Shown here: positions 1-64,000 of the stretch, one piece after another
How positions within the stretch are numbered: the first letter of the stretch is position 1
Layout: every line of letters starts with the position of its first letter
From: a virus
Taxonomy: Duplodnaviria > Caudoviricetes
Length of the DNA: 64,000 bases
IMG/VR virus record: IMGVR_UViG_2595698868_000001
Location: 32,001-96,000 of that record
Strand: one strand, 5' to 3'
Position numbers and translations under genes: made by a program
The notes under the pieces: model-generated
The model's database searches: none
Told to the model about the DNA's origin: nothing
What the model saw: the letters and a program-made list of their open reading frames with translations, nothing else

Positions 1-34
1 GCGCCACGCGTGGGGTACCGGCCGAGGATAAGAC

Positions 35-331
35 ATGCTGAGTGCCAAGGAAGCCCTGACGCTGATGCCGAGCAGCGATCCCAATCCCTACCTGGATGCG
101 ATTGAGCAGCGCATCCGTGAAGCTGCTGCTGCCGGCCACGGCAAGGTGATGATCCACAACGTGCTGCCGGTCGCCCTGGCGGGCGCGTGGTGCTGCGGGC
201 GTCCCGGCCCACTCGCCAAGAAGATCGAGGATGCCCTGAAGAAGGTCGGCTATCAGCTTGCCTACGACAGTGGCGGTCATCACGGCCCCGGCTTCGTCGG
301 CATCATGTGGGCCGCCGAAGAGGAAAAGTAG
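35..331 (+). CDS. hypothetical protein
   Basis: 98-aa ORF with upstream GAGGA, packed against the next gene. Confidence 0.7.
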   Translation: MLSAKEALTLMPSSDPNPYLDAIEQRIREAAAAGHGKVMIHNVLPVALAGAWCCGRPGPLAKKIEDALKKVGYQLAYDSGGHHGPGFVGIMWAAEEEK

Positions 332-332
332 G

Positions 333-806
333 ATGACCTACGGCTACTGCCCTATCTGCGGCGATCACGGAGTGGCGCGCCAGCGTCGACCCAATGGTGA
401 CGACACGTGCGTTAACAACCACACCTATCCGAGCAAGACGGCGCTGCCTATGCAGCCGCTGACGACTCGGCCTCAGGCGACGCAGACGGAGTGGATGGCA
501 GGCCTGAGCGAGTCCTACCCCGAGCTTTTCGCCGGCCCGCTCGCGATCGCGGTCTCTTCGCAACATGAGGCGGACGCCCTGCGCGAGATGCTCAACGGCG
601 CCAAGGGTCCTGCTGACCAGGGCATCATGGTGATTCCGTTCGGCGGCTCGGTCCTCTCCTTCTCGCCCGGCGGCACCGCCCTGCTGCGCGGCTACGTCTC
701 CATCCCGCCGAATGGCGGCCCGATTACTCGCCAAGCCTTTGAGGCCTGGATCGAGAAGGCGATCGCGCCGTACCTCGCGCCTAACGCTTCCCGGCTGGTC
801 CTGTGA
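333..806 (+). CDS. hypothetical protein with N-terminal CPIC/CxxxH motif
   Basis: ATG at 333 (MTYGYCPICG) inside ORF 258..806; stop overlaps next start. Confidence 0.65.
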   Translation: MTYGYCPICGDHGVARQRRPNGDDTCVNNHTYPSKTALPMQPLTTRPQATQTEWMAGLSESYPELFAGPLAIAVSSQHEADALREMLNGAKGPADQGIMVIPFGGSVLSFSPGGTALLRGYVSIPPNGGPITRQAFEAWIEKAIAPYLAPNASRLVL

Positions 807-1111
807 TCGTTCTGCACCAGAAGTACAACGGCCGTCTGGTCTACCTCCAGCCGGACCAGATCAAGGCCGTCGAACATCGGGGCAACGGCGATACGGCCGT
901 AATTGTCGAAGGCATCGACGACACTTCGCCGTGGATCGTGACCGAGACGCCCGAGGAGATCGCGAAGCTTCTGATGGGCTGGAAGTGGCGCCCGCACTTC
1001 CTCAACGAAACGATTCGCGACGGCGCGGTGATCACCGCCCTCCGTCTCGACCCGAAGACCAAGGGGCTGGTTCCGACCTACGCCCATCTGCACCTGGAGC
1101 AAGTCCATTGA
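803..1111 (+). CDS. FlbD/SwrD-like small protein (paralog 1)
   Basis: MIVLHQKYNGRLVYLQPDQIKAVE...DTAVIV...IVTETPEEI resembles the Pfam FlbD (SwrD) pattern MIxLTxxxGxxxYLNxxxIxxVE..DT..VxExxEEV. Confidence 0.55.
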   Translation: MIVLHQKYNGRLVYLQPDQIKAVEHRGNGDTAVIVEGIDDTSPWIVTETPEEIAKLLMGWKWRPHFLNETIRDGAVITALRLDPKTKGLVPTYAHLHLEQVH

Positions 1112-1428
1112 TCCGCCTGACCGATTTCTCCGCCGCCGATCCTTACCTCTACGTGGACCCGCGTCGCATCGTCTATGTCGAGACAATCAAGGGTGCTGAG
1201 GACGAGCCAGAACGTCTGACGACGATCCATTTGGACGGCGCGGACCACACGCTGCAAGTTCGCGAAACGCCTACCGAGGTTCTTCGACTGAAGACGGGCT
1301 GGGAAAATCGCGTGCAAATGGTCGATATGCCGGCGGCCGATCTCCACAAGCTGATCGCGGCGGCGCTGGTCGCCGACACGGACGACGGCGTGCCCGAGTT
1401 GCAGTATCTGGTGGGATGGGCCGACTAA
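1108..1428 (+). CDS. FlbD/SwrD-like small protein (paralog 2)
   Basis: TTG start overlapping previous stop; MIRLTDF...LYVDPRRIVYVE...TTIHL...LQVRETPTEV. Confidence 0.55.
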   Translation: MIRLTDFSAADPYLYVDPRRIVYVETIKGAEDEPERLTTIHLDGADHTLQVRETPTEVLRLKTGWENRVQMVDMPAADLHKLIAAALVADTDDGVPELQYLVGWAD

Positions 1429-1835
1429 TGATCCGCCTCACCCTGACCGATGGCCGCTTCATCTACCTCGCGCCCGAACACATCACCCAGGTCGGCTCGT
1501 ATGGCGACAAGACCTACGTCACGACTGTCGAACATCCCGACGGTCCGACCGGCATCGTCGAGGACCCATTCGACATCGCGCGCCTGAAGGCCGCCTGGGA
1601 ATTGCGCTATCACGCGCCTGAGATCGCCGGCGACCTACCCGTCGCGGTTTACATGGACCGCAGCGATCCCGAGAATCCGTCGATCCAGTTTCTGTGCTGC
1701 GCCATCACGCGCAAGCTCCGCGAACAGCGCGCTGGTGCGCGTCCGCAGAACGGAACGATGCCGCCCGTCAACTTTACGGGCATCTTCGACGAAATCTTCG
1801 GCGCCGCCTTCCCGCACGACCCGGACAAGCGCTGA
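1428..1835 (+). CDS. FlbD/SwrD-like small protein (paralog 3)
   Basis: TAATG coupling; MIRLTLTDGRFIYLAPEHITQV...KTYV...IVEDPFDI. Confidence 0.55.
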   Translation: MIRLTLTDGRFIYLAPEHITQVGSYGDKTYVTTVEHPDGPTGIVEDPFDIARLKAAWELRYHAPEIAGDLPVAVYMDRSDPENPSIQFLCCAITRKLREQRAGARPQNGTMPPVNFTGIFDEIFGAAFPHDPDKR

Positions 1836-2050
1836 TGCCCGATCTGGAAGAGCACCTGCGCATCCTCAAGCGCGCGTTCAAGGATTTCCACGAACGTAAC
1901 ACCGTCTGCCGCGCGGACGGTTGCGATGGGGGCTACGTGGTGCTCGACCAGGAAGACATCGACTGGTTCACCCAAGAGCCGCGCGCTTCGCACTGCCCCA
2001 AGTGCAAGGGTACGGGCTTCGTCCCTCGCCAAATGGAGTTGCCGCTGTGA
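1835..2050 (+). CDS. small DnaJ-type zinc-finger protein
   Basis: TGATG coupling; CRADGCDGG and CPKCKGTG motifs. Confidence 0.6.
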   Translation: MPDLEEHLRILKRAFKDFHERNTVCRADGCDGGYVVLDQEDIDWFTQEPRASHCPKCKGTGFVPRQMELPL

Positions 2051-2208
2051 TCCAGGAACCTCGTCCGCTGCTGGGGCTGGTGCTCGCCGCCACTTTCCTC
2101 GCGTTGTTCGCCATCCTCACCTACCCGCTGCGCCTCATGAACGTGCTGCCCAGCGAGACCGCTTGGGGCGCCCGCGCCTCCGACATCTTCGACGAAGAAG
2201 GCCTCTGA
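2047..2208 (+). CDS. small membrane protein
   Basis: GTGA coupling; hydrophobic stretch LLGLVLAATFLALFAILTY. Confidence 0.5.
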   Translation: MIQEPRPLLGLVLAATFLALFAILTYPLRLMNVLPSETAWGARASDIFDEEGL

Positions 2209-3137
2209 TGCCCAACAAGCCCGACATCTGCCTCTACCATCATCCGTGCTCGGACGGCATGACCGCCGCCTGGGCGATCTGGACGCGTTGGCCCGACATC
2301 GAATTCCTCGGCGTCAACTACAACCAGCCTGTCCCGGACCTCACGGGCAAGCACGTTCTGCTGGTCGACTTCAGCTATAAGCATGACGTTCTGGTTCAGA
2401 TCGCGGCGATCGCCGCCTCGGTCACGATCCTGGACCACCACAAGTCGGCCTACGAAGACCTCCAACCACTGCTGGACTCCGGCGTTGTCCAGGGCGAATT
2501 CGACATGGCGCGGTCCGGCGCCCAGATGGCGTGGGATTACGTCTGGCCGGCGGAGGTCGAGAACCCGTTCGATCGTGAGCACTTCCAGTATCGCAACTAC
2601 GTCGTCGAGGACGGCGAGTATCGTCGCGGCATCGGCTACGTCCCGTATCTCGTCAAGTACGTGCAGGACCGCGACCTCTGGACTTGGGGTCTGCCGGATT
2701 CCAAGGAAGTCAGCGCCTACATCCAGACCAAGGCGCTGACGCTCCAGGCCTGGGACAAGCTCGCGCACGAACTCGAAGACAGCATCGGCTACGACCGCGC
2801 CGTCGAGGTGGGCGCGATCCTGCTTCGTAAGCAGGAATCCGAGATCGCCGGCGCCTTGAAGTCGACGAAGCGTCGTATGCGTATCGCGGACTATGATGTT
2901 CCGGTCGCCAACGTGCCCTACATCTGGGCGTCCGAGGCCGGCAACATCCTGTGCAAGGGTGAGCCCTTCGCTGCGACCTACATCGACACGGCCGACGGCC
3001 GTTCGTTCTCGCTTCGCTCGGACAAGGAAGACCCGAACGCCGTCGATGTCAGCGCGATCGCGGCCTACTATGGCGGAGGCGGTCACGCGAACGCCTCGGG
3101 CTTCCGTGCGCCGATCGGCTGGGAGGGGCGCTCGTGA
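2208..3137 (+). CDS. DHH/DHHA1 family phosphoesterase
   Basis: YHHPCSDG, LVDFS, LDHH, QDRDLW, FSLRS and GGGH motifs. Confidence 0.9.
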   Translation: MPNKPDICLYHHPCSDGMTAAWAIWTRWPDIEFLGVNYNQPVPDLTGKHVLLVDFSYKHDVLVQIAAIAASVTILDHHKSAYEDLQPLLDSGVVQGEFDMARSGAQMAWDYVWPAEVENPFDREHFQYRNYVVEDGEYRRGIGYVPYLVKYVQDRDLWTWGLPDSKEVSAYIQTKALTLQAWDKLAHELEDSIGYDRAVEVGAILLRKQESEIAGALKSTKRRMRIADYDVPVANVPYIWASEAGNILCKGEPFAATYIDTADGRSFSLRSDKEDPNAVDVSAIAAYYGGGGHANASGFRAPIGWEGRS

Positions 3138-3463
3138 GTCGCGAACTCTACTACGTCACCTATGAGGCTAACGACGAACTGATTTTCCTCGTGGGCACCG
3201 AAGACGCCGACGAAGCCGAAGCGTGGCGTGAATGGGTTGAGAGCATCTCCGACGTGGAGGTGTTCGCCGACGTACGCAGCGTTCGGATCGACGACGAGAT
3301 TGACGACACCGCGTTTGCGCTGATCTGCGACGACGATGATGAGCTTTATCTGTTCGAGTCGCTGGAGTCCGCCCGCACCTTCATCTCGAATGAGAACCTG
3401 AGCGGTGCGATCACGAAGGGGATCAAGTTCGGGGTTCGAACTTTCATGGAGCGTCCGCTGTGA
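3134..3463 (+). CDS. acidic hypothetical protein
   Basis: coupled ORF, 109 aa. Confidence 0.7.
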   Translation: MSRELYYVTYEANDELIFLVGTEDADEAEAWREWVESISDVEVFADVRSVRIDDEIDDTAFALICDDDDELYLFESLESARTFISNENLSGAITKGIKFGVRTFMERPL

Positions 3464-3714
3464 ATTCTTCCCGAATGGACAACTTCGGACAAGCGCTGAC
3501 GATGCTCTGGGGCTTTGCGGTCTTCGGCATGTTCGCGGCTTTCTGTCTTTTCGGCATCCTGGCCGGCATTATCGTCGCGGCGCCTTGGGCGCTCTACTAT
3601 CACGATCCGACGATCGTGCTTTGGCCCGCGACGGCCGGCATGGTCCTGATGATGATCTGGGCGGCGTGGCAGATGTTCCAGCCGCGCATCCCCAACCCTT
3701 TCCGTAAGCGCTGA
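3460..3714 (+). CDS. two-TM membrane protein
   Basis: two hydrophobic helices, coupled start. Confidence 0.7.
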   Translation: MNSSRMDNFGQALTMLWGFAVFGMFAAFCLFGILAGIIVAAPWALYYHDPTIVLWPATAGMVLMMIWAAWQMFQPRIPNPFRKR

Positions 3715-3727
3715 AGGAGCCCTCAGC

Positions 3728-3982
3728 ATGACTCTGCAATACCTGTCCCCCGAGTTGCTCGCGCAACTCGAACTCGATGATCTTCGCGACATCTCCCTCG
3801 GCCACGCCAGCATCGAACTGTTGGAATTCAAGGGTGACGGTCTGAACATGATGCGCAAGCAGCGCGACGAAAAGCGCGCCGCCGGCGAGAACACCGTGCG
3901 CCTGGACGCCGAGATCGAGTACGCCGAACGCATGACGGCCGGACCGATCTTCTACATCAACCGACAGGCGGCTGCGGCGTGA
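3728..3982 (+). CDS. hypothetical protein
   Basis: AAGGAG SD; ends in AAAA. Confidence 0.7.
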   Translation: MTLQYLSPELLAQLELDDLRDISLGHASIELLEFKGDGLNMMRKQRDEKRAAGENTVRLDAEIEYAERMTAGPIFYINRQAAAA

Positions 3983-4197
3983 GGATCGCTTACGAACTCC
4001 GCCAGCAGCATGACGAGATGGGCAACGCTGCCCATCTCCTCTCGCCGGGCGATGCCGAGCGCATCAACCAGGGCGGATATCGTCGTGTCGCAGGTGGATG
4101 CACCTGCGATTGCGGCAAACTCTACTACGACCATCCGCCCGTCCTGGGCGCGCTGTGGCTAACCCGCCTGTGCGGCGGAGAGATCGTGAAGCTGTAA
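3979..4197 (+). CDS. small Cys-containing hypothetical protein
   Basis: coupled ORF; CTCDCGK motif. Confidence 0.65.
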   Translation: MRIAYELRQQHDEMGNAAHLLSPGDAERINQGGYRRVAGGCTCDCGKLYYDHPPVLGALWLTRLCGGEIVKL

Positions 4198-4409
4198 TGG
4201 ACAGGTGGATCGTCTTGACCAAGGACCCTTGGCGCAACGGACAGCCAGGGCCGATTTATGTCGAGGGAACTCCCAAGTCCGAGCGGCTGGGATTACGGCA
4301 AAATCGGCGTTTTGCAGCGCCACTCGCTCAAGCGGACGCTCAAAAACTGGCTGACGATCTGAATAGGTGCCTGGACACGGGCCAACATTATGAGATCGAG
4401 CCCGCTTGA
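4197..4409 (+). CDS. hypothetical protein
   Basis: TAATG coupling, MDRWIVLTKD. Confidence 0.55.
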   Translation: MDRWIVLTKDPWRNGQPGPIYVEGTPKSERLGLRQNRRFAAPLAQADAQKLADDLNRCLDTGQHYEIEPA

Positions 4410-4867
4410 TGCCCAAGCTGATCACCTGCTCGTACTGCGGCGGTAGCGGCCTCGAAGAATTCTTCGGCGAGATGCCCGTCGCGTTCGGAACTTGCACCAA
4501 CTGCGCCGGCACCGGCAAGACGGAGTCACGTTACGTGGAATCCCTGACCTACGAATCCTACATTGCTGACGCCAAGAAGCGCGGCGCGTCCATGAAGGCG
4601 CCGGGCTCTCTGATCTTCCCCAAGGATATGCCGCCAATCGCCAAGGTGGCTGACAACGGTGTTGATGTCGTCATCGACGAGGCTGCGACCCGCGCCCGCT
4701 ATTGGGGCGAGGACACCAAGACGATTGCGGATTGCGAAGCGAAGTTCGACATTCCGATGAACTTCGCCGGTGAACCCGACATCTCTGGCCATGCCGATTT
4801 CTCGACAGGCTTCGACGACGAGGGTAAGGTGTCCTCCCCTGAAGAAGATCAGGACACCCGCATCTAG
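4409..4867 (+). CDS. hypothetical protein with DnaJ-type CxxCxGxG zinc finger
   Basis: CSYCGGSG and CTNCAGTG. Confidence 0.7.
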   Translation: MPKLITCSYCGGSGLEEFFGEMPVAFGTCTNCAGTGKTESRYVESLTYESYIADAKKRGASMKAPGSLIFPKDMPPIAKVADNGVDVVIDEAATRARYWGEDTKTIADCEAKFDIPMNFAGEPDISGHADFSTGFDDEGKVSSPEEDQDTRI

Positions 4868-4913
4868 GCAAAGACCTGGAGCGATATGACGAAGGACTCA
4901 CCAGTGGAGTCCT

Positions 4914-5186
4914 ATGAGCCCTTCCCGTCGAAAGGCGTTGCGCGAAGCAGTCGAGCACTGCGGCGTCTCTAAGATCGAGGTCGAAGCTTGCCAACGCGAA
5001 TACGCGTTGGCGCACGACGCCTATAACGCCCTCGTCACCGAGAACCCGCCGAAGAAGCGCTCAGGTACGACCATCGAGAACATGCGCCGGCACGCCTTGG
5101 CGGCATACGAAGCGCTGCTCGATGCGATGCGAGTCCACTCCGACAATCTGGCCCACATCGCGGCCCTGCGAGGGACTTCGTTCTGA
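4914..5186 (+). CDS. hypothetical protein
   Basis: GGAG SD, helical 90-aa ORF. Confidence 0.65.
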   Translation: MSPSRRKALREAVEHCGVSKIEVEACQREYALAHDAYNALVTENPPKKRSGTTIENMRRHALAAYEALLDAMRVHSDNLAHIAALRGTSF

Positions 5187-5482
5187 TGTACGTCATGAAG
5201 CGCGACGCGCTCGCTTCGCCCCTGGAGCGTTGGTCGATCGAGAACACCTCGGAGTTCCGTCGCGGCCTGCTGCAACTTCCCAGCGAAGACTACCTGAATC
5301 CGTCGGCGATCGACATGATCCGTGTCGTTCGCGACAAGCCGGACCGCAGCACCGGTGAAGTTCTCACCAAGGTCCACATCGAGTGCAAGGGCTCCTGGTT
5401 CTCGACGATCTTCGACGAGGTCGATGAAGCGCGCGGTTTTGCCCGCACGGTCTGCAACTTCCGCGACGAGTACCACCGCTAA
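5186..5482 (+). CDS. hypothetical protein
   Basis: coupled ORF. Confidence 0.7.
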   Translation: MYVMKRDALASPLERWSIENTSEFRRGLLQLPSEDYLNPSAIDMIRVVRDKPDRSTGEVLTKVHIECKGSWFSTIFDEVDEARGFARTVCNFRDEYHR

Positions 5483-5952
5483 TGCGCTACTTCCTGGACA
5501 CCGAATTCAACGGCTTCGGCGGCTGCATTCTCAGCCTCGCCCTGGTCGCGCAGAACGGCGCATCGCTCTATCTCGTCTGGCCAACGAACGACATGCCTGA
5601 GGACCCTGATCCCTGGGTCCTCCAGAACGTCATCCCGCTCATGGACAAGGTGCCGGATAACGTCCGTACGATCGAAGTCCGTCGCGGCACGGACGATGCT
5701 GCCCGTCATATCGCCGAGTTCCTGCGCGGTGACCCGGCGCCCGAGATCGTGACCGATTGGCCTGACGACATCCGCTATTTCTGCGAGACGGTCATTACCG
5801 GCCCCGGACAGATGATCGCGATCCCGCGCCTCGCCTTCCAGATGCTCCGCGTCGATGCGTACCCGACCACGCTCGCCGGCGCGGTGCAGCATAATGCGTT
5901 CTGGGATGCCTGGGCACTCCACACGCTGCTGACACCCAATGGCGTCCGCTAA
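5482..5952 (+). CDS. DEDD 3'-5' exonuclease (RNase AS-like)
   Basis: YFLDTEF ... DWPDD ... HNAFWDA motifs. Confidence 0.85.
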   Translation: MRYFLDTEFNGFGGCILSLALVAQNGASLYLVWPTNDMPEDPDPWVLQNVIPLMDKVPDNVRTIEVRRGTDDAARHIAEFLRGDPAPEIVTDWPDDIRYFCETVITGPGQMIAIPRLAFQMLRVDAYPTTLAGAVQHNAFWDAWALHTLLTPNGVR

Positions 5953-6478
5953 GCGGCGGTCCGCCCCGAGGACCACCAAGAACACCATCTCCCGCCGCCG
6001 GCCGCGACGCCGAAAGGCTTCGACGACCAAGAAGACCCCCGTGTCCTACAACCACCGCACCCATCCGGCGAAGATTCATCGCCCGGCTCCGGGCCACTGC
6101 CGATGGTGCCATCAGCCGATCTATCGCGTGGATGGAACGATCAATCGCCGGCGCTCATGGTGTAGCAAGACCTGCGTGGGTCATTACTTGCTGCGTACGG
6201 ATTCCAAGATGATGCGGCAGCACATTTTCTTCCGTGATCAAGGTGTTTGTGCGAAGTGTGGAAAGGAGCACAAGTACAACAACGCGGATTGGGAAGCTGA
6301 TCACGCTCAGCCCTTGTTCCTAGCCTTTGGCGATCCTTCATTCTGGGAGCCTGAGAACGTACAAATTCTCTGCACTACTCCATGTCACAAGGAGAAGTCC
6401 GCTGAGGATCGTCGCAAGTATGGGTTCGTACTCAAGATGGCGAAGGGGCCTAAGTCTGCGCAAAATCGGTCCGGTTAG
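5939..6478 (+). CDS. HNH endonuclease (start may be GTG 6041)
   Basis: CRWC, WCSKTC, RDQGVCAKC, WEADH, NVQILC..CHKEKS. Confidence 0.85.
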   Translation: MASAKRRSAPRTTKNTISRRRPRRRKASTTKKTPVSYNHRTHPAKIHRPAPGHCRWCHQPIYRVDGTINRRRSWCSKTCVGHYLLRTDSKMMRQHIFFRDQGVCAKCGKEHKYNNADWEADHAQPLFLAFGDPSFWEPENVQILCTTPCHKEKSAEDRRKYGFVLKMAKGPKSAQNRSG

Positions 6479-6509
6479 CACAGCCATACTGGCAAGTAAA
6501 CTACCAAAC

Positions 6510-6549
6510 TGCCAGAATTCTTGACATTAACCATGGATTTTGCTAGAAC
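6510..6549 (+). promoter_or_regulatory. phage promoter with TGCCAG-N5-TTGACA motif and Caulobacter-type -10
   Basis: TGCCAGAATTCTTGACA, then TTAACCAT, then GCTAGAAC (GCTANAWC-like). Confidence 0.7.
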
Positions 6550-6672
6550 CTGCGACATCCCGACTAGGTAGCCGGCTCTCCCCAGGGCTTGTTGCCGCAC
6601 CATCCATTCTCGCGACGCGACGGGTCGTCACGCCTAGTCCCAGGGTCTGGGATAACAGAGAGACAAGTTTCT

Positions 6673-7458
6673 ATGCCGATTTTCCAGTTCGATACGCTCG
6701 AACAGATTCCTGAGGCGCTCCGCAGCTACGCGAAGTCCGAGGGCGAGAAGGTTCAGATCAATCTCGTTCCCGAAGACAAGCTGGCTGAGTTCCGCCAAAA
6801 CAACACCGACCTTCTGAAGGAGCGCGACGCTCTGAAGAAGGAAGTCGAGCTTTACAAGCCGATCGTGGGTGAAGACCCCAACGCGCTGCAAGCCGAACTG
6901 GTGGAACTGCGAGCGACGGCCCAGCGCGTCAAGGACGGCACGCTGACCGACAGCAAGGCCATCGAGCAAGAAGTCGTGCGCCGTACCGAGGACATGAAGA
7001 AGTCCCTGGAAGAGCAGATTCGTCAGGCCCAGAAGGAAGGCGCCAACTGGCGCGCCAAGGCCACCGACATCGAAGCTGTTCACAAGCGCACCCTGGTCAA
7101 TTCGGCGATCAAGGACGCCCTGATCGACCCGGAACTCGGCGTGCAGCCGTACGCCTATCCGGACATCCTGGCCCGCGCGACCAACGTCTGGCGCGCCCAG
7201 GACAACGGTCAAGTCCTGGCCTTCCAGGGCGACCTGCAACTCTACGGTTCGGACGGCGGCTCGCCGCTGACTCCGAAGGAATGGATCGTGAAGCTTCGCG
7301 ACGAGGCCCCGCACTACTTCAAGGGCACTCAAGGCGGCGGCGCCGGCGGCGACACCACGCAGCGCGGTCAGTTCGGCAAGACCCAGCAGGAACTGCGCAG
7401 CATGCGCGGCGCCGACAAGCTGGCTCTGGCCAACGGAGCGAAGCCGGCCTCGCTGTAG
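6673..7458 (+). CDS. capsid scaffold protein
   Basis: coiled-coil protein with PHYFKG..GGGAGG C-terminal motif, directly upstream of the MCP. Confidence 0.75.
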   Translation: MPIFQFDTLEQIPEALRSYAKSEGEKVQINLVPEDKLAEFRQNNTDLLKERDALKKEVELYKPIVGEDPNALQAELVELRATAQRVKDGTLTDSKAIEQEVVRRTEDMKKSLEEQIRQAQKEGANWRAKATDIEAVHKRTLVNSAIKDALIDPELGVQPYAYPDILARATNVWRAQDNGQVLAFQGDLQLYGSDGGSPLTPKEWIVKLRDEAPHYFKGTQGGGAGGDTTQRGQFGKTQQELRSMRGADKLALANGAKPASL

Positions 7459-7619
7459 GCCGGTTGGGGGCAGCCCCTCTCGCCTGAGGGGTGCTAGGCC
7501 GGGCGGGCCTAACTTAAGCGCCGGGGTTTCTTGGGGCGGTTCCCACCAAAAACCGTCCTACCAGTTTCGCCCATAAGGGCATCGCGTCGAGCGCCGATCC
7601 TGGCGATCCGCATCCAGAA

Positions 7620-7653
7620 TTAGAGTCACGTTTCCTCCGAAACGTGACTCTAA
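7620..7653. repeat. GAGTCACGTTTC-N4-GAAACGTGACTC inverted repeat, copy 1
   Basis: perfect palindrome upstream of the MCP gene. Confidence 0.9.
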
Positions 7654-7755
7654 CAAAATTCCCTCGGGTGTCGTCGGACGATCCGAGGGGGAGCCCGAGG
7701 CGGGGGCCGCCTCCTCAAACCTGTCCGGCATGAAACCAACTAAGGGAAAGCTCTA

Positions 7756-8688
7756 ATGGCTGCCTTGACTCTGCTCGAAGCCTCTGATCTGGCGATGGGC
7801 AACGATGAGGTGAAGCGTTCGGCAATCATCGAACTCTTCGCCTACCCGGACCTGCTGAAGGTGCTGCCGTTCATGGACGTGCCCGGCGGTTCGTACACCT
7901 ACACGCAAGAAGGCGCCCTGCCCGGCGTGGCCTTCCGTGGCTTCAACGAAGCCTACACCAACGGCGTCGGCGTCGTGAACTCGCAAGTCGAAGTTCTGAA
8001 GATCGTCGGTGGCGACCTGGACGTCGACAAGGCCCTCATCAAGACCCACGGCGCGGACATCCGTACCCGTCAGGAAAAGATGAAGGTCAAGGCTCTGTCG
8101 CTGTTCCTGGCCGGCAAGATCATCAACGGTGACTCCGAGCAGGACCCGCGCGAATTCGACGGTCTGCGCAAGCGCATCGTCGGCTCGCAGCGTATCCCGG
8201 CCGGCAACACCAACGGTGGCGACGCGCTGTCGCTGCAAATCCTGGACGAAGCCATCGACGCCGTCGAAGGTGCGACCCACCTCGTCATGTCGAAGCGCAT
8301 GCGCAACCTGCTGTCGGCCGCCAGCCGTCAGACCTCGGTCGCGGGCTTCATCACCTGGGACAAGACCGAGTTCGGCGAGCGCATCGCCTACTACAACGAC
8401 CTGCCCATCTTGGTCACCGACTACGACGACAAGAACGTCCAAGTCATCGACTTCAACGAAGCCTGCCCCGGCGGCGGTACCACCGGTACCTCGATCTACG
8501 TCCTGAACATCGGCGACAGCGGCGTGATCGGCCTCCAGAACGGCGTCATGGAAGTTGACGACCTCGGTCAGGTCAACGACAAGCCGGTGTACCGCACCCG
8601 CATCGAATGGCTGATCAGCCTCGCCGTCATGAGCGGCCGTGCTGCGGCCCGCGTGTGGGGCATCAAGAAGGCTCCGGTCGTCGCGTAA
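7756..8688 (+). CDS. major capsid protein (phiCbK-like)
   Basis: 310 aa, strongly biased codons, NGDSEQDPREFDGLRKR motif, position after scaffold. Confidence 0.9.
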   Translation: MAALTLLEASDLAMGNDEVKRSAIIELFAYPDLLKVLPFMDVPGGSYTYTQEGALPGVAFRGFNEAYTNGVGVVNSQVEVLKIVGGDLDVDKALIKTHGADIRTRQEKMKVKALSLFLAGKIINGDSEQDPREFDGLRKRIVGSQRIPAGNTNGGDALSLQILDEAIDAVEGATHLVMSKRMRNLLSAASRQTSVAGFITWDKTEFGERIAYYNDLPILVTDYDDKNVQVIDFNEACPGGGTTGTSIYVLNIGDSGVIGLQNGVMEVDDLGQVNDKPVYRTRIEWLISLAVMSGRAAARVWGIKKAPVVA

Positions 8689-8770
8689 GTGACGGCCTAA
8701 GGGCTGGTCCTTCGGGGCCAGCCTGAGCCTCCTCCCCACCTCACACCACCTTTTCTAAGGGCATCTGAAG

Positions 8771-9250
8771 ATGAACTCCAAGATCAAGCACCAGTACGAC
8801 GCGCTTCTGGCGCTGCGTTCGCTGACCGACCGTGCGACTGCCGTGACCGCCGATGGCGCCGGTGGTGGTTACGTCGATCTGCACCACCTCCTGCCCGAAG
8901 GCACCCCCGGCGAGCCGGGCGCCCTGGGCGATGTCGCTGGCCTGTTCGGTCAGCGTCCGTTCGACGTCGTGATCCAAGTCGACGCGATCGACACCACGTC
9001 GGGTTCGGAAACCTACACCCTGAAGCTGCAAACGGTCGACGCCAACAAGGCCAACCCGACCGACGTGCCCTTCGGCGGTGCGGTCATCACGTCGGCTCTG
9101 GTCGGCGAACCGCTGGTCGTCAAGATCGACCCGGCCGTTCTGAAGCTGGCCGACGCGGATGCCGCGTACCTGCGCATCTTCGCCGACGTCGGCGGCGCCA
9201 CGCCGTCGATCACCTACTACGCGTTCGCTGCGCCGAACAGCCGCGCCTAA
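8771..9250 (+). CDS. minor capsid/decoration protein
   Basis: beta-rich 159-aa protein right after the MCP. Confidence 0.65.
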   Translation: MNSKIKHQYDALLALRSLTDRATAVTADGAGGGYVDLHHLLPEGTPGEPGALGDVAGLFGQRPFDVVIQVDAIDTTSGSETYTLKLQTVDANKANPTDVPFGGAVITSALVGEPLVVKIDPAVLKLADADAAYLRIFADVGGATPSITYYAFAAPNSRA

Positions 9251-9279
9251 GTAGGCAGGTCGGGCTCAGGCTCAACCAG

Positions 9280-9312
9280 AGGCCCGGATCGAAAGGTCCG
9301 GGCCTTTTCTTT
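9280..9312 (+). terminator. intrinsic terminator
   Basis: AGGCCCGGATC-GAAA-GGTCCGGGCCT followed by a T-tract. Confidence 0.85.
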
Positions 9313-9343
9313 ACTACCTACTTTACTGACCTCGGGTTTAGGA

Positions 9344-9775
9344 TCAATCGTCCTCGTCTTCCGTGTCGTCCGCCATCGCTTCGACCAACGGGATCAGGTT
9401 GTCGCGATGCAGCGTGTGCCAGACGTAGGCGTCGTCCTCGGTCTTCAGCAGCACGTACAGGTACTGCTCTGCGAACTCGCGCTGCACAGCGTTCACATCG
9501 ACGAGCACCCGAGGCGCGACGCCGCTCTCGCCGCGATCGCGGCCGTATGCGACGGTCCAGCCCTTCGTCGGATTGTTGAAGTCGTGCTTCTCGCCGACCT
9601 CTTCGTTGATGACGCTGAGGTCGCCCAGGGCAGCCAGTTTTCGCGCCTTTTCGACGTCCGAGTAGTGGTCCAGCAACGTCTGACCGTTGCCCTCATAATA
9701 GCCGTCCCAATGGACGTAGATGAAGAGGAAGGAGCCGTCTTCCTGCTGGACGGCGACGTTGCTGCGAGTGGCCAT
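9344..9775 (-). CDS. conserved phage hypothetical protein
   Basis: MATRS...IYVHWDGY..GNG..LL.HY ... AYGRDRGE, a common phage family pattern. Confidence 0.8.
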   Translation of the reverse strand: MATRSNVAVQQEDGSFLFIYVHWDGYYEGNGQTLLDHYSDVEKARKLAALGDLSVINEEVGEKHDFNNPTKGWTVAYGRDRGESGVAPRVLVDVNAVQREFAEQYLYVLLKTEDDAYVWHTLHRDNLIPLVEAMADDTEDEDD

Positions 9776-9860
9776 GAGGGAACCCCGGTTAACTATGCCT
9801 TCAGCCATAATCGGTTTATCCCTTGATGCAAGCGAAATGTCTGCCCTGCTTGCGCCAGAG

Positions 9861-9900
9861 TGCCAGGAATCTTGACACTTTGGGTTAACCATGCCACAAG
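9861..9900 (+). promoter_or_regulatory. promoter motif TGCCAGGAATCTTGACA with TTAACCAT
   Basis: exact motif copy upstream of 9961. Confidence 0.7.
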
Positions 9901-9960
9901 AAACGGGCTTGCGGCGCATGGTTGCCGCCCTTTCTGAATTTCCTCCGCCGCAGGAACCAC

Positions 9961-10467
9961 ATGAGCGAATCCGTCATCATTTACGGGCCGAACGGCCCCG
10001 AACGTCACTCGCCGGCCAACGCCCGCGATCTCGTCTACACCGGCCTCTATAGCTGGGCTGAATTTTTCAAGACCACGCCGACCGCCATCGCGCCGTTCGC
10101 GCGCCTCGACGTCCCCTCGGGCAGCCTGACCCAGGACGTGCTGGACAAGGCGATCGTGAAGGAAGAAGGCGGCGCTTCGGGAGCGGCTTCGAGCGCCGCT
10201 GCTGCCCTGGCTGCTCAGCAGGCCCAGATGCAAGCGGCCCTGCTCCAACAGCAAGCCCTGGCTCAGGCCGCTGCCCAGGCCCAAGCGGCTGCTGCTGCCG
10301 CCGCGCCGGCTCCGGCCGTGGAAATCCCGGACTTCAGCAAGCCGGTCGAAGTCGACGCCTCGGACCTGGACGATGACGGCGATGTCGCCGAAGCTGAAGT
10401 CGTCGCCGACGAAGAAATCGCCACGCCGACCCCGCGTGGTCGTGGCCGTCCGCGCAAGAACGCCTAA
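9961..10467 (+). CDS. Ala/Gln-rich protein with C-terminal AT-hook-like motif
   Basis: AGGA SD; ends TPRGRGRPRKNA. Confidence 0.75.
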   Translation: MSESVIIYGPNGPERHSPANARDLVYTGLYSWAEFFKTTPTAIAPFARLDVPSGSLTQDVLDKAIVKEEGGASGAASSAAAALAAQQAQMQAALLQQQALAQAAAQAQAAAAAAAPAPAVEIPDFSKPVEVDASDLDDDGDVAEAEVVADEEIATPTPRGRGRPRKNA

Positions 10468-10606
10468 GTCGGCGTCGACCCTGCATCAACCTCAGGGTCG
10501 TTAAATATGAGGCAGGGTCAACCCCTGTAGGTCCGCGCTAGCGCCGTATTCCGAGGCCGCACCTGTAAGAGGGCCGTATCGGAAGGTCTCGGAGCGGGAG
10601 ATATTG

Positions 10607-10638
10607 AAAGGCCCCGAACTCACGTTCGGGGCCTTTTG
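10607..10638. terminator. bidirectional intrinsic terminator
   Basis: AAAGGCCCCGAAC-TCAC-GTTCGGGGCCTTTT between convergent ORFs. Confidence 0.8.
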
Positions 10639-10642
10639 ATTC

Positions 10643-10933
10643 TCAGAAACGACTGAACTTGCCGGGGTAGAAGGCCTGATGGTTGATGCGCCTTTCCCGG
10701 ATCAGCAGCGCGAAGATGCGGCCCCGCCCTCGGTACCGGCGCTTCCACTTGTAGCGATGGACGAAGCGCGTCGCGCCCGGCCCGACGCCAAGCTTGGCGG
10801 TCCCGGTTCGGACACCCCAGAGCGGCGACTTGTTCACGGTACTGCGATAGATGTGAATTTGGCGATCGGTCTGGAAGTAGAGATCGCCGTTCATGCCTCG
10901 GTAAAGGCGGGATTTGCCGGGGAAACGGCGCAT
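10643..10933 (-). CDS. basic hypothetical protein
   Basis: 96-aa Arg-rich ORF converging on the terminator. Confidence 0.45.
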   Translation of the reverse strand: MRRFPGKSRLYRGMNGDLYFQTDRQIHIYRSTVNKSPLWGVRTGTAKLGVGPGATRFVHRYKWKRRYRGRGRIFALLIRERRINHQAFYPGKFSRF

Positions 10934-11013
10934 ACGCGGACCTTCCGAACTGCCAGGAATCTTGACATCTGAGCCAATCCGTGACAGAAGTCAAGGGCTA
11001 ATTTTAGCCCCTC

Positions 11014-11412
11014 TTGGCGGAATTTTCGGTGCCCAACCTCTCCTACTTTTCGCACGACAACATGATCGCGCAGTTTGGTCCGAACCAGACTTTCGCGGTG
11101 CTCGTTGACGCGCCGAACCCGGATGGCACCGGGCTGGTCGAGCCCAACGAGGCCTGGGGCTACGCGCGTCAAGCGATCGACTTCGAAGCCACGCGATCGA
11201 CCTCGGAGTCGGGCGTGACGGTGCTGCGCAACACCAACAACGTGGTCTTCGGCCCGGCGGTCACCGCCGACTGGCCGATGGTCCAATGGTTCGCTGTCTT
11301 CGACGAAAACGACAACATGATCTACTATGGTCGTTTGCGAACTGCACGTACGACTAAGCTGGGCGAAGTCACGGCGTTCCCGATCGAAGACATCGAAATT
11401 CGCCTTCGGTAA
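11014..11412 (+). CDS. virion structural protein
   Basis: GYARQ..F...N.N.V.F..TADW..V.WFAVFD...G pattern typical of phage structural proteins. Confidence 0.75.
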   Translation: MAEFSVPNLSYFSHDNMIAQFGPNQTFAVLVDAPNPDGTGLVEPNEAWGYARQAIDFEATRSTSESGVTVLRNTNNVVFGPAVTADWPMVQWFAVFDENDNMIYYGRLRTARTTKLGEVTAFPIEDIEIRLR

Positions 11413-11418
11413 GCGCTG

Positions 11419-13299
11419 ATGGCGAAGCGAGTCAGCATCACGCTCGACGTGGCGACGGATGTAGATTCGCGTCACGGCCTGGGCATGACCGCAGGTCTTC
11501 CGCCGGAGATCGAAGGCGGCACCATGGGTATCATGGATGCTGTCGTTGGCGCGGCGGTCGACGGTGGCGGGATCGTCGTCGTTCCTGGAACGATCGAAGA
11601 CCTCGTCGACGTCGAGATCAATCCGTCGACCTTGGCAGACGGCGATGTTCTGGTCTGGCGCGAGGCGCGTTGGGTCAACGAGCCTCAATCGGGCGGCGGT
11701 CCGGGCGGTAACGGTTTCCAGATTCCGCTTGGCCCGGTCGAGACGGCTGGTGACGGGTCCTGGTTGCCGGGCGCGGTTCCCCTGGCGGACGATATGGCGG
11801 TCAGTGAAGGCATCGACCGCATCAATGAAGTTCTTGGCAAGCTGGTCCCCACCCAGCCACCCGAATTCCCGAACGGCGGCCTTTCGCTGTCGAATACCGG
11901 AGGCTCCTCGCCGCGACTAGCGACGGGCGTGACCGATAATACGGGTGATACGCCCTACGCGCCGGGAGGCAGCGTTACGCGTGTCCCATCGGCGGGCGTG
12001 TCGAGCTTCGCCTTCAATGACGTGGGTCCGGGCGACAGCGGTACGGTGTCTGTTTGGATGAACGATGTCGAGGTCGCCAGCCGCGCCCTGACCGGCTCCG
12101 GCGACAACGGCATCTACAATGGTCTTCAGATCGCCGACCAGAAGGACTACCCGACTGCGCAGCCGGGCTTTTGGAAGTCGATCGACGTCTCGCTCAACGG
12201 CGTCCCTGCGGATGTCGGCGTAAACAAGGTCCAGGTGGTTCACTCGGCCGCCGGCCAGACCGCCGAAGTCTATTTCGTGCGCGACGGCATGACCGCGTCG
12301 CCGGTGGTTTCCGGCGGCAGCGTGGCTGAAGCTACCCAGGGCACGCTCGCCTATTCGTCGGGCGTGCCTCACTACGGTTCAGGCGCGTCGCTCACGGTGG
12401 GCGGATCGTTCACGAACCTGTCGGGCGAGACCTACTACGGCGGCTCGGACATCTTCACGGTGTCGGGTGAGAACGGCGTCATCAGCGGCCAGTCGTACGA
12501 CTATAGCACGCTCGGGATCACGGTTCCGCCGGTGCGCCAGAAGACCAGCGCGACCGCGATCACTCCGGTGACCGTGAGCGTGAACGGAAACGTCCATGCG
12601 GTGGGCCGTGTCCAGGGGGCCGCGCGCAACGTGAACGGCACGGGCTCGGCTGTCCTGGCATCGACGATGGTGCTGGTCAAGCGCGGCGCGGCGCCGGCCG
12701 GCAAGGTGGATGAGATGTCGGTGCCCGTGACGGGCATGGGTAGCGTCCCCAACGGCGATAACGCCGTGTCGGTGATGTTGGGAGACGGCGATACGCCGGC
12801 GGGAGCCGCGACGGCCTGGGACCCGACGGCGCTGCTGCCGACCTATTCTGCTTCGGTTGTGGCGGGCGTGCTCAAGCACGACCAGATCGACTATACCGCC
12901 GGCTACCTGCCGCAGGGACCCAACTATTCGGTGGGTCGCTCGGGACCTCAGTACCGCACTTGGTCGTTCAAGCGCGCCTCGCGCTCGACGTTCCGGATCA
13001 CGGTTACCGGTTCCTATGCAGGCTGCTGGATCAAGCTGCCGGGCGTGTCGGATTCCCAGCCGAACGCCCCGAATGGCTGGTGGAACGCCTTCGCCGCATA
13101 TGACGGCGCCGGTATCCCTGGCGAAGCTGGCGACCCCGCCGCCGGCTGCGCGCTCGGCTCCGTGATGAACGGTGGTTCGGGCACGTTCACGATCACCTTC
13201 GGCACGCAGTCCTCGACCAACGCGACCGGCAATGAAGTCCTCATCCGCTTCCGGCTGAACGCCGGCCAACAAATCACCGCGCTGGCGTACAGCAACTAG
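11419..13299 (+). CDS. Gly/Thr/Ser-rich virion protein (paralog A)
   Basis: 626 aa; C-terminal ~520 aa closely similar to 13308..15620. Confidence 0.8.
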   Translation: MAKRVSITLDVATDVDSRHGLGMTAGLPPEIEGGTMGIMDAVVGAAVDGGGIVVVPGTIEDLVDVEINPSTLADGDVLVWREARWVNEPQSGGGPGGNGFQIPLGPVETAGDGSWLPGAVPLADDMAVSEGIDRINEVLGKLVPTQPPEFPNGGLSLSNTGGSSPRLATGVTDNTGDTPYAPGGSVTRVPSAGVSSFAFNDVGPGDSGTVSVWMNDVEVASRALTGSGDNGIYNGLQIADQKDYPTAQPGFWKSIDVSLNGVPADVGVNKVQVVHSAAGQTAEVYFVRDGMTASPVVSGGSVAEATQGTLAYSSGVPHYGSGASLTVGGSFTNLSGETYYGGSDIFTVSGENGVISGQSYDYSTLGITVPPVRQKTSATAITPVTVSVNGNVHAVGRVQGAARNVNGTGSAVLASTMVLVKRGAAPAGKVDEMSVPVTGMGSVPNGDNAVSVMLGDGDTPAGAATAWDPTALLPTYSASVVAGVLKHDQIDYTAGYLPQGPNYSVGRSGPQYRTWSFKRASRSTFRITVTGSYAGCWIKLPGVSDSQPNAPNGWWNAFAAYDGAGIPGEAGDPAAGCALGSVMNGGSGTFTITFGTQSSTNATGNEVLIRFRLNAGQQITALAYSN

Positions 13300-13307
13300 G
13301 TCCAACG

Positions 13308-15620
13308 ATGCCCATCACCACTGACGAAAAGGTCGACTTCCTGTTCAAGCAGGCTGGCTTCGGTGTCGCCAAGACCGAAACGGCCGCGAACAAGACTGGC
13401 TCGAACGAAACCATCCCGTTCCCGCAGGTGGTCTTCCCGGACTCGGTCTGGAAGGAGTCCAACCTCATTCCGCCGTCGGCGCCGGTGTCGTCGGGGGGCG
13501 TTATCGAGGCGTGGACCGGCGCGAACCGCATCCGTGCGACGACCGACCCGACTTCGACTCCGAATCTGACGTGGCTGGCGACTGAAGTCTTCGGAACGCC
13601 CGCCTCGCGTCTGTCGGGCTTCGTGCCGCCGACTTTCGGCTCCAGCTACGCCGTCAAGGTGTATATCGGCGACCCCAACGTGGGTCCGGCCGCGCGTATC
13701 TTCCCCGACACCACGGGCGAGGAATGGGTGTTCAACTACACCTCGGGCGTGCTCATGTTCATGGGCAACAGCATCCCCGCCGCTAAGACCGCCACGATCG
13801 GTTCCGGATCGGTGACGGTCGCCGCCAACGGCATTTACCTCGAACTCTACCAGTACGTCGGCGCGGTCGGCGTGGGCGATGAAGGCGTCGCCAACGGTTA
13901 CGAACTGCCCCTGGGCGGCACCAGCGCCTGGACCGGTGCCGTGCCGCTGGACGACAACACGAGCATCTCCGAGGCCATCGACTTGATCAACAACAAGCTG
14001 GGCGACGTGGCCTCGGACACGCCGGCCGACGGCTTCCATCTCGTCCTGGGCGACGTCACGGTGGACGGCGATGGTTCCTGGTCGCCGGGCGCCGTTCCGT
14101 TCACCAACAACATGCCCGTCAGCGAAGGCATGGATCGCCTCAACGAAGTGCTCGCCAAGCTGATCCCGGCAACGCCGCCGGATTTCCCGAACGGCACGCT
14201 GTCGATCTCGAACACGGCTGGTTCTTCGCCGCGTCTGGCGACGGGCGTCACCGATAATTCGGGTGGCGGTTCGGGCTACGTCGATGGTGGCGCTGTTACC
14301 CGCATCACCGCTGCTGGCATCAACAGCAACACGTTCAACGACGTGGGTCCGGGCGATGTGGGCACGGTCGCGGCGTTCCTGAACGGCGTCGCCACCGCCA
14401 CGCACGCGCTCACGGGTACGGGCGACAACGGGACCTATTCGGGGCTCGTGATTGCCGACCAGAAGGACTACCCCGTCTCGACGCCGGGCTTCTGGAAGTC
14501 GATCGACGTCTCGCTCAACGGGTTCGCGGCTCCGATCGGTATCAACAAGGCCCGTATCTCGCACGGCGGCGCCGGCCAAACCAACGACGTCTTTTTCGTT
14601 CGTGATGCCCTCACGGCAACGCCCGCGATCACTTCGCCCTCGGTCGTCCAGGCCGGCGCGGGCACCCTGGCTTATTCCTCGGGGGTCCCGCACTACGGGA
14701 CCGGCGCGACGCTGACGGTCAACCTGTCGTATTCGAATCTGTCGGGCGAGACCTACTATGGTGGTTCCGACCCCATCACGATCACGGGCACGAACAGCAT
14801 CATCGGCTCGCAGGCGTTCGATTATCCGGCGCTCGGCATCACCACGCCGATCCCGCGCCAGACGACCGCCGCCACGGCGATCACCGCGATCACCGTCAAT
14901 GTGAATCCGACGAACGTCCACAATGTTGGTGTCATCCAGGGCGTCGCCAAGAACGTCAACGGCTCCAGCACGACGACCACGCTGTCGACCACGAACGTCC
15001 TGGTCAAGGCCGGGTCTGCCGGCTCGCGCATCGACGAGATGAGCGTTCCGGTTTCGGGCCTGGGTTCGTCGCCGAACACCAACAACGCCGTCTCGGTGGT
15101 GATGGCAGGCGGCGATACGCCGGCGGGCGCGCCGTCGGCCTGGACGACGTCGACGCAGGTCCAGACCTACGACGCCACGGTCGTCGCTGGCGTACTGAAG
15201 CACGACCAGACCGACTACACCAACTACATGCCGTCCGGCCCGAACTATTCGTCGGGTCGCACGGGTTCGCAGTACCGCACCTTCTCGTTCAACCGTGCGG
15301 CGCGCTCGACCTTCAAGATCACGATCGCGGGCTCCTACGCCGGCTGCTGGATCAAGCTGCCGGGCGTCTCGGATACGCAGCCCAATGCTCCGAACGGTTG
15401 GTGGAACGCATTCCAGGCCTACGACGGCGCCGGCGTTCCGGGCGAAGCCGGCGATACCGCCAACGGCTGCGCGCTGGGCGGCGTCATGTCGGGCGGCTCT
15501 GGCACCTTCACGATCACGTTCGGCACGGAATCGTCGACGAACGCGACCGGCAATCAAATCCTGGTCCGCCTCAAGCTGAACGCGGGCCAGCAAGTCACGG
15601 CACTCTCCTTCTCGAACTAA
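13308..15620 (+). CDS. Gly/Thr/Ser-rich virion protein (paralog B)
   Basis: 770 aa; N-terminus similar to 15622..16317, C-terminus similar to 11419..13299. Confidence 0.8.
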   Translation: MPITTDEKVDFLFKQAGFGVAKTETAANKTGSNETIPFPQVVFPDSVWKESNLIPPSAPVSSGGVIEAWTGANRIRATTDPTSTPNLTWLATEVFGTPASRLSGFVPPTFGSSYAVKVYIGDPNVGPAARIFPDTTGEEWVFNYTSGVLMFMGNSIPAAKTATIGSGSVTVAANGIYLELYQYVGAVGVGDEGVANGYELPLGGTSAWTGAVPLDDNTSISEAIDLINNKLGDVASDTPADGFHLVLGDVTVDGDGSWSPGAVPFTNNMPVSEGMDRLNEVLAKLIPATPPDFPNGTLSISNTAGSSPRLATGVTDNSGGGSGYVDGGAVTRITAAGINSNTFNDVGPGDVGTVAAFLNGVATATHALTGTGDNGTYSGLVIADQKDYPVSTPGFWKSIDVSLNGFAAPIGINKARISHGGAGQTNDVFFVRDALTATPAITSPSVVQAGAGTLAYSSGVPHYGTGATLTVNLSYSNLSGETYYGGSDPITITGTNSIIGSQAFDYPALGITTPIPRQTTAATAITAITVNVNPTNVHNVGVIQGVAKNVNGSSTTTTLSTTNVLVKAGSAGSRIDEMSVPVSGLGSSPNTNNAVSVVMAGGDTPAGAPSAWTTSTQVQTYDATVVAGVLKHDQTDYTNYMPSGPNYSSGRTGSQYRTFSFNRAARSTFKITIAGSYAGCWIKLPGVSDTQPNAPNGWWNAFQAYDGAGVPGEAGDTANGCALGGVMSGGSGTFTITFGTESSTNATGNQILVRLKLNAGQQVTALSFSN

Positions 15621-15621
15621 G

Positions 15622-16317
15622 ATGGCAATCTCGATCAACGAAATCGTCGACGCCCTCCAGAAGAAGATTCTGAGCGGCAAGACCAAGACCGGCAAGTCGA
15701 CCGACAAGTTCCCCTCGAACGAGTCGATCTCCTCGCCGCTCGTGGTCTTCCCGGACAACATCTGGAAGGACGCTGCTTCGGTGCCGGCCTCGCCGCCGGC
15801 GTCGACGAATTCGTTGGTCACGGTCTATGCGGGCGCCTCGCGTATCCGGATGACGGCCGACCCCACCTCGGCTCCAAACGAGACGTGGCTGGCGACGTCG
15901 ACCTACAACAATCCGGCCACGCGCCTGACGGACTTCTTGGACACGAACTTCGGCACTGGCTACGCCGTTCGCGTCTTCATCGGCGACCCCAACGGGGGAC
16001 CCGCCGCGCGTATTTTCCCCGACACGACCGGGGAAGAATGGACCTTCGATTACGTGGCGGGCGTGCTGAACTTCCCGACCGCCGTACCGGGATCGAAGAC
16101 TGCAACCGTGGGTTCCGGGACCGTCAGCGTGGCGGGCAACGGCATCTACATCGAGGTCTACCGCTACACGGGCGAAAAGGGCGTGGGTGGCGGTGGCGTT
16201 CAACCTGGGGACCTGGGGACCATGGCCACTCAGGACTCCGATGCGGTCGCGATCACCGGGGGTGACATCGCCAACGTAACCTTCTCCAACGTCACCATCG
16301 ACGGTGGCACTTTCTAA
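15622..16317 (+). CDS. virion protein (paralog C)
   Basis: shares IGDPN.GPAARIFPDTTGEEW.F.Y..GVL with 13308. Confidence 0.8.
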   Translation: MAISINEIVDALQKKILSGKTKTGKSTDKFPSNESISSPLVVFPDNIWKDAASVPASPPASTNSLVTVYAGASRIRMTADPTSAPNETWLATSTYNNPATRLTDFLDTNFGTGYAVRVFIGDPNGGPAARIFPDTTGEEWTFDYVAGVLNFPTAVPGSKTATVGSGTVSVAGNGIYIEVYRYTGEKGVGGGGVQPGDLGTMATQDSDAVAITGGDIANVTFSNVTIDGGTF

Positions 16318-16329
16318 AGGGCAAAGCCG

Positions 16330-16752
16330 ATGGCTTCTATCGTCTACAACTCCATGCTCGACGATCTCGTCAAGGGCAACATCAACTTCGGGTCCGACTC
16401 GTTCAAGGTCATGCTGGTCACCAGCACCTATACCGCGAACAAGGACACGCACATGAAGCGGTCCGACGTCACGGCTGGCGAAGTCACGGGCACCGGCTAC
16501 ACCGCCGGCGGCCAAGCCACGACCGTGACCTGCACCAAGGACACTTCGTTCGACCGTGAAGACCTCACGTTCTCGACCGTGACCTGGACGTCCGCGACGA
16601 TCACCGCCAATGCGGCGGTCATCTACAAGTCGCGTAACGGCGCGGCTTCGGCTGACGAACTCGTGGCCTACGTCGACTTCGGTCAGAACGTCTCGTCCAC
16701 GAACGCTAACTTCGCGGTCAGCTTCTCCAGCCCGCTGCGCTTCCAGAACTAA
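16330..16752 (+). CDS. virion structural protein
   Basis: DSFKVMLV...EVTGTGYTAGG...AVIY...LVAYVDFG family pattern, biased codons. Confidence 0.8.
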   Translation: MASIVYNSMLDDLVKGNINFGSDSFKVMLVTSTYTANKDTHMKRSDVTAGEVTGTGYTAGGQATTVTCTKDTSFDREDLTFSTVTWTSATITANAAVIYKSRNGAASADELVAYVDFGQNVSSTNANFAVSFSSPLRFQN

Positions 16753-16757
16753 TCGAG

Positions 16758-16786
16758 GAGTCACGTTTCCTTGTGAAACGTGACTC
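16758..16786. repeat. GAGTCACGTTTC-N5-GAAACGTGACTC inverted repeat, copy 2
   Basis: perfect palindrome before the giant gene. Confidence 0.9.
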
Positions 16787-16839
16787 TTTCGTTTACTATG
16801 CCGGCTTTCCCACAACGCTGATCGAAGCGCCCCTGACTC

Positions 16840-19800
16840 GTGGCTAATCTCGACCTGAATACGCCTGTCTCCGTCGCCTACTCGGGCGGCGTGGAAACGT
16901 ATGTCGCGACGTCCGCCGGTCAGGTTACCGTCCACATGTGGGGTGGTGCGGGCGCCGGCGGCTACTACTCGGGTGGATCGGGTAATACGGACCGGCGCGG
17001 TGGGGCCGGTGGCTATGCAACCGTTCGTTTCTTCGTCAAGCCCGGCGATATCCTGTCGACCGAAGTGGGACAGGGCGGTCAAGTCGCTACTGGCTCGGGT
17101 GCGACCGTCACCTCGGGTGGTAATGGTGGCTGGCCTGATGGTGGGTTCGGCGGCAAGTCATCGTCAAATACCGGCATCGGGTTCGGCGGCGGCGGCGGCT
17201 CAACCCGCCTCTACAAGAACGGTGAACTCGTTGCGGTCGCCGGCGGCGGCGGCGGTGCGACCGGCTTCTACTATGGGGGCAACGGCGGCGGCGTGTCCGG
17301 TTGGGCGTCTACTGACGCCTCTTCGGGTGGCGGCGGCACGCAAACGGCTGGCGGGGCTACCGGCACGGGCGTAACCGGCATGGCCGGTTCTTATTTCCAG
17401 GGTGGTTTGGGCGCGGCTGTACAAGCCACGGCGGCGCCAACGGCGGGGGCCGGCGGCGGCGGAGGCTATTACGGTGGTGGTTCGAACGGCGGAGCCTCGG
17501 GCGCGCACGGCTCCGGCGGTGGAGGCTCGGGCTACATCAACTCGAATGGTCAATATAATGGGGCGTTGAAGGCCGGTCAGAACAACACCGGTATTCCCTA
17601 TGATGTTTCGGGGGTTCGCGGATCGGGTATTGCGGAGGGCGGTACTGGCCCCACGGCGGCAAATAGCTGGAATCTGATCACGCCCGGTGGCAACGGCCAA
17701 CTCTACATGACGTTGGCTGATCCGTCTGCGACGGCGACCACGTTCCCGACCTCGGGCACGACCACGCTCAGCTACACCGGATCGCGCCTCGTCTACGTCG
17801 CCACGCAGTTGATGTCGGTTGACTTCGAGATGTGGGGCGGAGGTGGCTCCGGCGGCTTCTACACGTCTGGCGGCAATTCCGGCGTGAAGGGTGGCGCAGG
17901 TGGCTACACCAAGCTGACGCGTATCTTCTATCCCGGCGACATCGTCGAGATCGAGGTTGCCCAGGGTGGGCAGGCTCCCACCTCTCCTGGCGGCCTGAAC
18001 ATCGGTGGCGTGGGCGGTTGGCCCAATGGGGGCGATGGTGGACGTCCAACGACCACTACCAACAACATGGGCGGCGGTGGCGGCTCGTCCAACATTTTCG
18101 TCAACGGCCGGCTTCTGGCCGTGGCTGCGGGCGGCGGCGGCTCGACGGGCTTCTATAACGGCGGCAATGGCGGCGGACGCTATGGCCTAGCCGATGCTGC
18201 GACCACCAACAGTGGCAACGGCGGCACCTGGGCGCTTGTCGGTACGGGCTTGAACCGAGCCTACCTCCTGCTGGGCGGGCATGGTTCGCCCAACGAAACG
18301 CGTGACGTCGCGATCTCTACGGCTGGCGCAGGCGGTGGCGGTGGTTATTGGGGCGGTGGCGGCGCGCGCGGTGGGGCGAATACCCATGGCGCGGGCGGCG
18401 GCGGCTGCGGCTATCACAGCGGCGACAACACCTACAACCGCGACATGCAGATCGGCGTGGCGCAATCGGGTAATCCGTATTCCACGGCGGCCCGTCCGGC
18501 TGGCGTAGGCCAAGGCGGCGTCAGTGGCACGACGGCCGGCACGACGACGAATGGCGGCGACGGCGCGATCGTTTTTACCGTCACGCCCATCACGCCCACT
18601 ACCCTTCCGACCGACAAGACGGCGCTGAGTTTCACGGGCGCGCCTGTCCACTACATCGCTGACAGCTACGGCGCCATGAGCGTCAAGGCGTGGGCCGCAG
18701 GCGGCGGCGGCGGCACGAAGGCGACGGGTACCGCGCCTCGCGGCGGCGGCGGCGGTTTCGCCCAAATCCCTACGGTCAAGATCAAGCCGGGCGACATCAT
18801 CACGTGTGTGGTCGGCGAAGGTGGTCGTGGCCAGCCCTCTGGCACCCTAGGTGGGCGAGGCGGATACCCCAATGGCGAAGGCGGTAATGCCGCTGATGCG
18901 ACCGGCGGCAGCGGCGGCGGTGGCGGCTCCTCGCACGTCTATCTGAATGGCGAACTCATTTTGGTGGCCGGCGGTGGTGGCGGCGGCTCGATCTCGTTCG
19001 GCGGCGCCTCCGGGGGCCAGCCGTCCTATGCGCCCAGCAGCAACAGCTTCGAAACCCATGGCTCCAGCCTCAACTTGGCAGGCTGGGCGCCTCAACGCGC
19101 GTTGGAAGGTAACAACCGTGCGACCTTCATGCTGGGAGGTATGGGTCAGATCGATGGCAATCTGACCATCGATACGCCCAACAGCCTGTGCGGCGGCGGC
19201 GGCGGCGGCGGTTATTACGGCGGGGCTGGCTCTGTCCCGCTCAACTCGCGCTTCTACGGCGGCGGCGCTGGAACGACCTACATTCATCCGTCTTACGTGG
19301 GTTCGGCGATCGTCGCCACGGTCAGCGGTTCGAACACGACTGACGCCGATTGGGTGTCCGGCATCAGCGTCGCCGGTCAAGGCTCGAACACGGTCGGCAG
19401 TTCTACGCTGATCGGCGGCAACGGTCGCATCGTTATCGACTTCGACATTCCCGCGACTCTGAATGAGAGCGCGACGACGGCTGTTCCGGTCCAGAGCAAC
19501 GTGCAGACCTACATGGTCGGCAGCGATGGCGATCTGGTTCTGAACGCCTGGGGCGGCGGCGGTGGCGGCTCGACTGTGCCTTCGGGCGGCGGCGGTGAGC
19601 GCGGTGGCGGCGGAGGCTACGCGGCCGGCACTGTGACCGTCAAGAAGGGCCAGATCATCAAGTTCTACAATGGTCGTGGCGGCGGCGGGGCGACCTATAC
19701 GAGTGGTACGGCGACCGCTATGGTCGGCTCGGGTGGCCTCGGCGGCTGGCCCGACGGTGGTAACGGCGGTCTGAATACCTCCTGCATCAGCGGCGGCGGT

Positions 19801-22800
19801 GGCGGCTCGTCGCGCATCTACATCGACGATGTCCTTATGTTTGTCGCCGGCGCCGGCGGCGGTGTGGGCGCGGGGTCGACGACCACTACTCCGGGGGGCG
19901 GCGGTGGTACGACGGGCGGCAACTCGGACGCGCCTTCCGGTCAAAATAATGGCGGTCTGCAATACATCGGGGGTCGTAACTCTAACCGCACGACGGATAC
20001 GACCTCGGCCGGCGGCCTTTTCAAGGGTGGACACGGATACATCACCGGGGGCTCCATTACGGTCAGTGCCACTACGTCTGGCGCCGGCGGTGGTGGTGGC
20101 CTCTTCGGTGGTTCGGGGTCGGGCGGCTCATCGAGCTACATTGGGGGTGCCGGCGGCTCGGGCTTCATCGCAGACGGTTACGGCGTCACGCCGGCCGATC
20201 CGTATCGACCTTATGTCGGGCTCCAGTGGAGTTTCGAATCGGGCTCGTTTATCGATGACGGGCGCACGACCGAAGTCACCTTGCTCGACACCGCGCCCAC
20301 GTTGACGACGACGGGGCCGAAGTACGGCACCGCGTGCGCAAACATCAATAACGGTCACGTGACCGCCAATATCCCGGTGATCGGCACCCAGGACTTTACC
20401 CTGGAGGGTTGGTTTAATCCGACGACGCTGGCGACCGGGGTCATGATGATCATCGGCAACAACAGCATCAACGGGCTGTCGTTGCACTATTATCCCTCGG
20501 CGACGGTCCTGGCCCTGCGCTACAACAACACGGCCGGCGACGGTTCGGCTGACTATAAGTACACCGACACGAATCGCGCTGCCGGTGTGTGGGCGCACTA
20601 TGCCGTCACCCGTGACGCCAACGGGACGCGCGTCTACAAGGACGGTAAGCTCGTCACTAATGTGACCGGCGTCGCGGTCACCAACATCACCGCCACGACC
20701 CTGACCCTCGGCAACTACAATGCCGGCACGGGCGCTTCTACGCGATTCACTGGCAAGATCGATGAAGTTCGTTTGACGGTTGGCGTTTCCCGCTACAAGC
20801 AGAACTTCAACCCTCAGCCGTTCCAGAACAAGTTCTCTCAAATCCCTGCGGTGACTACGCTCACGCAAGGCTCGAACGGCGCGACGGGCCAGCCCGCAGG
20901 TACCGCCGTGTCTGGTTATCTGTCTGGACGAGGCGTCGGCGCTCAAACCACCCAATCCTTGGCCAGTGGCGTCAACGGCGGCGACGGGCAGATCAACTAC
21001 TTCCTTCAGACCTCGACTGTGGCGGCGACGGGGTCGATCGGCACGATTACGATGTCGGCGCCGGATGCTGTGGCAGGTGCCTTTTACCCGCTGACCGCGC
21101 CCGGCACCAAGATCGTTGAGAACTACTCGGGGCAGCGCGTCAACTATCAGGCGACCGCAGCCGGGACCACGCGCGTACTCGTCGAGATGTGGGGCGCAGG
21201 CGGCGGCGGCGTTTCCAGCAACAACACGAACGGTGGTGGCGGAGGTGGTTATACCTCCTACGAGGTCGACCTTAATCAAGGCGACATCATCAGCGTCCAG
21301 GCTGCTTCGGGCGGTCAGGGCGGCAATTCCGCCAACACCGTCGCGGCCATCAATGCGGGAGGTTACCCCGATGGCGGGGCCGGCTGGGCTCCTGCGTTCA
21401 CCGCTTTCAATGGCGGCGCCGGTGGCGGCTCTCGCCTTTACGTGCGCGCTGTCCTCGCGGCCGTCGCGGGCGGCGGCGGTGGCGGCGCCTATGGTTCGGT
21501 CGGCTATCAGTATTTTGGCGGCCCTGGCGGCGGGACCTCTGGTGGCAATAGCGACGCCACGGGCGGGGGTACGCAGACCGCTGGTGGCGGTAGCTCGGGT
21601 AACGGGCTTCCGGGCAGCTTCCTTCAGGGCGGCGCGGGCGGCACTACGCAGCGTATCGCCGGCAATGGCCCTGGCGGCGGTGGTGGCTACTATGGTGGTG
21701 GCGCGGGCGGCGCCAACACGGGCGGCGGCGGCGGCTCCGGCTACGTCAACACGGCTATTGCCGGATTCCGCGCAGGCTCGACGCAGGCTGGTTCCGGCTT
21801 CCAGGCCGCTGGGCAATCGTCTCCGAATTACGTAGCGGGTATTGGTCGTGGCACGACCGGCCAAGGCCCGCAAATCGGTGGCAACGGCCTTATCGTCATC
21901 ACGAATATCACGCCGACGCCGGCGGCGACGTCTGGCGACCTCGGACCGGACATCACCACCACGCCGATTACGTCGTTTGGTCTCCAGATCGGCCTGCCGG
22001 TCTCCAAGCCGAATGCGACGGTGACGATCGAGCCTCCGGTTGGCTATTACGGCTTCCCCGGCTTCCCGACGATGCAGCCGTTTGATCATGCGATCAATCT
22101 GCTGCCGGTCGAATCCAACCCGACCAGCAACGCGCTGGTCATCGTGCCGATCAACGACAGCCAGTCGATCCATCTGTCGCCGCCCTTGAACGCACCTCTG
22201 GTGGTTCCGGCGGAAGGTACGGGCGAATTGCCTACGGTGACGGTGACCGCGCCGGATGGCTCGGTGCCCAACAGTGCGACCGGCGACCTGGGCACGGCGA
22301 TCACGCTGACGCCGGTCGAGGCGACCACCGACGTTGTCCCGCCGGTCGAGACCTCGGGCGATGTCGGCACGATCACGATCGAACCGCTTCTGGGCGACGG
22401 ATCGATCAACTACAACGGATATGCGGGCGGCAACGTCGGTACTGTCACGCTGACGCCGCCTAATGGGTCGGCCGATCCCGGCAGCCCCCACGTCATCGAA
22501 GACATGCCGCCGGCTATCGTGGTCTCGCCGCCTGCGGCCTCGCTGACGATTCCGGCGACGACGTCTGGCGGCCTGGGGCCGGCGGTCGTATTGACTCCGG
22601 CGGAAGCCTTCACGGGCATCGAGGGCAACCCGCTGGCCGTCTTGCCCGAAATTCAGGTGGTCGGTCCCCTCGTGTCGGTCAACACGAGCACGGGTGACGA
22701 TGTCCAGGTCTTCGCTGATCCTGGTCAGATTTTCGTTCGTCCTCCGCTTGGAGATGGCCTCGAAATCACGGAGGCCAACTATGTCGACGGCTTGTCGTCG

Positions 22801-25092
22801 CCGCTGGTTCTGACGTTCAGCGCACCGGAAGGCTCTGCACGCGGCGATGTCCAGGGCAGCGATTTCCTGCCGACCATTTGGACGTCGGCAGTGGATTCGT
22901 TTGTCCAGGTAGAAGGCACGGTAGTCGGCTACACGGGCGACTTCATCATTCTGACGTCGCCGCCGCTGCCGGTCTACGACTCAGCCGCCAATCTGTCGGT
23001 CGCGATGCCGTCGGCGATCGTCATCAACGGCGCTGATGGCGATCCGTCCTTCGATATCACGCTGCCGTTGCCCGGCCCGATCTCGCTGACCAGCCTGGAG
23101 GGTGTGGCTCAGGGCGGCTACGGCGCGCAACTGCCACCTCCGATCCTGATCACGCCTCCGGAACCGGCGATCTTCGGCAACGCATCCGGCTCGCCCGGCA
23201 CTGTCCAGGTCACCCCGCCGGTCTCGTTTGTTGAGACGCCCGCATTCGCTTCGGGCGGCTTGCCGACCGTGACGCTGTCTCCTCCTTTGGGCAATGCCCT
23301 GGGCGGTGTGGCTGCGGGCACCTCTGGTAGTCTGCCGACGATCGCGATCGTCGCGCCCGAAGGTGGGAACGTCGCTGAAGCTGCCGTCAATGCCAACCTG
23401 ACGACCGTCTTCCTGAATGCTCCGGTTCCGCTGCCGCAGGCTAGCGTGGCGATCTCCGGCCCGAGCAACACGATCAACGTCTTGACGCCGGCGGGTTCGG
23501 CGCGCGTCTCTACGTCTACGTCTGGCGATGTTGGCGTTATTACGATCGTCACGCCTGAGGGCATCGGCTACCTCTATGAAGAGGGCTTTGCGTCAGGTTC
23601 GGTGGGCACTGTTACCGTGACGCCGCCGGCGCCAGCCGTTACGGCTGCGGCCAATAAGTCTGCGGCCCTGCCGACTGTCGTGGTCACGCCGCCTGATGCG
23701 TTGCCGATCGTTCCTGGCGAACCTGTCGTGAGCATCGGCACGGTGGTTGTGACCCCGCCCGAGGGCATGGGCTTCCCGGACACTGTCACGGGTACCGGCG
23801 ACATCGGTACGGTCGTTCTGACTTCGCCGGCCGGTACGGGCATGGTGCCCGCCCTGGTCACGGGTCCCATGGCGGCGGCGATTGCCGTCTCGCCGCCGGC
23901 TATCACGCGTGTGAACGTTTCGGGCGACATCGGCTTGATCACGGTCACGCCGCCTTCGCCGGCGCAAGTCTCGGGCGAAGTCAATCTGTCGCGTCCGATC
24001 AATCTGACGATCAGCCTGACGGCGCCAGACGGCCTGGGCTACCCGGTCATTCCCGGCGACGCGTCGGGCGGCCTGGGACCGGCAATCACGATCACCGCCA
24101 GCGACGGTACGGCGCAGGGCGAGTACAACATGATCGTCCCGCTGTCGACGATCCCGGTTAGTGCGCCCGAAGCACTGGCTCAAGGCGATGCACTGGCTGT
24201 GCAGCAGGGCGAATTGCCTGTCGTGATCAGTCCGCCGGCGGGCGAATACTATCGTGAAGCCTCGGTCATCCTGGGGTTGCCTACGATCTACATCTTCGCG
24301 CCTAACGCGACGGTTGATGCCGATGACAAGACTGCGGCGGTGACGCCGGAACTGCCTGTCATCTACATCGAGGGCGTGGACGGGTACGCCGAGGTGCCGG
24401 TCGTGGATGGCACGGCGCGCATTCAGTTCCTCCGCTCGATGACTCCCGGCGCTGTCCCCGCGTCGCTGGAAGCGCGTGAAATCGCGTTCAATGAAATCGA
24501 CGGCATCATGTACTCCCGCGACGGCTCTGGCGTTCTGCGCCCGACGCCGTGGGGTACGCTGCGCCGCGAAAGCATCCCGGCCTCCATCGGGACGGTCGGT
24601 CAAACCTATCGCGCCGATGGATCGTGGGCAGCGCCGCAGCCGGTTTACGACGCCTTTGTTCAGGGTGTGCCGGCTTCGGGTGTTCGCGTCGCGTTGGGCG
24701 AAACCTTCGTGGGCCAATCGACGCGCACGCCGACTTCGGGAACGCCTTACTACAGCCCGTTCTTCGTGCCTCGCACCGTGTCCATTTCCAGTTTGGCAGT
24801 CGACATCCAGTCGGCCGACATGGGCGTCGCTCAGGTCGCGATCTGGACTATGGATACGGACCGAGTCCTGGGTCAAGCCTTGGTCTCGGCAACCGTCCCG
24901 ACCACCGCCTCGGGTGTGCAGTCGGCAGCGTCGACGTCGGTTGTGTTGCAGCCGGGCTGGTATGCTGCCTCCTTGACCTACCTTGGCCTGGGCGCACCTG
25001 TTTTCCGCGTCATGGAAGGCCCCGCCCAGATCGCTACCGATTTCACGACCCAACAGGGAACGCCGGCCTACGTGCTGGCGAACCTCCAATGA
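16840..25092 (+). CDS. giant glycine-rich virion protein with LamG/ConA-like domain and Pro/Thr-rich stalk
   Basis: repeated WGxGGxGG / GGWPDGG / VAGGGGG modules; DFTLEGW..WAHYAVTR..GKIDEVR LamG motif; repeats of G.lgtitvtpP. Confidence 0.85.
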   Translation: MANLDLNTPVSVAYSGGVETYVATSAGQVTVHMWGGAGAGGYYSGGSGNTDRRGGAGGYATVRFFVKPGDILSTEVGQGGQVATGSGATVTSGGNGGWPDGGFGGKSSSNTGIGFGGGGGSTRLYKNGELVAVAGGGGGATGFYYGGNGGGVSGWASTDASSGGGGTQTAGGATGTGVTGMAGSYFQGGLGAAVQATAAPTAGAGGGGGYYGGGSNGGASGAHGSGGGGSGYINSNGQYNGALKAGQNNTGIPYDVSGVRGSGIAEGGTGPTAANSWNLITPGGNGQLYMTLADPSATATTFPTSGTTTLSYTGSRLVYVATQLMSVDFEMWGGGGSGGFYTSGGNSGVKGGAGGYTKLTRIFYPGDIVEIEVAQGGQAPTSPGGLNIGGVGGWPNGGDGGRPTTTTNNMGGGGGSSNIFVNGRLLAVAAGGGGSTGFYNGGNGGGRYGLADAATTNSGNGGTWALVGTGLNRAYLLLGGHGSPNETRDVAISTAGAGGGGGYWGGGGARGGANTHGAGGGGCGYHSGDNTYNRDMQIGVAQSGNPYSTAARPAGVGQGGVSGTTAGTTTNGGDGAIVFTVTPITPTTLPTDKTALSFTGAPVHYIADSYGAMSVKAWAAGGGGGTKATGTAPRGGGGGFAQIPTVKIKPGDIITCVVGEGGRGQPSGTLGGRGGYPNGEGGNAADATGGSGGGGGSSHVYLNGELILVAGGGGGGSISFGGASGGQPSYAPSSNSFETHGSSLNLAGWAPQRALEGNNRATFMLGGMGQIDGNLTIDTPNSLCGGGGGGGYYGGAGSVPLNSRFYGGGAGTTYIHPSYVGSAIVATVSGSNTTDADWVSGISVAGQGSNTVGSSTLIGGNGRIVIDFDIPATLNESATTAVPVQSNVQTYMVGSDGDLVLNAWGGGGGGSTVPSGGGGERGGGGGYAAGTVTVKKGQIIKFYNGRGGGGATYTSGTATAMVGSGGLGGWPDGGNGGLNTSCISGGGGGSSRIYIDDVLMFVAGAGGGVGAGSTTTTPGGGGGTTGGNSDAPSGQNNGGLQYIGGRNSNRTTDTTSAGGLFKGGHGYITGGSITVSATTSGAGGGGGLFGGSGSGGSSSYIGGAGGSGFIADGYGVTPADPYRPYVGLQWSFESGSFIDDGRTTEVTLLDTAPTLTTTGPKYGTACANINNGHVTANIPVIGTQDFTLEGWFNPTTLATGVMMIIGNNSINGLSLHYYPSATVLALRYNNTAGDGSADYKYTDTNRAAGVWAHYAVTRDANGTRVYKDGKLVTNVTGVAVTNITATTLTLGNYNAGTGASTRFTGKIDEVRLTVGVSRYKQNFNPQPFQNKFSQIPAVTTLTQGSNGATGQPAGTAVSGYLSGRGVGAQTTQSLASGVNGGDGQINYFLQTSTVAATGSIGTITMSAPDAVAGAFYPLTAPGTKIVENYSGQRVNYQATAAGTTRVLVEMWGAGGGGVSSNNTNGGGGGGYTSYEVDLNQGDIISVQAASGGQGGNSANTVAAINAGGYPDGGAGWAPAFTAFNGGAGGGSRLYVRAVLAAVAGGGGGGAYGSVGYQYFGGPGGGTSGGNSDATGGGTQTAGGGSSGNGLPGSFLQGGAGGTTQRIAGNGPGGGGGYYGGGAGGANTGGGGGSGYVNTAIAGFRAGSTQAGSGFQAAGQSSPNYVAGIGRGTTGQGPQIGGNGLIVITNITPTPAATSGDLGPDITTTPITSFGLQIGLPVSKPNATVTIEPPVGYYGFPGFPTMQPFDHAINLLPVESNPTSNALVIVPINDSQSIHLSPPLNAPLVVPAEGTGELPTVTVTAPDGSVPNSATGDLGTAITLTPVEATTDVVPPVETSGDVGTITIEPLLGDGSINYNGYAGGNVGTVTLTPPNGSADPGSPHVIEDMPPAIVVSPPAASLTIPATTSGGLGPAVVLTPAEAFTGIEGNPLAVLPEIQVVGPLVSVNTSTGDDVQVFADPGQIFVRPPLGDGLEITEANYVDGLSSPLVLTFSAPEGSARGDVQGSDFLPTIWTSAVDSFVQVEGTVVGYTGDFIILTSPPLPVYDSAANLSVAMPSAIVINGADGDPSFDITLPLPGPISLTSLEGVAQGGYGAQLPPPILITPPEPAIFGNASGSPGTVQVTPPVSFVETPAFASGGLPTVTLSPPLGNALGGVAAGTSGSLPTIAIVAPEGGNVAEAAVNANLTTVFLNAPVPLPQASVAISGPSNTINVLTPAGSARVSTSTSGDVGVITIVTPEGIGYLYEEGFASGSVGTVTVTPPAPAVTAAANKSAALPTVVVTPPDALPIVPGEPVVSIGTVVVTPPEGMGFPDTVTGTGDIGTVVLTSPAGTGMVPALVTGPMAAAIAVSPPAITRVNVSGDIGLITVTPPSPAQVSGEVNLSRPINLTISLTAPDGLGYPVIPGDASGGLGPAITITASDGTAQGEYNMIVPLSTIPVSAPEALAQGDALAVQQGELPVVISPPAGEYYREASVILGLPTIYIFAPNATVDADDKTAAVTPELPVIYIEGVDGYAEVPVVDGTARIQFLRSMTPGAVPASLEAREIAFNEIDGIMYSRDGSGVLRPTPWGTLRRESIPASIGTVGQTYRADGSWAAPQPVYDAFVQGVPASGVRVALGETFVGQSTRTPTSGTPYYSPFFVPRTVSISSLAVDIQSADMGVAQVAIWTMDTDRVLGQALVSATVPTTASGVQSAASTSVVLQPGWYAASLTYLGLGAPVFRVMEGPAQIATDFTTQQGTPAYVLANLQ

Positions 25093-25766
25093 CCGACGTA
25101 ACCACGCCCAACACCATCTTCGCCAAGGCTCTGAAGATTAACGGAGGCGCAGGCGCGCCGACGTCCCTGGAGGATGGCGAACTCTACATCGACGAGGTGG
25201 CGCGCAAGCTCTATGTCAAGACCGCTTCCGGCTTGAATGCAACGCCGCTGGACGTGATGGGCTATCCCTCTACGATCGGGGTCGACGCTGAGTACGTGTT
25301 GGTCAAGTCCGATACGGGTTCGGAATGGCGCGAACTGAGCGCCGGCGGCGGCGGTTTCGAGCCGGACGCCGAGCCTTGGCATATCCCAGGGCTTGCTCCC
25401 GCTTCGATGGGTAGCCTGACGTTTCCGGCCGCGTCGGGCCAGACGAGCCTCATGCGCTTGGGTAAGGCAGGCTTGTTGGTCGGCACGCGCGTACGAGCGA
25501 CGTTCGGGACTGGTTCGCTCACTATGACGATTTATGAGTACGATGGATCGTTGGGCGCCCAGGTCTACACGCACACCTACGCGATCGCCGGGGCCGGCGT
25601 CTACACGTTCGCGCCCAACTTCCCCTTCGATGCCGGCGAATACGCCATCGTCTTCACCTGCCTGTCCTCGATCATTGTGGAGGTGGTCCAAGGCTATACG
25701 GTCTGGAGCGACGCTCTTCAGGCCCATCCTGTTTCGCTTCAGGTGAACTATGTCAATTCAGAATAA
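25089..25766 (+). CDS. virion protein
   Basis: ATGA coupling; APTSLEDGELYID motif shared with flanking genes. Confidence 0.7.
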   Translation: MTDVTTPNTIFAKALKINGGAGAPTSLEDGELYIDEVARKLYVKTASGLNATPLDVMGYPSTIGVDAEYVLVKSDTGSEWRELSAGGGGFEPDAEPWHIPGLAPASMGSLTFPAASGQTSLMRLGKAGLLVGTRVRATFGTGSLTMTIYEYDGSLGAQVYTHTYAIAGAGVYTFAPNFPFDAGEYAIVFTCLSSIIVEVVQGYTVWSDALQAHPVSLQVNYVNSE

Positions 25767-26517
25767 GCACTCGGACACCGAGAACTCGCTGCCGAACCTT
25801 GTGCTGGGGCAGATCGCCGTCAACACCCATGACGAGGTGCTGTGGGTGCGTTCTGGTGGTCGACGTACGCCAATCCACTTGCCTTCGGTCCAACGAGCCA
25901 TGCCTTATGATGGGCAATCTGGCGCCCCACTCGTTTCGACGGGCAGCGGCTCGCAATGGGACCCACAACTGGCCCCTGTCGCGGTTGTGGATGATGCGAT
26001 CAAGGTTGACCTGCCGCCGGCGGCCGGCTTCATGGGCGTGCCCGGTGTCCAGATCAGTGGCCTTGGACCGGACCGAACCTTGCCCGTAAATTCCGTGCAG
26101 ATCGAGCCGTTTCAGGTTCGATCGGATCAGATCACGGTGACGTCCATGGCTTTCGCCGTGCGTACGGCCGGCGCAGGCGCGGTTCGTATGGGGATTTTCG
26201 ACGCGGACGACAATCGTCTCTTGAATCAGCTTTTCAGCACGCCCGCTCAAGGCGTTAACTCATTCAACTTCAACTTGGTCCTGCCCCGAGGGCACTATCG
26301 TGCTCAACTGTGGAATGCCACCGCCACGGACTTTGCGGTGGCAACCGGCATCCAGACGGATCAAGGCTGGCGGGTGGTTGGTTCGGATTTGCAGTTCGTG
26401 CGCAGCAGCGAAGGCTCCGTCAACCAGAGTAGCGGCTTGGTGCCGATCGCCGGCACGCCGCGTTTGTCCCTGGTGCCCGGCGTCGACAAGACGATGCTGA
26501 TGCGCTGGCATCTCTAA
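25750..26517 (+). CDS. virion protein
   Basis: LPNLVLGQIAVNTHDEVLW motif, same N-terminal module as the previous two genes. Confidence 0.7.
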   Translation: MSIQNKHSDTENSLPNLVLGQIAVNTHDEVLWVRSGGRRTPIHLPSVQRAMPYDGQSGAPLVSTGSGSQWDPQLAPVAVVDDAIKVDLPPAAGFMGVPGVQISGLGPDRTLPVNSVQIEPFQVRSDQITVTSMAFAVRTAGAGAVRMGIFDADDNRLLNQLFSTPAQGVNSFNFNLVLPRGHYRAQLWNATATDFAVATGIQTDQGWRVVGSDLQFVRSSEGSVNQSSGLVPIAGTPRLSLVPGVDKTMLMRWHL

Positions 26518-26522
26518 ACGAA

Positions 26523-26561
26523 AAACGCCGCCCCATGCGTGATCCTAGGGCGGCGTTTCTT
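26523..26561 (+). terminator. intrinsic terminator
   Basis: AAACGCCGCCCC...GGGGCGGCGTTTCTT. Confidence 0.7.
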
Positions 26562-26756
26562 CCGATTTGGGCTCCCTGTACGGCCGAGAACCTCGCCTGA
26601 GTTAATCACACCGTTGGCGCGTCCTTTCCTTCGTCTGTTGCGTTGATGTCGCCGATTGGTCGACGATCAAGACGTAGCCAGTGGGGCGCCGTCTGTCAAC
26701 TCTTGGCGCGCCGGTTTTCTTGACACTGTAGGTTGCTTCGGCTACCCTTCACGATC

Positions 26757-27038
26757 ATGTCTACTGAACGAGTCTATTCGCCGGATAACGAGCCGTTCGA
26801 CGTCACGCCGAACCGCGCCGCGTACCTGCGTCTGGAACGTGGTTGGACCAAGACTCCCTTCGAGCGCGTCGCTGTGCCTGAAGTGACCCCCGCGCCGGTG
26901 TTCGACGCGGATGCGGAAATCGAAATCGAACCCATCGCCGCGCCGGCTCCCGCGCGCGGGCGAGGTCGTCGGCGCCGGGCTGTAGAAGCCGTGCCGGCAG
27001 ACGTGATCGCTGATCACGACGAAAGCTGGCGTAGCTAG
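26757..27038 (+). CDS. small protein with RGRGRRRR motif
   Basis: MSTERVYSPDNEPFDV; architecture resembles 9961..10467. Confidence 0.65.
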   Translation: MSTERVYSPDNEPFDVTPNRAAYLRLERGWTKTPFERVAVPEVTPAPVFDADAEIEIEPIAAPAPARGRGRRRRAVEAVPADVIADHDESWRS

Positions 27039-27169
27039 TTCTACCGCGCTCGGCGCGCACCCTCACATCAAACCTGATCGTGTCGACGGTACCCTTGTGT
27101 CGTCTTTGGCTCAAGTATTCGTACTTCTGAGAGCGGAACTTTATTGCTTGTCGCACAGTAATAAGCCCT

Positions 27170-27220
27170 TGAAAATAAATAGAAAAAGATATTGACCGCA
27201 CACTTCGCAGTGTGTATAAG
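27170..27220 (+). promoter_or_regulatory. strong sigma70 promoter for tRNA Trp/Gly/Gly
   Basis: AT-rich UP element, TTGACC-17-TATAAG; spacer holds palindrome CACACT-TCGC-AGTGTG. Confidence 0.7.
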
Positions 27221-27239
27221 GTCTTCATCGAAAGTGAAT

Positions 27240-27325
27240 ACGGGAATTCCAGAGCGGTCAAATGGGCTGGTCTCCAAAACCAGCGGCGCAAGCCTTCGGG
27301 GGTTCGAATCCCTCTTCCCGTGCCA
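27240..27325 (+). tRNA. tRNA-Trp(CCA) with long variable arm
   Basis: ACGGGAA/TTCCCGT, ctggt-CTCCAAA-accag, V-arm GGCGCAAGCC, GGTTCGAATCC, encoded CCA. Confidence 0.85.
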
Positions 27326-27335
27326 CCTCTAATAC

Positions 27336-27412
27336 GCGTCTATAGTATATTGGTCTGATTACCCTTCGTTGCCAACGAAGAGAGGCGGGTTCGATTCCCG
27401 CTAGACGCTCCA
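27336..27412 (+). tRNA. tRNA-Gly(GCC)
   Basis: cloverleaf, U73, CCA. Confidence 0.9.
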
Positions 27413-27416
27413 ATTC

Positions 27417-27490
27417 GCGTCCGTAGCTCAATGGTAGAGCAATGGGCTTCCACCCCGTGGTCGTGGGTTCGATCCCCACCGGACGCTCCA
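27417..27490 (+). tRNA. tRNA-Gly(TCC)
   Basis: cloverleaf, U73, CCA. Confidence 0.92.
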
Positions 27491-27537
27491 GCTTTTCTTG
27501 CAAGCTGCCAGAAATCCTGTCACCATTCTTTCGTGAA

Positions 27538-27722
27538 CCGGGAAGCCCCTCTGTTCCTCTCTCCGCCCTGGCCGTGCGGATGACGTACATGCGCTCCCGC
27601 CTCTGCTCCCCGCGCCTGTCTTCGGACGGGAAGGCCATATGCCCACAAGGGCGCGCAGGAGTCGTGCGAAGAGGGCGTTGGCGCCGGGCCAGCAGGAGAA
27701 GGCGTTAGGAGCGTCACCCGGC
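27538..27722 (+). ncRNA. candidate ~185-nt rod-shaped ncRNA
   Basis: nested pairings CCGGG/CCCGG, TCTCC/GGAGA, CTGGCC/GGCCAG, CGCGCC/GGCGCG, UUCG loop; promoter-like motif upstream. Confidence 0.4.
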
Positions 27723-27746
27723 ATTTACATCGTTATGGAGCTAGGC

Positions 27747-27941
27747 ATGCACCCCTATTCGCCTCCCACCGATATCGGCCGCACGATCGCCGGCCACGAA
27801 GTCCATCACCTCACCGCTGACTGCCCTCGCAATCACTCGCGCCGCGCCGCCAAGAGGCTACGCCACGCGGCCCGTCAGTACGATCGCCAACTTATTTGTC
27901 AGGAGGTAGCCAATTTTCTTGACGCCTCCCTCGCGGCCTGA
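27747..27941 (+). CDS. small hypothetical protein
   Basis: GGAG SD; ends SLAA. Confidence 0.5.
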   Translation: MHPYSPPTDIGRTIAGHEVHHLTADCPRNHSRRAAKRLRHAARQYDRQLICQEVANFLDASLAA

Positions 27942-27956
27942 TACAAGCGCATCATT

Positions 27957-28022
27957 ATGACGTACCTGATGTCCCTTTACGAACGAGAGGCCCGCCTGGG
28001 CCGAGATACGACCGCCGCTTAA
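27957..28022 (+). CDS. putative leader peptide upstream of tRNA-Glu/Asp (MTYLMSLYEREARLGRDTTAA)
   Basis: ATG just after a TTGACG promoter; stop codon lies in the loop of a long hairpin. Confidence 0.4.
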   Translation: MTYLMSLYEREARLGRDTTAA

Positions 28023-28054
28023 TTGCGGCTTTCGTGTCGATGGCCCTTGCTTAT

Positions 28055-28133
28055 GGGGCCTTCGTCTAAACTGGACTAAGGATAGCCGGCTTTCACCCGG
28101 CAGATGCGGGTTCGAACCCCGTAGGCCCTTCCA
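28055..28133 (+). tRNA. tRNA-Glu(TTC)
   Basis: gccgg-CTTTCAC-ccggc, T-arm, CCA. Confidence 0.88.
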
Positions 28134-28148
28134 AGCCATCCTCACTCA

Positions 28149-28223
28149 GGTGCGTTCGTATATCGGTTAATACACCGGACTGTCGATCCGGGAAGACGGG
28201 TTCGACTCCCGTACGCACCGCCA
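28149..28223 (+). tRNA. tRNA-Asp(GTC)
   Basis: ccgga-CTGTCGA-tccgg, G73, CCA. Confidence 0.92.
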
Positions 28224-28236
28224 AGGTTTCGCTGAA

Positions 28237-28383
28237 ATGCCCCTGCAACAAGGCTCCAGCCAAGCAGTCGTTTCGCATAACATCGCCAAGCTGATCGCCG
28301 AGGGTCACTCTCACGATCAGGCTGTCGCCATCGCGCTCGCTCAGGCAAAGCGCAAGAAGTCGCGTAAGACGCGGCGCAAGTAG
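28237..28383 (+). CDS. small basic phage protein (MPLxxGxS..SxNI..LI.EG...QAVAIA family)
   Basis: MPLQQGSSQAVVSHNIAKLIAEGHSHDQAVAIALAQAKRKKSRKTRRK; below the ORF-track cutoff. Confidence 0.75.
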   Translation: MPLQQGSSQAVVSHNIAKLIAEGHSHDQAVAIALAQAKRKKSRKTRRK

Positions 28384-28501
28384 GATCAAGATGCCCGCCG
28401 GCTAACCTCTCTCCTGATGAACGATTTCCAGGAAGGAGGACCCCAAATGGTCTCTCTGTCAGAGCCTGCCTGCTTCTCTGGATCGTCCAGGAGGAGCCAG
28501 C

Positions 28502-28699
28502 ATGGCCCACAATATCCAGCGCGCGAAGCGCATGCTGTCGCTGTCGAACGCGGCACTTCTTCAGGTCATCGCGGGCAAGACGCTCGCGTCGGCCTCCGCC
28601 CGCTTTGAATTGAAGCGTCGCGGCTACGAAGCCGTCCTCACCAAGAAGGGAGGATGGCACTTGGCCCCCATCACTCCCCACAACGAGCCGGCGCTTTAG
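28502..28699 (+). CDS. hypothetical protein
   Basis: AGGAGGAG SD, 65 aa. Confidence 0.6.
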   Translation: MAHNIQRAKRMLSLSNAALLQVIAGKTLASASARFELKRRGYEAVLTKKGGWHLAPITPHNEPAL

Positions 28700-28898
28700 C
28701 GCCGGCTCTTGAGATCACGCCGCCCCGATGGCGTGACCCCGAGCACGCGCCCGATCGCGTGCGGATCGCGCCTGGAAGCCCCCGCCCAGGCGCAAGCGCG
28801 GTGCCCGTCCACCGCGTCCCCGTTTTGGAGTGGTCAAGCTCCAAACGATTGCGTCCCTTCTTGACTATGTTCGGCGGCCGACATAACGTCGTTCGTAA

Positions 28899-29048
28899 TG
28901 CGGCTGCGCTTCGGCGCGGGCTAAAGGCAGTTCTGGGGGAAGACGGCCCTCGACGTCTTCGGGCGTCTTGCTAGTCGTCTGGACAAACGGGCTGGTGAGG
29001 GGGCGACCGCACTCGACCTCTCCGGTGAGTGACCACCCACAAGTCGCA
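28899..29048 (+). ncRNA. candidate ~150-nt multibranched ncRNA
   Basis: closing helix TGCGGCT/AGTCGCA, two cUUCGg hairpins, TTGACT promoter at 28861. Confidence 0.45.
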
Positions 29049-29263
29049 GGTTCAATTTTCTACTTGCACCGTTCGCGCGGCGTAGCTAGAAGATCGACGT
29101 GGGCCGCCGGGGAGCGGCCTGTCGTGGTTTCGGCCACACAAAGCCCCACCCGGCTCTCCCTACGAATTTTTCTTTGACAGTATTCTTGACACCCGTCTCG
29201 AACTGTGAGAGAAGCAAATCCTCAACGGGCCACAGCGCCCACGTTTTCGCCTTGGATCAGAAG

Positions 29264-29383
29264 ATGACCTTCTCGACGCATAAGCCGAGCACTTTGAAGC
29301 CCGCCACCGGCGCGGCCTCGCTCGCCCATGCGTCCCTTCTGACGCCGGCGACGAGCAAGCCGTCGCTATCACGGTCGCTCTAG
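29264..29383 (+). CDS. putative leader/attenuator peptide of tRNA operon 1 (MTFSTHKPSTLKPATGAASLAHASLLTPATSKPSLSRSL)
   Basis: 35 of 38 internal residues are T/S/H/K/P/L/A, the amino acids of the downstream tRNAs; TTGACA promoter at 29186. Confidence 0.75.
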   Translation: MTFSTHKPSTLKPATGAASLAHASLLTPATSKPSLSRSL

Positions 29384-29498
29384 GACTCCAGTAGTCCTCT
29401 TCAGAAGCGGCCGGATCACCGCCGCTTCTGCTCTCCACGCTTACACCCCAAAGCACAGCAGACGCGGCCCCTCCAACTCGGGGTTCGTTAACCATCAT

Positions 29499-29576
29499 CT
29501 GCGTGTAGCTCAGTCTGGTTAGAGCGCTCGGTCCGGAGCCGAGGGGTCGTAGGTTCAAATCCTGCTACGCAGACCA
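29499..29576 (+). tRNA. tRNA-Pro(CGG), C33/A37
   Basis: C1-G72, A73; loop TCCGGAG. Confidence 0.85.
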
Positions 29577-29583
29577 AATCAGT

Positions 29584-29658
29584 CAGAGTCTGGCCGAGCG
29601 GCTAGGCACCGGTTTTGGGAACCGGACGAGGCGGGTTCAACTCCTGCGGCTCTGACCA
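29584..29658 (+). tRNA. tRNA-Pro(TGG)
   Basis: loop TTTGGGA, C1-G72, A73. Confidence 0.9.
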
Positions 29659-29659
29659 T

Positions 29660-29736
29660 CAGTGTGTGGCGCAGTTTGGTAGCGCGCTTGCTCGGGATGC
29701 AAGAGGTCGCAGGTTCAAATCCTGCTACACTGACCA
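29660..29736 (+). tRNA. tRNA-Pro(GGG), C33/A37
   Basis: cttgc-TCGGGAT-gcaag. Confidence 0.85.
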
Positions 29737-29742
29737 GTTTAA

Positions 29743-29815
29743 GCTGTCGCGTGTGGATTCACGCCGGCCCCTTGGTATGGGGCAGTAGAAGGTTCAATTC
29801 CTTCCGGCAGCACCA
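29743..29815 (+). tRNA. tRNA-Thr(GGT), atypical short D-arm
   Basis: GCTGTCG/CGGCAGC, gcccc-TTGGTAT-ggggc, CCA. Confidence 0.75.
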
Positions 29816-29820
29816 AGTTC

Positions 29821-29890
29821 GCCGATGCTTCAGGGAAGAAGTGTCTTTCGTAGTGACGCCAGGAGGGTTCGAGTCCTTCCATCGGCACCA
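29821..29890 (+). tRNA. tRNA-Thr(CGT), truncated D-arm (70 nt)
   Basis: GCCGATG/CATCGGC, loop TTCGTAG, T-arm, CCA. Confidence 0.7.
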
Positions 29891-29931
29891 GTTTTAATTC
29901 TTGATCCGAGGAGATCAAATGTAGACAAAAT

Positions 29932-30012
29932 GGATCGTGAGCTTAATTCCGGGTGGCCGGGACCGTCCTCTTAAGTCGAGAGCAAGTGGTTCGACTCCAC
30001 CACGATCCTCCA
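29932..30012 (+). tRNA. atypical tRNA-Lys(CTT)-like gene
   Basis: GGATCGT/ACGATCC acceptor, CTCTTAA loop with weak stem, rearranged D region, CCA. Confidence 0.55.
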
Positions 30013-30018
30013 AAACAT

Positions 30019-30108
30019 GGGTGAGTTCTCCGAGCGGTCGAAGGGGAGTGACTCTTAATCACTTGGACGAAAGTCCCACCGTGGGTTCGAATCCCACCTC
30101 ACCCTCCA
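30019..30108 (+). tRNA. tRNA-Lys(CTT) with long variable arm
   Basis: agtga-CTCTTAA-tcact, V-arm GGAC-GAAA-GTCC. Confidence 0.85.
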
Positions 30109-30114
30109 ATTTAT

Positions 30115-30202
30115 CCCGGTGTGACGAAGTTTGGTAGACGTGCGAGTTTCAGATACTCGTGTCCGAGAGGGCGGGGAGGTTCGAATCCTCTCACCGGGAC
30201 CA
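30115..30202 (+). tRNA. tRNA-Leu(CAG), A37
   Basis: class II cloverleaf, loop TTCAGAT. Confidence 0.9.
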
Positions 30203-30209
30203 AATTAAT

Positions 30210-30296
30210 GCCCAACTGGTCGGAATGGCAGACGCAGGATACTCAAAATATCCGGACCGCAAGGTCGTCCCGGTTCAAGTCCGGGGTTGGGCACCA
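30210..30296 (+). tRNA. tRNA-Leu(CAA)
   Basis: class II cloverleaf, loop CTCAAAA. Confidence 0.92.
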
Positions 30297-30303
30297 AGTT
30301 TAA

Positions 30304-30391
30304 CGCAGCGTGGCGGAGTCTGGTAGACGCGCCATCTTGAGAGGGTGGTGTCCGAAAGGGCGGGGAGGTTCGAATCCTCTCGCTGCGACCA
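30304..30391 (+). tRNA. tRNA-Leu(GAG), A37
   Basis: class II cloverleaf, loop TTGAGAG. Confidence 0.9.
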
Positions 30392-30399
30392 AGTTCTGA

Positions 30400-30474
30400 T
30401 CTGGTGTAGTCGAGTGGTTAAGACGCCGCATTGTGGATGCGGAGGCTCTGGTTCAATCCCAGGCACCAGTACCA
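30400..30474 (+). tRNA. tRNA-His(GTG), alphaproteobacterial type (no G-1, U72/A73)
   Basis: ccgca-TTGTGGA-tgcgg; 3' end CACCAGT-A-CCA. Confidence 0.88.
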
Positions 30475-30478
30475 ATAC

Positions 30479-30553
30479 GGGGATGTAGCTCAGGGGTAGA
30501 GCGGCTGTTTTGCAAGCAGCGGGTCGGGGGTTCGAATCCCTCCATCTCCACCA
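30479..30553 (+). tRNA. tRNA-Ala(TGC)
   Basis: G3.U70, canonical. Confidence 0.92.
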
Positions 30554-30558
30554 ACAAC

Positions 30559-30631
30559 GGGGTATGCGCAGGGTCCGCAGGCATCCTTTGCAAGGAAGCT
30601 GAGGTGGGTTCGAGTCCCACATACTCCACCA
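30559..30631 (+). tRNA. tRNA-Ala(TGC), atypical D-arm
   Basis: G3.U70 retained, TTTGCAA loop, reduced D-arm. Confidence 0.75.
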
Positions 30632-30632
30632 C

Positions 30633-30722
30633 GGATGGTGAACCGGTCAGGCGCGCCGGGGCGGTTTCGAAAGCCGAGCGGACCTTCACGGGTTTGGGGA
30701 TCATGCCCTCCGCCATCCGCCA
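30633..30722 (+). tRNA. (8/4) tRNA-Ser(CGA)
   Basis: 8-bp acceptor GGATGGTG/CGCCATCC, 4-bp T-stem, loop ATCATGC, V-arm. Confidence 0.85.
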
Positions 30723-30726
30723 ACAT

Positions 30727-30816
30727 GGAGAGCGAACCGGACAGCCGCGCCGGGACCGATTGGAAATCGCGTCGGACCTTCACGGGTCTGGGGATGGTGT
30801 CCTCCGTTCTCCGCCA
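30727..30816 (+). tRNA. (8/4) tRNA-Ser(GGA)
   Basis: GGAGAGCG/CGTTCTCC, T-loop ATGGTGT. Confidence 0.85.
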
Positions 30817-30820
30817 ACAA

Positions 30821-30908
30821 GGATGTATGGCTGAGAGGCTGAAAGCGCCCGTCTTGAAAACGGGTCGACCGCAAGGTCGCGGGAGTTCGAATCTCTCTAC
30901 ATCCGCCA
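30821..30908 (+). tRNA. tRNA-Ser(TGA)
   Basis: canonical class II, G73. Confidence 0.92.
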
Positions 30909-30979
30909 AATGAGGGTCACGACCTCTCTCGCCTGTCGTGAGCAAATTCAGGGAGGATCGCCCTGGAGCCCGTGTAATT

Positions 30980-31067
30980 GGAGAACAAATCGGCCGGCGG
31001 CCGAGACCGATTGCTAATCGAGTCGGACCTTCACGGGTCTGGGGATGGTGCCCTCTGTTCTCCGCCA
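30980..31067 (+). tRNA. (8/4) tRNA-Ser(GCT)
   Basis: GGAGAACA/TGTTCTCC, T-loop ATGGTGC. Confidence 0.85.
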
Positions 31068-31096
31068 TATTCAACCGCGAGCAAGGGAGCCGCAAC

Positions 31097-31318
31097 ATGA
31101 CGACGATGACGCAATGCCGACTGGAACGCAATGGCGCGGTCCAAGTCGCCTGGATCGAGTCGAAGTTCGCTAAGCCGACGAAGGTCGTCAAGATCAAGGT
31201 CGACGGCGAATGGGAAGACGGGTGGGTGGTCGCCAAGACCGGCACGACCCTACCGGCCGAAACGGTCCAGAAGCGCGAGCGGGACTTCAAGTCACACCGC
31301 CGCGCCACCGACGTGTAA
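31097..31318 (+). CDS. hypothetical protein
   Basis: GGGAG SD; MTTMTQCRL...AWIE.KFAK. Confidence 0.75.
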   Translation: MTTMTQCRLERNGAVQVAWIESKFAKPTKVVKIKVDGEWEDGWVVAKTGTTLPAETVQKRERDFKSHRRATDV

Positions 31319-31321
31319 GGG

Positions 31322-31356
31322 AAACGCCCCGGTTGCGAGACCGGGGCGTTCTTTTG
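31322..31356. terminator. bidirectional intrinsic terminator ending tRNA operon 1
   Basis: AACGCCCCGGT-TGCGAG-ACCGGGGCGTT followed by CTTTT. Confidence 0.85.
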
Positions 31357-31809
31357 TTAGGCCGTCACGCCGTCAGTAGCGGCGATGACCAGCCATTGAG
31401 TACCGGTCCAGCGCAGGATCACCATCGTGGGCGGCGTAGGCACATGCGCGCCCACCACTCCGAGCGGATTGAATGGTAGGAAAGTCAATTCCTGGTACTG
31501 CTGCGCGTTCCATTGGAACGGCTTGCCCGGCGCCGTCTCCGCCAGATTGAGCGTTTCTGAAAGCGCTCGCAACTTGAACGTGGCTCGATTGGCGGTGTTC
31601 GTGCCAGATTCGAACTGAGACGGCAGCGGCAGTAGACGGACGACAATCTCGTCACCGGGCGATTCGCCCGGCGCGAGCCAGCCGTACAGCGTGACGTCGC
31701 TGTTATGCTCCAGGCGGATATCCACCTGACGCTCGTCGTTGCGGTTGATCACCGGGGCCACGGCGTAATTGGTCGCGGCCTGCGGAATTGAGATCAAGGT
31801 AGCAGACAT
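31357..31809 (-). CDS. hypothetical protein
   Basis: AAGGA SD, start MSATLISIPQ within the longer ORF. Confidence 0.65.
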   Translation of the reverse strand: MSATLISIPQAATNYAVAPVINRNDERQVDIRLEHNSDVTLYGWLAPGESPGDEIVVRLLPLPSQFESGTNTANRATFKLRALSETLNLAETAPGKPFQWNAQQYQELTFLPFNPLGVVGAHVPTPPTMVILRWTGTQWLVIAATDGVTA

Positions 31810-31929
31810 ATGGTATTCCTTGGTTTGATGGAACCAGACAACGTCGTCCGGCTCAGCTTGTGTAGCGAACATAACCGGAACATGCAAGACCAGAATGGAC
31901 AGAAATTCTGGCGACGCTAAACTGCGCCC

Positions 31930-32565
31930 ATGACTTACCCGATCGCGCCGACCGCCTTTCCTGAGAACCCGTTCAACCCGGCATGGGTAGCTCGCGATTT
32001 CTTCTACTCCCAGGATGGGATTGGCGAGCATCCTGAACACGCTTGCAAGCGCACCTTCGAGAAGTCCGCGCCGTTCATCTCCGGCGTCCGCAACGCCATC
32101 GACATTGGCTGCCGTGACGGCGAATACAGCCGTTACTTGCAGACTCGGTTCACGCACGTTTATGGCTTCGATCCGCGCCGGCGCGAGTACCTGCCGTTCA
32201 ACGTCGATCTCGGGCGCATGACGCACTTCCTCTGTGCGCTGGGCGATGAGCCCGGTACGATCAAGATGTCTGGAGGTACGCACAATCCGCATGGCCGGAA
32301 GCAGCACTACGCCCCGTGCTTCACCCTCGACAGCTTCAATCTCCAGGATATCGACTACGTCAAGATCGACGTCGAAGGATTCGAGAAGAAGGTACTGATT
32401 GGCGGTTGGGTAACGATTGAGCGTTGCCGGCCGATGATCGTCATCGAGCAAAACGATGTCGTGCTACCGGGGGCCTCGCGCTACGAGGCGCGCGATTGGC
32501 TGGAGCAGCGGGGCTATAGCGTCGCCGCGATCAGCAAGGATGACCTGATCATGGTTCCGCAATAA
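31930..32565 (+). CDS. FkbM family methyltransferase
   Basis: AIDIGC, TLDSF, VKIDVEGFE, RPMIVIE motifs. Confidence 0.9.
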   Translation: MTYPIAPTAFPENPFNPAWVARDFFYSQDGIGEHPEHACKRTFEKSAPFISGVRNAIDIGCRDGEYSRYLQTRFTHVYGFDPRRREYLPFNVDLGRMTHFLCALGDEPGTIKMSGGTHNPHGRKQHYAPCFTLDSFNLQDIDYVKIDVEGFEKKVLIGGWVTIERCRPMIVIEQNDVVLPGASRYEARDWLEQRGYSVAAISKDDLIMVPQ

Positions 32566-32578
32566 CGAGGAGACTTAC

Positions 32579-32809
32579 ATGACCGACGACCAAATCAAGC
32601 ACATGACCGACCGCTTTCTAGGCTGGAAGCTGCCGGCCAACTTCCAACCCGACGCCGGGATCAGCTTCCAGCCCGAGTACAATGTCGAGTTCATGGCGAG
32701 CCAGGGCAAGCCGCCCATGCGTCATGAGCCGGTCGGCACCAACCTGTTCAGCGCCGAGCAGGCCCAGGCGATGATCCGCCACATGCTGGAAGGCCTGCCG
32801 GCCTATTAA
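32579..32809 (+). CDS. hypothetical protein
   Basis: GAGGAG SD; RFLGWKLP.NF.PD.GISF...P.GTNL. Confidence 0.8.
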   Translation: MTDDQIKHMTDRFLGWKLPANFQPDAGISFQPEYNVEFMASQGKPPMRHEPVGTNLFSAEQAQAMIRHMLEGLPAY

Positions 32810-33060
32810 CAGTGTTGACAGGGCTGGCGCCACATGCCAGTAATCCTGTCAGCCAATAGACCCCCTGACGGCGTTCGAGCGATGCGAAGCTCCCGGCATG
32901 CACCGGGCTCCCACAGCATCGTCCCGCCCTCCTGGGGATGCGGCTTCGAGCAGTTTCGTCTGGCCCATCTCACAAAAAGGTGCCCGACGGGGTTGGTGGA
33001 TCACCCGATGCGTACGCGCATCTGAAAACCACCACGAGTTCGCCGGTTCGCCGGCCTTAT

Positions 33061-33186
33061 ACGGGTGAAGCTCTAGGGTTGTCTCGGTGTAGCGCTGCAC
33101 CGGGCCTTAGGTGGGGAGCGCTTCCCATCATGGAGTGCCGGGTCGTTAACCCGGAGGCGGGGGTTCGAGTCCCTCCACCCGTTCCA
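33061..33186 (+). tRNA. tRNA-Asn(GTT)-like RNA with ~50-nt structured D-loop insertion
   Basis: ACGGGTG/CACCCGT, D-stem GCTC/GAGT, ccggg-TCGTTAA-cccgg, GGTTCGAGTCC, CCA. Confidence 0.7.
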
Positions 33187-33310
33187 ATCATAGGTGGGCC
33201 AGCGGAGAATTTCATCCGTTCGCTGGATCAAGAAAAGGGACGCCGGGGTCTTGCCGGCTACCGAGGGCGCGGCAACTGAACCGCCTACCCCACCGCCTCC
33301 CGGAGCTTCC

Positions 33311-34072
33311 ATGCGCATCCTGGTCTTGAGCGATCTGCACCTCGAATTTGGAGCCATGGATCGCAATTGGGAGCCGCCCGAATGCGACGCGGTGATCCTG
33401 GCCGGCGACATCGCCACCGGCGTCGTCGGCGTCATGTGGGCCAAGACGATTCGGGCTCCCGTCTTCTACGTGCCGGGCAACCACGAATTCTACGGCAAGC
33501 GGCGCTATCATCGCCACATGGAGAAGCTGCACGCCAAGGCGGAGGACTCCAATGTCGCCGTCATGCAGAACCGCATCATCCAGGGCGAGATCGCCGGCGA
33601 GAAGGTCCGTATCCTGGGCGCCACTATGTGGACCGACTTTGGGCTGCACGGGACCGAGCATCTTTCCCAGGTCGCCGCCCAGCGCGAGATGAACGACTAC
33701 AAGCAGATCAGGCTCGATCACAGCAAGATGCTGACGGCCGACGACACGCGCAGCCTGCATCTGGAATCTCGTTATTGGCTGAGCGAGCAACTGCGCCAGC
33801 CGTTCGACGGCAAGACGATCGTCATCACCCACCACGCCCCGTCGGAGCAGTCAATCCCTCCGCGTTATCGTGGCGATGCGCTGTCGCCGGCCTATGCCGC
33901 GCGCCTGGAGAACCTGATCTGCAACTACGAGCCCACGCTGTGGGTTCACGGGCACATTCACGACAGCCTGGACTACCGCATCTGCGGGACGCGCATCGTC
34001 TGCAACCCACGCGGCTATAAGGGCCACGAACTCAACAAGAACTTCGATCCGCATCTGGTGGTGGAGATTTAA
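33311..34072 (+). CDS. calcineurin-like metallophosphoesterase
   Basis: SDLHLE, LAGDI, GNHE, THHAP, HGHIH motifs. Confidence 0.92.
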   Translation: MRILVLSDLHLEFGAMDRNWEPPECDAVILAGDIATGVVGVMWAKTIRAPVFYVPGNHEFYGKRRYHRHMEKLHAKAEDSNVAVMQNRIIQGEIAGEKVRILGATMWTDFGLHGTEHLSQVAAQREMNDYKQIRLDHSKMLTADDTRSLHLESRYWLSEQLRQPFDGKTIVITHHAPSEQSIPPRYRGDALSPAYAARLENLICNYEPTLWVHGHIHDSLDYRICGTRIVCNPRGYKGHELNKNFDPHLVVEI

Positions 34073-34074
34073 CG

Positions 34075-34347
34075 ATGAAGGTATGGCGCGTGCTGGGCGG
34101 CGAGGTCAAAGACCTCCAGGCTCCTCAGCCCAAGACGGTCAACGAGTGCGTCGCGCTCTTTCGCGATCAGGCGACCGTTGAGTGGACGGGCGACTACGAG
34201 GATGCGAAGGCGGCCAAGGACGCCTGGAAGGCCCGCGCCCAGCAGACCGTAGACAACGCCCTCATGCGTTTCTTCATCATCGAGATGGACGTCGAGGTTA
34301 TGACGCCGCCGGAGTACGTCGCGCGCCTCCAGGAGCAGCACGCCTAA
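34075..34347 (+). CDS. DUF4170-like alphaproteobacterial protein
   Basis: VLGGEVKD ... AWKARAQQTVDNALMRFFI. Confidence 0.7.
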   Translation: MKVWRVLGGEVKDLQAPQPKTVNECVALFRDQATVEWTGDYEDAKAAKDAWKARAQQTVDNALMRFFIIEMDVEVMTPPEYVARLQEQHA

Positions 34348-34868
34348 TGGCTTACCGCCAAATCATCCCCATCACCGATCCTCTCCTGAGCAAACCTTCC
34401 GTCCCGATCGAACTGATCGACGGTGAAGTACCGCAAGCGATCCTCGATCTCGCCGGCGACATGCTGGAGACCTGCCGGGCCATCAACGGCGCCGGGCTCG
34501 CCGCAGTCCAGGTGGGCGAGCCGGTCCGCATGTTCGTGATGGACCTCGCCCAGATCAACGGCCCGACCATGATCTTCATCAACCCCGAGATCATCTTGCG
34601 CTCGGGCGAGACGATCGAGATGCTTGAGGGTTGCCTGTCGATGCCCGGCATCGGATTCACCCTGGAACGCGCCGCGTCCGTAACGGTCCGCTATACCGCG
34701 ATCGACGGCGAGGAGAAGACCTACGACGCCGGCGGCTACGCGGCGATCTGCTGTCAGCATGAAATCGACCACCTGGACGGCGTTAGGCATATTGACCACT
34801 TGTCGAAGCTGAAGCGTTCGCGCTACATGTCCAAGTTCAAGAGCATGCTGAAAGCACGCTCTGGTTAA
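34347..34868 (+). CDS. def: peptide deformylase
   Basis: GAGLAAVQ, EGCLS, QHEIDHLDG motifs. Confidence 0.95.
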   Translation: MAYRQIIPITDPLLSKPSVPIELIDGEVPQAILDLAGDMLETCRAINGAGLAAVQVGEPVRMFVMDLAQINGPTMIFINPEIILRSGETIEMLEGCLSMPGIGFTLERAASVTVRYTAIDGEEKTYDAGGYAAICCQHEIDHLDGVRHIDHLSKLKRSRYMSKFKSMLKARSG

Positions 34869-34892
34869 TTTAACTCTCTGCCTGGAGTCCAC

Positions 34893-36092
34893 ATGTCCCA
34901 CTTCGCCCTCGTGGTCGTGACGACCACCAACTCGAAAGATCAACTCAAAGAGGTGCTTCAGCCCTTCCACGAGTTCGAGTGTACCGGCATCAGCGATCAA
35001 TATGTTGTCGAGGTCGATGACACCGACGAGAAGCGCGCGTCGTACGAGACCGCGAAACGTCGCCGTTACCGTTCGCCGGACGGAGCCCTGCACGATCCGT
35101 ACGACAACATCTACTTCCGCGATCTCACGGCTGATGAACTCAAGCAGGCCGGTACCGAGAAATTCGCCCGCATCCCAGGCCTGTTCATCCACGACCAGGA
35201 CTGGAATGACGGGCGTGGATATCGCTCGAAGGTTCACTTCGTGCCGACGGGCTGGGAAGATGTCGAAGTTCCCGTCAAGGAGTTCTCCTCGCTCCGCGAC
35301 TACATCGCCGACGAAACGGATCGCAAGGTCATCGTTCAAGGCGGGCTGCCTGACTACGACGATCAGCACAAGCATGGTTACACGATCGTCGACGCCAAGG
35401 GTGAGGTCGTGAAGACGGTGCGTCGCACCAACCCGAACGCCAAGTGGGATTGGTGGGAGATCGGCGGTCGGTATCGCGGGCGTCTTCTGTCCAAGGGCGT
35501 CTTCGGTTACCAAGGTCGGCCGGGCACCTTCAATAACGACACCTACCACCAGGGCGGCAGCGACGGCCTGCTCAAGGGCGAGATCGACTTCGAGCGCATG
35601 CGCAGGCTGAACGTCGAGAAGCACCTGGGTTTGGTGGAGGAGGCGTACGCCAAGATGGGCGACGTGTCCCGCGAAGAAGTCAAGGCGCTCTGCATCGAAT
35701 ACGCTGACCTTTTCAACAAGGTCATGCGGCCGAAGTTCGCCGCGATCGACGCCGGCACCTGGAAGGACGGCAACGTCTGGGAAAAGGCGAACGCCGAAAG
35801 TCCGCGCTTCGAGGAACTCGGCAAGCTCCTCGACCCCTTCTACGACTACTTCAACGGCGCCGGCTTCGATCGTGACATCGGCGATCCCTGGGCCTGGGCG
35901 GAGGCCATCCCGCCGCTGACCGCTTACGCCTACCTGGGTACCGATGGTGTCTGGCGCGCCTCGGGCGAGATGGGCTGGTTTGGCATTTCGTCCAAGGAAA
36001 AGGACTCGGGCGAATGGAATCGCGAGTTCGCCAAGGCCCTCGCTGCCGTGCCGGATCACCACATGATCTGGGTGGTCGACTGCCACATCTGA
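34893..36092 (+). CDS. conserved phage hypothetical protein
   Basis: MSHF..V, NPNAKWDWWEIGGR, GEMGWFG, VVDCHI family pattern. Confidence 0.85.
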   Translation: MSHFALVVVTTTNSKDQLKEVLQPFHEFECTGISDQYVVEVDDTDEKRASYETAKRRRYRSPDGALHDPYDNIYFRDLTADELKQAGTEKFARIPGLFIHDQDWNDGRGYRSKVHFVPTGWEDVEVPVKEFSSLRDYIADETDRKVIVQGGLPDYDDQHKHGYTIVDAKGEVVKTVRRTNPNAKWDWWEIGGRYRGRLLSKGVFGYQGRPGTFNNDTYHQGGSDGLLKGEIDFERMRRLNVEKHLGLVEEAYAKMGDVSREEVKALCIEYADLFNKVMRPKFAAIDAGTWKDGNVWEKANAESPRFEELGKLLDPFYDYFNGAGFDRDIGDPWAWAEAIPPLTAYAYLGTDGVWRASGEMGWFGISSKEKDSGEWNREFAKALAAVPDHHMIWVVDCHI

Positions 36093-36147
36093 AAAAAGTT
36101 TGCCGGAATAGTTGACACGTTTCGGCAAGTGTGAGACACACAATCCC

Positions 36148-36243
36148 ATGATGACCTATCGCAACAACGTGCGCCAAATTCGAGTTCGCCAGTTTAACTT
36201 GGCGGGCCGTTCGCACGTGGGCGATGGAGGCAGCGAGGGTTAA
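36148..36243 (+). CDS. putative leader/attenuator peptide of tRNA operon 2 (MMTYRNNVRQIRVRQFNLAGRSHVGDGGSEG)
   Basis: codons 4-17 are all Y/R/N/V/Q/I/F, matching the downstream tRNAs; TTGACA at 36112; probably leaderless. Confidence 0.8.
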   Translation: MMTYRNNVRQIRVRQFNLAGRSHVGDGGSEG

Positions 36244-36273
36244 GCCCTCAGGCACCATCAAACAGATCGAGCG

Positions 36274-36311
36274 AAGGCCCGCCAGGAACCCCTGGCGGGC
36301 CTTTTCTTTTT
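36274..36311 (+). terminator. attenuator terminator between leader ORF and tRNA operon 2
   Basis: AAGGCCCGCCAGG-AACC-CCTGGCGGGCCTT plus T-tract; 5' arm complementary to 36199-36214. Confidence 0.88.
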
Positions 36312-36364
36312 CCACTTTCCGATCCGAGGAGATCGTCATGAACAACGGCGGGTAACCGCCTTCT

Positions 36365-36450
36365 GGGTAGGCATCGGGCACGAGTGAGCCCAACCGACTG
36401 TAAATCGGCCGCGAAAGCTGTGAGGGTGCGAATTCCCTCCCTGCCCTCCA
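36365..36450 (+). tRNA. atypical tRNA-Tyr(GTA)
   Basis: CTGTAAA loop, V-arm, odd D-arm, T-loop TGCGAAT, U73. Confidence 0.75.
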
Positions 36451-36451
36451 T

Positions 36452-36526
36452 CCCCATGTAGCTGAGACAGAGTAGCGCCAGAGTGAAATCCTGGAGACGG
36501 AGGTGCGAGCACTCTCGTGGGGGCCA
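36452..36526 (+). tRNA. tRNA-Phe(GAA), atypical T-arm
   Basis: CCCCATG/CGTGGGG, loop GTGAAAT, T-loop TGCGAGC. Confidence 0.75.
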
Positions 36527-36534
36527 TTTTCAGT

Positions 36535-36609
36535 GGCAGGTTAGTTCAGAGGTAGAACGCCGCTATGACATGGCGGATGTCGGGGGTTCAATTCCCTCAC
36601 CTGCTACCA
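36535..36609 (+). tRNA. tRNA-Val(GAC)
   Basis: ccgct-ATGACAT-ggcgg. Confidence 0.9.
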
Positions 36610-36610
36610 T

Positions 36611-36686
36611 CCTAGTGTAGCTCAGTTGGTAGAGCAGCGGATCGATAATCCGCCGGTCGCCGGTTCGATCCCGGCCGCTAGGTCCA
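36611..36686 (+). tRNA. tRNA-Ile(GAT), C33
   Basis: gcgga-TCGATAA-tccgc. Confidence 0.87.
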
Positions 36687-36694
36687 GTTTCTGA

Positions 36695-36770
36695 TGGGGC
36701 ATAGCTCAGGGGTTAGAGCGCGCGCTTGATAAGCGTGAGGCCGTTGGTTCGAGACCAACTGTCCCTACCA
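36695..36770 (+). tRNA. tRNA-Ile(GAT)
   Basis: cgcgc-TTGATAA-gcgtg. Confidence 0.9.
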
Positions 36771-36804
36771 AACAAAGGCCGGCGCGGAGATGCGCGCCGC
36801 CTAA

Positions 36805-36880
36805 CGCGAACGGGCCAGATGGGACGGCAGGGGTGTCACATACCTCGATTGACTGTGTTCGATTCACAGGTTCGCGACCA
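36805..36880 (+). tRNA. tRNA-Val(CAC)
   Basis: CGCGAAC/GTTCGCG, loop GTCACAT. Confidence 0.82.
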
Positions 36881-36887
36881 AGTTTCT

Positions 36888-36961
36888 TGGGGGATCGTCT
36901 AATGGTAGGACGGTAGAGTCTGGTTCTACAGATATAGGTTCGAGTCCTATTCCCCCATCCA
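36888..36961 (+). tRNA. tRNA-Gln(CTG)
   Basis: U1-A72, loop GTCTGGT. Confidence 0.9.
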
Positions 36962-36967
36962 AGTTGT

Positions 36968-37041
36968 TCTCGGGTGGTCTAATGGTAGGACATCTGGTTT
37001 TGGTCCAGAGGGTTGGGGTTCGATTCCTTGGCCGAGAGCCA
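36968..37041 (+). tRNA. tRNA-Gln(TTG)
   Basis: U1-A72, loop TTTTGGT. Confidence 0.9.
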
Positions 37042-37053
37042 ACTTGTTCTTGA

Positions 37054-37142
37054 TCTCATGTGGCGGAACTGGTAAACGCACCGGACTGTTAATCCGGCGT
37101 CTCGCAAGAGACTTGGGGGTTCGAAGCCCTCCGTGAGAGCCA
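37054..37142 (+). tRNA. tRNA-Asn(GTT) with long variable arm
   Basis: ccgga-CTGTTAA-tccgg, V-arm GTCTC-GCAA-GAGAC, G73. Confidence 0.85.
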
Positions 37143-37171
37143 ATATGTCGCAGCTTCGGCTGCGGCGAAAT

Positions 37172-37255
37172 GCCCTGGTAACCCGGCGCGCACTACGAAT
37201 GCGCGAGCCGTAGCTGGAGTTGAAAAGGCTGGTTCGAATCCAGCCCAGGGCGCCA
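37172..37255 (+). tRNA. D-armless tRNA-Arg(ACG)-like gene
   Basis: GCCCTGG/CCAGGGC, cgcgca-CTACGAA-tgcgcg, 8-nt linker instead of a D-arm, long variable region. Confidence 0.65.
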
Positions 37256-37259
37256 ACAT

Positions 37260-37337
37260 AGCGATGTAGCTCAGTGGATTTAGAGCGTTCCCCTACGAAG
37301 GGAAGGGTCGGGGGTTCGAGTCCCTCCATCGCTGCCA
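37260..37337 (+). tRNA. tRNA-Arg(ACG)
   Basis: canonical cloverleaf. Confidence 0.92.
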
Positions 37338-37342
37338 ACCTC

Positions 37343-37425
37343 AGCGTACAGGCCGAGCAGGATTATCGTCAGGCGCCGCCCTCCGAAGGCGGAGAGGCCC
37401 GGTTCGAGTCCGGGGTACGCTGCCA
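37343..37425 (+). tRNA. tRNA-Arg(CCG), A37, enlarged D-loop
   Basis: ccgcc-CTCCGAA-ggcgg. Confidence 0.85.
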
Positions 37426-37865
37426 GACATTGAGAGTTGACAGGCATTTTTAGGCAGCCTATATCCTCTCAAGTGAATTCCAAGCCCGCACCGGGATCGC
37501 TCAGGCGATAAGGCGGGCCTGGGCCTCCTGATCGTCAAGCAGAGCCCCCGCGTGGTCCCGGTCCGCGCGGGGGCTTTGTGATTCGGGCTTATCCTGAGTC
37601 AAGGTATTTATAGTTGACAGACAAGTGCCAGGAATCTTGACTCTCCAGGTCGATTCTACTACCGTGCGCTGCATCAACAACGCGTAGCTACCGTCGGGGA
37701 CGAAGGCTGTGTCGGATAACGACAAGGGCCAAACGGTGACCCCCGAGGCCCAAGCTGAAAACCAGGGACAGCAGCGTTTCTACGCGCTGCTTAACGAACT
37801 TCGGGCAGCACTGCGCCGTCCGTCGACGGAGGCTCATACACCCAACCTGGATGTCGAGACCGATC

Positions 37866-38345
37866 ATGGCTAACCAACCGAATGGAGCAGCGCAGGCCGA
37901 TCGCGTGCGGGAGATCGAGATGCGTCTTTGGGAAGAGGTGGGCACCCAACTCAAGGGTGTCACGGAAGCTATGAAGGAACTCGCGCTCGAAATGCGCGAT
38001 GTTCGTGAACGCCTCATTCGTATCGAGGCCCAGGATCAGCCCAAGAAGCTGGCGAGCCTGGAAGAAGACCTGCGCGAGACGCAAGACGAGATTGCGCGCG
38101 TCGAAAAGGACGCAGCGGACGATCTGGCCCGCGCCACGGCGGTCCATCATCAGGAAATCGGCCTGATCAAGTCCCAGGCCACGGCCGACATTGCCCGCGT
38201 CGAGAAGACTGCGGCCGACGACAAGCTTGCGCTCGAAAAGCGCCTTACCCGCATGGAGATGATCATCGCGCCGCTGACCTGCGCCGGCGGCGCCCTGCTG
38301 GCGACGATCATCACGATCTTGGTTCAGAAGTTCACGGGAAGCTAA
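37866..38345 (+). CDS. coiled-coil protein with C-terminal TM helix
   Basis: heptad-rich body, IIAPLTCAGGALLATIITILV. Confidence 0.75.
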   Translation: MANQPNGAAQADRVREIEMRLWEEVGTQLKGVTEAMKELALEMRDVRERLIRIEAQDQPKKLASLEEDLRETQDEIARVEKDAADDLARATAVHHQEIGLIKSQATADIARVEKTAADDKLALEKRLTRMEMIIAPLTCAGGALLATIITILVQKFTGS

Positions 38346-38454
38346 ACTACCTGCGGTCGTTTGCCGCAGCAGCTTCACAATAGGAAGTAGCTTGTGGCTT
38401 CACCAGGGCAAGGGTAGCTTAAACGCTATACCAACGCGCCCTCGGAGGGGACAC

Positions 38455-38691
38455 ATGATTAGCGCCGCTGCCGTTCTGGAATTTCAGGACGACCAAGAAC
38501 AAGAAACGGCGCACACCGCCGACGACTACCAAACGAATCTGATCCGACTGAGTTCCGAGTTTTTCTCACTCATTCAGGACGATGTGACGGAAGAGGGTAA
38601 GCGCCGCCTGGGCGATCTCCACCGAGCGATCGGGGTCGATCTCCAAAAATTCCGTAAGGCTTCCGTCATGGAGGGTCTTGCGGCCATCTAG
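38455..38691 (+). CDS. hypothetical protein
   Basis: GGAGGGG SD, MISAAAVLEF. Confidence 0.6.
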   Translation: MISAAAVLEFQDDQEQETAHTADDYQTNLIRLSSEFFSLIQDDVTEEGKRRLGDLHRAIGVDLQKFRKASVMEGLAAI

Positions 38692-38717
38692 TTCCTTACG
38701 CCGCAAGGGAGCGACGT

Positions 38718-39542
38718 TTGTCCGAAGCTTTTGAGTCTCACTCGTTCGACGATTCCACGTTCGAGCGTCCTCCCACCAAGTCTAAGGCGCAGGCGCGCGC
38801 TGAACGCCGCGCCGAACGAGCGTCAAAGCAGGCGGAGCATCGCGCTCCGCCGCTGGTGCCCAAGACTGAGAACCAGCGCGAGTACATCGAAATTCTCCGC
38901 GACGCCAATAGCTGCATCGCGCTCGGCCCCGCCGGCACCGGCAAGACCTATATCGCCGCCCGCATCGCGGCGCAGCGCAAGATGGCGGGCCATGTCGACA
39001 AGATCATCATCACTCGCGTGAACGTCTCCAAGCGCGAGCACGCCCTGGGCTTTCTGCCGGGCAACATCGACGCCAAGATGAAGCCCTGGATGACTCCGGT
39101 TGTCGAAGGCCTGCGTGCCGAGGTGTCGGCCAAGGTCATGGACACCTGGAAGGCCGCCGGCGAGTTCGAGATCGTGCCCTTCGAGTTCATGCGCGGGCGC
39201 ACCTTCGACAACGCCTTCGTGATCCTCGACGAGGCTCAGAACGCGTCGTTCGACGACCTGGAACTGTTCGTGACCCGTACCGGTCAGGGTTCGCAAGTCG
39301 TGATCTGCGGCGATCCCGGCCAGATCGACATCCCGAACTCCGGGCTGGAGATCATCACCGACATCGCCGAGGAAAACGGAATCGTCGACACGATCGAGTT
39401 CACCGAGGAAGACGTCGTTCGCTCGGCCGAGGCGAAGGCCTGGGTCAAGGGCATCGCGAAGTACAAGCGCGCCAAGGCTGCGGCCGGTGGCGATGCACGG
39501 AATCTTGACGGTGTCAACCGTTTCATCCATTCTGGGAATTAA
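38718..39542 (+). CDS. phoH: PhoH-like ATPase
   Basis: GPAGTGKT, LGFLPG, FMRGRTF, ILDEAQN, GDPGQID, DVVRS. Confidence 0.95.
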   Translation: MSEAFESHSFDDSTFERPPTKSKAQARAERRAERASKQAEHRAPPLVPKTENQREYIEILRDANSCIALGPAGTGKTYIAARIAAQRKMAGHVDKIIITRVNVSKREHALGFLPGNIDAKMKPWMTPVVEGLRAEVSAKVMDTWKAAGEFEIVPFEFMRGRTFDNAFVILDEAQNASFDDLELFVTRTGQGSQVVICGDPGQIDIPNSGLEIITDIAEENGIVDTIEFTEEDVVRSAEAKAWVKGIAKYKRAKAAAGGDARNLDGVNRFIHSGN

Positions 39543-39543
39543 G

Positions 39544-39571
39544 GAGTCACGTTTCGGAGGAAACGTGACTC
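39544..39571. repeat. GAGTCACGTTTC-N4-GAAACGTGACTC inverted repeat, copy 3
   Basis: perfect palindrome before the head-tail genes. Confidence 0.9.
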
Positions 39572-39592
39572 AGTCATAGGGTAGAACGGTCG

Positions 39593-40114
39593 ATGGCGTT
39601 TCAATTTGTGGTCGAGACGGGTGAGGGTGATCCCGACGCCAACTCCTACTGCACGGTGGAGTTCGCCGACGACTATTCGGAGATGAACATCCAGCGTTCC
39701 TCGGAGTGGCTCGCTCTGGAGGAAGAGGACAAGCAGCGCATCTTGGCGCGCGCGTCCAAGACGCTGGATGTCCGCTTCAAGTGGAACGGCACGCGCGTCG
39801 ATGGGGACTCCGGTCTGAAGTGGCCACGTGCCGGCGTCTACGACGAGGACGGCTTCATCATCGCTGACGATGTCATCCCCGGCATCCTTCAGGAAGCGAC
39901 CGCCGAGTTCGCCCTGTATCTGATGTCGGATGACTGGACCGCGCCGCGCGACGAAGACCAGTTCAAGGAACTGAAGGTCGACGTGATCGACATCAAGTTC
40001 GACACCACCTATCGCCGCTCCTACATCCCGCCGACGATCGTGGCGATGCTGGAGGGCCTGGGCTCCTCTAACTCGGGCAATCGCCCGGCCTTCAAGAAGA
40101 TCGTCCGGTCGTAA
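39593..40114 (+). CDS. head-tail adaptor protein
   Basis: VETGEG..DANSY.TV..AD.Y, LKWPR motifs. Confidence 0.8.
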   Translation: MAFQFVVETGEGDPDANSYCTVEFADDYSEMNIQRSSEWLALEEEDKQRILARASKTLDVRFKWNGTRVDGDSGLKWPRAGVYDEDGFIIADDVIPGILQEATAEFALYLMSDDWTAPRDEDQFKELKVDVIDIKFDTTYRRSYIPPTIVAMLEGLGSSNSGNRPAFKKIVRS

Positions 40115-40117
40115 TCC

Positions 40118-40492
40118 ATGGGCCTGAAGAACACGCTCCGTAAGGGGGTCAAGAAGGCGTTCGAGGCGCTCGACGACATCCCCAAGAAGGTCACGTATCA
40201 GAGCGTGTCCGGCGCGCCGGTGCGTGATCTGGATGCGGGGACTTTCACGCGGCCGTCGACCAACTACACGCTGCCTATGGTCGTGTTCACCAGCTTCACC
40301 ACGCGTGAACGGGACAAGGACCCAGCGATCGAGACGAACGACGTCAAGGTGCTCTTCCCCAGCATGGACCTGCCGGTGAAGGCCAAGACGCAGGACACCA
40401 TCATCGACGATGAAGGCGTGCTCTGGGAAGTGATCGACAAGAAGACGGACCCCGCTTCGGTCGTGACCATTCTCCAGATGCGTGCGGCCTAA
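40118..40492 (+). CDS. head closure protein
   Basis: synteny after adaptor, ~120 aa beta-rich. Confidence 0.65.
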   Translation: MGLKNTLRKGVKKAFEALDDIPKKVTYQSVSGAPVRDLDAGTFTRPSTNYTLPMVVFTSFTTRERDKDPAIETNDVKVLFPSMDLPVKAKTQDTIIDDEGVLWEVIDKKTDPASVVTILQMRAA

Positions 40493-40493
40493 C

Positions 40494-40991
40494 GTGGCGT
40501 ACAAGCGCAGCGGGAGCAAGCTCGCTGTTCAAGTCGACAACCCATTCTCTCACGCGTTCGAGCGTTTCTTCGAACAGGCCCAGGATAGCTTCGAGCGCCG
40601 CGAGAACGCGCTGCTGATCAAGCTGAACGAGAAGATTCTAGAGAATACGCCGGTCTGGGAAGGCGACACGATCCTCAATTGGCGGTGGTCGACCCGCGCG
40701 CCGGACATGAGTCACGAAGAGCCGCGCGGAGCCGGCATTGATCCCGGCCCGACGAATTCGATGCCGATCGGGTCTGAACCGCGTCGTAAGGCCAACGAGG
40801 CGCGCCCACGTCGTTCGCTGGCCGGCGCCCTGCGCGCCAAGAAGCCGGTCGACATCTACCTGACCAACACGTCGGACAGCGCCGTCGCCCTGGAGTACGG
40901 GCTGCTGCCCACGCCCCAGCGGTCACGCGTCGACAGTTCAAAGGGGATTGTCCGTCTGGCGATCGCCGAAGCTATGGCAGGTGTCCTGTGA
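40494..40991 (+). CDS. neck/tail completion protein (HK97 gp10-like)
   Basis: TPVWEG...NW, IYLTN....LEYG. Confidence 0.7.
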   Translation: MAYKRSGSKLAVQVDNPFSHAFERFFEQAQDSFERRENALLIKLNEKILENTPVWEGDTILNWRWSTRAPDMSHEEPRGAGIDPGPTNSMPIGSEPRRKANEARPRRSLAGALRAKKPVDIYLTNTSDSAVALEYGLLPTPQRSRVDSSKGIVRLAIAEAMAGVL

Positions 40992-41058
40992 TCTGGTTCG
41001 CCGCCTTCCACATCTTGCCCTGGCTGCCGTTCTGGTGGCTCTCTGAGGAGACCTGACC

Positions 41059-41514
41059 GTGTCGATCTTTAACGCCCTCCGTCGTGTCCTGGACACGAAG
41101 GCGCTGGCGGCGGCCACGGAAGCAGGCCTCGCCGGCAAGATTCAGTTGATGAACGAAGAGACCGTCAAGGACAAGCGTGCGGTTCACGCCGAGTTCTGGT
41201 TCCGCACCGGCGGTTCCAAGCAGTGCGAGCTTGGCCCGAATACGTCCCTTGAAATGACCGTGGGCATCTTCCAGTTCACCGTCTACTCACCCGAAAACGT
41301 GGGCAGCGGAAGCGGGACTGCGGCGGCCGATATTCTGCGCGCGCGGTTTAACCGCAAGCAATGGATGGTGGACCCCTACGGCTACGTCAACACCCAGGTC
41401 GCCAACGTCAAGACCCCGATGAGTGGTCCGGTGAACGGCCAGTTCGTGACGATCGTCGACGGCACCTTCTACTACTACCACCGCGATCCCGACGCTGGGG
41501 ACTTCCGGGAATAA
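41059..41514 (+). CDS. tail terminator protein
   Basis: GIFQFTVYSPENVG motif; position before the tail tube gene. Confidence 0.7.
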   Translation: MSIFNALRRVLDTKALAAATEAGLAGKIQLMNEETVKDKRAVHAEFWFRTGGSKQCELGPNTSLEMTVGIFQFTVYSPENVGSGSGTAAADILRARFNRKQWMVDPYGYVNTQVANVKTPMSGPVNGQFVTIVDGTFYYYHRDPDAGDFRE

Positions 41515-41655
41515 CGCTTGACGTCAGCTTGACTGGCTGCTATCTGCCAGGATTCTTGACACTCTCAGGCTTTTCGAGTAGGGTCCACCACATCGGCGCG
41601 CAGACCGGGGCGGTCGCCAGCCAACCCCCTGTTTTGCAACTTTTGGTGGGCAGAA

Positions 41656-43491
41656 ATGGTCCAAATCTTCGCCGACTCCAACCGCGCGGGTCTTCGCTAC
41701 ATCAAGGAAGACCCGAACGCCTGGGGCACCACGCCGGTCGATGGTGTGTCGCGCGCGCTGCGCTACACCGGTTCGACGATCAACGCCAACAAGGAAACGG
41801 CGGTCTCGGAAGAAATCCGTGAAGACCGCATGACGGCCGACTACATCGAGACGGGCGCGCGCTCGGCCGGTGACTTCAACGTCGAATTCTCGGCCGGCTC
41901 GCACGACGACTTCCTGGAATCCTTCGTGTTCGGCGCGTGGACGCGCCCGATGACCTTTGACTCCGTCAAGGGCACCAGCCTGGAATGGGCGAACTCGACG
42001 ACCCTGTACATCAAGGGCCAGGACGTCACCGACTACTTCTTCCCCGGTCGCCGCGTGAAGACGCTGGGCTTCCTGGAGACCGCCAACAACAACTACTGGC
42101 AGATCAGCACGATCACCTGGAACGCGGGCGCCAACCGCACCGAGATCGTCGTGACCGATTCGACCGCCGTGGCCGAGTTGGGCTCGTTCTACACGTCGAT
42201 GATCGACGCCAACGACGTCATCGTCCTGAAGAACGACACGATCCGTGCCGGTACCGGCGGCGAGGCTGCCTTCGACTCGAACGGTTCGAATGCGTTCGCT
42301 GCCGCGATCGCGGCGGGCCAACTGAGCGCGGGTCAGAAGATTTTCGTCGACGGCCTGGGCATCGAAACCGGCACCGTCACGTTCTCGGATCAGCCGGCGG
42401 TGGGCTCGAAGGTCACCGTGTCGGATGGCGACAAGACCCTGGTCTTCCAATTCGGCGGCACCGTGCCTCCCGGTACCGAATCTGTCGACCTGGGCTCGGG
42501 CGCTGACGCGACCGCCGAGAATTTCGCTGCGGCGCTGAACGGCTTCAATCGCGATGGTTCGCTCCTCGTTTCGGCCACCGCTGCTGGCGGCGTCGTGACG
42601 CTGAAGAACCTGCGCCGCACCAACGGCTCGATCCTGGAAACGACCGACACGGGCAACGTGATCACGGTCGCTCAGTTCTCGGGCGGCTCGGCCTCGCTGC
42701 ACGGCGTGTTCAAGATCGAATCGGTCTCGGACGACAAGATCACCGTTTCGCCGGCGCCGGCGACCTTCGCCAACGGCGCAGGCCTGCCCGTGACGATCAA
42801 GGGCTCGATGCTGCGCAACCCGTCGGAAACCGCCGACATCATCCCGCAGTCGTTCACGATCGAAACCGGCTTCGGCGACGTCAGCCAATACTGGATCACC
42901 GATGGCCTGCGCGTCGGCACGTTCACCTACAACATCGCCTCGAACGCGATCCTGACCGGCTCGTTCGGCTTCAACGGCCGCCAGACCAAGCGTCAAGGCG
43001 TGACCAAGCTGGGCGCGGCGCCGTACACGGTCCTGGACTCGACGGCGACGCCGGTCGCGAACGCAACGACCAACGTCGGCGCGATCAAGATCAACGGTGA
43101 AGAACTGTCGACCGCGATCCAGTCGATCACGATCTCGGGCAACAACAACCTGCGTGACCAGAACGCCGTCAGCTACAAGTTCCCCGCCGGCATCGGCGCG
43201 GGCCGCCTGGAAGTGACCGGCAACCTCGTCGCCTACTTCGCCGACGGCAGCCTGTGGGACAAGTTCATCGAGCACGACACCGTTTCGGTGGAATTCTCGA
43301 TCGAGGACGTCCTGAGCAACCACTACGAGTTCACGGTCCCCGCCGTCAACTTCACCACGGACACGGTCAACCCTCCGGGCGGCAACCAGGACGTGATGGA
43401 GAACATGGAATACGGCGCCAAGCGCGACCCGATCACGAAGTGCGAACTCCAGATCGACCGCTTCTCGGCCATCTCCGCCGTCACCGCCTAA
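41656..43491 (+). CDS. major tail tube protein
   Basis: E...WGTTP, SEEIREDR, G.LEVTG.L.AYF motifs; biased codons. Confidence 0.88.
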   Translation: MVQIFADSNRAGLRYIKEDPNAWGTTPVDGVSRALRYTGSTINANKETAVSEEIREDRMTADYIETGARSAGDFNVEFSAGSHDDFLESFVFGAWTRPMTFDSVKGTSLEWANSTTLYIKGQDVTDYFFPGRRVKTLGFLETANNNYWQISTITWNAGANRTEIVVTDSTAVAELGSFYTSMIDANDVIVLKNDTIRAGTGGEAAFDSNGSNAFAAAIAAGQLSAGQKIFVDGLGIETGTVTFSDQPAVGSKVTVSDGDKTLVFQFGGTVPPGTESVDLGSGADATAENFAAALNGFNRDGSLLVSATAAGGVVTLKNLRRTNGSILETTDTGNVITVAQFSGGSASLHGVFKIESVSDDKITVSPAPATFANGAGLPVTIKGSMLRNPSETADIIPQSFTIETGFGDVSQYWITDGLRVGTFTYNIASNAILTGSFGFNGRQTKRQGVTKLGAAPYTVLDSTATPVANATTNVGAIKINGEELSTAIQSITISGNNNLRDQNAVSYKFPAGIGAGRLEVTGNLVAYFADGSLWDKFIEHDTVSVEFSIEDVLSNHYEFTVPAVNFTTDTVNPPGGNQDVMENMEYGAKRDPITKCELQIDRFSAISAVTA

Positions 43492-43496
43492 TTGGA

Positions 43497-43524
43497 GAGT
43501 CACGTTTTCCCCGAAACGTGACTG
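43497..43524. repeat. GAGTCACGTTT-N-GAAACGTGACT inverted repeat, copy 4
   Basis: near-perfect copy after the tail tube gene. Confidence 0.85.
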
Positions 43525-43649
43525 CTCCTCCTTCTTTTCCCCGACAGACGCCAGTTTAGCCCTCGGGCTTACGGAGTCTCAGCGCTGAGCAGGGCGTCCC
43601 GGAGTCGGGGCCGGGACGCCCACCCTTCCCCTGACAAGGTAACCCGAAA

Positions 43650-44063
43650 ATGAGCGAAGCTCTCGACCTGTTTGAACTGTTCTCGTCCAACAAGGAATCC
43701 GAAGAAGCCGGCCGCTGGGTCGAACTCGGTTCCGGCACCAGCTTCAAGATTCGTGCGTTCGGCGCCAAGGCCGTTTCCGACCTGCGCGACAATCTGACCA
43801 AGCCCTACGCGCAACTGCTGCGCGTCGGCTCGAAGATTCCGGACGACAAGAACGAAGAGATCGGCCTGAAGGTTCTGGCCGGCGCCGTCATCGCCGACTG
43901 GAAGAACGTCAAGAACGCCGCCGGCGAGATCGTCCCCTACTCCGCCGACGAGGCCTACGCCATCCTGAAGGCTCTGCCGAAGCTCGCCAGCTTCATCGTG
44001 CAGTACAGCCTGGAAGGCCAGAACTACCGCGACGAGGCCAAGGAAGACGGCCTGGGAAACTGA
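43650..44063 (+). CDS. tail assembly chaperone (gpG-like)
   Basis: between tube and tape measure; ends in slippery G GGA AAC. Confidence 0.85.
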   Translation: MSEALDLFELFSSNKESEEAGRWVELGSGTSFKIRAFGAKAVSDLRDNLTKPYAQLLRVGSKIPDDKNEEIGLKVLAGAVIADWKNVKNAAGEIVPYSADEAYAILKALPKLASFIVQYSLEGQNYRDEAKEDGLGN

Positions 44064-44455
44064 TCAGCGCGCTCGATCAGGCCCTAGAAAATCCTCCCGA
44101 TGCAAATTGGGAGTTCAAGAATACGGCTCGTGTGGCGAAGGGGCTTCCGCCCCTTCCGCCACCACCGCCCCCGATCGAGGTCTATCAAGACCTCCAGTGG
44201 GCATATGCCGGCTTCTGGCGCCTGTCGAACGCGCGCCCCATCGGCATGGCCGGACCACTCCGAATTCCCTTCTCCGAAATCGCCGGCTACTGCCAACTAC
44301 ACGGCTACGATATCGGGAAGCGACTAGACTTCCTCTACTACATCGAACGGCTCGATGACAAGTTCATGGAGTACGTGAAGAAGAAGCAGGACGAGGAAGA
44401 ACAAAAGAAGGCTCAGAATAATGGCGCGCCGCGACCGAATCCTTCGCGGCGCTGA
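44054..44455 (+). CDS. tail assembly chaperone gpGT extension via -1 frameshift
   Basis: the -1 frame is open from GGGAAAC (44054-44060) through ORF 44132..44455. Confidence 0.8.
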   Translation, partial: GKLISALDQALENPPDANWEFKNTARVAKGLPPLPPPPPPIEVYQDLQWAYAGFWRLSNARPIGMAGPLRIPFSEIAGYCQLHGYDIGKRLDFLYYIERLDDKFMEYVKKKQDEEEQKKAQNNGAPRPNPSRR

Positions 44456-44462
44456 GGGATAG

Positions 44463-47400
44463 ATGGACACCCAACCGCTCAAGCTTAAGGTAGACTCAGG
44501 GCAAGCGCAGGCCGACTTGGCGGCGCTGGCCCGTTCGCTTGACTCGGCGGGTGTCGCGGCCCTCAAGACCGCGAAGAATTTCGAGACCGGCATGGCCGGC
44601 GTGTCCAAGGCCATCAATGGCTCCTTGGGCTCCATGGAGAAGTTCGCGAAGGTCGCGGGCCTCCTCTCCAAGATCAAGATGGACGGTTCGGGCGTCTCGG
44701 CGATCGGTGAGTTCGCCAAGGCGCTGAACCAAGTCGCGCGCGTCCGCGAGATCGAACAGTCGAAGCTGAACAGCTATCGCAAGTTCATCGAAGTCGGCGC
44801 TCAGGTCTCGAAGCTGCGCTTCGACGGCCAAGCCACCAACAGCATCCTCAAGTTCTCCCAGGCCCTGGACGCGGCGTCCAAGGCCCGCGCGATCACGCCC
44901 GCCAAGATGCAGTCGTGGGTCAAGTTTATCGAGATCGCCGCCCGCGCCAGCCAACTGCGCTTCTCGGGTAACGCGACCAGCAGCATCAAGCAGTTCGCCG
45001 AGGCTATGGACTCCATCGCCAAGGTGCGTGCGATCACGCCGGCGCGCGTGCAGTCGATCAAGAGCCTGTTCGAGGTGCTGGGCTCCGCGAAGGGTCTGGG
45101 CAACGCCGGCAAGCTGGCGGGTGACCTGAACAAGATCGCCGAGGCCGCCGGCCGGGCGTCGACCGCGCTGAATTCGATGCCGTCGAAGGTCCGCGCCGTT
45201 TCTCCGGGCTTCCAGGCTGCAACGAAGAACGCAGAGTCGCTCCACAAGGAAATCGCCAAGACGCCGGGTCATGCCGGCCGAGCCAGTAAGGGCTTGGGTG
45301 GTTTGATCGGTCGCCTGGGCGATCTGGGCGAGCGCTTCAAGCTGTCCTATCAGGCCGGCACGGCGTTCAGCGCCTTCTTCTCGGCCTTCACCTTCGGTCA
45401 GTTCCTGAAGAGCACCTACGACACCAACATCGCCCTGGCTAAGCTCCAGAAGGCGCTGCTGTTCTCGACCGGCACCTTTAAGGGCGCCCACGAAGCGATG
45501 GATCGCTTCGTCGGCACGTCGCTGGAACTCGGCCTGAATATCGAGAAGACGGCAGAAGCCTACGGCCGCTTCACTCTGTCGGCTAAGGCTTCGGGCATTG
45601 GCATCACGGACTCGGAAAAGATTTTCAAGTCCGTTGCAGGTACTCTTCAAGTCGTTGGCGCTAATTCTGAGCAAACTGAACTCGCGTTCTACGGGTTGAC
45701 TCAGATGATTCAAAAGGGGAAGGTCAGCGCCGAAGAGTTCAACCGCCAGATCGGCGAGCAAATTCCTGGTAATGCTGTTATTGGTGCTCGCGCGCTGAGC
45801 AAGCTCGAAGGTCGAGTTGTCTCTGTTGCTGAGTTCTTCAAGCGCATGTCTCTTGGTCAGATTATGTCGACCAAGTTTGTGCCGGCATATGCTGAGGCTC
45901 TGCAAGAAGAGTTTGGCGATCTATTGAAGGTTGCTCAACGACGTCCTGACGTTGCGCTGAATAAGCTGACCTCGGCCTTCACGATCTTCAAGAAGAGCGT
46001 GGGTGAAGCCGGCTTCATGGCTTCGCTGGGCCGCGAGTTTGGCCGCCTTACCGACAAGATCATCGTCACGAAGGATGGCCAGACGTCACTGACGCCGGCC
46101 GCGCAGCGTCTCGCCGATACCCTGGGCAAGAACCTCGCCAGCATGGTGCGCCTGCTGGGTAAGGGTCTGGAGTTCCTGGTCGAGAACCTGGATAGCGTCG
46201 TTGCCGCGATCAAGGGCCTCGCCGCTCTGAAGATCGGTGCGACCTTCATGGATTGGACCAAGAAGGCCAACGGCTTTGCAGGTAGCCTGATCCCGGTCAA
46301 GAATAACGTCGCCGAAGTCGCCAAGACCGAAGCGGCGATCGCCGGGGCCGGCGCAAATGCCGCGACGGCTGCTGCCGCTACTCAGGGCTCGACCATGGGC
46401 GGCCCGACTCTGTTCGCCTCGAAGGGCTCGAAGACCCAGACCTACGACAACCTGCGCAAGCAGGGCTACTCGCACGAGGATGCGACCTTCTATGGCTCGC
46501 TGCCCACCCGTGACAACGAGAAGTTCACGGCCCAGAGCGGCACGCTCATGGGGAATCCTGGGCAGCGCACGCAGCGCCAGTTTGGTCGCCGCGTCCAGAC
46601 CTACAACAACACCACCAATGGCCTGAGCGGTAATGCCGTGGCCTTCGGCATGCGCAACAACGCCGCAGCCGCAGCAGCTACCCAGACGGCCACTAAGGGT
46701 GCTGGAGCGATGGCGGCTGCCGCCAAGGGCGCGACTATGGCGTTCACGGGTCTGCGCGGCATTCTCAATGCTCTGCCCGGCATCGCCGTGGCCGCTGGCA
46801 TTGCCCTGGCGGTTTTCAGTGACAAGATCACCGGTGTGAAGACCGCCGCTGGCAACGATGTCCAGGTGGGTGATATCGCGAGCGGTGCGCTGGGCGCCGC
46901 TGGCAAGGACATCGGTAAGTGGTTCAACGATGCTGCGGTCGGCATCGGTGCATTGTTCGGAGTCTCCAAGGAAAAGGCAGGCGGCAAGTCGCTGGGCGAG
47001 TGGCTTGCCTGGATCGCAGCCAGCCTCATCACTTTGGGTAAGGTTCTGTTCTCGCTGGCGGATTCGCTGGGCAAGGTCATCGGCACGACGTTGGCGAGCA
47101 TCATCGGCGATGTGATTACTTTCGCACGGGTCACGGGTCGAGTGTTCAAGGGCGACTTCGCGGGCGCCAAGCAAATCGGTTCCGACTGGCAAAAGCAGAA
47201 GGAGACCAACGCCCAAAATACCGCCAACGATATCGTGGCTGGCACGCGCAACGCATTCAATGTGCAGGGCGTCTACAACGACATCATGTCCGGGGCCAAG
47301 GCGGCGGCTGATAACCGGAACGCCCAGGCCCAGACCGATGCTGCTGTCCAGGCTGAAAACGCTGACATCGAGCGCCAGATGGCCGCGCGTCAGCAGGCCT

Positions 47401-50400
47401 TCAAGGACCAGGAGGCGGCTGCTGAACTGGAAGCTCTGCGCAATCGCGCCAACCTCGGCAACCTGAGCGCACCTTCGTGGGACAGCGTCTTCCAGAAGTT
47501 CGCCGACGCCGGCAAGACCACGGCAGAAGCCGCTAAGACGTCTGCGGATGCGGCGTCGACGACGGCTGCCGCCGCGACGGTAGCGGCGAACGGCGTGACG
47601 ACGGCGGCTAAGGGTACGGCACCTACGCCTAAGAACCAGAACGTCGCCGGCGCCATTACGGACGCTGCGCGCGTCACGGGCGTTAGCGAAGAAGTTTTGA
47701 AGGCGATCGCTTACCGCGAGTCGGGCTTCAACCCCACGGCGGCGGCCAAGACTTCGTCGGCGCGTGGACTGTTCCAGTTCACCTACGACACCGCGCGCCA
47801 ATACGGCCTGACCAAGGCCAAGTCGGTTGCGGAGTACAAGGCTAACCCCGGCGACGCCTTCAATGCGCAGGCGTCTTCGCTGGCTGCGGGCCGTTACGCC
47901 CAAGCTAATGCGGCGGAAATTAAGAAGGCTTTCGGTCGCGATGCGACGGGCGGCGAAATCTACGCCTCGCACTTCATGGGCTCGGGCGGAGTGGTCGACC
48001 TGATCAAGGCTGTCCAGAAGACCCCGAACGCCAGCTTTGAAAAGCTCTTCCCGGCGGCGGCTAAGGCGAACGGATTCACGCAGGGTAAGACGGTTTCGCA
48101 GGTCTACAAGAACCTGACCGACACCGTCGGCGGTTCGGCCGGCACGAGCGCAGCCATCAATCCCCGCGCGGCGCTGGACGGTATTACCGAGGTCGAAGGC
48201 GAAACGCTGACGGCGAAGTACGAGAATCTGAACAAGCAGCTTGCGGCGATCACGTCGCAGGTCGACCCGGCGGCCGACGCGATCGGCGGCATGCAGGAAA
48301 TCCTGGTGCGCCTGTCTAAGCTGGGCGACGCGAACGCCAAGCTGGTCGAGCAGGGTGTGGCGAGCCAGTTCACGCCGGAAGTCCAGGCCTCCTTGCAGCG
48401 CCTGAAGGACAAGCTGACGCGCGACATCACGGATGCCGTCAATCCGTTCATTAAGGACGAGCGCACCGCCACGCAGGCGAACGAGATCACGAAGCTGCGC
48501 CTGAAGGGCATGCAGGACGAAGCTGAGTTCAAGGAGAAGCTGAACGGTCTCTACGAACAAGGCTACGACATCAGCAAGCTCGACACGCAGGAGAACCGCA
48601 ACCGCATGAAGGCGACCCGTCAGCAGACGGACGCCCTGGCTGCGCAACTCGAAGTCGTCAACGCCCTGAATGATGCTCAGCAAAAGCGCATCGAGCGTAC
48701 TGGCTCGGCCGCAGATATCGCCTTCGCGCGTGGCGTCAAGCTGCGTGATGGTCAGTCGCTCAACGACGCGATCAGCCAGATGTCGCCGGAAGAACTGGCG
48801 GCTCGCCGCAAGGCCGCGAACATCGCCGTGCAGACGCAGCGTGATGATGCCCTCTACAACGCTCAGGGCCAAATCCAGGAGATGGTGGCGACGGCAGGCC
48901 TGAAGGGTCGCGGCAAGTCGTTGCGCGACGACTATAAGTCCTTCCTGGAAGACATCAGCGGCCTGACTGACACCTCGCTGTCGCGTCTGGAGCAGCGTGC
49001 TGGACCGGAACTGGCGACCCTCGCCAAGAAGGCTGCCGAGATCAAGGACACCCTGGAAAACCCGCCGGGCTTCCAGCGTTGGGCTGACGGCCTGACGCCG
49101 CTGAAGGAGCGCCTGGAGGAAATTAAGGCTGGTTTCGCGGATGATCTGTCGAGCGCGATCACCGATGCCCTGTCGGGTGAAGACGTCGACTGGCGCGAAC
49201 TGGTTCATAACGCCTCGAAGCAAATGCTGAAGGCGCAGGTCGACAACCAGCTTGGCGGCTTGATCAACATGTTCACGGGCGGCCCGCAGGCGCAGGCCCA
49301 GCAAGTTGCCGGCGGCTTCCCTGGCATGCAAGGTGCGTCGGGCATGCAGCCGCAGCAGCAGCCGAACATTTTCCAACGGCTGTTTGGTACGCGTCCGGCG
49401 AATGGGCAGGTCAACACGGGCGTGGGCGCTGGAGTAGGCGGTGCCCAGGGCAACGCTGGCCCGAGTACGGGCGGCGGTTTCTTCGGCGGCCTGTTCCGTG
49501 GTCTCTTCGGCGGCGGCACTCCGCCCGCTTCTAGCCTTGCGCAGGCCCCTGGCCAGAACACGGGCTTCAGCAGCAGCATGCCCAGCATCTACGACTTCAA
49601 CGGTTCGCCGAGCGTGGCGCAGGCCGGTTGGGCGAACGGCACGGACCTGCAAGTCGCCGGCCCGACCGTGGACACGTCGTCGGGTCTGGGTCAGGCTTTG
49701 TCGTTCTTCGGCCTCTCGAACGCCGGCATCAAGTCTGAGACCGCGATGAGCGGTGCGTCGGCGTTCGGCGGCAATACGGCCGTGACGACGGGCATCGGCT
49801 CGATCAATGGCCCGACGGGCGCAGCGGACGCTATGAATTCGGCCAACATTTCGGTGTCGAACGCCCAGGTGTCGGCCCAGAACATGACGGTTCAGGCTCA
49901 AACGGTCAACCTGAGCGGCAACGTCGCAGGTGGCGGCGGAGCCGGTGGCGCGCCCGGCGTTGGTCCGGCTGGCGCTGCGTCGGCTACGGGAGGCCTGGGT
50001 GGAGGCGCCGGCGCAGGCGGTGGTGGAGCTAATCCGTTCAGCAGCGTCTTCGGTGGCGGCGCGGACCTGAGCAACCTGAACACCAATACGGTGTCGGTGA
50101 ACGACGCCATGTTGACGCCGTACATGGTTGATCAGACTGGCGGCCCCGGTTTCGTGCCGGCGGGCATGGGCATGCCTGACCTGAGCGGCATGACGCCGGC
50201 AGGCGGCGGCGGCATCACGGGCTGGCTCAGCAATACGTTTGGTAACATGGGTCAAATGGGTCAGCAGGTCGGTCAGCAGGTCATGGCCCTTGCTCCGTTC
50301 CTGCTGGCGAACCTGACCCGTCGCAAGGACAAGAACAAGGAACCCAAGAAGAACATCAACGGGGTGATCGGTGAGGCGCGCCCGGTTGAGGTTTCAGGTA

Positions 50401-50930
50401 CCCAAGTTTCGGCGCACGGCAACATCGCCGCCGACCTGATCAACATGGGCCTGAACGCTTTCACCGGCAACTTCGGCGCCGGCGGAGGCTGGAGCGTGGG
50501 TCAGACGTTCGGCAACATGGGCGCCTCGATGTCCAACGGCCTCGGCAACATGGGTGCGGGCTTCTCGCGCATGTTCGGCGGCGGGTTCTCGGAAGGCGGC
50601 TACACCGATAAGCCGGTCCACAAGATGGCCCTGGGCGGGTTCTCGTTCGCGAACGCTCCCCATTACTCGGAAGGCACGCCGAACACCTCGGGCGGCATGC
50701 CCGCGATCCTGCACCCGAACGAAGCGGTCATCCCGCTGTCGCGCGGGCGCTCGATCCCGGTCGAACTGCCGCAGGATCACGCCGGCCCCGGCATGACGAA
50801 CAACATCACCTCGCGCATCACGGTCGTAGCTCCGAATCCGGACGCGTTCCGCAAGTCGTCCGGCGCGATCACCCGTCAGCAGAATCGCGATCTGAAGCGC
50901 GCGGCCCTGCGCAATCTGAGCAACCGGTAA
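44463..50930 (+). CDS. tape measure protein with lytic transglycosylase domain
   Basis: 2155 aa, Ala-rich; QMIQKGKVSAEE tape motif; IAYRESGFNP..SSARGLFQF SLT motif. Confidence 0.92.
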   Translation: MDTQPLKLKVDSGQAQADLAALARSLDSAGVAALKTAKNFETGMAGVSKAINGSLGSMEKFAKVAGLLSKIKMDGSGVSAIGEFAKALNQVARVREIEQSKLNSYRKFIEVGAQVSKLRFDGQATNSILKFSQALDAASKARAITPAKMQSWVKFIEIAARASQLRFSGNATSSIKQFAEAMDSIAKVRAITPARVQSIKSLFEVLGSAKGLGNAGKLAGDLNKIAEAAGRASTALNSMPSKVRAVSPGFQAATKNAESLHKEIAKTPGHAGRASKGLGGLIGRLGDLGERFKLSYQAGTAFSAFFSAFTFGQFLKSTYDTNIALAKLQKALLFSTGTFKGAHEAMDRFVGTSLELGLNIEKTAEAYGRFTLSAKASGIGITDSEKIFKSVAGTLQVVGANSEQTELAFYGLTQMIQKGKVSAEEFNRQIGEQIPGNAVIGARALSKLEGRVVSVAEFFKRMSLGQIMSTKFVPAYAEALQEEFGDLLKVAQRRPDVALNKLTSAFTIFKKSVGEAGFMASLGREFGRLTDKIIVTKDGQTSLTPAAQRLADTLGKNLASMVRLLGKGLEFLVENLDSVVAAIKGLAALKIGATFMDWTKKANGFAGSLIPVKNNVAEVAKTEAAIAGAGANAATAAAATQGSTMGGPTLFASKGSKTQTYDNLRKQGYSHEDATFYGSLPTRDNEKFTAQSGTLMGNPGQRTQRQFGRRVQTYNNTTNGLSGNAVAFGMRNNAAAAAATQTATKGAGAMAAAAKGATMAFTGLRGILNALPGIAVAAGIALAVFSDKITGVKTAAGNDVQVGDIASGALGAAGKDIGKWFNDAAVGIGALFGVSKEKAGGKSLGEWLAWIAASLITLGKVLFSLADSLGKVIGTTLASIIGDVITFARVTGRVFKGDFAGAKQIGSDWQKQKETNAQNTANDIVAGTRNAFNVQGVYNDIMSGAKAAADNRNAQAQTDAAVQAENADIERQMAARQQAFKDQEAAAELEALRNRANLGNLSAPSWDSVFQKFADAGKTTAEAAKTSADAASTTAAAATVAANGVTTAAKGTAPTPKNQNVAGAITDAARVTGVSEEVLKAIAYRESGFNPTAAAKTSSARGLFQFTYDTARQYGLTKAKSVAEYKANPGDAFNAQASSLAAGRYAQANAAEIKKAFGRDATGGEIYASHFMGSGGVVDLIKAVQKTPNASFEKLFPAAAKANGFTQGKTVSQVYKNLTDTVGGSAGTSAAINPRAALDGITEVEGETLTAKYENLNKQLAAITSQVDPAADAIGGMQEILVRLSKLGDANAKLVEQGVASQFTPEVQASLQRLKDKLTRDITDAVNPFIKDERTATQANEITKLRLKGMQDEAEFKEKLNGLYEQGYDISKLDTQENRNRMKATRQQTDALAAQLEVVNALNDAQQKRIERTGSAADIAFARGVKLRDGQSLNDAISQMSPEELAARRKAANIAVQTQRDDALYNAQGQIQEMVATAGLKGRGKSLRDDYKSFLEDISGLTDTSLSRLEQRAGPELATLAKKAAEIKDTLENPPGFQRWADGLTPLKERLEEIKAGFADDLSSAITDALSGEDVDWRELVHNASKQMLKAQVDNQLGGLINMFTGGPQAQAQQVAGGFPGMQGASGMQPQQQPNIFQRLFGTRPANGQVNTGVGAGVGGAQGNAGPSTGGGFFGGLFRGLFGGGTPPASSLAQAPGQNTGFSSSMPSIYDFNGSPSVAQAGWANGTDLQVAGPTVDTSSGLGQALSFFGLSNAGIKSETAMSGASAFGGNTAVTTGIGSINGPTGAADAMNSANISVSNAQVSAQNMTVQAQTVNLSGNVAGGGGAGGAPGVGPAGAASATGGLGGGAGAGGGGANPFSSVFGGGADLSNLNTNTVSVNDAMLTPYMVDQTGGPGFVPAGMGMPDLSGMTPAGGGGITGWLSNTFGNMGQMGQQVGQQVMALAPFLLANLTRRKDKNKEPKKNINGVIGEARPVEVSGTQVSAHGNIAADLINMGLNAFTGNFGAGGGWSVGQTFGNMGASMSNGLGNMGAGFSRMFGGGFSEGGYTDKPVHKMALGGFSFANAPHYSEGTPNTSGGMPAILHPNEAVIPLSRGRSIPVELPQDHAGPGMTNNITSRITVVAPNPDAFRKSSGAITRQQNRDLKRAALRNLSNR

Positions 50931-51064
50931 CAGCCAACAAGGCTGTCACCGGCGTGCCAGGAATCTTGACGCTCCAGGCGTTTCGTGACACTCAGATAGT
51001 CCCCCGTTAACCACGTCGGCGAAAGCCGGCGCGCCCCTTCACGCACAACGAGTTAACCCCCAGC

Positions 51065-51712
51065 ATGCCCGCTTTCCACGAGGTTCTGTTCCCTACGGAC
51101 ATCTCCTATGGCAGCCAGGGCGGTCCGAAGTTCAAGACGACCGTCTTCATGGCAGACTCCGGCTATGAGCAGCGCAATATCGACTGGCGGTCGACGCGCG
51201 CCGAGTATGATGTCAGCCACGGCATCAAGCGTCTGGATCAGATGCACGAACTGACGGCGTTCTTCTACGCCCGCATGGGCCGCGCCTATGGCTTCCGGTT
51301 CAAGGATTTCAACGACTATCATCTCCAGGCTGAAACGATCGCGATCGGGGATGGAACGAAGAAGGCGTTCCAGATCGTCAAGACCTATACGAGCTTCCAG
51401 TCGGAATCCGGCGAGACCTACAGCCACACCCGCAACATCACCAAGATCGCCTGGGGGACGCTGACCCAGGTCACTGTCGGCCTCGCGGCGCAAACGCCGG
51501 ACGTCGACTATTCGGTCGACGAGAACACGGGCGTCATCACGTTCGTCGATCCTCCACCCGAAGGCGCGCCGATCAAGATCGGTTACTGCGAATTCCACGT
51601 GCCGGTCCGTTTCGATACCGACCATCTCGATTCCGTCCACGACTTCTGGAACACGCAATCATGGTCCTCGATCCCGCTGGTCGAGGTTCGTGATTGGGGG
51701 AACCTGTTCTAA
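51065..51712 (+). CDS. distal tail protein (DUF2460, GTA-like)
   Basis: FHEVLFP..ISYGS.GGP.F.T, FF.AR.GR..GFRFKD, F.VPVRFDTD. Confidence 0.9.
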   Translation: MPAFHEVLFPTDISYGSQGGPKFKTTVFMADSGYEQRNIDWRSTRAEYDVSHGIKRLDQMHELTAFFYARMGRAYGFRFKDFNDYHLQAETIAIGDGTKKAFQIVKTYTSFQSESGETYSHTRNITKIAWGTLTQVTVGLAAQTPDVDYSVDENTGVITFVDPPPEGAPIKIGYCEFHVPVRFDTDHLDSVHDFWNTQSWSSIPLVEVRDWGNLF

Positions 51713-53340
51713 TGAAGAACCTGACCCCGGCCCTTCAACAGCATCTGCAAAGCGGCGTCACGACGATCTGCACCTGCATGGAGATCATCCGGCGCGACCA
51801 GAAGTCCTACCATTTCACCGACAACGATCAGGTCGTGCGTGTCGCCAACGTCGATTACGTGCCGTACGCCTCGTTCGCTCGAACCTCGATCTCCACTTCT
51901 CTCGATCTCGAAGTCGACGGCATGGAGATCAAGGGCATTTTGAATTCGAACTACATCTCCCGTGACGATGTCGCCGGCGGCGTGTTCGACTTCGCTGAGG
52001 TGCGTGTCTTCGTCGTCAACTACATGGACCCGGATGGCGGGCAGGCCGTGCTGCGTGTTGGCTGGCTCGGCGAAGTGACCATGAACGAGGACGGCACGTT
52101 CAACGCCGAGCTTCGCGGTCTTAGCCAAGTCTACGCTTACCGAATCGGCGAGGCCTACGCGCCCGAGTGCCGCGCGGACCTGGGCGATCGCCGCTGCAAG
52201 CTCGCCCTGGCGCCGCCGCGCTGGCTGCCGAACTACGCTTACAAGCGCGGCGACACCGTGCTGGGGGCGATCAATCCGGCGAACGCTTACGTCAACCTGT
52301 CGCTGGTCAATCCGTCGTTCGACGATGAAGCGGCGGTTACCCTGACCCGCAATGTCGAGGGCTGGACGACCTATGGTGACGCCAAGGGGCGTTGGACGAT
52401 CCGTCAGGACCCCTGGTACAACACCAAGGCCCAGGACAGCTACGCCATTTACAACACCGACAACGGCGACCGCGATACGTCGGACCTGGGGCTCTATCAG
52501 GACGTCAATATCGTCGAGCAAGGCGTTGACGCCTACGAGATCGATACGGGCCTCTGCCGGCTCTATGCGACGTTCAAGACGGCGTGCGTCAACGGGCGCG
52601 AGGCCGGCACGCGCGTACGCATCTACTGCTACGACGAAAACCACAACCCGATCGGACCGACGACGCTCTATGACACGGGCCTTCAGAAGACCGCTGAAGA
52701 TCGTTGGTTCACTCAGATTTGCGACAACGTCCTGATTCCGCCGGGCACCCGCATCCTGCGCTTCGATCTCTTCGCCCACAAGCGCGCGCGCTACGAGGAA
52801 GGCGCCGGCTTCGACACGGTTACGGCCGCGATCAATACGCCTGATGGCGACTTCGCGGGTTCGGATCAGTTCGGTGACGTGGCCTTCATGGCGATGAATC
52901 CGGGCCATACTGGCGATACCGAGCCGGCTTGGAGCAATCTGATCGGCAGTGAAGTCATCGACAACGAGATCACCTGGAAGGCGATCAAGCTGTGGCGCGT
53001 CACCACCTATGTCGACGGCGTCGTTTCTCCGAACAAGCTGCGTCCGACCTACGTGTTCGACGCGGACGGCTACTATGATGGCGGCTTGATCCGCTGGGAG
53101 ACCGGGAAGAACGCCGGCCGCGCCCAGGAGATCAAGTTCTGGAAGGACGGCGTCCTGACGCTGTTCCAGCGCCCCTATCACGTGCCTCAGGAAGGGGACC
53201 GGTTCGTCCTGCATCCCGGCTGCGACAAGCGCCGCGCGACCTGCAAGACGAAGTTCGGCAACATCCTGAACTTCCGAGGCGAGCCCGATGTGCCGGGCCA
53301 GGACTCCTACTACAGCGGACCGGACGCTCCGACCTCGTAA
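51712..53340 (+). CDS. baseplate hub protein (DUF2163/BR0599) with inserted domain
   Basis: FTDND, CRADLGD.RC, GCDK...TC..KFGN..NFRGEP.VPG. Confidence 0.9.
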   Translation: MKNLTPALQQHLQSGVTTICTCMEIIRRDQKSYHFTDNDQVVRVANVDYVPYASFARTSISTSLDLEVDGMEIKGILNSNYISRDDVAGGVFDFAEVRVFVVNYMDPDGGQAVLRVGWLGEVTMNEDGTFNAELRGLSQVYAYRIGEAYAPECRADLGDRRCKLALAPPRWLPNYAYKRGDTVLGAINPANAYVNLSLVNPSFDDEAAVTLTRNVEGWTTYGDAKGRWTIRQDPWYNTKAQDSYAIYNTDNGDRDTSDLGLYQDVNIVEQGVDAYEIDTGLCRLYATFKTACVNGREAGTRVRIYCYDENHNPIGPTTLYDTGLQKTAEDRWFTQICDNVLIPPGTRILRFDLFAHKRARYEEGAGFDTVTAAINTPDGDFAGSDQFGDVAFMAMNPGHTGDTEPAWSNLIGSEVIDNEITWKAIKLWRVTTYVDGVVSPNKLRPTYVFDADGYYDGGLIRWETGKNAGRAQEIKFWKDGVLTLFQRPYHVPQEGDRFVLHPGCDKRRATCKTKFGNILNFRGEPDVPGQDSYYSGPDAPTS

Positions 53341-53762
53341 TGCTGCGCTCTGAAATCGTCTTCGAAGCTCGACGCTACCTTGAACGCCCCACGCGCTGGA
53401 CGCACATGGGGCGCACGATCACCGGTGTCGATTGCATCGGGTTGGTCTGCGGCGTTGCTGATCGTTTCCAGATTCAGTACGACGACATCAGCGGCTATTC
53501 GCGCAACCCGGATGGCCGTTTCGTTGACCACGTCAAGAAGTTCATGGTCTTGCGCGAGCCGCAGACCGTGGCGCCCGGCTGCGCGGTGATCTTCCGCGAC
53601 AATTACCAGCCTTGCCACATCGGGATCATCTCCGAGAAGTACGGTCGGCACTATCTCATCCACTCCTCTTTGGCGAAGCGCTGTGTCGTCGAGGAGGAAT
53701 ACGACCAATTCTGGCAAAAGCGCTTCCGCTGCGCTCTCGATTTCCCTGGCGTGGAGGACTAA
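53340..53762 (+). CDS. NlpC/P60 tail peptidase
   Basis: H.GR...GVDCIGL, HIGI, IHS. Confidence 0.9.
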   Translation: MLRSEIVFEARRYLERPTRWTHMGRTITGVDCIGLVCGVADRFQIQYDDISGYSRNPDGRFVDHVKKFMVLREPQTVAPGCAVIFRDNYQPCHIGIISEKYGRHYLIHSSLAKRCVVEEEYDQFWQKRFRCALDFPGVED

Positions 53763-56700
53763 ATGGCCGATCCCGTTTCGTTCGTCGTCGCTCGGGTCGC
53801 GCAGGTCGGCGTCAGCTATCTCTTCCCCTCGGAAGGCCCTCGTCTCAAGGACTTGAAGGTCACGGCGTCGACCTATGGCGCGGCGATCCCCTGGGTCTTT
53901 GGCCTGACGCGCGTGCCCGGCAATATGATCTGGGCTAAGCCGATTCGGGAAAAGAAGAAGAAGAAGATGGCCGGCAAGGGTGGTTTCTACAACCAGTACA
54001 CCTACTACGGCACCTTCGCGATGGGTCTCTGCATGGGACCGGTCAAGTCGATCCTGCGTATCTGGGCCGACGGCAAGTTGATCTACGACTTGACCAACGG
54101 CTTCGACCGTAAGGACCAGGACGACATGACGATCAAGCAGACCCTCCAGTCTGCGATCAACAACCCCCAAACCGTCTCGCCCAAGTACCGAATCCGCATG
54201 TACATGGGGGATGAGGAGCAACTGCCTGACTCCGCCATGGAGCAATACTTGGGCGCTGGCAACGCGCCGGCGTTCCGGGGCATGTGCTACCTCATGTTCG
54301 ACGATGTCCCTCTGGCTGACTTCGGGAACCGCTTCCCGCAAATCACCGCTGAGGTGTTCGTCGGCTCCACCGAGAATAACGCCCAGGTCATTCCGCTGAC
54401 CCTGTTCGACGGCACCACGCCGATCGACACCGACTATGCGCCGGGCGAAGCCATCTTCGATTGGGAGCGTAGTTTCGCCTACCTGCGCTACGACGACACG
54501 ATGGCGCAGATCAACCTGCGCACCTCCAAGCAGAACCAGCTTTTCACCAACGAGAACTTCCGTTTCCCTGATGGCGGTGGTCTCGATAAGCTGCTTTGCG
54601 CCGGCCGCGACAGTTCACTCTACGTCAATTTCGACTCGGCGACTGGCGGAACGGGCCGGTTCGCGCGTCTTGATCCCTACTCGCTGCAATGCCTCGCGGT
54701 GAAGGACTACCCGTCCGAAGTCGTGGCCGCAACGACGGCCTACGACAACCAATCGATCGAGCACGTACTGACCGTCTCGGCCGATGGGACGACGAAGTGC
54801 TTGAAGAAGGCGGACCTGAGTGAAGAATGGTCGCTGACCCTGCCGGGCAGCATCTTCAAGGTGTGCGCTCGGGACGCGGACGCAACGGGCAAGCCGACCT
54901 TCTTCGTTTTTCATGGTGACGGCGGAACCAATCTCTATCTGGCGCGCGTCCGGGACGGCGCCTACGAGGACGTGTGGGCTGGCTGGGCGCCCGACACGAC
55001 GATGCCCAGCGCCATTCTCTGGGACAGCGCCGTTCCAGGCGTGATCATGTTCTGGCATGATGGCGCCGCGCCCAATTCGAGTGTCGCGAAGTGGTCGGAG
55101 GACTCCAACTCGGAGGTCTGGCACCACAGCATCGTCGGCTACCCTGACGTCTTTGACGGTCAGTCGCGTTTGCTCAATCAGGTTCTTGCGTGGCAGGTTG
55201 ACGGTCGCCTGTTCGTGATCGACACGAATACCGGCTACTATCGCGACGACATCGTCGATCCGGGCACTGGCGAAGTCAACGGCGACGTAGGTGAGATCGA
55301 CTGGCAGGACTACCTGGATCGGTATCCGGACGTCAACGCCGCCTATTACGCCGGCGGTTACGAGGTCGCGGCCTCGCCGACGGACTTCGCGCAATGGCAC
55401 TATCAGCACTACGGCGAGGATGAAGGTCGTACGGTCACCTATATCGGTGACAATCAAGGCCAAGGCTTTGCGCTTCCGCCGGAATACGCCGGCATTTCCA
55501 GCAAGCTGCAAGGCTACGATGGCTTGCGTGCCGCTCTGGTCTGCCTGGACGGTATCGAAGGCTCTGCCGGCATCACCACGACGGGCGTGGGTGTGAGCGT
55601 CGGCACGGTCATCCAGCGTATGTTGACTGAAGGCGGGCTGACGCCTGCGCAGATGGCGCTCGATCCTCTCTACAAGATCGGCCTGCGCGGGTACGGCTGG
55701 GCCTCGGGCACGGACATCAAGTCGATCGTGGAGGAGTTGAAGCGCCTCTATCTGTTCGATCTTGTCGAGAGTGAGGGCATCATCGTTGCGATCATGCGCG
55801 GCAATCCCGACAACGGCTTGGGCGAGCCCGACATCACGATCCCGCAGAACGTCCTGGGCTCTTCGAGCCCCGAGGCTATGGACTTCTGGCAGGAGACGCG
55901 TGCCCAGGAAGCCGACCTGCCGTTCAACGTCACTCTGGCCTACATGAATTGGGAACAGGACTATGAGACGGGCACGGCCCGCTCGCAACGGATCAGCAAT
56001 CCGTTCCCGACCATGTTCTCGCGCCAACAACTGGCGCTAGAGATGAACGTCGTGATGACGCCGACCGAAGCCAAGGTCCAGGCCAACAAGATTCTGTACG
56101 CCCAATGGTATGAACGCACGCAGCACGTGTCCCGTCTGCCTTGGGCGTATCTCGCCATTGACCCAGCGGACATCATTCAGGTTCACATGAATGATGGGCG
56201 TTCCTATATCGACCGGCTGCACCGAACCGAACTTGGCGCCGACTTCTCGATCGCGACCGAAAGCTACAGCCAGGACAGTGGCGCGTACGCCGAGTGGGAG
56301 GACTTCATCAATGGCGACGGCGGCGCGGGGACGGGCACGTCGATCGTCGACGATGCGCCGCAAGTCTCGTTGCCCTTTATCCTGAATACGCCCCTACTGC
56401 GTGACCAGGACGACACGGGCGGGTCCTTCTCGACCTACTACGTCGGTCTGGGCAACGGTTCGCCCGGTGTGTGGAAGGGCGCCTCGCTCTACCGCTCGAC
56501 CAACAATCTCGACTACGATCTGATTGACTCCGGGGCCAGCGATGTCGAATGGGGGACCGTGATTGGCAAGCTGCCGCCGCCGCCGGCCAGCGCCTTCGCG
56601 GTGGACTGGAAGACCAAGCTGACCATCCTGCCGGCGGTTAGCTGGTTCGACGTCGACTCGATCACGGACGATGATCTCTGGCTGGGCGCAAACGCCTGCA

Positions 56701-57359
56701 TGGTCGGCGACGAAGTGATCCAGTTCCGAGACGTCGTGGAAAATGAGGATGGGACCTGGACGCTGTCGACGCTTCTGCGCGGCCGGCGCGGGACCGAATA
56801 CGCCTGCGACAATCACGTAGCCGGTGAACGTTTCATCTTCCTCGACTCCAACACGATCGTCGAGCAAGGGGACCTGATCAATTCGCGTGGACAGGCTCGA
56901 TTCTTCAAGGGCGTCGGTAACGGCAAGTCGCTGCAAGACGCCACGACGATTCAGATCGCCTACGAACCTCGCGACCTGATGCCCTATGCGCCCAAGGATA
57001 TTCGACGGGAGTTCTCCACGGCCGGCATTGAAGTTTCATGGTCGCGACGCACCCGGTTTGGCGGGAACATGGTGGATGGCACGGGCGAAGTGCCCCTGGT
57101 TGAGAAGTCGGAGCGCTATGAGGCGTATGTGCTTTCGGGGCCGTTTGAGGGCGACCTGTCGCGTGGCGTGGCACCGACCAATTACCTCCACAAGTACGAG
57201 GTGACCGAGCCGCGCTTCACTTACAACCTCTTGTCTCAAGGGCTGGACAGTTTCAACCCCACGACGGACACCCTGTACGTTGTGATCTATCAGTTGTCGG
57301 ATGCCGTGGGTCGCGGCTTCCCCGGCGTTCGCGCCATCCCCCCGTACACCGAGTTCTAG
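53763..57359 (+). CDS. GTA-like central tail/baseplate protein (copy 1)
   Basis: GPRLKDL..STYG..IP, RIWADGKLI, PAFRG, LLRGRRGTE, W.RRTR. Confidence 0.88.
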   Translation: MADPVSFVVARVAQVGVSYLFPSEGPRLKDLKVTASTYGAAIPWVFGLTRVPGNMIWAKPIREKKKKKMAGKGGFYNQYTYYGTFAMGLCMGPVKSILRIWADGKLIYDLTNGFDRKDQDDMTIKQTLQSAINNPQTVSPKYRIRMYMGDEEQLPDSAMEQYLGAGNAPAFRGMCYLMFDDVPLADFGNRFPQITAEVFVGSTENNAQVIPLTLFDGTTPIDTDYAPGEAIFDWERSFAYLRYDDTMAQINLRTSKQNQLFTNENFRFPDGGGLDKLLCAGRDSSLYVNFDSATGGTGRFARLDPYSLQCLAVKDYPSEVVAATTAYDNQSIEHVLTVSADGTTKCLKKADLSEEWSLTLPGSIFKVCARDADATGKPTFFVFHGDGGTNLYLARVRDGAYEDVWAGWAPDTTMPSAILWDSAVPGVIMFWHDGAAPNSSVAKWSEDSNSEVWHHSIVGYPDVFDGQSRLLNQVLAWQVDGRLFVIDTNTGYYRDDIVDPGTGEVNGDVGEIDWQDYLDRYPDVNAAYYAGGYEVAASPTDFAQWHYQHYGEDEGRTVTYIGDNQGQGFALPPEYAGISSKLQGYDGLRAALVCLDGIEGSAGITTTGVGVSVGTVIQRMLTEGGLTPAQMALDPLYKIGLRGYGWASGTDIKSIVEELKRLYLFDLVESEGIIVAIMRGNPDNGLGEPDITIPQNVLGSSSPEAMDFWQETRAQEADLPFNVTLAYMNWEQDYETGTARSQRISNPFPTMFSRQQLALEMNVVMTPTEAKVQANKILYAQWYERTQHVSRLPWAYLAIDPADIIQVHMNDGRSYIDRLHRTELGADFSIATESYSQDSGAYAEWEDFINGDGGAGTGTSIVDDAPQVSLPFILNTPLLRDQDDTGGSFSTYYVGLGNGSPGVWKGASLYRSTNNLDYDLIDSGASDVEWGTVIGKLPPPPASAFAVDWKTKLTILPAVSWFDVDSITDDDLWLGANACMVGDEVIQFRDVVENEDGTWTLSTLLRGRRGTEYACDNHVAGERFIFLDSNTIVEQGDLINSRGQARFFKGVGNGKSLQDATTIQIAYEPRDLMPYAPKDIRREFSTAGIEVSWSRRTRFGGNMVDGTGEVPLVEKSERYEAYVLSGPFEGDLSRGVAPTNYLHKYEVTEPRFTYNLLSQGLDSFNPTTDTLYVVIYQLSDAVGRGFPGVRAIPPYTEF

Positions 57360-57360
57360 A

Positions 57361-60300
57361 ATGGCCGATCCTATTTCGTTTGCCGTCGGCACGGTCGCCA
57401 CCATGGGGGTGAGCTACCTGTTCCCGTCCGAAGGTCCGCGCATCAAGGACTTGAAGATCAGCGCCTCGACGTACGGAGCCCAGATTCCGAATGTCTTCGG
57501 GGTCACGCGCGTGCCCGGCAACATGATCTGGTCGAACAAGATTCGTGAAAAGAAGCGCAAGAAGATGGTTGGGAAGGGCGGCTTCTACAACCAATATCAA
57601 TATTTCTGCACGTTCGCGATGGGCTTTTGCTACGGGCCGATCACGATGCTTCGCAAGCTCTGGGCTGACGGCAAGCTCATCTTTGATGCGAGCGGAGAGT
57701 CTGAGCTTGAGACTAAGCATAACTATAAGCTGAACATCTACACGGGCAGCGAAGAGCAGTACCCCGATCCGATCATGGAGTCGATCGTCGGTGAGGGTAA
57801 CACGCCGGCATATCGCGGCCTGTGCTATGTCGTGTTCGACGACATGCCACTCGACGATTTTGGTAATCGTATTCCGCAGTTGACCGCCGAAGTCTTCAAT
57901 GGCGAAGGTGTCATTGTCGCGGACGGTCCTGATATTGTTTTCCAGAATCCGGAACCGGAAGAGAACACTGGCGACAATCGACCGCCTGTAAGCAGCACCT
58001 ATCAGATCAACCAGATCGGCGTCGACACTTTCGGCGGCTATTTCTACCTGATCGACAAGGATCACCCGCTGCCCATTATTCGTCAATTCCGAATTTCGGA
58101 TGGTCAAGAGTGCGGGCGATTCCAGTTTGTAACTCCGCGAACTGATTTCTGCTATGAGTTCAGCTACGACTCCCAGACGATTGATCAGATCGTCGGGGTT
58201 ACCCCTCGGGGCGAACTCTTGTGCTCGATCAGCCTGAACAACAACGTTGCTTACTGCATGATCGACCTGATCACCGGTGATCTAGGCGTACACGGGACCA
58301 CGGACCCTTTTGGCGGACGCAATTGCGGATACGGTACCGGCACGCCGCCGGGCAACGGCTCAAACTATCACGCAATCTCTGTCAGCAGTTCCGGCATGGC
58401 CGAGTTGGGGATCAGCGGCCTCTTCGGAGATGTCTCTATTTACGACTGCACCAGTATTTTGGCGTTTAATGCGAATCCTCAGCAGACGGCAACCACGCAC
58501 TATGGGCGTTCTTCAGTTATTGTGGGCGCGTACGGTGCGTCGACCTGCCATTTCTTCTTGCCGCACGTAGATTCCGAAAACTCGAACGTCATCACGATTA
58601 AGCGCGCTACGCGCAGCTACGACCAAATCGGCGTATCTGATGTGGGATTTATTCAACCCTTTGGACCTCAGGACCCCAATTACGGGTTCGGGCATATCAT
58701 CGTTTTCAACGCGGTCTACGACACCACGGACGGCGGCGTGCTCGTGATGTTCACGGCGCGTAAGGCGGACGGCACGAACGGCGAATACTTTGCAAAGTGG
58801 TCGGGTATCACTGGCCGGCAGCTTTGGGTCAAGGAAGTGCCGATCGAAGCGCCGGGCGTCTATCCGCGCGTCGGCACTGCGCACCAGGGGCAATATGCCT
58901 TCGTGCTGCCCCTGAATTCGCACGTACTGTATCCGACTGTCTGGATCATCGACACGATGACGGGTGATTGGAAGGCGATGTCGGTCTCCGAGCAGCCGTC
59001 CTTCGTGAGCTATACCGATGAAACGGAGAGCGAAGTGATCGTCGATCAGGCAGCCTACACGGGCTACCCGATCAAGGATACGGTGTTCATTGGCTACGAT
59101 ATGCAGTATTACGACCCGGTCCGGCAAGCGGTCATCACGCTCGGCTCCGGAGGTACTGACAAGATCGTCAAGATCGGTCCGGAGATTGGTTCGACGACTC
59201 TCGGCGCGATCGTGCGCAGCGTGCTCAAGCGGGGAGGCCTTACCAACCAGCACATGGACATGTCGCGCCTGGAGTCAACTCATGTCTGGGGGTACGGGTG
59301 GGCCGCCGCGACCGACATCAAGTCGGTCCTGGAAGAACTCCAACGCGTTTACCTCTTCGATATCGTCGAGAGCGAAGGCAAGCTGGTCGGCGTGATGCGG
59401 TCTACGGGTTCCGATGAGGATTTCCCTGGCTCGACGGTCGTGACCATCAAGCAGGGCGCCCTGGGCTCCACTAGCCCCGAACTCGCCGACTTCTGGCAAG
59501 AGACCCGCATCCAGGAAGCGGACCTGCCGGCGAAGATCAACTTCACCTACATGAACCTGGACGCGGACTACCAGCCCGCTACCGCCTACTCCAAGCGGAT
59601 CAGCGACCCGGCTCCGACGATGTTCTCCTCGCAGCAGGTGGCGATCGAGATCAACATCGTCATGAAGCCGTCCGAGGCCAAGACCCAGGCAAACCGTGCG
59701 CTCTACGCCCAATGGGCCGAGCGCACGATGCACAAGACGATCCTACCCTGGGCCTATCTGCGCCTGGACCCGGCGGACCTGATCACCGTCGAGATGGATG
59801 ACGGTCGTTCCTATCGGGAGCGCTTGCATCATACCGAGATCGGCGCCGACTTCTCCATCCAGTCCGAAACCTACGGGCAGGACAGTGGAGCCTATGACAT
59901 CGTCCGTGAAGGCGATGGCGGCGGCGTGCCTTCTCAGCCTATCAAGGCGCCCGGCACGATCACCGGCTTCATCATCAACACGCCCCTCTTGCGGGACCAG
60001 GACGATACCGGCGGGTCCTCCAGCCGCTATTACGCGGCGCTCGGCAACGCGAGCGGTGACGGGTGGCGCGGCGGGGAACTGTGGCGCGCAGAATCGCTTC
60101 CCAACTTCGATCAGATCGATACGCCGATCAACGAGGCTGAATGGGGTCATGTCGCGAGCATCTTGCCGCCGCCGCGTCACGGTCATTTCGCCTTGGATTG
60201 GGAAAACAAGCTCACGATCTGGCCCGGCGTAAAGTGGTTCGAACTCGATTCGATCACCGACGACGAACTGTGGGCCGGCGGAAATGCGGCGCTTGTTGGC

Positions 60301-60951
60301 GATGAGGTGATCCAATTCCGTGACGTGCGCGAGAATGACGACGGCTCCTGGACCGTCTGGAATCTGTTGCGCGGTCGGCGGGGGACGGAATACGCAACCC
60401 ACACCCATAAGCAGAGCGAAAAGTTCCTGTACTTGCTGAACGAGAATTCTATCGCTCCCGAAGGAGAAATGATCGACACGCGTGGACAGAAGCGCTACTA
60501 TAAGGCCGTCGCTTATGGTCGGACGATCGCGGAAACGCCGCTGATCACCGTCGACTACGAGCCTCGCGATCTGATGCCGTATGCTCCCAAGGACATCCGG
60601 CGCGAATTCACCTCTGACGGACGCATCGAAGTTTCCTGGGCGCGACGTACGCGCATGGGCGGCAACATGCAGGATTACGTGGGCGAGGTCCCTGTAAACG
60701 AGGCTGCCGAGAAGTACGAGGTCTATTTCTACAAGACCCCCTTCATTGGTGATCTGTCGCGCGGCGGGCAGGTTCAGCCTGACTATTTCCACTCGGCGGT
60801 GGTCACTGAACCGCACTACAGCTTCCTGCCCGATCCGACCCAATTTGCCAGTAATCTTGACACGTTGACGGTCGTGGTTTACCAAATTTCTGCGACGGTC
60901 GGTCGTGGATTCCCAGGCACTCGCGATATCGAACCCTGGCAGGACTTCTAG
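57361..60951 (+). CDS. GTA-like central tail/baseplate protein (copy 2)
   Basis: tandem paralog with the same N- and C-terminal motifs and a divergent middle. Confidence 0.88.
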   Translation: MADPISFAVGTVATMGVSYLFPSEGPRIKDLKISASTYGAQIPNVFGVTRVPGNMIWSNKIREKKRKKMVGKGGFYNQYQYFCTFAMGFCYGPITMLRKLWADGKLIFDASGESELETKHNYKLNIYTGSEEQYPDPIMESIVGEGNTPAYRGLCYVVFDDMPLDDFGNRIPQLTAEVFNGEGVIVADGPDIVFQNPEPEENTGDNRPPVSSTYQINQIGVDTFGGYFYLIDKDHPLPIIRQFRISDGQECGRFQFVTPRTDFCYEFSYDSQTIDQIVGVTPRGELLCSISLNNNVAYCMIDLITGDLGVHGTTDPFGGRNCGYGTGTPPGNGSNYHAISVSSSGMAELGISGLFGDVSIYDCTSILAFNANPQQTATTHYGRSSVIVGAYGASTCHFFLPHVDSENSNVITIKRATRSYDQIGVSDVGFIQPFGPQDPNYGFGHIIVFNAVYDTTDGGVLVMFTARKADGTNGEYFAKWSGITGRQLWVKEVPIEAPGVYPRVGTAHQGQYAFVLPLNSHVLYPTVWIIDTMTGDWKAMSVSEQPSFVSYTDETESEVIVDQAAYTGYPIKDTVFIGYDMQYYDPVRQAVITLGSGGTDKIVKIGPEIGSTTLGAIVRSVLKRGGLTNQHMDMSRLESTHVWGYGWAAATDIKSVLEELQRVYLFDIVESEGKLVGVMRSTGSDEDFPGSTVVTIKQGALGSTSPELADFWQETRIQEADLPAKINFTYMNLDADYQPATAYSKRISDPAPTMFSSQQVAIEINIVMKPSEAKTQANRALYAQWAERTMHKTILPWAYLRLDPADLITVEMDDGRSYRERLHHTEIGADFSIQSETYGQDSGAYDIVREGDGGGVPSQPIKAPGTITGFIINTPLLRDQDDTGGSSSRYYAALGNASGDGWRGGELWRAESLPNFDQIDTPINEAEWGHVASILPPPRHGHFALDWENKLTIWPGVKWFELDSITDDELWAGGNAALVGDEVIQFRDVRENDDGSWTVWNLLRGRRGTEYATHTHKQSEKFLYLLNENSIAPEGEMIDTRGQKRYYKAVAYGRTIAETPLITVDYEPRDLMPYAPKDIRREFTSDGRIEVSWARRTRMGGNMQDYVGEVPVNEAAEKYEVYFYKTPFIGDLSRGGQVQPDYFHSAVVTEPHYSFLPDPTQFASNLDTLTVVVYQISATVGRGFPGTRDIEPWQDF

Positions 60952-60999
60952 TCCGCCGGCCCTTCCACCGTCTCTGAAGAGTCACGTTTCGGTCCAAAA

Positions 61000-61833
61000 A
61001 TGACTGACTATACCTCCATCCTTCACATGCCGATGGTGGCCCCCAATCAGAACCAGAAGGAGGCCACGATCAACACCGCCTTGGCGATCGTCGAGGCGGC
61101 GTGCAACGACACGCTGGTGTTGACCTTGAGTGGCAACCGCGCGCTGAACGCCGAGGAGTTTACGCGCTACTTCTTCTTCAAGTTCACGGGCAATTCCGTC
61201 ACCCGGAATGTTTCGGTCCCCAACACCCCGCGCTTCTTCACGGTCTCGAACGCGGGCACGGCCTCGATCAATCTGGACGTCATTGGCGGCAGTGACACGC
61301 CTGTGGTCATCGAAGCCGACAAGCGCGTCCTGGTCTATAGTGACGGCACGCAGATCGTGGCGGTCTCCTCGGGTGTGTCGGCCCTGGGCAACCTTTCGGA
61401 CGTGACCGGAGCCGGCGATGCGAGCGCGGGGCAAGTGCTCAGCTTCGACTCGGGTTCGGGAACCTGGACGCCGACCGACAACATCGCCGATCGCGAATTC
61501 TTCACCAACGGCAAGCCGACGGCTTCACAGCGCGTCTACGCCCACACTTTCGCGCGCAACTGCCGCCTCTTCAGTGACTTCAGTGGGTCGCAAGGCCGCG
61601 CCGGCACCGCCGCCTCAGCAAACGCCGTCTTCAACGTCTACAAGGGCGCTACCCTGGTCGGCACCATGACGGTCGCGGCCGGCTCCACGGTTTTCACCTT
61701 CTCGACCGACACCGGCGGCGGCTCGACCACCGTGACCTTCGCACCCGGCGATACGCTGACGATCCGGGCGCCGTCCTCGCAGGACGCCAACCTCGCCGAT
61801 ATCTCCGTCACCCTCAAGGGCGTCTACTTCTAA
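61000..61833 (+). CDS. tail fibre-associated protein (DUF2793-like N-terminus)
   Basis: L.MP.VAPNQNQKEATIN.AL. Confidence 0.75.
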   Translation: MTDYTSILHMPMVAPNQNQKEATINTALAIVEAACNDTLVLTLSGNRALNAEEFTRYFFFKFTGNSVTRNVSVPNTPRFFTVSNAGTASINLDVIGGSDTPVVIEADKRVLVYSDGTQIVAVSSGVSALGNLSDVTGAGDASAGQVLSFDSGSGTWTPTDNIADREFFTNGKPTASQRVYAHTFARNCRLFSDFSGSQGRAGTAASANAVFNVYKGATLVGTMTVAAGSTVFTFSTDTGGGSTTVTFAPGDTLTIRAPSSQDANLADISVTLKGVYF

Positions 61834-61834
61834 A

Positions 61835-64000
61835 ATGACCGACTACACGCCGGACCTCCACCTTCCTCTGGTCGCGCCGAACCAGAATCAGAAGGAAGCC
61901 ACGATCAACACCGCGCTGGCCATTCTGGAGTCGGCGGCGAACGATTCGGTCACGATTTCGCTGATCTCGGGCAACCTGACGCTCAACGACGATCAGTACA
62001 CGAAGTATTTCCACCACCAGTTTGTCGACCACGCCTCGTCGCGCATCGTTTCGCTGCCGGCGACGCGTCGCTGGTTCGCTGTCGAGAACCTCGGCGGAGG
62101 CCCGATCACCTTCAAGGTGACCGGGTCTACGGGCCTGTCTGCCGAACTGCCGTCCGGCAAGATCGGATTGGTGGTCTCCGATGGAGTCGATGTGCGTTTC
62201 GTGGTTCCCGATCCGACCGGCGGGCTGGGCCTCCTGCGAGACCTGTCTGACGTCGATGGCATCCCCACGGATGGACAACTGCTGCGCTGGTATGCGGCCG
62301 ACAGCCTGTGGAAGCCCTGGACTCTGACGCTGCCCTTCAAGGGCCTGAGCGACGTCCCGAGCACCTACGTTGGCGAAGGTGGGAAGCTCCTTGCCGTCCG
62401 CATGGATGGCACCGGCATCGAGTTCGTGTCCTCGGCTGCCAACATCAATTCGTTCGTCGATCTGGACGATACGCCCAACAGCTACTCGGGCTCCGCCAAC
62501 TTCACCGTCAAGGTCAACTCCGCCGGCACGGGCCTGACCTTCGCGCTACCGCGCCTGACCGAAGCCGCCGACTTCCCCTCGAATTATACGGGCGCCGCCG
62601 GCAAGCTGCTGCGCGTCAACTCGACCGCGAACGGAGTCATGTTTGACGTCCTCAAGGTTGTCGACCTGAGCGACGGTCCTGGGGCGCCGTCTGCGCCTAA
62701 TGCCCTGCGCTACATCCGCGTCAACGCTGCGGGTAACGGCTGGGAATACGCAACGGGAACCGGTGGCCCGGATCACTTCACGCAACTCGAAGACACGCCT
62801 GACAACTACACGGGTAAGGCCAAGCAATTCCCGCGTGTCAACGACGCCGAAGATGGCCTGATCTTCTCGACCGTCAAGTTCACCGATCTCGCGGACGGGC
62901 CGGGCGCGTTCACGGGCTCGGGCAAGAAGTTCCTGCGTATCAATACGGCAGCGAACGCGATCATCTACGACGCACCGAAGGTTGAAGACCTCGCGGATGG
63001 TCCCGGTGCGCCGGCGGTGGCACACGCCAAGAAGGTGCTGCGTGTCAACACGGCTGGTAACGCGGTCGAGTACATCACGCTCAAGATTACCGACCTGGGC
63101 GGTTTCCCCTCGTCGTTTACGGGTCAGGGCGGCAAGTATCTGATCGTCAAGGGTGACGAATCGGGCATCCAGTTCACGACGGCCTCTTATACGACGAGCT
63201 TCCTGAATCTGACTGACGTACCTGCGGAATCCTATGCAGGTCTCGCCGGCCGGGCCTTCGTTGTCGACCCCACGGCCACGGGCCTCATTCCGGGTCCGAT
63301 CATCCCGACCCGCCTGGGTCAACTGGCGGATGTCGAGGACGGCACGGGCACCCCGCAGCAGGGCGACTTCCTGCGCTGGATCGACGGGGTCTGGCAAGCC
63401 GATCCGTTCCCGGTCACGGGTGGCGGAGGCGGCGGCGCGACCGAACTGGCTGAACTGACGGACGTCGAGATTGCTGCATCGGACCCGCCGCAGGATGGTC
63501 AGGTTCTGGGCTTCAGCGCCGCGACCGGTAAGTGGACGCCGACGACCGTGCAGACGACGGTCGTCTCAGACCTGGATGATCTGGCGGACGTTACGATCAC
63601 CTCGCCGGTCAATGGGCAGATCATGGTCTACCGTGATGGCGAGTGGGTCAACGAGGACCCCGCCAGCCAGGGCGTGCCTTCGAATGGCTCGCATATCTAC
63701 TGGCGGTTGCTGCTGCACGCTACCGACGGCTCGACCGTTCAATACGGCATCCAGGAAATCCAGTTCAAGCAGTCCAAGTTTGGGCCGGATTTGGCGAATG
63801 GCGGCACGGCCTCGGCGAGCACGGACGAATTCGGCACCGCGAGCGGCGCCTTCGATAACGTGATCAGCGGGGCTTGGTTCTCGACCACGGCCGCCGACGG
63901 CCAATGGATCAAGTATCAGTTCCCGACGCCGGCTGAAGTGCGATACATGACGATCCAGGGATCGCAGTCGCAGCCGAACACGTCGCCGTCGGCCTTCTCG
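61835..64000 (+). CDS. tail fibre protein, truncated by window end
   Basis: MTDYTPDLHLPLVAPNQNQKEATINTAL; repeated L.D.P.SY.G..GK...VN modules; open to the end, so absent from the ORF track. Confidence 0.85.
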   Translation, partial: MTDYTPDLHLPLVAPNQNQKEATINTALAILESAANDSVTISLISGNLTLNDDQYTKYFHHQFVDHASSRIVSLPATRRWFAVENLGGGPITFKVTGSTGLSAELPSGKIGLVVSDGVDVRFVVPDPTGGLGLLRDLSDVDGIPTDGQLLRWYAADSLWKPWTLTLPFKGLSDVPSTYVGEGGKLLAVRMDGTGIEFVSSAANINSFVDLDDTPNSYSGSANFTVKVNSAGTGLTFALPRLTEAADFPSNYTGAAGKLLRVNSTANGVMFDVLKVVDLSDGPGAPSAPNALRYIRVNAAGNGWEYATGTGGPDHFTQLEDTPDNYTGKAKQFPRVNDAEDGLIFSTVKFTDLADGPGAFTGSGKKFLRINTAANAIIYDAPKVEDLADGPGAPAVAHAKKVLRVNTAGNAVEYITLKITDLGGFPSSFTGQGGKYLIVKGDESGIQFTTASYTTSFLNLTDVPAESYAGLAGRAFVVDPTATGLIPGPIIPTRLGQLADVEDGTGTPQQGDFLRWIDGVWQADPFPVTGGGGGGATELAELTDVEIAASDPPQDGQVLGFSAATGKWTPTTVQTTVVSDLDDLADVTITSPVNGQIMVYRDGEWVNEDPASQGVPSNGSHIYWRLLLHATDGSTVQYGIQEIQFKQSKFGPDLANGGTASASTDEFGTASGAFDNVISGAWFSTTAADGQWIKYQFPTPAEVRYMTIQGSQSQPNTSPSAFS

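What the first reader, a model, noticed from the sequence alone, without database searches (positions are those of the whole stretch)
29175..31067. Second codon-matched leader peptide in front of tRNA operon 1 (Pro/Thr/Lys/Leu/His/Ala/Ser)
Seen: after TTGACA (29186), ORF 29264-29383 encodes MTFSTHKPSTLKPATGAASLAHASLLTPATSKPSLSRSL. Of 38 internal residues, 35 (S8 T6 L6 A6 P4 K3 H2) belong to the seven amino acids of the 17 downstream tRNA genes. The match extends to isoacceptors: Ser TCG/AGC/TCC/TCA (anticodons CGA/GCT/GGA/TGA all present), Thr ACC/ACT/ACG (GGT, CGT), Lys AAG only (CTT), Pro CCG/CCC, Leu TTG/CTC/CTT/CTG. A 10-bp hairpin follows (29402-29430); its 5' arm can alternatively pair with GTCCCTTCTGA (29332-42) in the ORF. 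There is no U-tract, but a C-rich, G-poor stretch follows. The amino-acid set does not overlap the sensing set of leader 2, which argues against chance. Inference: same tRNA-availability sensing logic, possibly with Rho-dependent termination.
Basis: partly seen in the sequence, partly recalled or inferred. Interest (0 to 1): 0.9.

Follow-up and report, generated by a model that had tools for sequence, protein, structure and literature searches.

The report
Leader-peptide switch before phage tRNA operon
A giant Caulobacter phage places a tiny gene, spelled almost only in the seven amino acids whose tRNAs lie just downstream, in front of that tRNA operon, and related phages keep the same tiny gene followed by a transcription stop, so it most likely acts as a sensor that makes more tRNA when ribosomes read those codons slowly.

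Summary
ORF 29264-29383 encodes the stated 39-residue peptide. 35 of its 38 internal residues are P/T/K/L/H/A/S, the amino acids of the 17 downstream tRNA genes. It is the only one of 559,708 38-codon windows in the 280-kb genome to reach 35.

The decisive evidence is comparative. All 14 related Caulobacter and Brevundimonas phage records examined carry an orthologous 39-48-codon ORF directly upstream of the same operon, at 27-49% identity outside the closest relative. In the first 30 codons, 28-30 are in the set. Amino-acid changes are common but stay in the set: 30 of 39 changing columns against a null of 0.47.

In 12 of 14 records a canonical hairpin plus T-run terminator sits between the ORF and tRNA-Pro. 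Folding predicts mutually exclusive pairings, with the terminator forming only when the ribosome reaches the ORF end.

In this window and in CcrPW the terminator hairpin has no U tract, so the output step (weak intrinsic, Rho-dependent, or lost) is open.

The scan had already found the sister element, leader 2, in this genome. I rechecked its uniqueness. Eight literature searches found no description of such control of tRNA genes. Nothing here is experimental.

The parts
29186..29211 (+). Promoter-like element TTGACA-N12-TGTGAGAG. A second TTGACA lies at 29174-29179.
   Evidence: The motif TTGAC[AG]-N10-14-TGTGA[GT]A occurs exactly twice in the 280-kb genome, here and at 36113 before leader 2. 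It is conserved in CcrPW (37 of 38) and, as TTGACA-N12-TGTGAGAG, in the phiCbK-type leaders. The generic sigma-70 scan does not call it. Function is inferred.
29212..29263 (+). Variable 5' untranslated spacer between the promoter and the leader start codon
   Evidence: Against CcrPW it is 41 of 52 identical and carries a 25-base insertion. Contigs of runs X3 and X4 skip or replace 29198-29253. It is the least conserved segment of the unit.
29264..29383 (+). Leader ORF, 39 codons plus TAG. The sensing part is roughly codons 2-33 (29267-29362).
   Evidence: 35 of 38 residues are in P/T/K/L/H/A/S, which is unique in the genome. It has orthologues in 14 of 14 relatives. It is 119 of 120 identical to CcrPW, and the one change is Ser to Leu. 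31 of 38 codons are readable by the operon's tRNAs.
29368..29381 (+). Segment 0: the 3' end of the ORF, which can pair with the 5' arm of hairpin 1
   Evidence: A 13-pair helix 29368-29381 / 29403-29416 appears in the unconstrained minimum-energy fold. The local fold is -22.8 kcal/mol.
29382..29398 (+). Small hairpin that begins inside the stop codon (AGGACU / AGUCCU)
   Evidence: 6 pairs, at the tip of the 0:1 helix. A role as a pause site is inferred only.
29402..29430 (+).
   Evidence: 12 pairs, -20.0 kcal/mol. It forms when the ORF end is masked as if by a ribosome at the stop codon. A hairpin of different sequence holds the same place in all relatives. It is identical in CcrPW.
29431..29458 (+). 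C-rich, G-poor spacer
   Evidence: C13 G3 A8 T4, and C/G is 2.3 over 29431-29498. It is single-stranded in the 'ribosome at stop' fold and enclosed by the 2:3 helix in the other fold. A role as a Rho loading site is untested.
29457..29468 (+). Segment 3, the antiterminator partner of the 3' arm of hairpin 1
   Evidence: An 11-pair helix 29421-29432 / 29457-29468, with a local fold of -20.5 kcal/mol. It overlaps the 5' arm of the next hairpin.
29461..29489 (+). Hairpin 3:4, homologous in position to the relatives' terminator but without a U tract (tail AACCAUCAU)
   Evidence: 10 pairs including G-U pairs, -11.9 to -12.9 kcal/mol. Its pairing probability is 0.0-0.3 with the ribosome A site at codons 1-33 (0.6 at codon 16) and 0.7-0.9 at codons 34-40. 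The relatives have stems of -18 to -20 kcal/mol followed by 7-8 U in the next 10 bases.
29499..31067 (+). tRNA operon 1: Pro x3, Thr x2, Lys x2, Leu x3, His, Ala x2, Ser x4
   Evidence: The same seven amino acids are served by the homologous operon in the relatives.

Best explanation
This is the leader of a ribosome-mediated transcription attenuator that controls a phage tRNA operon. It belongs to a family conserved across phiCbK-type and Colossus-type Caulobacter phages and their Brevundimonas relatives.

Proposed working: a dedicated promoter starts a transcript whose first element is a short ORF written in the codons of the seven amino acids served by the operon.
- If those codons are read fast, the ribosome reaches the ORF end and covers segment 0. 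Hairpin 1 (1:2) then forms, followed by the downstream hairpin (3:4), and transcription stops before tRNA-Pro.
- If the ribosome lags at any of those codons because the matching charged tRNA is scarce, segment 0 pairs with segment 1 and segment 2 pairs with segment 3. The last hairpin cannot form, and RNA polymerase reads into the tRNA genes.

The result would be negative feedback on tRNA supply.

Shown here: the ORF, its extreme and frame-specific composition, its conservation, the terminator in relatives, and the alternative pairings in silico. Inferred: translation, stalling, termination, and the direction of control.

In this genome and in CcrPW the 3:4 hairpin has lost its U tract. The final step here is therefore either weak intrinsic termination or factor-dependent (Rho) termination on the exposed C-rich spacer. 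I cannot tell which.
For: 1. Composition. 35 of 38 residues are in the set. The ORF is first of 802 small ORFs and the only one of 559,708 windows at 35 or more. The other five frames give 0.28-0.56.

2. Reciprocal case in the same genome. The only other copy of the promoter motif precedes an ORF whose stretch YRNNVRQIRVRQFN is the only one of 559,852 14-codon windows made wholly of F/V/I/Q/N/R/Y. Relaxed ARAGORN names Phe, Val, Ile, Gln, Asn, Ala (cgc) and Arg genes downstream; the default run calls the cgc-labelled gene Arg (acg); no Tyr gene was found. With the a-priori set F/V/I/Q/N/R, 3 windows reach 13 of 14: two overlapping here and one poly-Arg. A canonical terminator follows at 36273-36304.

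3. Orthologues. 14 of 14 records (window, CcrPW, BL10, Rogue, phiCbK, Karma, RBC57, Ccr10, BL57, Gurke, Bambus, Kabachok, Domovoi, Bajun) have a 39-48-codon ORF ending 112-116 bases before the first tRNA-Pro. In-set residues number 35-44 of 38-47. Of the first 30 codons, 28-30 are in the set. Identity to the window peptide is 27-49% outside CcrPW. The leader DNA is not detectable by blastn outside CcrPW.

4. Substitution pattern. Variable codon columns split as 2 synonymous, 11 in-set and 2 out-of-set in the phiCbK clade, and 4, 19 and 7 in the Brevundimonas clade. The null for staying in the set is 0.47, giving P = 1.3e-4. In alignment columns below 35 the count is 24 of 26, P = 1.3e-6. Out-of-set residues cluster in the last ~10 codons, the part that pairs as segment 0.

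5. Length differences. ORF lengths among orthologues differ by whole codons (39, 42, 43, 44, 45, 48). The flanks carry 1-base and 25-base indels.

6. Terminator. 12 of 14 have a GC-rich hairpin followed by a T run right before tRNA-Pro. The phiCbK and Karma records annotate it as a rho-independent terminator.

7. Switch. With the ORF end masked, hairpin 1 and the terminator stem form. Unmasked, or masked further upstream, 0:1 and 2:3 form. The terminator-stem probability rises to 0.7-1.0 only when the A site is in about the last 7-12 codons. This is clear in 10 of 14.

8. No Rfam family, T-box included, matches 28731-29498.
Against: 1. There is no experimental evidence of any kind. No RNA run holds this stretch: the best holders are DNA contigs with at most 0.42 of the sampled words.

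2. In this window the defining terminator is not canonical. The 3:4 hairpin is -12 kcal/mol with the tail AACCAUCAU, and the terminator scan finds nothing in 29175-29499 although it finds canonical ones elsewhere. CcrPW weakens the stem further.

3. The folding support is uneven. The switch is weak in Kabachok and Domovoi, irregular in Gurke and absent in Bajun. Shuffling the ORF gave as low a terminator probability in 15 of 60 trials for the window and 21 of 60 for Gurke, against 3 of 60 for phiCbK and 4 of 60 for Kabachok. Equilibrium folds are a crude stand-in for co-transcriptional folding. Without a ribosome the model predicts read-through, unlike trp.

4. 7 of 38 codons, GCC x3 among them, have no matching anticodon in the operon.

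5. The Shine-Dalgarno element is weak (GAAG before the ATG).

6. The orthologues are homologous, so composition is partly inherited. The substitution null assumes single-base changes and a reliable alignment of low-complexity peptides.

7. The 119-of-120 identity with CcrPW may reflect mosaic recent exchange: the neighbouring Thr/Thr/Lys block is 279 of 281 identical.
Confidence: 0.72

Rival explanations
1. A relic attenuator. The family-level mechanism is real, but in the Colossus/CcrPW lineage the terminator has decayed. The operon is now read through constitutively, and the ORF and hairpins persist only through recency or because the RNA leader has another role such as processing or stability.
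For: The hairpin homologous to the terminator has lost its U tract and most of its stem energy (-12 against -18 to -20 kcal/mol). CcrPW carries a further weakening change. The ORF-shuffle control is not significant for the window (15 of 60).
Against: The lineage is deeply diverged from the others (27-49% peptide identity; leader DNA not alignable). Even so, the ORF keeps 35 of 38 in-set residues, an intact frame, and all four alternative pairings. The ORF is 119 of 120 identical to CcrPW against 1456 of 1564 for the tRNA operon, P = 0.002. Contigs of X3 and X4 show 5 substitutions in the ORF and, among the differences listed, no indel, while their 5' spacer is replaced (22 substitutions and 34 indels were not shown).
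Confidence: 0.15
2. A small functional protein. The ORF encodes a Ser/Thr/Ala/Leu-rich peptide with its own activity, annotated as a hypothetical protein in phiCbK-type records. Its place before the tRNAs and its composition would then be incidental.
For: It is annotated as a CDS in 9 of the 13 relatives' records, and 5 database clusters hold it. A few columns are invariant: H6, A14, A17, L20, A21, P28, T30.
Against: Amino-acid-changing columns outnumber synonymous-only columns 39 to 6, yet they stay inside the set of the downstream tRNAs. That is not how a folded or binding peptide usually evolves. There is no Pfam domain. The sister ORF in front of the other operon uses a non-overlapping set that matches that operon. 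The ORF sits between a promoter and a terminator, and its 3' end is complementary to the next hairpin.
Confidence: 0.08
3. A chance ORF in a structured, untranslated 5' leader. The composition would follow from C at codon position 2 and G at position 3 in GC-rich DNA.
For: 22 of 40 codons have C at position 2 and 21 have G at position 3, giving NCG codons. The frame is also open upstream to 29099, as is common in 62% GC DNA. The ribosome-binding site is weak.
Against: It is the top window of the whole genome in six frames. The ORF is kept with start, stop and whole-codon length changes in 14 of 14 relatives whose DNA is otherwise unalignable. In-set substitutions are in excess.
Confidence: 0.05

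Closest known systems
Multivalent leader-peptide attenuators of amino-acid operons: his (a chain of six pairing segments), thr (Thr plus Ile codons) and ilvGMEDA (Ile, Leu, Val). Recalled from textbook knowledge; no call here tested these sequences.
   Same: A short ORF lies between the promoter and the first gene and is enriched in the codons to be sensed. A chain of mutually exclusive hairpins ends, in 12 of 14 family members, in a GC hairpin with a U tract. Several amino acids are sensed by one leader.
   Different: The regulated genes are tRNAs, not biosynthetic enzymes. Seven amino acids are interleaved over about 30 codons rather than placed in a short run. The element is phage-borne. 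The stop codon lies upstream of segment 1, so a segment 0 inside the ORF is needed. In this window the terminator has no U tract.
The pheST (pheM leader) attenuator of E. coli phenylalanyl-tRNA synthetase (recalled)
   Same: Leader-peptide attenuation controls a component of the translation apparatus in response to the supply of charged tRNA.
   Different: That system controls a synthetase, senses one amino acid, and is cellular.
Leader-ORF-controlled Rho-dependent terminators: mgtA/mgtL and mgtCBR/mgtP of Salmonella, and tna/tnaC of E. coli (recalled)
   Same: Translation of a short ORF decides, through alternative RNA structures, whether a C-rich stretch is exposed. This is the only known scheme that would fit the window's U-less hairpin and its C13/G3 spacer.
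   Different: No Rho dependence was tested here. The exposed C-rich stretch is only about 28-68 bases long. The orthologues use an intrinsic terminator.
T-box leaders (tRNA-sensing riboswitches, Rfam RF00230; accession recalled)
   Same: Both sense tRNA status and control read-through by a terminator/antiterminator switch.
   Different: T-box leaders bind uncharged tRNA directly and involve no ORF. No T-box match was found in 26500-38000.
Leader 2 of the same genome (36148-36243; earlier finding e1-6205418)
   Same: It has the same promoter motif and an ORF matched to its own operon. The sets of the two leaders do not overlap.
   Different: Leader 2 starts about 10 bases after the promoter element and has a canonical terminator at 36273-36304. 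Leader 1 has a 5' spacer of about 50 bases and no U tract.

Membership tests
Ribosome-mediated (leader-peptide) transcription attenuators | A short ORF in the transcribed leader between the promoter and the first regulated gene | tested here: met
   ORF 29264-29383 lies 53 bases after the promoter-like element and 115 bases before tRNA-Pro. The same layout is found in 14 of 14 relatives. The transcription start site itself was not mapped.
Ribosome-mediated (leader-peptide) transcription attenuators | The ORF is enriched in codons of the amino acid(s) whose supply is sensed | tested here: met
   35 of 38 residues are in the set, which is unique among 559,708 windows. 31 of 38 codons are readable by the operon's anticodons. 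Enrichment is maintained through substitutions in relatives.
Ribosome-mediated (leader-peptide) transcription attenuators | An intrinsic terminator (GC-rich hairpin followed by a U tract) between the ORF and the first gene | tested here: not met
   In the window, hairpin 29461-29489 is -12 kcal/mol with the tail AACCAUCAU, and the terminator scan is negative. The feature is met in 12 of 14 relatives. The family as a whole passes; this member does not.
Ribosome-mediated (leader-peptide) transcription attenuators | Mutually exclusive terminator and antiterminator pairings that depend on ribosome position | tested here: inconclusive
   In silico, the alternatives 0:1 plus 2:3 against 1:2 plus 3:4 have shared segments, and the stem probability switches at codon 34. 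The ORF-shuffle control is not significant for the window (15 of 60). The switch is clear in 10 of 14 relatives.
Ribosome-mediated (leader-peptide) transcription attenuators | The ORF is translated and read-through responds to charged-tRNA supply | not testable with these tools
   No RNA or ribosome data hold this stretch.
Rho-dependent leader-ORF attenuators (mgtL/mgtP/tnaC type) | An unstructured C-rich, G-poor Rho loading site downstream of the ORF, exposed in one conformer only | tested here: inconclusive
   29431-29458 has C13 and G3, and C/G is 2.3 over 68 bases. It is single-stranded in the 'ribosome at stop' fold and enclosed by helix 2:3 otherwise. It is shorter than typical loading sites (recalled: about 60-80 bases).
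Rho-dependent leader-ORF attenuators (mgtL/mgtP/tnaC type) | Termination depends on Rho (sensitive to bicyclomycin) | not testable with these tools
   This needs an experiment.
T-box riboswitch | A match to the T-box covariance model (specifier loop and T-box sequence) | tested here: not met
   The Rfam scan of 26500-38000 at E <= 1 lists no T-box and no other non-tRNA family in 28731-29498.
phiCbK gp335-like 'hypothetical protein' cluster | Sequence homology to the annotated small CDS upstream of tRNA-Pro in phiCbK-type phages | tested here: met
   It aligns over its full length at 27-33% identity to the phiCbK-type peptides and 44-49% to the Brevundimonas type, with the same position and flanks. 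The database search with the phiCbK peptide found only 5 close clusters and no Pfam domain. The window's own peptide was too short to search.

The most novel reading that the evidence does not exclude
Phages of this subfamily run a tRNA-supply homeostat. Each tRNA operon is gated by its own multivalent leader peptide, spelled in exactly the amino acids of that operon. The phage therefore transcribes a given tRNA set only when ribosomes slow down on those codons, for example after host tRNA decay or cleavage by anticodon nucleases. In the Colossus lineage the output has moved from an intrinsic terminator to a U-less hairpin plus a C-rich spacer, that is, to factor-dependent termination.
Probability: 0.5. 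Interest if true: 0.9.

Novelty: new variant of a known kind. Interest (0 to 1): 0.85.

Why it matters
From recall, tRNA genes are known to be controlled at promoters (stringent and growth-rate control), and attenuation by leader peptides is known for amino-acid and synthetase operons. Eight full-text searches found no report of leader-peptide control of tRNA genes.

If this element works as read, three things follow. It would be the first case in which translation speed on a set of codons feeds back directly on transcription of the matching tRNAs. It would show that phages regulate their tRNAs by demand rather than simply adding them. It would also bear on the current question of how phage tRNAs counter host tRNA-targeting defences (context: abstract of PMC12409363, seen in the listing).

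The family offers a natural experiment. Two or three leaders per genome have non-overlapping codon sets. Dozens of sequenced phages infect a well-developed model host. One lineage, this window's, has a terminator that differs from the rest. The ORFs are also a warning for annotation: they are filed as hypothetical proteins in most records and are missing in others.

Tried and rejected
Off-frame artefact. The ORF has C at position 2 and G at position 3, and the +2 frame looks like a GC-rich coding frame. That frame has a stop and no start, and the six-frame genome scan still ranks the ORF first, so I rejected this as a full explanation.

More relatives. All of these added nothing new:
- blastn of the leader finds only CcrPW among 50,697 phage records.
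Six had tRNA genes within 900 bases downstream, and only 2 of those (L096, L102) are relatives. Their leaders are identical to BL10 and Rogue.
- The IMG/VR peptide-pattern scan returned one locus, a 308,141-bp contig with the CcrPW-type leader.
- The hairpin-1 pattern in metagenome contigs gave 0 hits.
- A degenerate ORF pattern gave 120 stretches, none with a tRNA nearby.
- The protein database search with the phiCbK peptide gave 5 close clusters only.

Sequencing runs. No run holds half or more of the sampled words, and no RNA run holds the stretch, so there is no expression evidence. Laid contigs of X1-X4 show Colossus-type variants. The listed ORF changes in X3 and X4 are a synonymous Lys change, Pro8 to Val and Leu11 to Pro, and no indel in the ORF is listed. 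22 substitutions and 34 indels were not shown, so this is descriptive only.

It is real but weaker than pairing with the ORF's 3' end.

Generic sigma-70 scan. It finds no promoter at 29186. The promoter call rests on the motif occurring twice in the genome and on its conservation.

The third proposed leader (27957-28022, Glu/Asp). I read it. Only 3 of its 21 codons are Glu or Asp. I did not pursue it.

Literature. Searches were seen as listings and abstracts only. In PMC3556154 I saw the passages returned for tRNA, attenuat, leader, terminator and gp335, with 0 occurrences of 'attenuat' and 'leader'. Its supplementary tables (S1, S6) could not be seen and may list the small gene. Papers outside the held library, for example the description of CcrPW and CcrBL10, were not searched.

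Full report
**Where the window lies.** The window is bases 32001-96000 of a 279,967-base virus record, G000, with about 60-65% G+C. The closest named record is Caulobacter phage CcrPW (Colossusvirus). Over 28600-31100 it is 92.4% identical at 92% coverage. phiCbK-type Caulobacter phages and Brevundimonas phages match only from the first tRNA gene onward.

**Checking the observation.**
- The sequence is as described. TTGACA lies at 29186-29191.
- ORF 29264-29383 encodes MTFSTHKPSTLKPATGAASLAHASLLTPATSKPSLSRSL.
- Internal residues are S8 T6 L6 A6 P4 K3 H2 plus F, G and R, so 35 of 38 are in the set.
- ARAGORN finds ten tRNA genes between 29499 and 30908.
- The gaps hold seven non-canonical genes:
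  - Thr GGT at 30 bits, and Thr CGT at 21.4 bits, below Rfam's cut-off;
  - a Lys-like class-II-shaped gene at 29932-30008, weak at 16.7 bits;
  - an Ala-like gene at 30559-30631 (annotated tRNA-Ala in CcrPW);
  - Ser CGA, GGA and GCT, seen by ARAGORN only at relaxed thresholds.
- By standard wobble, 31 of 38 codons can be read by these anticodons. TTC, GCC x3, GGC, CTA and CGG cannot.

**Is it more than chance?**
- The set makes up 0.41 of residues in 217 crude long ORFs, giving a binomial P of 6e-11.
- Among 802 ATG ORFs of 30-60 codons in all frames, this one is first: 0.92 against 0.80 for the next.
- Among all 559,708 windows of 38 codons in six frames, it is the only one with 35 or more.
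- The other five frames of the same DNA give 0.28-0.56, so base composition alone does not explain the bias.
- I considered an off-frame artefact, because C is frequent at position 2 and G at position 3. The genome-wide six-frame scan already includes all such frames.

**A second, reciprocal case in the same genome.**
- The motif TTGACA-N12-TGTGAGA occurs exactly twice in 280 kb, at 29186 and at 36113.
- The second copy precedes ORF 36148-36243, MMTYRNNVRQIRVRQFN....
- Its 14-residue stretch is the only one of 559,852 windows made wholly of F/V/I/Q/N/R/Y.
- With the a-priori set F/V/I/Q/N/R, 3 windows reach 13 of 14: two overlapping here and one poly-Arg.
- Downstream, relaxed ARAGORN names Phe, Val, Ile, Gln, Asn, Ala (cgc) and Arg genes. 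The default run calls the gene labelled Ala (cgc) there Arg (acg). No Tyr gene was found.
- A canonical terminator lies at 36273-36304.
- An earlier agent of this scan had reported that element (e1-6205418). I used it as a lead and checked these points myself.
- Two genome-unique compositions, each placed behind the same rare promoter and in front of the matching operon, are very hard to put down to chance.

- I fetched the homologous region of 13 named phages and extracted the ORF upstream of the first tRNA-Pro.
- All 14 records, the window included, have a 39-48-codon ORF ending 112-116 bases before tRNA-Pro. Examples:
  - phiCbK: MFALSHNSLSTKAASPASLSLAPLATATKPSTKPTTSASHSTDHL
  - Gurke: (V)TKLSHKLSLHSTAASALSTLAYAPATLSPKSPTTGGVTSATETI
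  - Bajun: (V)TTLSHKLSLKSAPSALLSLAHAPATLKSTPATVASTSETFS
- Identity to the window's peptide is 27-49%.
- The leader DNA is not alignable outside CcrPW.
- In-set residues number 35-44 of 38-47. In the first 30 codons they number 28-30 in every phage.
- The operon downstream serves the same seven amino acids in all of them.
- The ORF is annotated as a hypothetical protein in 9 of the 13 relatives' records (BL10, Rogue, phiCbK, Karma, RBC57, Ccr10, BL57 and Bajun). It is not annotated in CcrPW, Gurke, Bambus, Kabachok or Domovoi; Kabachok annotates a minus-strand CDS there instead.

**How the ORF evolves.** The table counts variable codon columns within each clade.

| Clade | Synonymous only | Amino-acid change within the set | Involving an out-of-set residue |
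|---|---|---|---|
| phiCbK type | 2 | 11 | 2 |
| Brevundimonas type | 4 | 19 | 7 |

- A random non-synonymous single-base change of an in-set codon stays in the set with probability 0.47. On that null, 30 of 39 has P = 1.3e-4. For alignment columns below 35 the count is 24 of 26, P = 1.3e-6.
- The peptide sequence therefore drifts almost freely while its alphabet is held.
- Out-of-set residues collect in the last ~10 codons.
- ORF lengths among orthologues differ by whole codons. The flanks carry a 25-base insertion and 1-base indels.
- This pattern fits a translated sensor ORF better than either a folded peptide or an untranslated RNA.
- Caveats: the peptides are homologous and of low complexity, and the null is approximate.

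**The stop signal.**
- In 12 of 14 records a GC-rich hairpin followed by a T run sits directly before tRNA-Pro. For the 10 that measured, the stems are -18 to -20 kcal/mol with 7-8 U in the next 10 bases. The Gurke and Bajun terminators were read and folded.
- The phiCbK and Karma records annotate it as a rho-independent terminator.
- In the window and in CcrPW the hairpin at the homologous place (29461-29489) is about -12 kcal/mol and is followed by AACCAUCAU.
- The terminator scan finds nothing in 29175-29499, yet it finds canonical terminators at 31323 and 36273.
- By alignment of the flanks, the T run appears shortened to TTCGTT, which now pairs inside the stem. This is my reading.

**The switch in the window.**
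- Unconstrained fold:
  - ORF end 29368-29381 pairs with 29403-29416 (13 pairs);
  - 29421-29432 pairs with 29457-29468 (11 pairs);
  - the local energies are -22.8 and -20.5 kcal/mol.
- With 29366-29392 masked, as by a ribosome at the stop codon:
  - hairpin 1 forms (29402-29414 / 29419-29430; -20.0);
  - the 3:4 hairpin forms (29461-29471 / 29480-29489; -12.9).
- Each middle segment is shared between two alternatives, as in classical attenuators.

**The switch across the family.**
- I scanned the masked position codon by codon. The probability of the terminator (or 3:4) stem is low with the A site upstream and rises to 0.7-1.0 for about the last 7-12 codons.
- This is clear in 10 of 14: window, CcrPW, BL10, Rogue, phiCbK, Karma, RBC57, Ccr10, BL57 and Bambus.
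- It is weak in Kabachok and Domovoi, irregular in Gurke and absent in Bajun.
- As a control I shuffled the ORF and counted the trials that matched the observed low terminator probability:
  - phiCbK, 3 of 60;
  - Kabachok, 4 of 60;
  - window, 15 of 60;
  - Gurke, 21 of 60.
- The structural argument is therefore good for the family and only suggestive for this member.
- Equilibrium folding is a crude model of a co-transcriptional event.
- The codons where a stall would favour read-through (up to about codon 33) are the in-set part of the ORF. The relaxed tail is the part that pairs as segment 0.

**This lineage.**
- Against CcrPW:
  - promoter, 37 of 38 identical;
  - 5' spacer, 41 of 52 identical, plus a 25-base insertion;
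  - ORF, 119 of 120 identical, the one change being Ser4 to Leu, within the set;
  - post-ORF leader, 107 of 114 identical;
  - tRNA operon, 1456 of 1564 identical.
- At the operon's mismatch rate, one or fewer changes in 120 bases has P = 0.002. Identity is patchy, though: one tRNA block is 279 of 281 identical, so recent exchange could also explain the conserved ORF.
- Contigs of coded runs X3 and X4 carry Colossus-type variants. Their 5' spacer is replaced. Five substitutions are listed in the ORF: a synonymous Lys change, Pro8 to Val, and Leu11 to Pro. No indel in the ORF is listed. Not all differences were shown.
- The ORF and the hairpins look maintained in a lineage that lacks the U tract. 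This argues against a mere relic but does not exclude one.

- The spacer 29431-29458 has C13 and G3, and C/G is 2.3 up to the tRNA.
- It is single-stranded in the 'fast translation' conformer and enclosed by helix 2:3 in the 'stalled' conformer. The direction of control would therefore be the same as in the relatives.
- It is short for a Rho loading site (recalled: about 60-80 bases).
- Nothing here tests Rho.
- I leave the output step open between weak intrinsic termination, Rho-dependent termination and loss.

**Comparison with what is known.**
- The element works like the multivalent leader-peptide attenuators of amino-acid operons and of pheST (recalled). It differs in three ways: the regulated genes are tRNAs, seven amino acids are interleaved over about 30 codons, and it is phage-borne.
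- As a member of that class, the window fails the terminator criterion, although the family passes it.
- It is not a T-box, and no other Rfam family matches.
- Eight full-text searches found no description of leader-peptide control of tRNA genes.
- The genomics paper on these phages has no occurrence of 'attenuat' or 'leader' in its main text (passages only, supplements closed).

**Verdict.**
- The Rho clause is open.
- I rate the novelty as a new variant of a known kind, and the interest as high.

Noticed in passing
window 30019-30108 and 29932-30008: The 'tRNA-Lys' genes (anticodon CTT) are 77-90 bases long and have a long variable arm, the shape of class II tRNAs (Leu, Ser, Tyr) rather than bacterial tRNA-Lys. 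ARAGORN calls the first one. The second scores only 16.7 bits, and only on Rfam's tRNA-Sec model. Relatives carry CTT and TTT versions of 87-91 bases. Which amino acid they accept is an open question.
   Followed up: partly
window 29743-29812 and 29820-29889: There are two tRNA-Thr genes (GGT, CGT) with reduced D arms. The first scores 30 bits and the second 21.4 bits on the Rfam tRNA model, and default ARAGORN misses both. [quoted passage not shown]
   Followed up: partly
window 30633-30722, 30727-30816 and 30980-31067: Three tRNA-Ser-like genes (CGA, GGA, GCT) with unusual T loops. ARAGORN detects them only at relaxed thresholds.
   Followed up: partly
window 36113-36304: This is the sister element, leader 2. 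It has the same promoter motif, the ORF MMTYRNNVRQIRVRQFN..., and a canonical terminator at 36273-36304 before the Phe/Val/Ile/Gln/Asn/Arg operon. Its 14-codon stretch is unique in the genome.
   Followed up: partly
window 27957-28046: A proposed third leader before tRNA-Glu and tRNA-Asp: MTYLMSLYEREARLGRDTTAA, with a hairpin and T run at 28014-28029. Only 3 of its 21 codons are Glu or Asp, so the composition argument is weak. The Karma record annotates a terminator right before tRNA-Glu (L125 1087-1133).
   Followed up: partly
loci L021, L076 and L079 (IMG/VR contigs): Exact matches to TTGACA-N12-TGTGAGAG lie 43-159 bases upstream of tRNA gene clusters in three apparently unrelated viral contigs. 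A fourth locus, L052, has its nearest tRNAs on the other strand. These could be chance among 118 hits, or a promoter type that recurs before phage tRNA genes.
   Followed up: no
window 28990-29070: A stretch upstream of the promoter contains GCAGGTTCAA, resembling the T arm of the tRNA-Pro genes, and is conserved in CcrPW up to a 111-base deletion. It may be a tRNA gene remnant.
   Followed up: no
L002 1616-2964 (CcrPW), compared with window 28224-29150: CcrPW carries two minus-strand genes between tRNA-Asp and the leader, a hypothetical protein and a methyltransferase. The window lacks both.
   Followed up: no

What the first reader, a model, noticed from the sequence alone, without database searches (positions are those of the whole stretch)
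36101..37425. Leader-peptide attenuator that samples exactly the codons of the phage tRNA operon it precedes (operon 2)
Seen: promoter (TTGACA 36112), then a 31-codon ORF 36148-36243, an intrinsic terminator 36274-36311, and 12 tRNAs (Tyr, Phe, Val GAC, Ile x2, Val CAC, Gln CTG, Gln TTG, Asn, Arg ACG x2, Arg CCG). Leader codons 4-17 read TAT CGC AAC AAC GTG CGC CAA ATT CGA GTT CGC CAG TTT AAC. These 14 consecutive codons use only the seven downstream amino acids and cover both Val and both Gln isoacceptors. The RNA has four segments: seg1 CGCCAG (36187-92) pairs with seg2 TTGGCG; seg2 TTGGCGGGCCGTTCGC (36199-214) can instead form about 15 bp with seg3 GCGAAGGCCCGCCAG (36271-85), the terminator's 5' arm. 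Established: this is trp/his/ilv attenuator architecture, and anticodon nucleases deplete tRNAs during phage defence. Inference: ribosome stalling for lack of any of these tRNAs causes antitermination, so the phage makes replacement tRNAs on demand. I know of no description of such a multi-tRNA sensor on a phage tRNA array.
Basis: partly seen in the sequence, partly recalled or inferred. Interest (0 to 1): 0.95.

Follow-up and report, generated by a model that had tools for sequence, protein, structure and literature searches.

The report
Codon-matched attenuator before phage tRNAs
A giant Caulobacter phage places a tiny translated "test strip" and a transcription stop signal in front of twelve tRNA genes, and the strip is written almost only in the codons those tRNAs read, so the phage probably makes these tRNAs only when decoding is slow.

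Summary
A promoter is followed by a 31-codon ORF (36148-36243), an intrinsic terminator (36273-36311) and 12 tRNA genes for seven amino acids.

Codons 4-17 use only those seven amino acids and cover all seven. This is the longest such run in all six frames of the window.

The unit is conserved in 18 of 18 Caulobacter and Brevundimonas phages examined:
- Replacements in the block stay inside the set, 13 of 16 extra states against 9 of 27 in the tail.
- The 1:2 helix, the terminator and the 2:3 antiterminator keep pairing through compensatory changes.

Leader content follows tRNA content. A second leader in the window and four leaders in Erythrobacter phage XM05 and Sphingobium phage Lacusarx each match their own, different tRNA sets.

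Best reading: a ribosome-mediated attenuator that feeds back on the operon's own decoding capacity. No RNA or translation data exist. The link to anticodon nucleases is untested.

Seven library searches and term searches of two papers found no description. The same scan had noted this stretch and two sister leaders before.

The parts
36112..36138 (+). Promoter: -35 hexamer 36112-36117 and a -10-like element around 36131-36138. The ATG lies 36 nt after the first base of the -35, so the mRNA is leaderless or nearly so.
   Evidence: Read directly. The -35 motif is invariant and the distance to the ATG is 36-37 nt in 18 of 18 loci. The start site itself is inferred, not mapped.
36148..36243 (+). 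Leader ORF of 31 codons.
   Evidence: ORFs of 31-32 codons are present in 18 of 18 loci. The only indels inside the ORF are two of 3 columns each, while gaps of 1-4 columns occur after the stop.
36157..36198 (+). Regulatory codon block (codons 4-17): only Tyr, Arg, Asn, Val, Gln, Ile and Phe codons.
36156..36192 (+). Segment 1: the 5' arm of a long imperfect hairpin, made of the regulatory codons. The inner helix is 36184-36192.
   Evidence: MFE folds. The inner helix shows covariation. The outer helices have no covariation support.
36199..36214 (+). Segment 2: pairs either with segment 1 or with segment 3. It is nearly a copy of the terminator's 3' arm.
36235..36249 (+). Small hairpin that holds the leader's stop codon in its loop.
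   Evidence: the stop codon lies in or at the edge of the loop of a local hairpin in 14 of 14 loci, with unrelated stem sequences.
36271..36286 (+). Segment 3: the terminator's 5' arm, which is also the 3' strand of the antiterminator.
36273..36311 (+). Intrinsic terminator (segments 3:4 plus T tract).
   Evidence: In one search, 99.2% of cells are paired and 4 pairs have compensatory changes. Folding energy is -32.4 kcal/mol.
36326..36355 (+). Shine-Dalgarno-like motif and a 5-codon mini-ORF between terminator and first tRNA. Its stop codon lies in a hairpin loop. Role unknown.
36365..37425 (+). Twelve tRNA genes: Tyr, Phe, Val-GAC, Ile x2, Val-CAC, Gln-CTG, Gln-TTG, Asn, Arg-ACG x2 (one atypical), Arg-CCG. 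No -35-like motif lies between terminator and first tRNA. The next one is at 37427.

Best explanation
This is a ribosome-mediated (leader-peptide) transcription attenuator that gates a phage tRNA operon.

Proposed sequence of events:
- Transcription starts at or next to the ATG of a 31-codon ORF.
- Codons 4-17 form the 5' arm of a long hairpin. Its 3' arm (segment 2) is almost a copy of the terminator's 3' arm.
- If the ribosome reads the block quickly, segment 2 is covered by the ribosome or snaps back onto segment 1. The terminator then forms and RNA polymerase stops at about 36311.
- If the ribosome stalls in the block because a charged tRNA for Tyr, Phe, Val, Ile, Gln, Asn or Arg is short, segment 2 is free. 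It pairs with the terminator's 5' arm, and polymerase reads on into the twelve tRNA genes.
- The products of the operon then speed up leader translation and shut it off again. This is a negative feedback on decoding capacity.

Shown here: the anatomy, its conservation, the codon match, and the co-variation of leader content with tRNA content. Inferred: the start site, translation of the ORF, termination, and the direction of the response.
For: Anatomy:
- All parts are at the stated coordinates.
- The three helices have balanced energies: 1:2 -34.8, 2:3 -33.1 and 3:4 -32.4 kcal/mol.
- The full leader folds with z = -5.9, and 0 of 200 shuffles fold as well.

Codon match:
- 14 of 14 block codons fall in the operon's seven amino acids. 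This is the longest such run in six frames of 64 kb.

Conservation in 18 of 18 loci, 12 distinct peptides:
- The block is 14-15 of 15 in set in every one.
- Extra column states are 13 in set and 3 out (binomial P = 7e-5), against 9 in and 18 out in the tail.
- Replacements are chemically non-conservative: mean BLOSUM62 is -1.27, and 15 of 22 replacement pairs score below zero.
- Indels inside the ORF are multiples of three.

RNA structure:
- Helix 1:2 plus terminator: 97.9% of cells paired, 6 pairs with compensatory changes, 0 of 500 shuffles as high.
- Antiterminator: 88.6% paired, 3 compensatory pairs.
- The full-length MFE shows long hairpin, stop-codon hairpin and terminator in 10 of 12 distinct loci. 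BL57 keeps only the inner part of the long hairpin, and CcrSC folds differently.
- RNA cut after segment 3 folds into the antiterminator in 12 of 12.

Independent replicates:
- Window leader 29264-29383 is 35 of 38 in Pro/Thr/Lys/Leu/His/Ala/Ser, before exactly those tRNAs.
- Its CcrSC homologue has a Trp codon, and only that operon holds tRNA-Trp.
- XM05 leader A: 16 of 17 in Pro/Met/Val/Ile/Asn/Ala.
- XM05 leader B: 14 of 15 in Lys/Gly/Asp/Glu/Arg/Phe.
- Lacusarx leader B: 15 of 16 in its set. The set was fixed before the ORFs were listed.
- Lacusarx leader C: 19 of 21 in its set, including Cys and Trp. The set was fixed before the ORFs were listed.
- Each block covers every amino-acid class of its operon.
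- XM05 leader A folds into the same three parts.

Transcription unit:
- No -35-like motif lies between terminator and first tRNA.
Against: - There is no RNA, ribosome-profiling or 3'-end data, so translation, the start site and termination are unproven.
- The ORF has no Shine-Dalgarno motif. A leaderless start is inferred only from promoter spacing.
- The outer helices of the long hairpin, in the window's register, have no covariation support: 71.8% paired, equal to shuffles.
- At equilibrium the antiterminator wins even without a ribosome once segment 3 exists. The switch therefore needs kinetic trapping, which I could not model.
- In a static footprint model only stalls at about codons 9-16 free segment 2. 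Stalls at codons 4-8 merely peel the base of the hairpin, and from codon 17 on the ribosome covers segment 2.
- Tyr, Ile and Phe have one codon each.
- Exceptions to the match:
  - BL9 has a Ser codon inside the block.
  - The window and CcrPW have Leu or Trp where 10 of 12 peptides have Arg.
  - The window's block has no codon for its Arg-CCG tRNA.
  - In five relatives (Kikimora, Papperlapapp, CcrSC, Bajun, RB23) ARAGORN finds only Gln-UUG, yet their leaders still use CAG.
- Use of minor codons in the block is only marginal (P = 0.05).
- Some clusters do not fit:
  - The Glu/Asp leader is not compositionally significant, 3 of 20.
  - The Trp-Gly-Gly cluster has no leader.
  - Lacusarx's first cluster has no leader.
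Confidence: 0.72

Rival explanations
1. The leader is translated and functionally tied to the tRNAs, but the output is not stall-dependent antitermination. Its translation might instead protect read-through RNA from Rho or from nucleases, set RNA processing, or act with the opposite sign.
For: - Many block codons lie outside the zone where a stalled ribosome frees segment 2.
- A conserved hairpin holds the stop codon, and a mini-ORF with a strong ribosome-binding motif follows the terminator. The classical model needs neither.
- Lacusarx leader C is followed by a hairpin without a T run.
Against: - Segment 2 is kept as a near copy of the terminator's 3' arm and co-varies with the 5' arm. That makes sense only if 2:3 competes with 3:4.
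- The direction 'stall gives read-through' is the one that yields useful feedback.
Confidence: 0.15
2. The promoter, ORF and terminator form a separate small gene for a micropeptide or a small RNA. On this reading its resemblance to the tRNA set is coincidence, and the tRNAs are made by leaky read-through or from an unrecognised promoter.
For: - The unit has its own promoter and a strong terminator.
- Some genome records annotate the ORF as a hypothetical protein.
- Terminated attenuator RNAs can act in trans in an alphaproteobacterium (PMC6614838, abstract seen in the listing).
Against: - Six leaders in three phage groups each match their own, different tRNA set, and each covers all its classes.
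- Replacements are non-conservative yet stay in the set.
- There is no promoter-like motif before the first tRNA.
- A trans-acting role would add to attenuation, not replace it.
Confidence: 0.05
3. The leader RNA senses tRNA directly, as a T-box-like riboswitch does, without translation.
For: The device controls a terminator in front of translation-related genes, as T-boxes do.
Against: - No T-box or other riboswitch family matches 26000-38500 at E up to 1.
- The reading frame, the ORF length and in-frame indels are conserved.
- One RNA would have to recognise seven kinds of tRNA.
Confidence: 0.03

Closest known systems
Leader-peptide attenuators of amino-acid biosynthetic operons in enterobacteria (trp, his, thr, leu, ilvGMEDA, ilvBN, pheA); recalled knowledge
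   Same: A promoter-proximal short ORF rich in codons tied to the operon. Mutually exclusive 1:2, 2:3 and 3:4 helices. An intrinsic terminator before the structural genes. Some of them sense two or three amino acids.
   Different: The regulated genes are tRNAs, not enzymes. Seven amino acids are sampled, mostly by one to four scattered codons rather than runs. The start is probably leaderless. An extra hairpin holds the stop codon. The element is in a phage. It matches no Rfam leader family.
pheM-pheST attenuator of E. coli (leader peptide controlling an aminoacyl-tRNA synthetase operon); recalled knowledge
   Same: A gene of the translation apparatus is put under leader-peptide attenuation, so that charged-tRNA supply feeds back on its own production.
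   Different: It senses one amino acid, regulates a synthetase rather than tRNA genes, and is cellular rather than viral.
T-box riboswitches
   Same: tRNA status decides between terminator and antiterminator upstream of translation-related genes.
   Different: T-boxes bind uncharged tRNA directly, have no ORF and sense one tRNA. No T-box match was found here.
trpL / rnTrpL attenuator of Sinorhizobium meliloti (PMC6614838, abstract seen in the listing)
   Same: A ribosome-mediated attenuator working in an alphaproteobacterium. It shows that the host class supports the mechanism and that the terminated leader can persist as a small RNA.
   Different: It senses Trp only, regulates a biosynthetic operon and is chromosomal.

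Membership tests
Ribosome-mediated (leader-peptide) transcription attenuator | Short ORF directly after the promoter, in a translatable context | tested here: met
   31-32 codon ORF with ATG 36-37 nt after the -35 in 18 of 18 loci. The frame is kept and indels are in frame. The first 8 nt are unpaired in the window's fold. Translation itself was not observed.
Ribosome-mediated (leader-peptide) transcription attenuator | Regulatory codons correspond to the product class of the regulated operon | tested here: met
   14 of 14 block codons fall in the seven amino acids of the 12 tRNAs. This holds in 12 of 12 distinct peptides. Five other leaders match their own sets.
Ribosome-mediated (leader-peptide) transcription attenuator | Intrinsic terminator between leader and structural genes | tested here: met
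   14-bp stem plus T tract. It is conserved, with 4 compensatory pairs.
Ribosome-mediated (leader-peptide) transcription attenuator | Antiterminator that shares a strand with the terminator and a strand with the leader | tested here: met
   15-bp 2:3 pairing at -33.1 kcal/mol. 88.6% of cells are paired, with 3 compensatory pairs. It is the MFE of RNA cut after segment 3 in 12 of 12 loci.
Ribosome-mediated (leader-peptide) transcription attenuator | Segment 1 overlaps the regulatory codons, so that a stalled ribosome frees segment 2 | tested here: inconclusive
   The block forms the 5' arm of the hairpin in 11 of 11 folds. A static footprint model frees segment 2 only for stalls at about codons 9-16. 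The outer helices lack covariation.
Ribosome-mediated (leader-peptide) transcription attenuator | Read-through rises when the cognate charged tRNA is scarce | not testable with these tools
   This needs reporter, Term-seq or in vitro coupled assays. No RNA run holds the stretch.
Rfam leader families (His, Trp, Thr, Leu leaders and the like) | Match to the family covariance model | tested here: not met
   No such family matches 26000-38500 at E up to 1. The only hits over the leader are weak, below-threshold ones to unrelated RNA families (two ctRNA models on the terminator, and Hrs10 on the minus strand).
T-box riboswitch | Specifier loop and conserved T-box sequence (Rfam model) | tested here: not met
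   No T-box match.

The most novel reading that the evidence does not exclude
CbK-like phages of Alphaproteobacteria (hosts Caulobacter, Brevundimonas, Erythrobacter, Sphingobium) run most of their tRNA operons under a modular 'decoding-capacity homeostat'. Each operon carries its own leader peptide, rewritten during evolution to sample exactly the amino acids whose tRNAs follow. The phage would thus measure, codon class by codon class, whether the infected cell can decode, and top up only what is missing. This would be the first case of leader-peptide attenuation controlling tRNA genes, and the first attenuator that senses six or seven amino acids at once. It could also serve as a built-in alarm for tRNA-cleaving host defences.
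Probability: 0.6. Interest if true: 0.92.

Novelty: new variant of a known kind. Interest (0 to 1): 0.88.

Why it matters
Phage tRNA genes are usually discussed as a fixed supplement for codon usage or as spare parts against tRNA-cutting defences. How their expression is controlled is hardly known.

Here the sequence suggests a simple and general control principle: a tRNA operon regulated by a translated sample of its own codons.

If it works as read, three things follow:
- Classical attenuation is extended to a new class of target genes, and to many amino acids at once.
- It becomes clearer why these phages group particular tRNAs into particular operons.
- It offers a compact, portable sensor of decoding capacity for seven codon families.

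The matched leaders also help annotation. They predicted or confirmed odd tRNAs (Tyr, Thr, Asn, Arg, Met) that standard programs and the original annotations miss. The phiCbK genome paper states that Tyr and Thr tRNAs are absent (PMC3556154, passages seen).

Tried and rejected
- RNA evidence: no RNA holder is listed for 35900-37500. Read laying was not used, because the holders were contigs with small shares.
- IMG/VR: a scan with a pattern for the terminator gave 5 loci. One was CcrPW itself and four were unrelated terminators, so no new relatives came from it.
- tblastn with the leader found 18 records, all Caulobacter or Brevundimonas phages.
- BLASTP between a Dolichocephalovirinae leader and XM05 leader A gave no alignment. 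Their kinship rests on equal length, position and fold only.
- Outer helices: the window-register outer helices failed the covariation count, so I do not claim them as conserved pairs.
- Codon rarity in the block is marginal (P = 0.05), so I do not use it as support.
- The Glu/Asp leader (27957-28022) is conserved in 5 of 5 phages looked at, but only 2-3 of 19-20 of its residues are Glu or Asp. It is left open.
- Phaeobacter phage MD18 (L029) was fetched but not analysed.
- The sigma-70 consensus scan found no promoter on the + strand. It requires a TATAAT-like -10 that Caulobacter-type promoters lack, so this says little.
- Literature: seven searches found no description of attenuation or leader peptides on phage tRNA genes.
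  - The phiCbK genome paper (PMC3556154, passages by term search) has no occurrence of 'attenuat' or 'leader'.
  - The Lacusarx paper (PMC5648845, passages by term search) also has none.
  - Papers on leaderless mRNA in Caulobacter (PMC8459731, PMC4117421) were seen as listing and abstract only.
Full report
WHAT IS THERE

The window is 95.7% identical over this stretch to Caulobacter phage CcrPW, a giant siphophage of the Dolichocephalovirinae. After the stop of a 399-codon gene at 36092 the order of features is as follows.

- A -35 hexamer at 36112.
- An ATG at 36148, opening a 31-codon ORF that ends at 36243.
- A 14-bp G+C-rich hairpin at 36273-36304, followed by a T tract to 36311.
- About 54 bases further on, twelve tRNA genes up to 37425.

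How the twelve tRNAs were identified:
- ARAGORN finds nine of them.
- Phe just passes the Rfam tRNA threshold, 30.8 against 29 bits.
- Tyr is missed by both programs. It folds into a cloverleaf with a GUA anticodon loop and a CCA end.
- Arg-CCG is annotated in CcrPW.
- One 97-nt 'Arg-ACG' is atypical.

IS THE CODON MATCH MORE THAN CHANCE?

Codons 4-17 hold Tyr 1, Arg 4, Asn 3, Val 2, Gln 2, Ile 1 and Phe 1. These are exactly the seven amino acids of the downstream tRNAs, and the codons are read by 9 of the 10 distinct anticodons. The set makes up 32% of residues, both in six-frame translation and in the window's long genes.

The 14-residue run is the longest in all six frames of the 64-kb window and the only listed run (8 or more residues) that covers all seven classes. 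One of 200 mononucleotide shuffles reached 14.

CONSERVATION

I fetched the homologous stretch from 17 phages: CcrPW, Magneto, Swift, phiCbK, Ccr10, BL57, BL10, Rogue, CcrSC, BL9, RB23, Kikimora, Gurke, Papperlapapp, Bambus, Marchewka and Bajun.

Shared layout:
- In 18 of 18 loci, window included, a -35 motif lies 36-37 nt before an ATG that opens a 31-32 codon ORF.
- There is no Shine-Dalgarno motif. The fixed spacing puts the start site at or next to the ATG.
- Leaderless mRNAs are common and efficiently translated in Caulobacter (PMC4117421 and PMC8459731, listing and abstracts only).
- Inside the ORF the alignment has only two indels, each of three columns. After the stop codon, gaps of 1-4 columns occur.

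Replacement pattern among the 12 distinct peptides:
- The 15-residue block is 14-15 in set in every one.
- Counting each additional amino acid seen in a column once, 13 are in the set and 3 are out (binomial P = 7e-5 at 32%).
- In the 13-residue tail the count is 9 in and 18 out, which is the background rate.
- The replacements are chemically unlike: mean BLOSUM62 is -1.27, and 15 of 22 replacement pairs score below zero.
- This is what selection on codon class, not on a folded peptide, would give.
- Exceptions: a Ser codon in BL9, and Leu or Trp at the last block position in the window and CcrPW.

All relatives keep the same seven tRNA classes. The tRNA that ARAGORN calls 'Ile-aat' in Magneto, BL10, Rogue and phiCbK has, in the two printed (Magneto, BL10), a GUU anticodon loop, so it is Asn. 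Unannotated Arg-ACG-like and Arg-CCG genes follow it there and in Kikimora and Papperlapapp.

RNA STRUCTURE

Window alone:
- The leader RNA folds at -80.5 kcal/mol, z = -5.9, with 0 of 200 shuffles as good. It forms three parts: a long imperfect hairpin, a small hairpin with the stop codon in its loop, and the terminator.
- The regulatory codons form the 5' arm of the long hairpin.

Across relatives:
- The first 85-91 nt fold into such a hairpin in 11 of 11 loci, with z from -1.4 to -4.5.
- The stop codon lies in or at the edge of the loop of a local hairpin in 14 of 14 loci, although the stems differ completely.
- Inner helix 1:2 plus terminator: 97.9% of cells paired and six pairs with compensatory changes. 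No shuffle of 500 was as high, and slid registers dropped to 30-66%.
- Antiterminator (91-107 with 165-180 of alignment A1): 88.6% paired with three compensatory pairs; 18 of 500 shuffles reached three. In CcrSC, BL9 and Bajun a G-to-A change in segment 2 is matched by C-to-T in segment 3.
- The outer helices, in the window's register, are not supported: 71.8% paired, equal to shuffles. They form in shifted registers in single-sequence folds.

Energies and alternative folds:
- In the window, 1:2 is -34.8, the 2:3 duplex is -33.1 and the terminator is -32.4 kcal/mol.
- RNA cut after segment 3 folds into the antiterminator in 12 of 12 loci. Full-length RNA folds into the three-part form in 10 of 12; BL57 keeps only the inner part of the long hairpin, and CcrSC takes a 1:4 plus 2:3 form.
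- The choice must therefore be kinetic, as in classical attenuators.

DOES LEADER CONTENT FOLLOW tRNA CONTENT?

Second leader in the same window:
- An ORF at 29264-29383, behind a similar promoter, is 35 of 38 in Pro, Thr, Lys, Leu, His, Ala, Ser and only 2 of 38 in the operon-2 set.
- It precedes Pro x3, two atypical Thr, Lys, Leu x3, His, Ala and Ser.
- Its counterparts score 41 of 44 (phiCbK gp083), 39 of 44 (Kikimora) and 32 of 38 (CcrSC gp144).
- The CcrSC leader alone has a Trp codon, and CcrSC alone has tRNA-Trp at the end of that operon.

Erythrobacter phage XM05, a distant relative:
- A 31-codon leader with the same three-part fold has lost the Tyr and Gln codons and gained Pro, Ala and Met codons.
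- Its block is 16 of 17 in Pro, Met, Val, Ile, Asn, Ala. The tRNAs behind it are Pro x2, a Met-like CAU tRNA, Val x2, Ile, Asn and Ala.
- A second leader further on is 14 of 15 in Lys, Gly, Asp, Glu, Arg, Phe. It precedes Lys x2, Gly x2, Asp, Glu x2, Arg x2 and Phe.

Sphingobium phage Lacusarx:
- I fixed the three expected sets from the annotation before listing ORFs.
- The gap before Lys..Phe holds a leader with a block 15 of 16 in set.
- The gap before Ser, Leu, Thr, His, Gln, Cys, Trp holds a 22-codon leader that is 19 of 21 in set and includes Cys, Trp and His.
- The first cluster showed no leader.

In all six leaders the block covers every amino-acid class of its operon, and the cross-table is reciprocal. 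Block P values are post hoc and use the window's background, so they are indicative only.

MECHANISM AND ITS WEAK POINTS

The anatomy fits the classical scheme. A stall in the 5' arm frees segment 2, which pairs with the terminator's 5' arm, and polymerase reads into the tRNAs. Unhindered translation or no translation leaves 1:2 and 3:4, and transcription ends. Because the products of the operon speed up reading of the leader, the loop is a negative feedback on decoding capacity.

Weak points:
- With a fixed ribosome footprint, stalls with the A site at about codons 9-15 or 9-16 leave segment 2 free and uncovered. Stalls at codons 4-8 only open the base of the hairpin. From codon 17 on the ribosome hides segment 2. 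So not all 14 codons need be equal sensors.
- Three classes have a single codon.
- The block's bias to minor codons is marginal.
- Nothing here shows translation, termination or response. No RNA run holds the stretch.
- The device cannot tell tRNA loss from amino-acid shortage.

COMPARISON AND NOVELTY

It works like the trp, his, thr and ilv attenuators and like the pheM-pheST attenuator (recalled). It matches no Rfam leader or T-box family, regulates tRNA genes, samples seven amino acids and sits in a phage.

Seven full-text searches and term searches within the phiCbK and Lacusarx genome papers found no description. The phiCbK paper states that Rfam found no RNA element other than tRNAs and that Tyr and Thr tRNAs are absent.

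I class it as a new variant of a known kind, with high interest.

The scan had already noted this stretch and the two sister leaders. I had seen both sister leaders myself before that look-up.

Noticed in passing
window 29183-29500: A second promoter and a 39-codon leader (29264-29383) stand before the Pro/Thr/Lys/Leu/His/Ala/Ser tRNA operon. 35 of 38 residues are from exactly those seven amino acids. The leader is followed by hairpins and only a weak terminator-like element in this phage; phiCbK and Kikimora have clear terminators there.
   Followed up: partly
window 27920-28055: A third short leaderless-looking ORF (27957-28022, 21 codons) stands before tRNA-Glu and tRNA-Asp. It is conserved in 5 of 5 phages looked at. 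It has two Glu codons and one Asp codon, and its stop codon lies in a hairpin loop. The composition alone is not significant.
   Followed up: partly
window 36326-36355: Between the terminator and tRNA-Tyr lies a strong Shine-Dalgarno-like motif and a 5-codon mini-ORF whose stop codon lies in a hairpin loop. Similar mini-ORFs occur in 7 of 12 relatives printed. They are absent from the phiCbK group (Magneto, Swift, phiCbK, Ccr10) and from Bajun.
   Followed up: no
window 36365-36450, 29743-29893, 37159-37255: Several tRNA genes have odd D arms or long inserts, and ARAGORN or Rfam miss them (Tyr, two Thr, one Arg-ACG-like). The published statement that these phages lack Tyr and Thr tRNAs is probably an annotation gap.
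   Followed up: partly
window 27193-27240: The Trp-Gly-Gly tRNA cluster has a promoter directly in front and no leader ORF, so not every tRNA cluster is gated.
   Followed up: partly
window 34182-34868: A peptide deformylase gene lies just upstream of this tRNA operon. The same neighbourhood is seen in CcrPW, Kikimora, Gurke, Bambus, Marchewka and Bajun.
   Followed up: no
L027 (Erythrobacter phage XM05) 2781-3265, minus strand: There is a match to GOLLD RNA (120 bits, below the gathering score of 150) with an embedded tRNA-Lys, just upstream of the first leader. A tRNA-like gene with a CUA anticodon loop lies at the far end of the array, and a terminator-like hairpin lies between the two Lys tRNAs.
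   Followed up: no
window 36780-36799: A G+C-rich 7-bp hairpin lies between tRNA-Ile and tRNA-Val-CAC. It reads as a terminator only on the minus strand.
   Followed up: no
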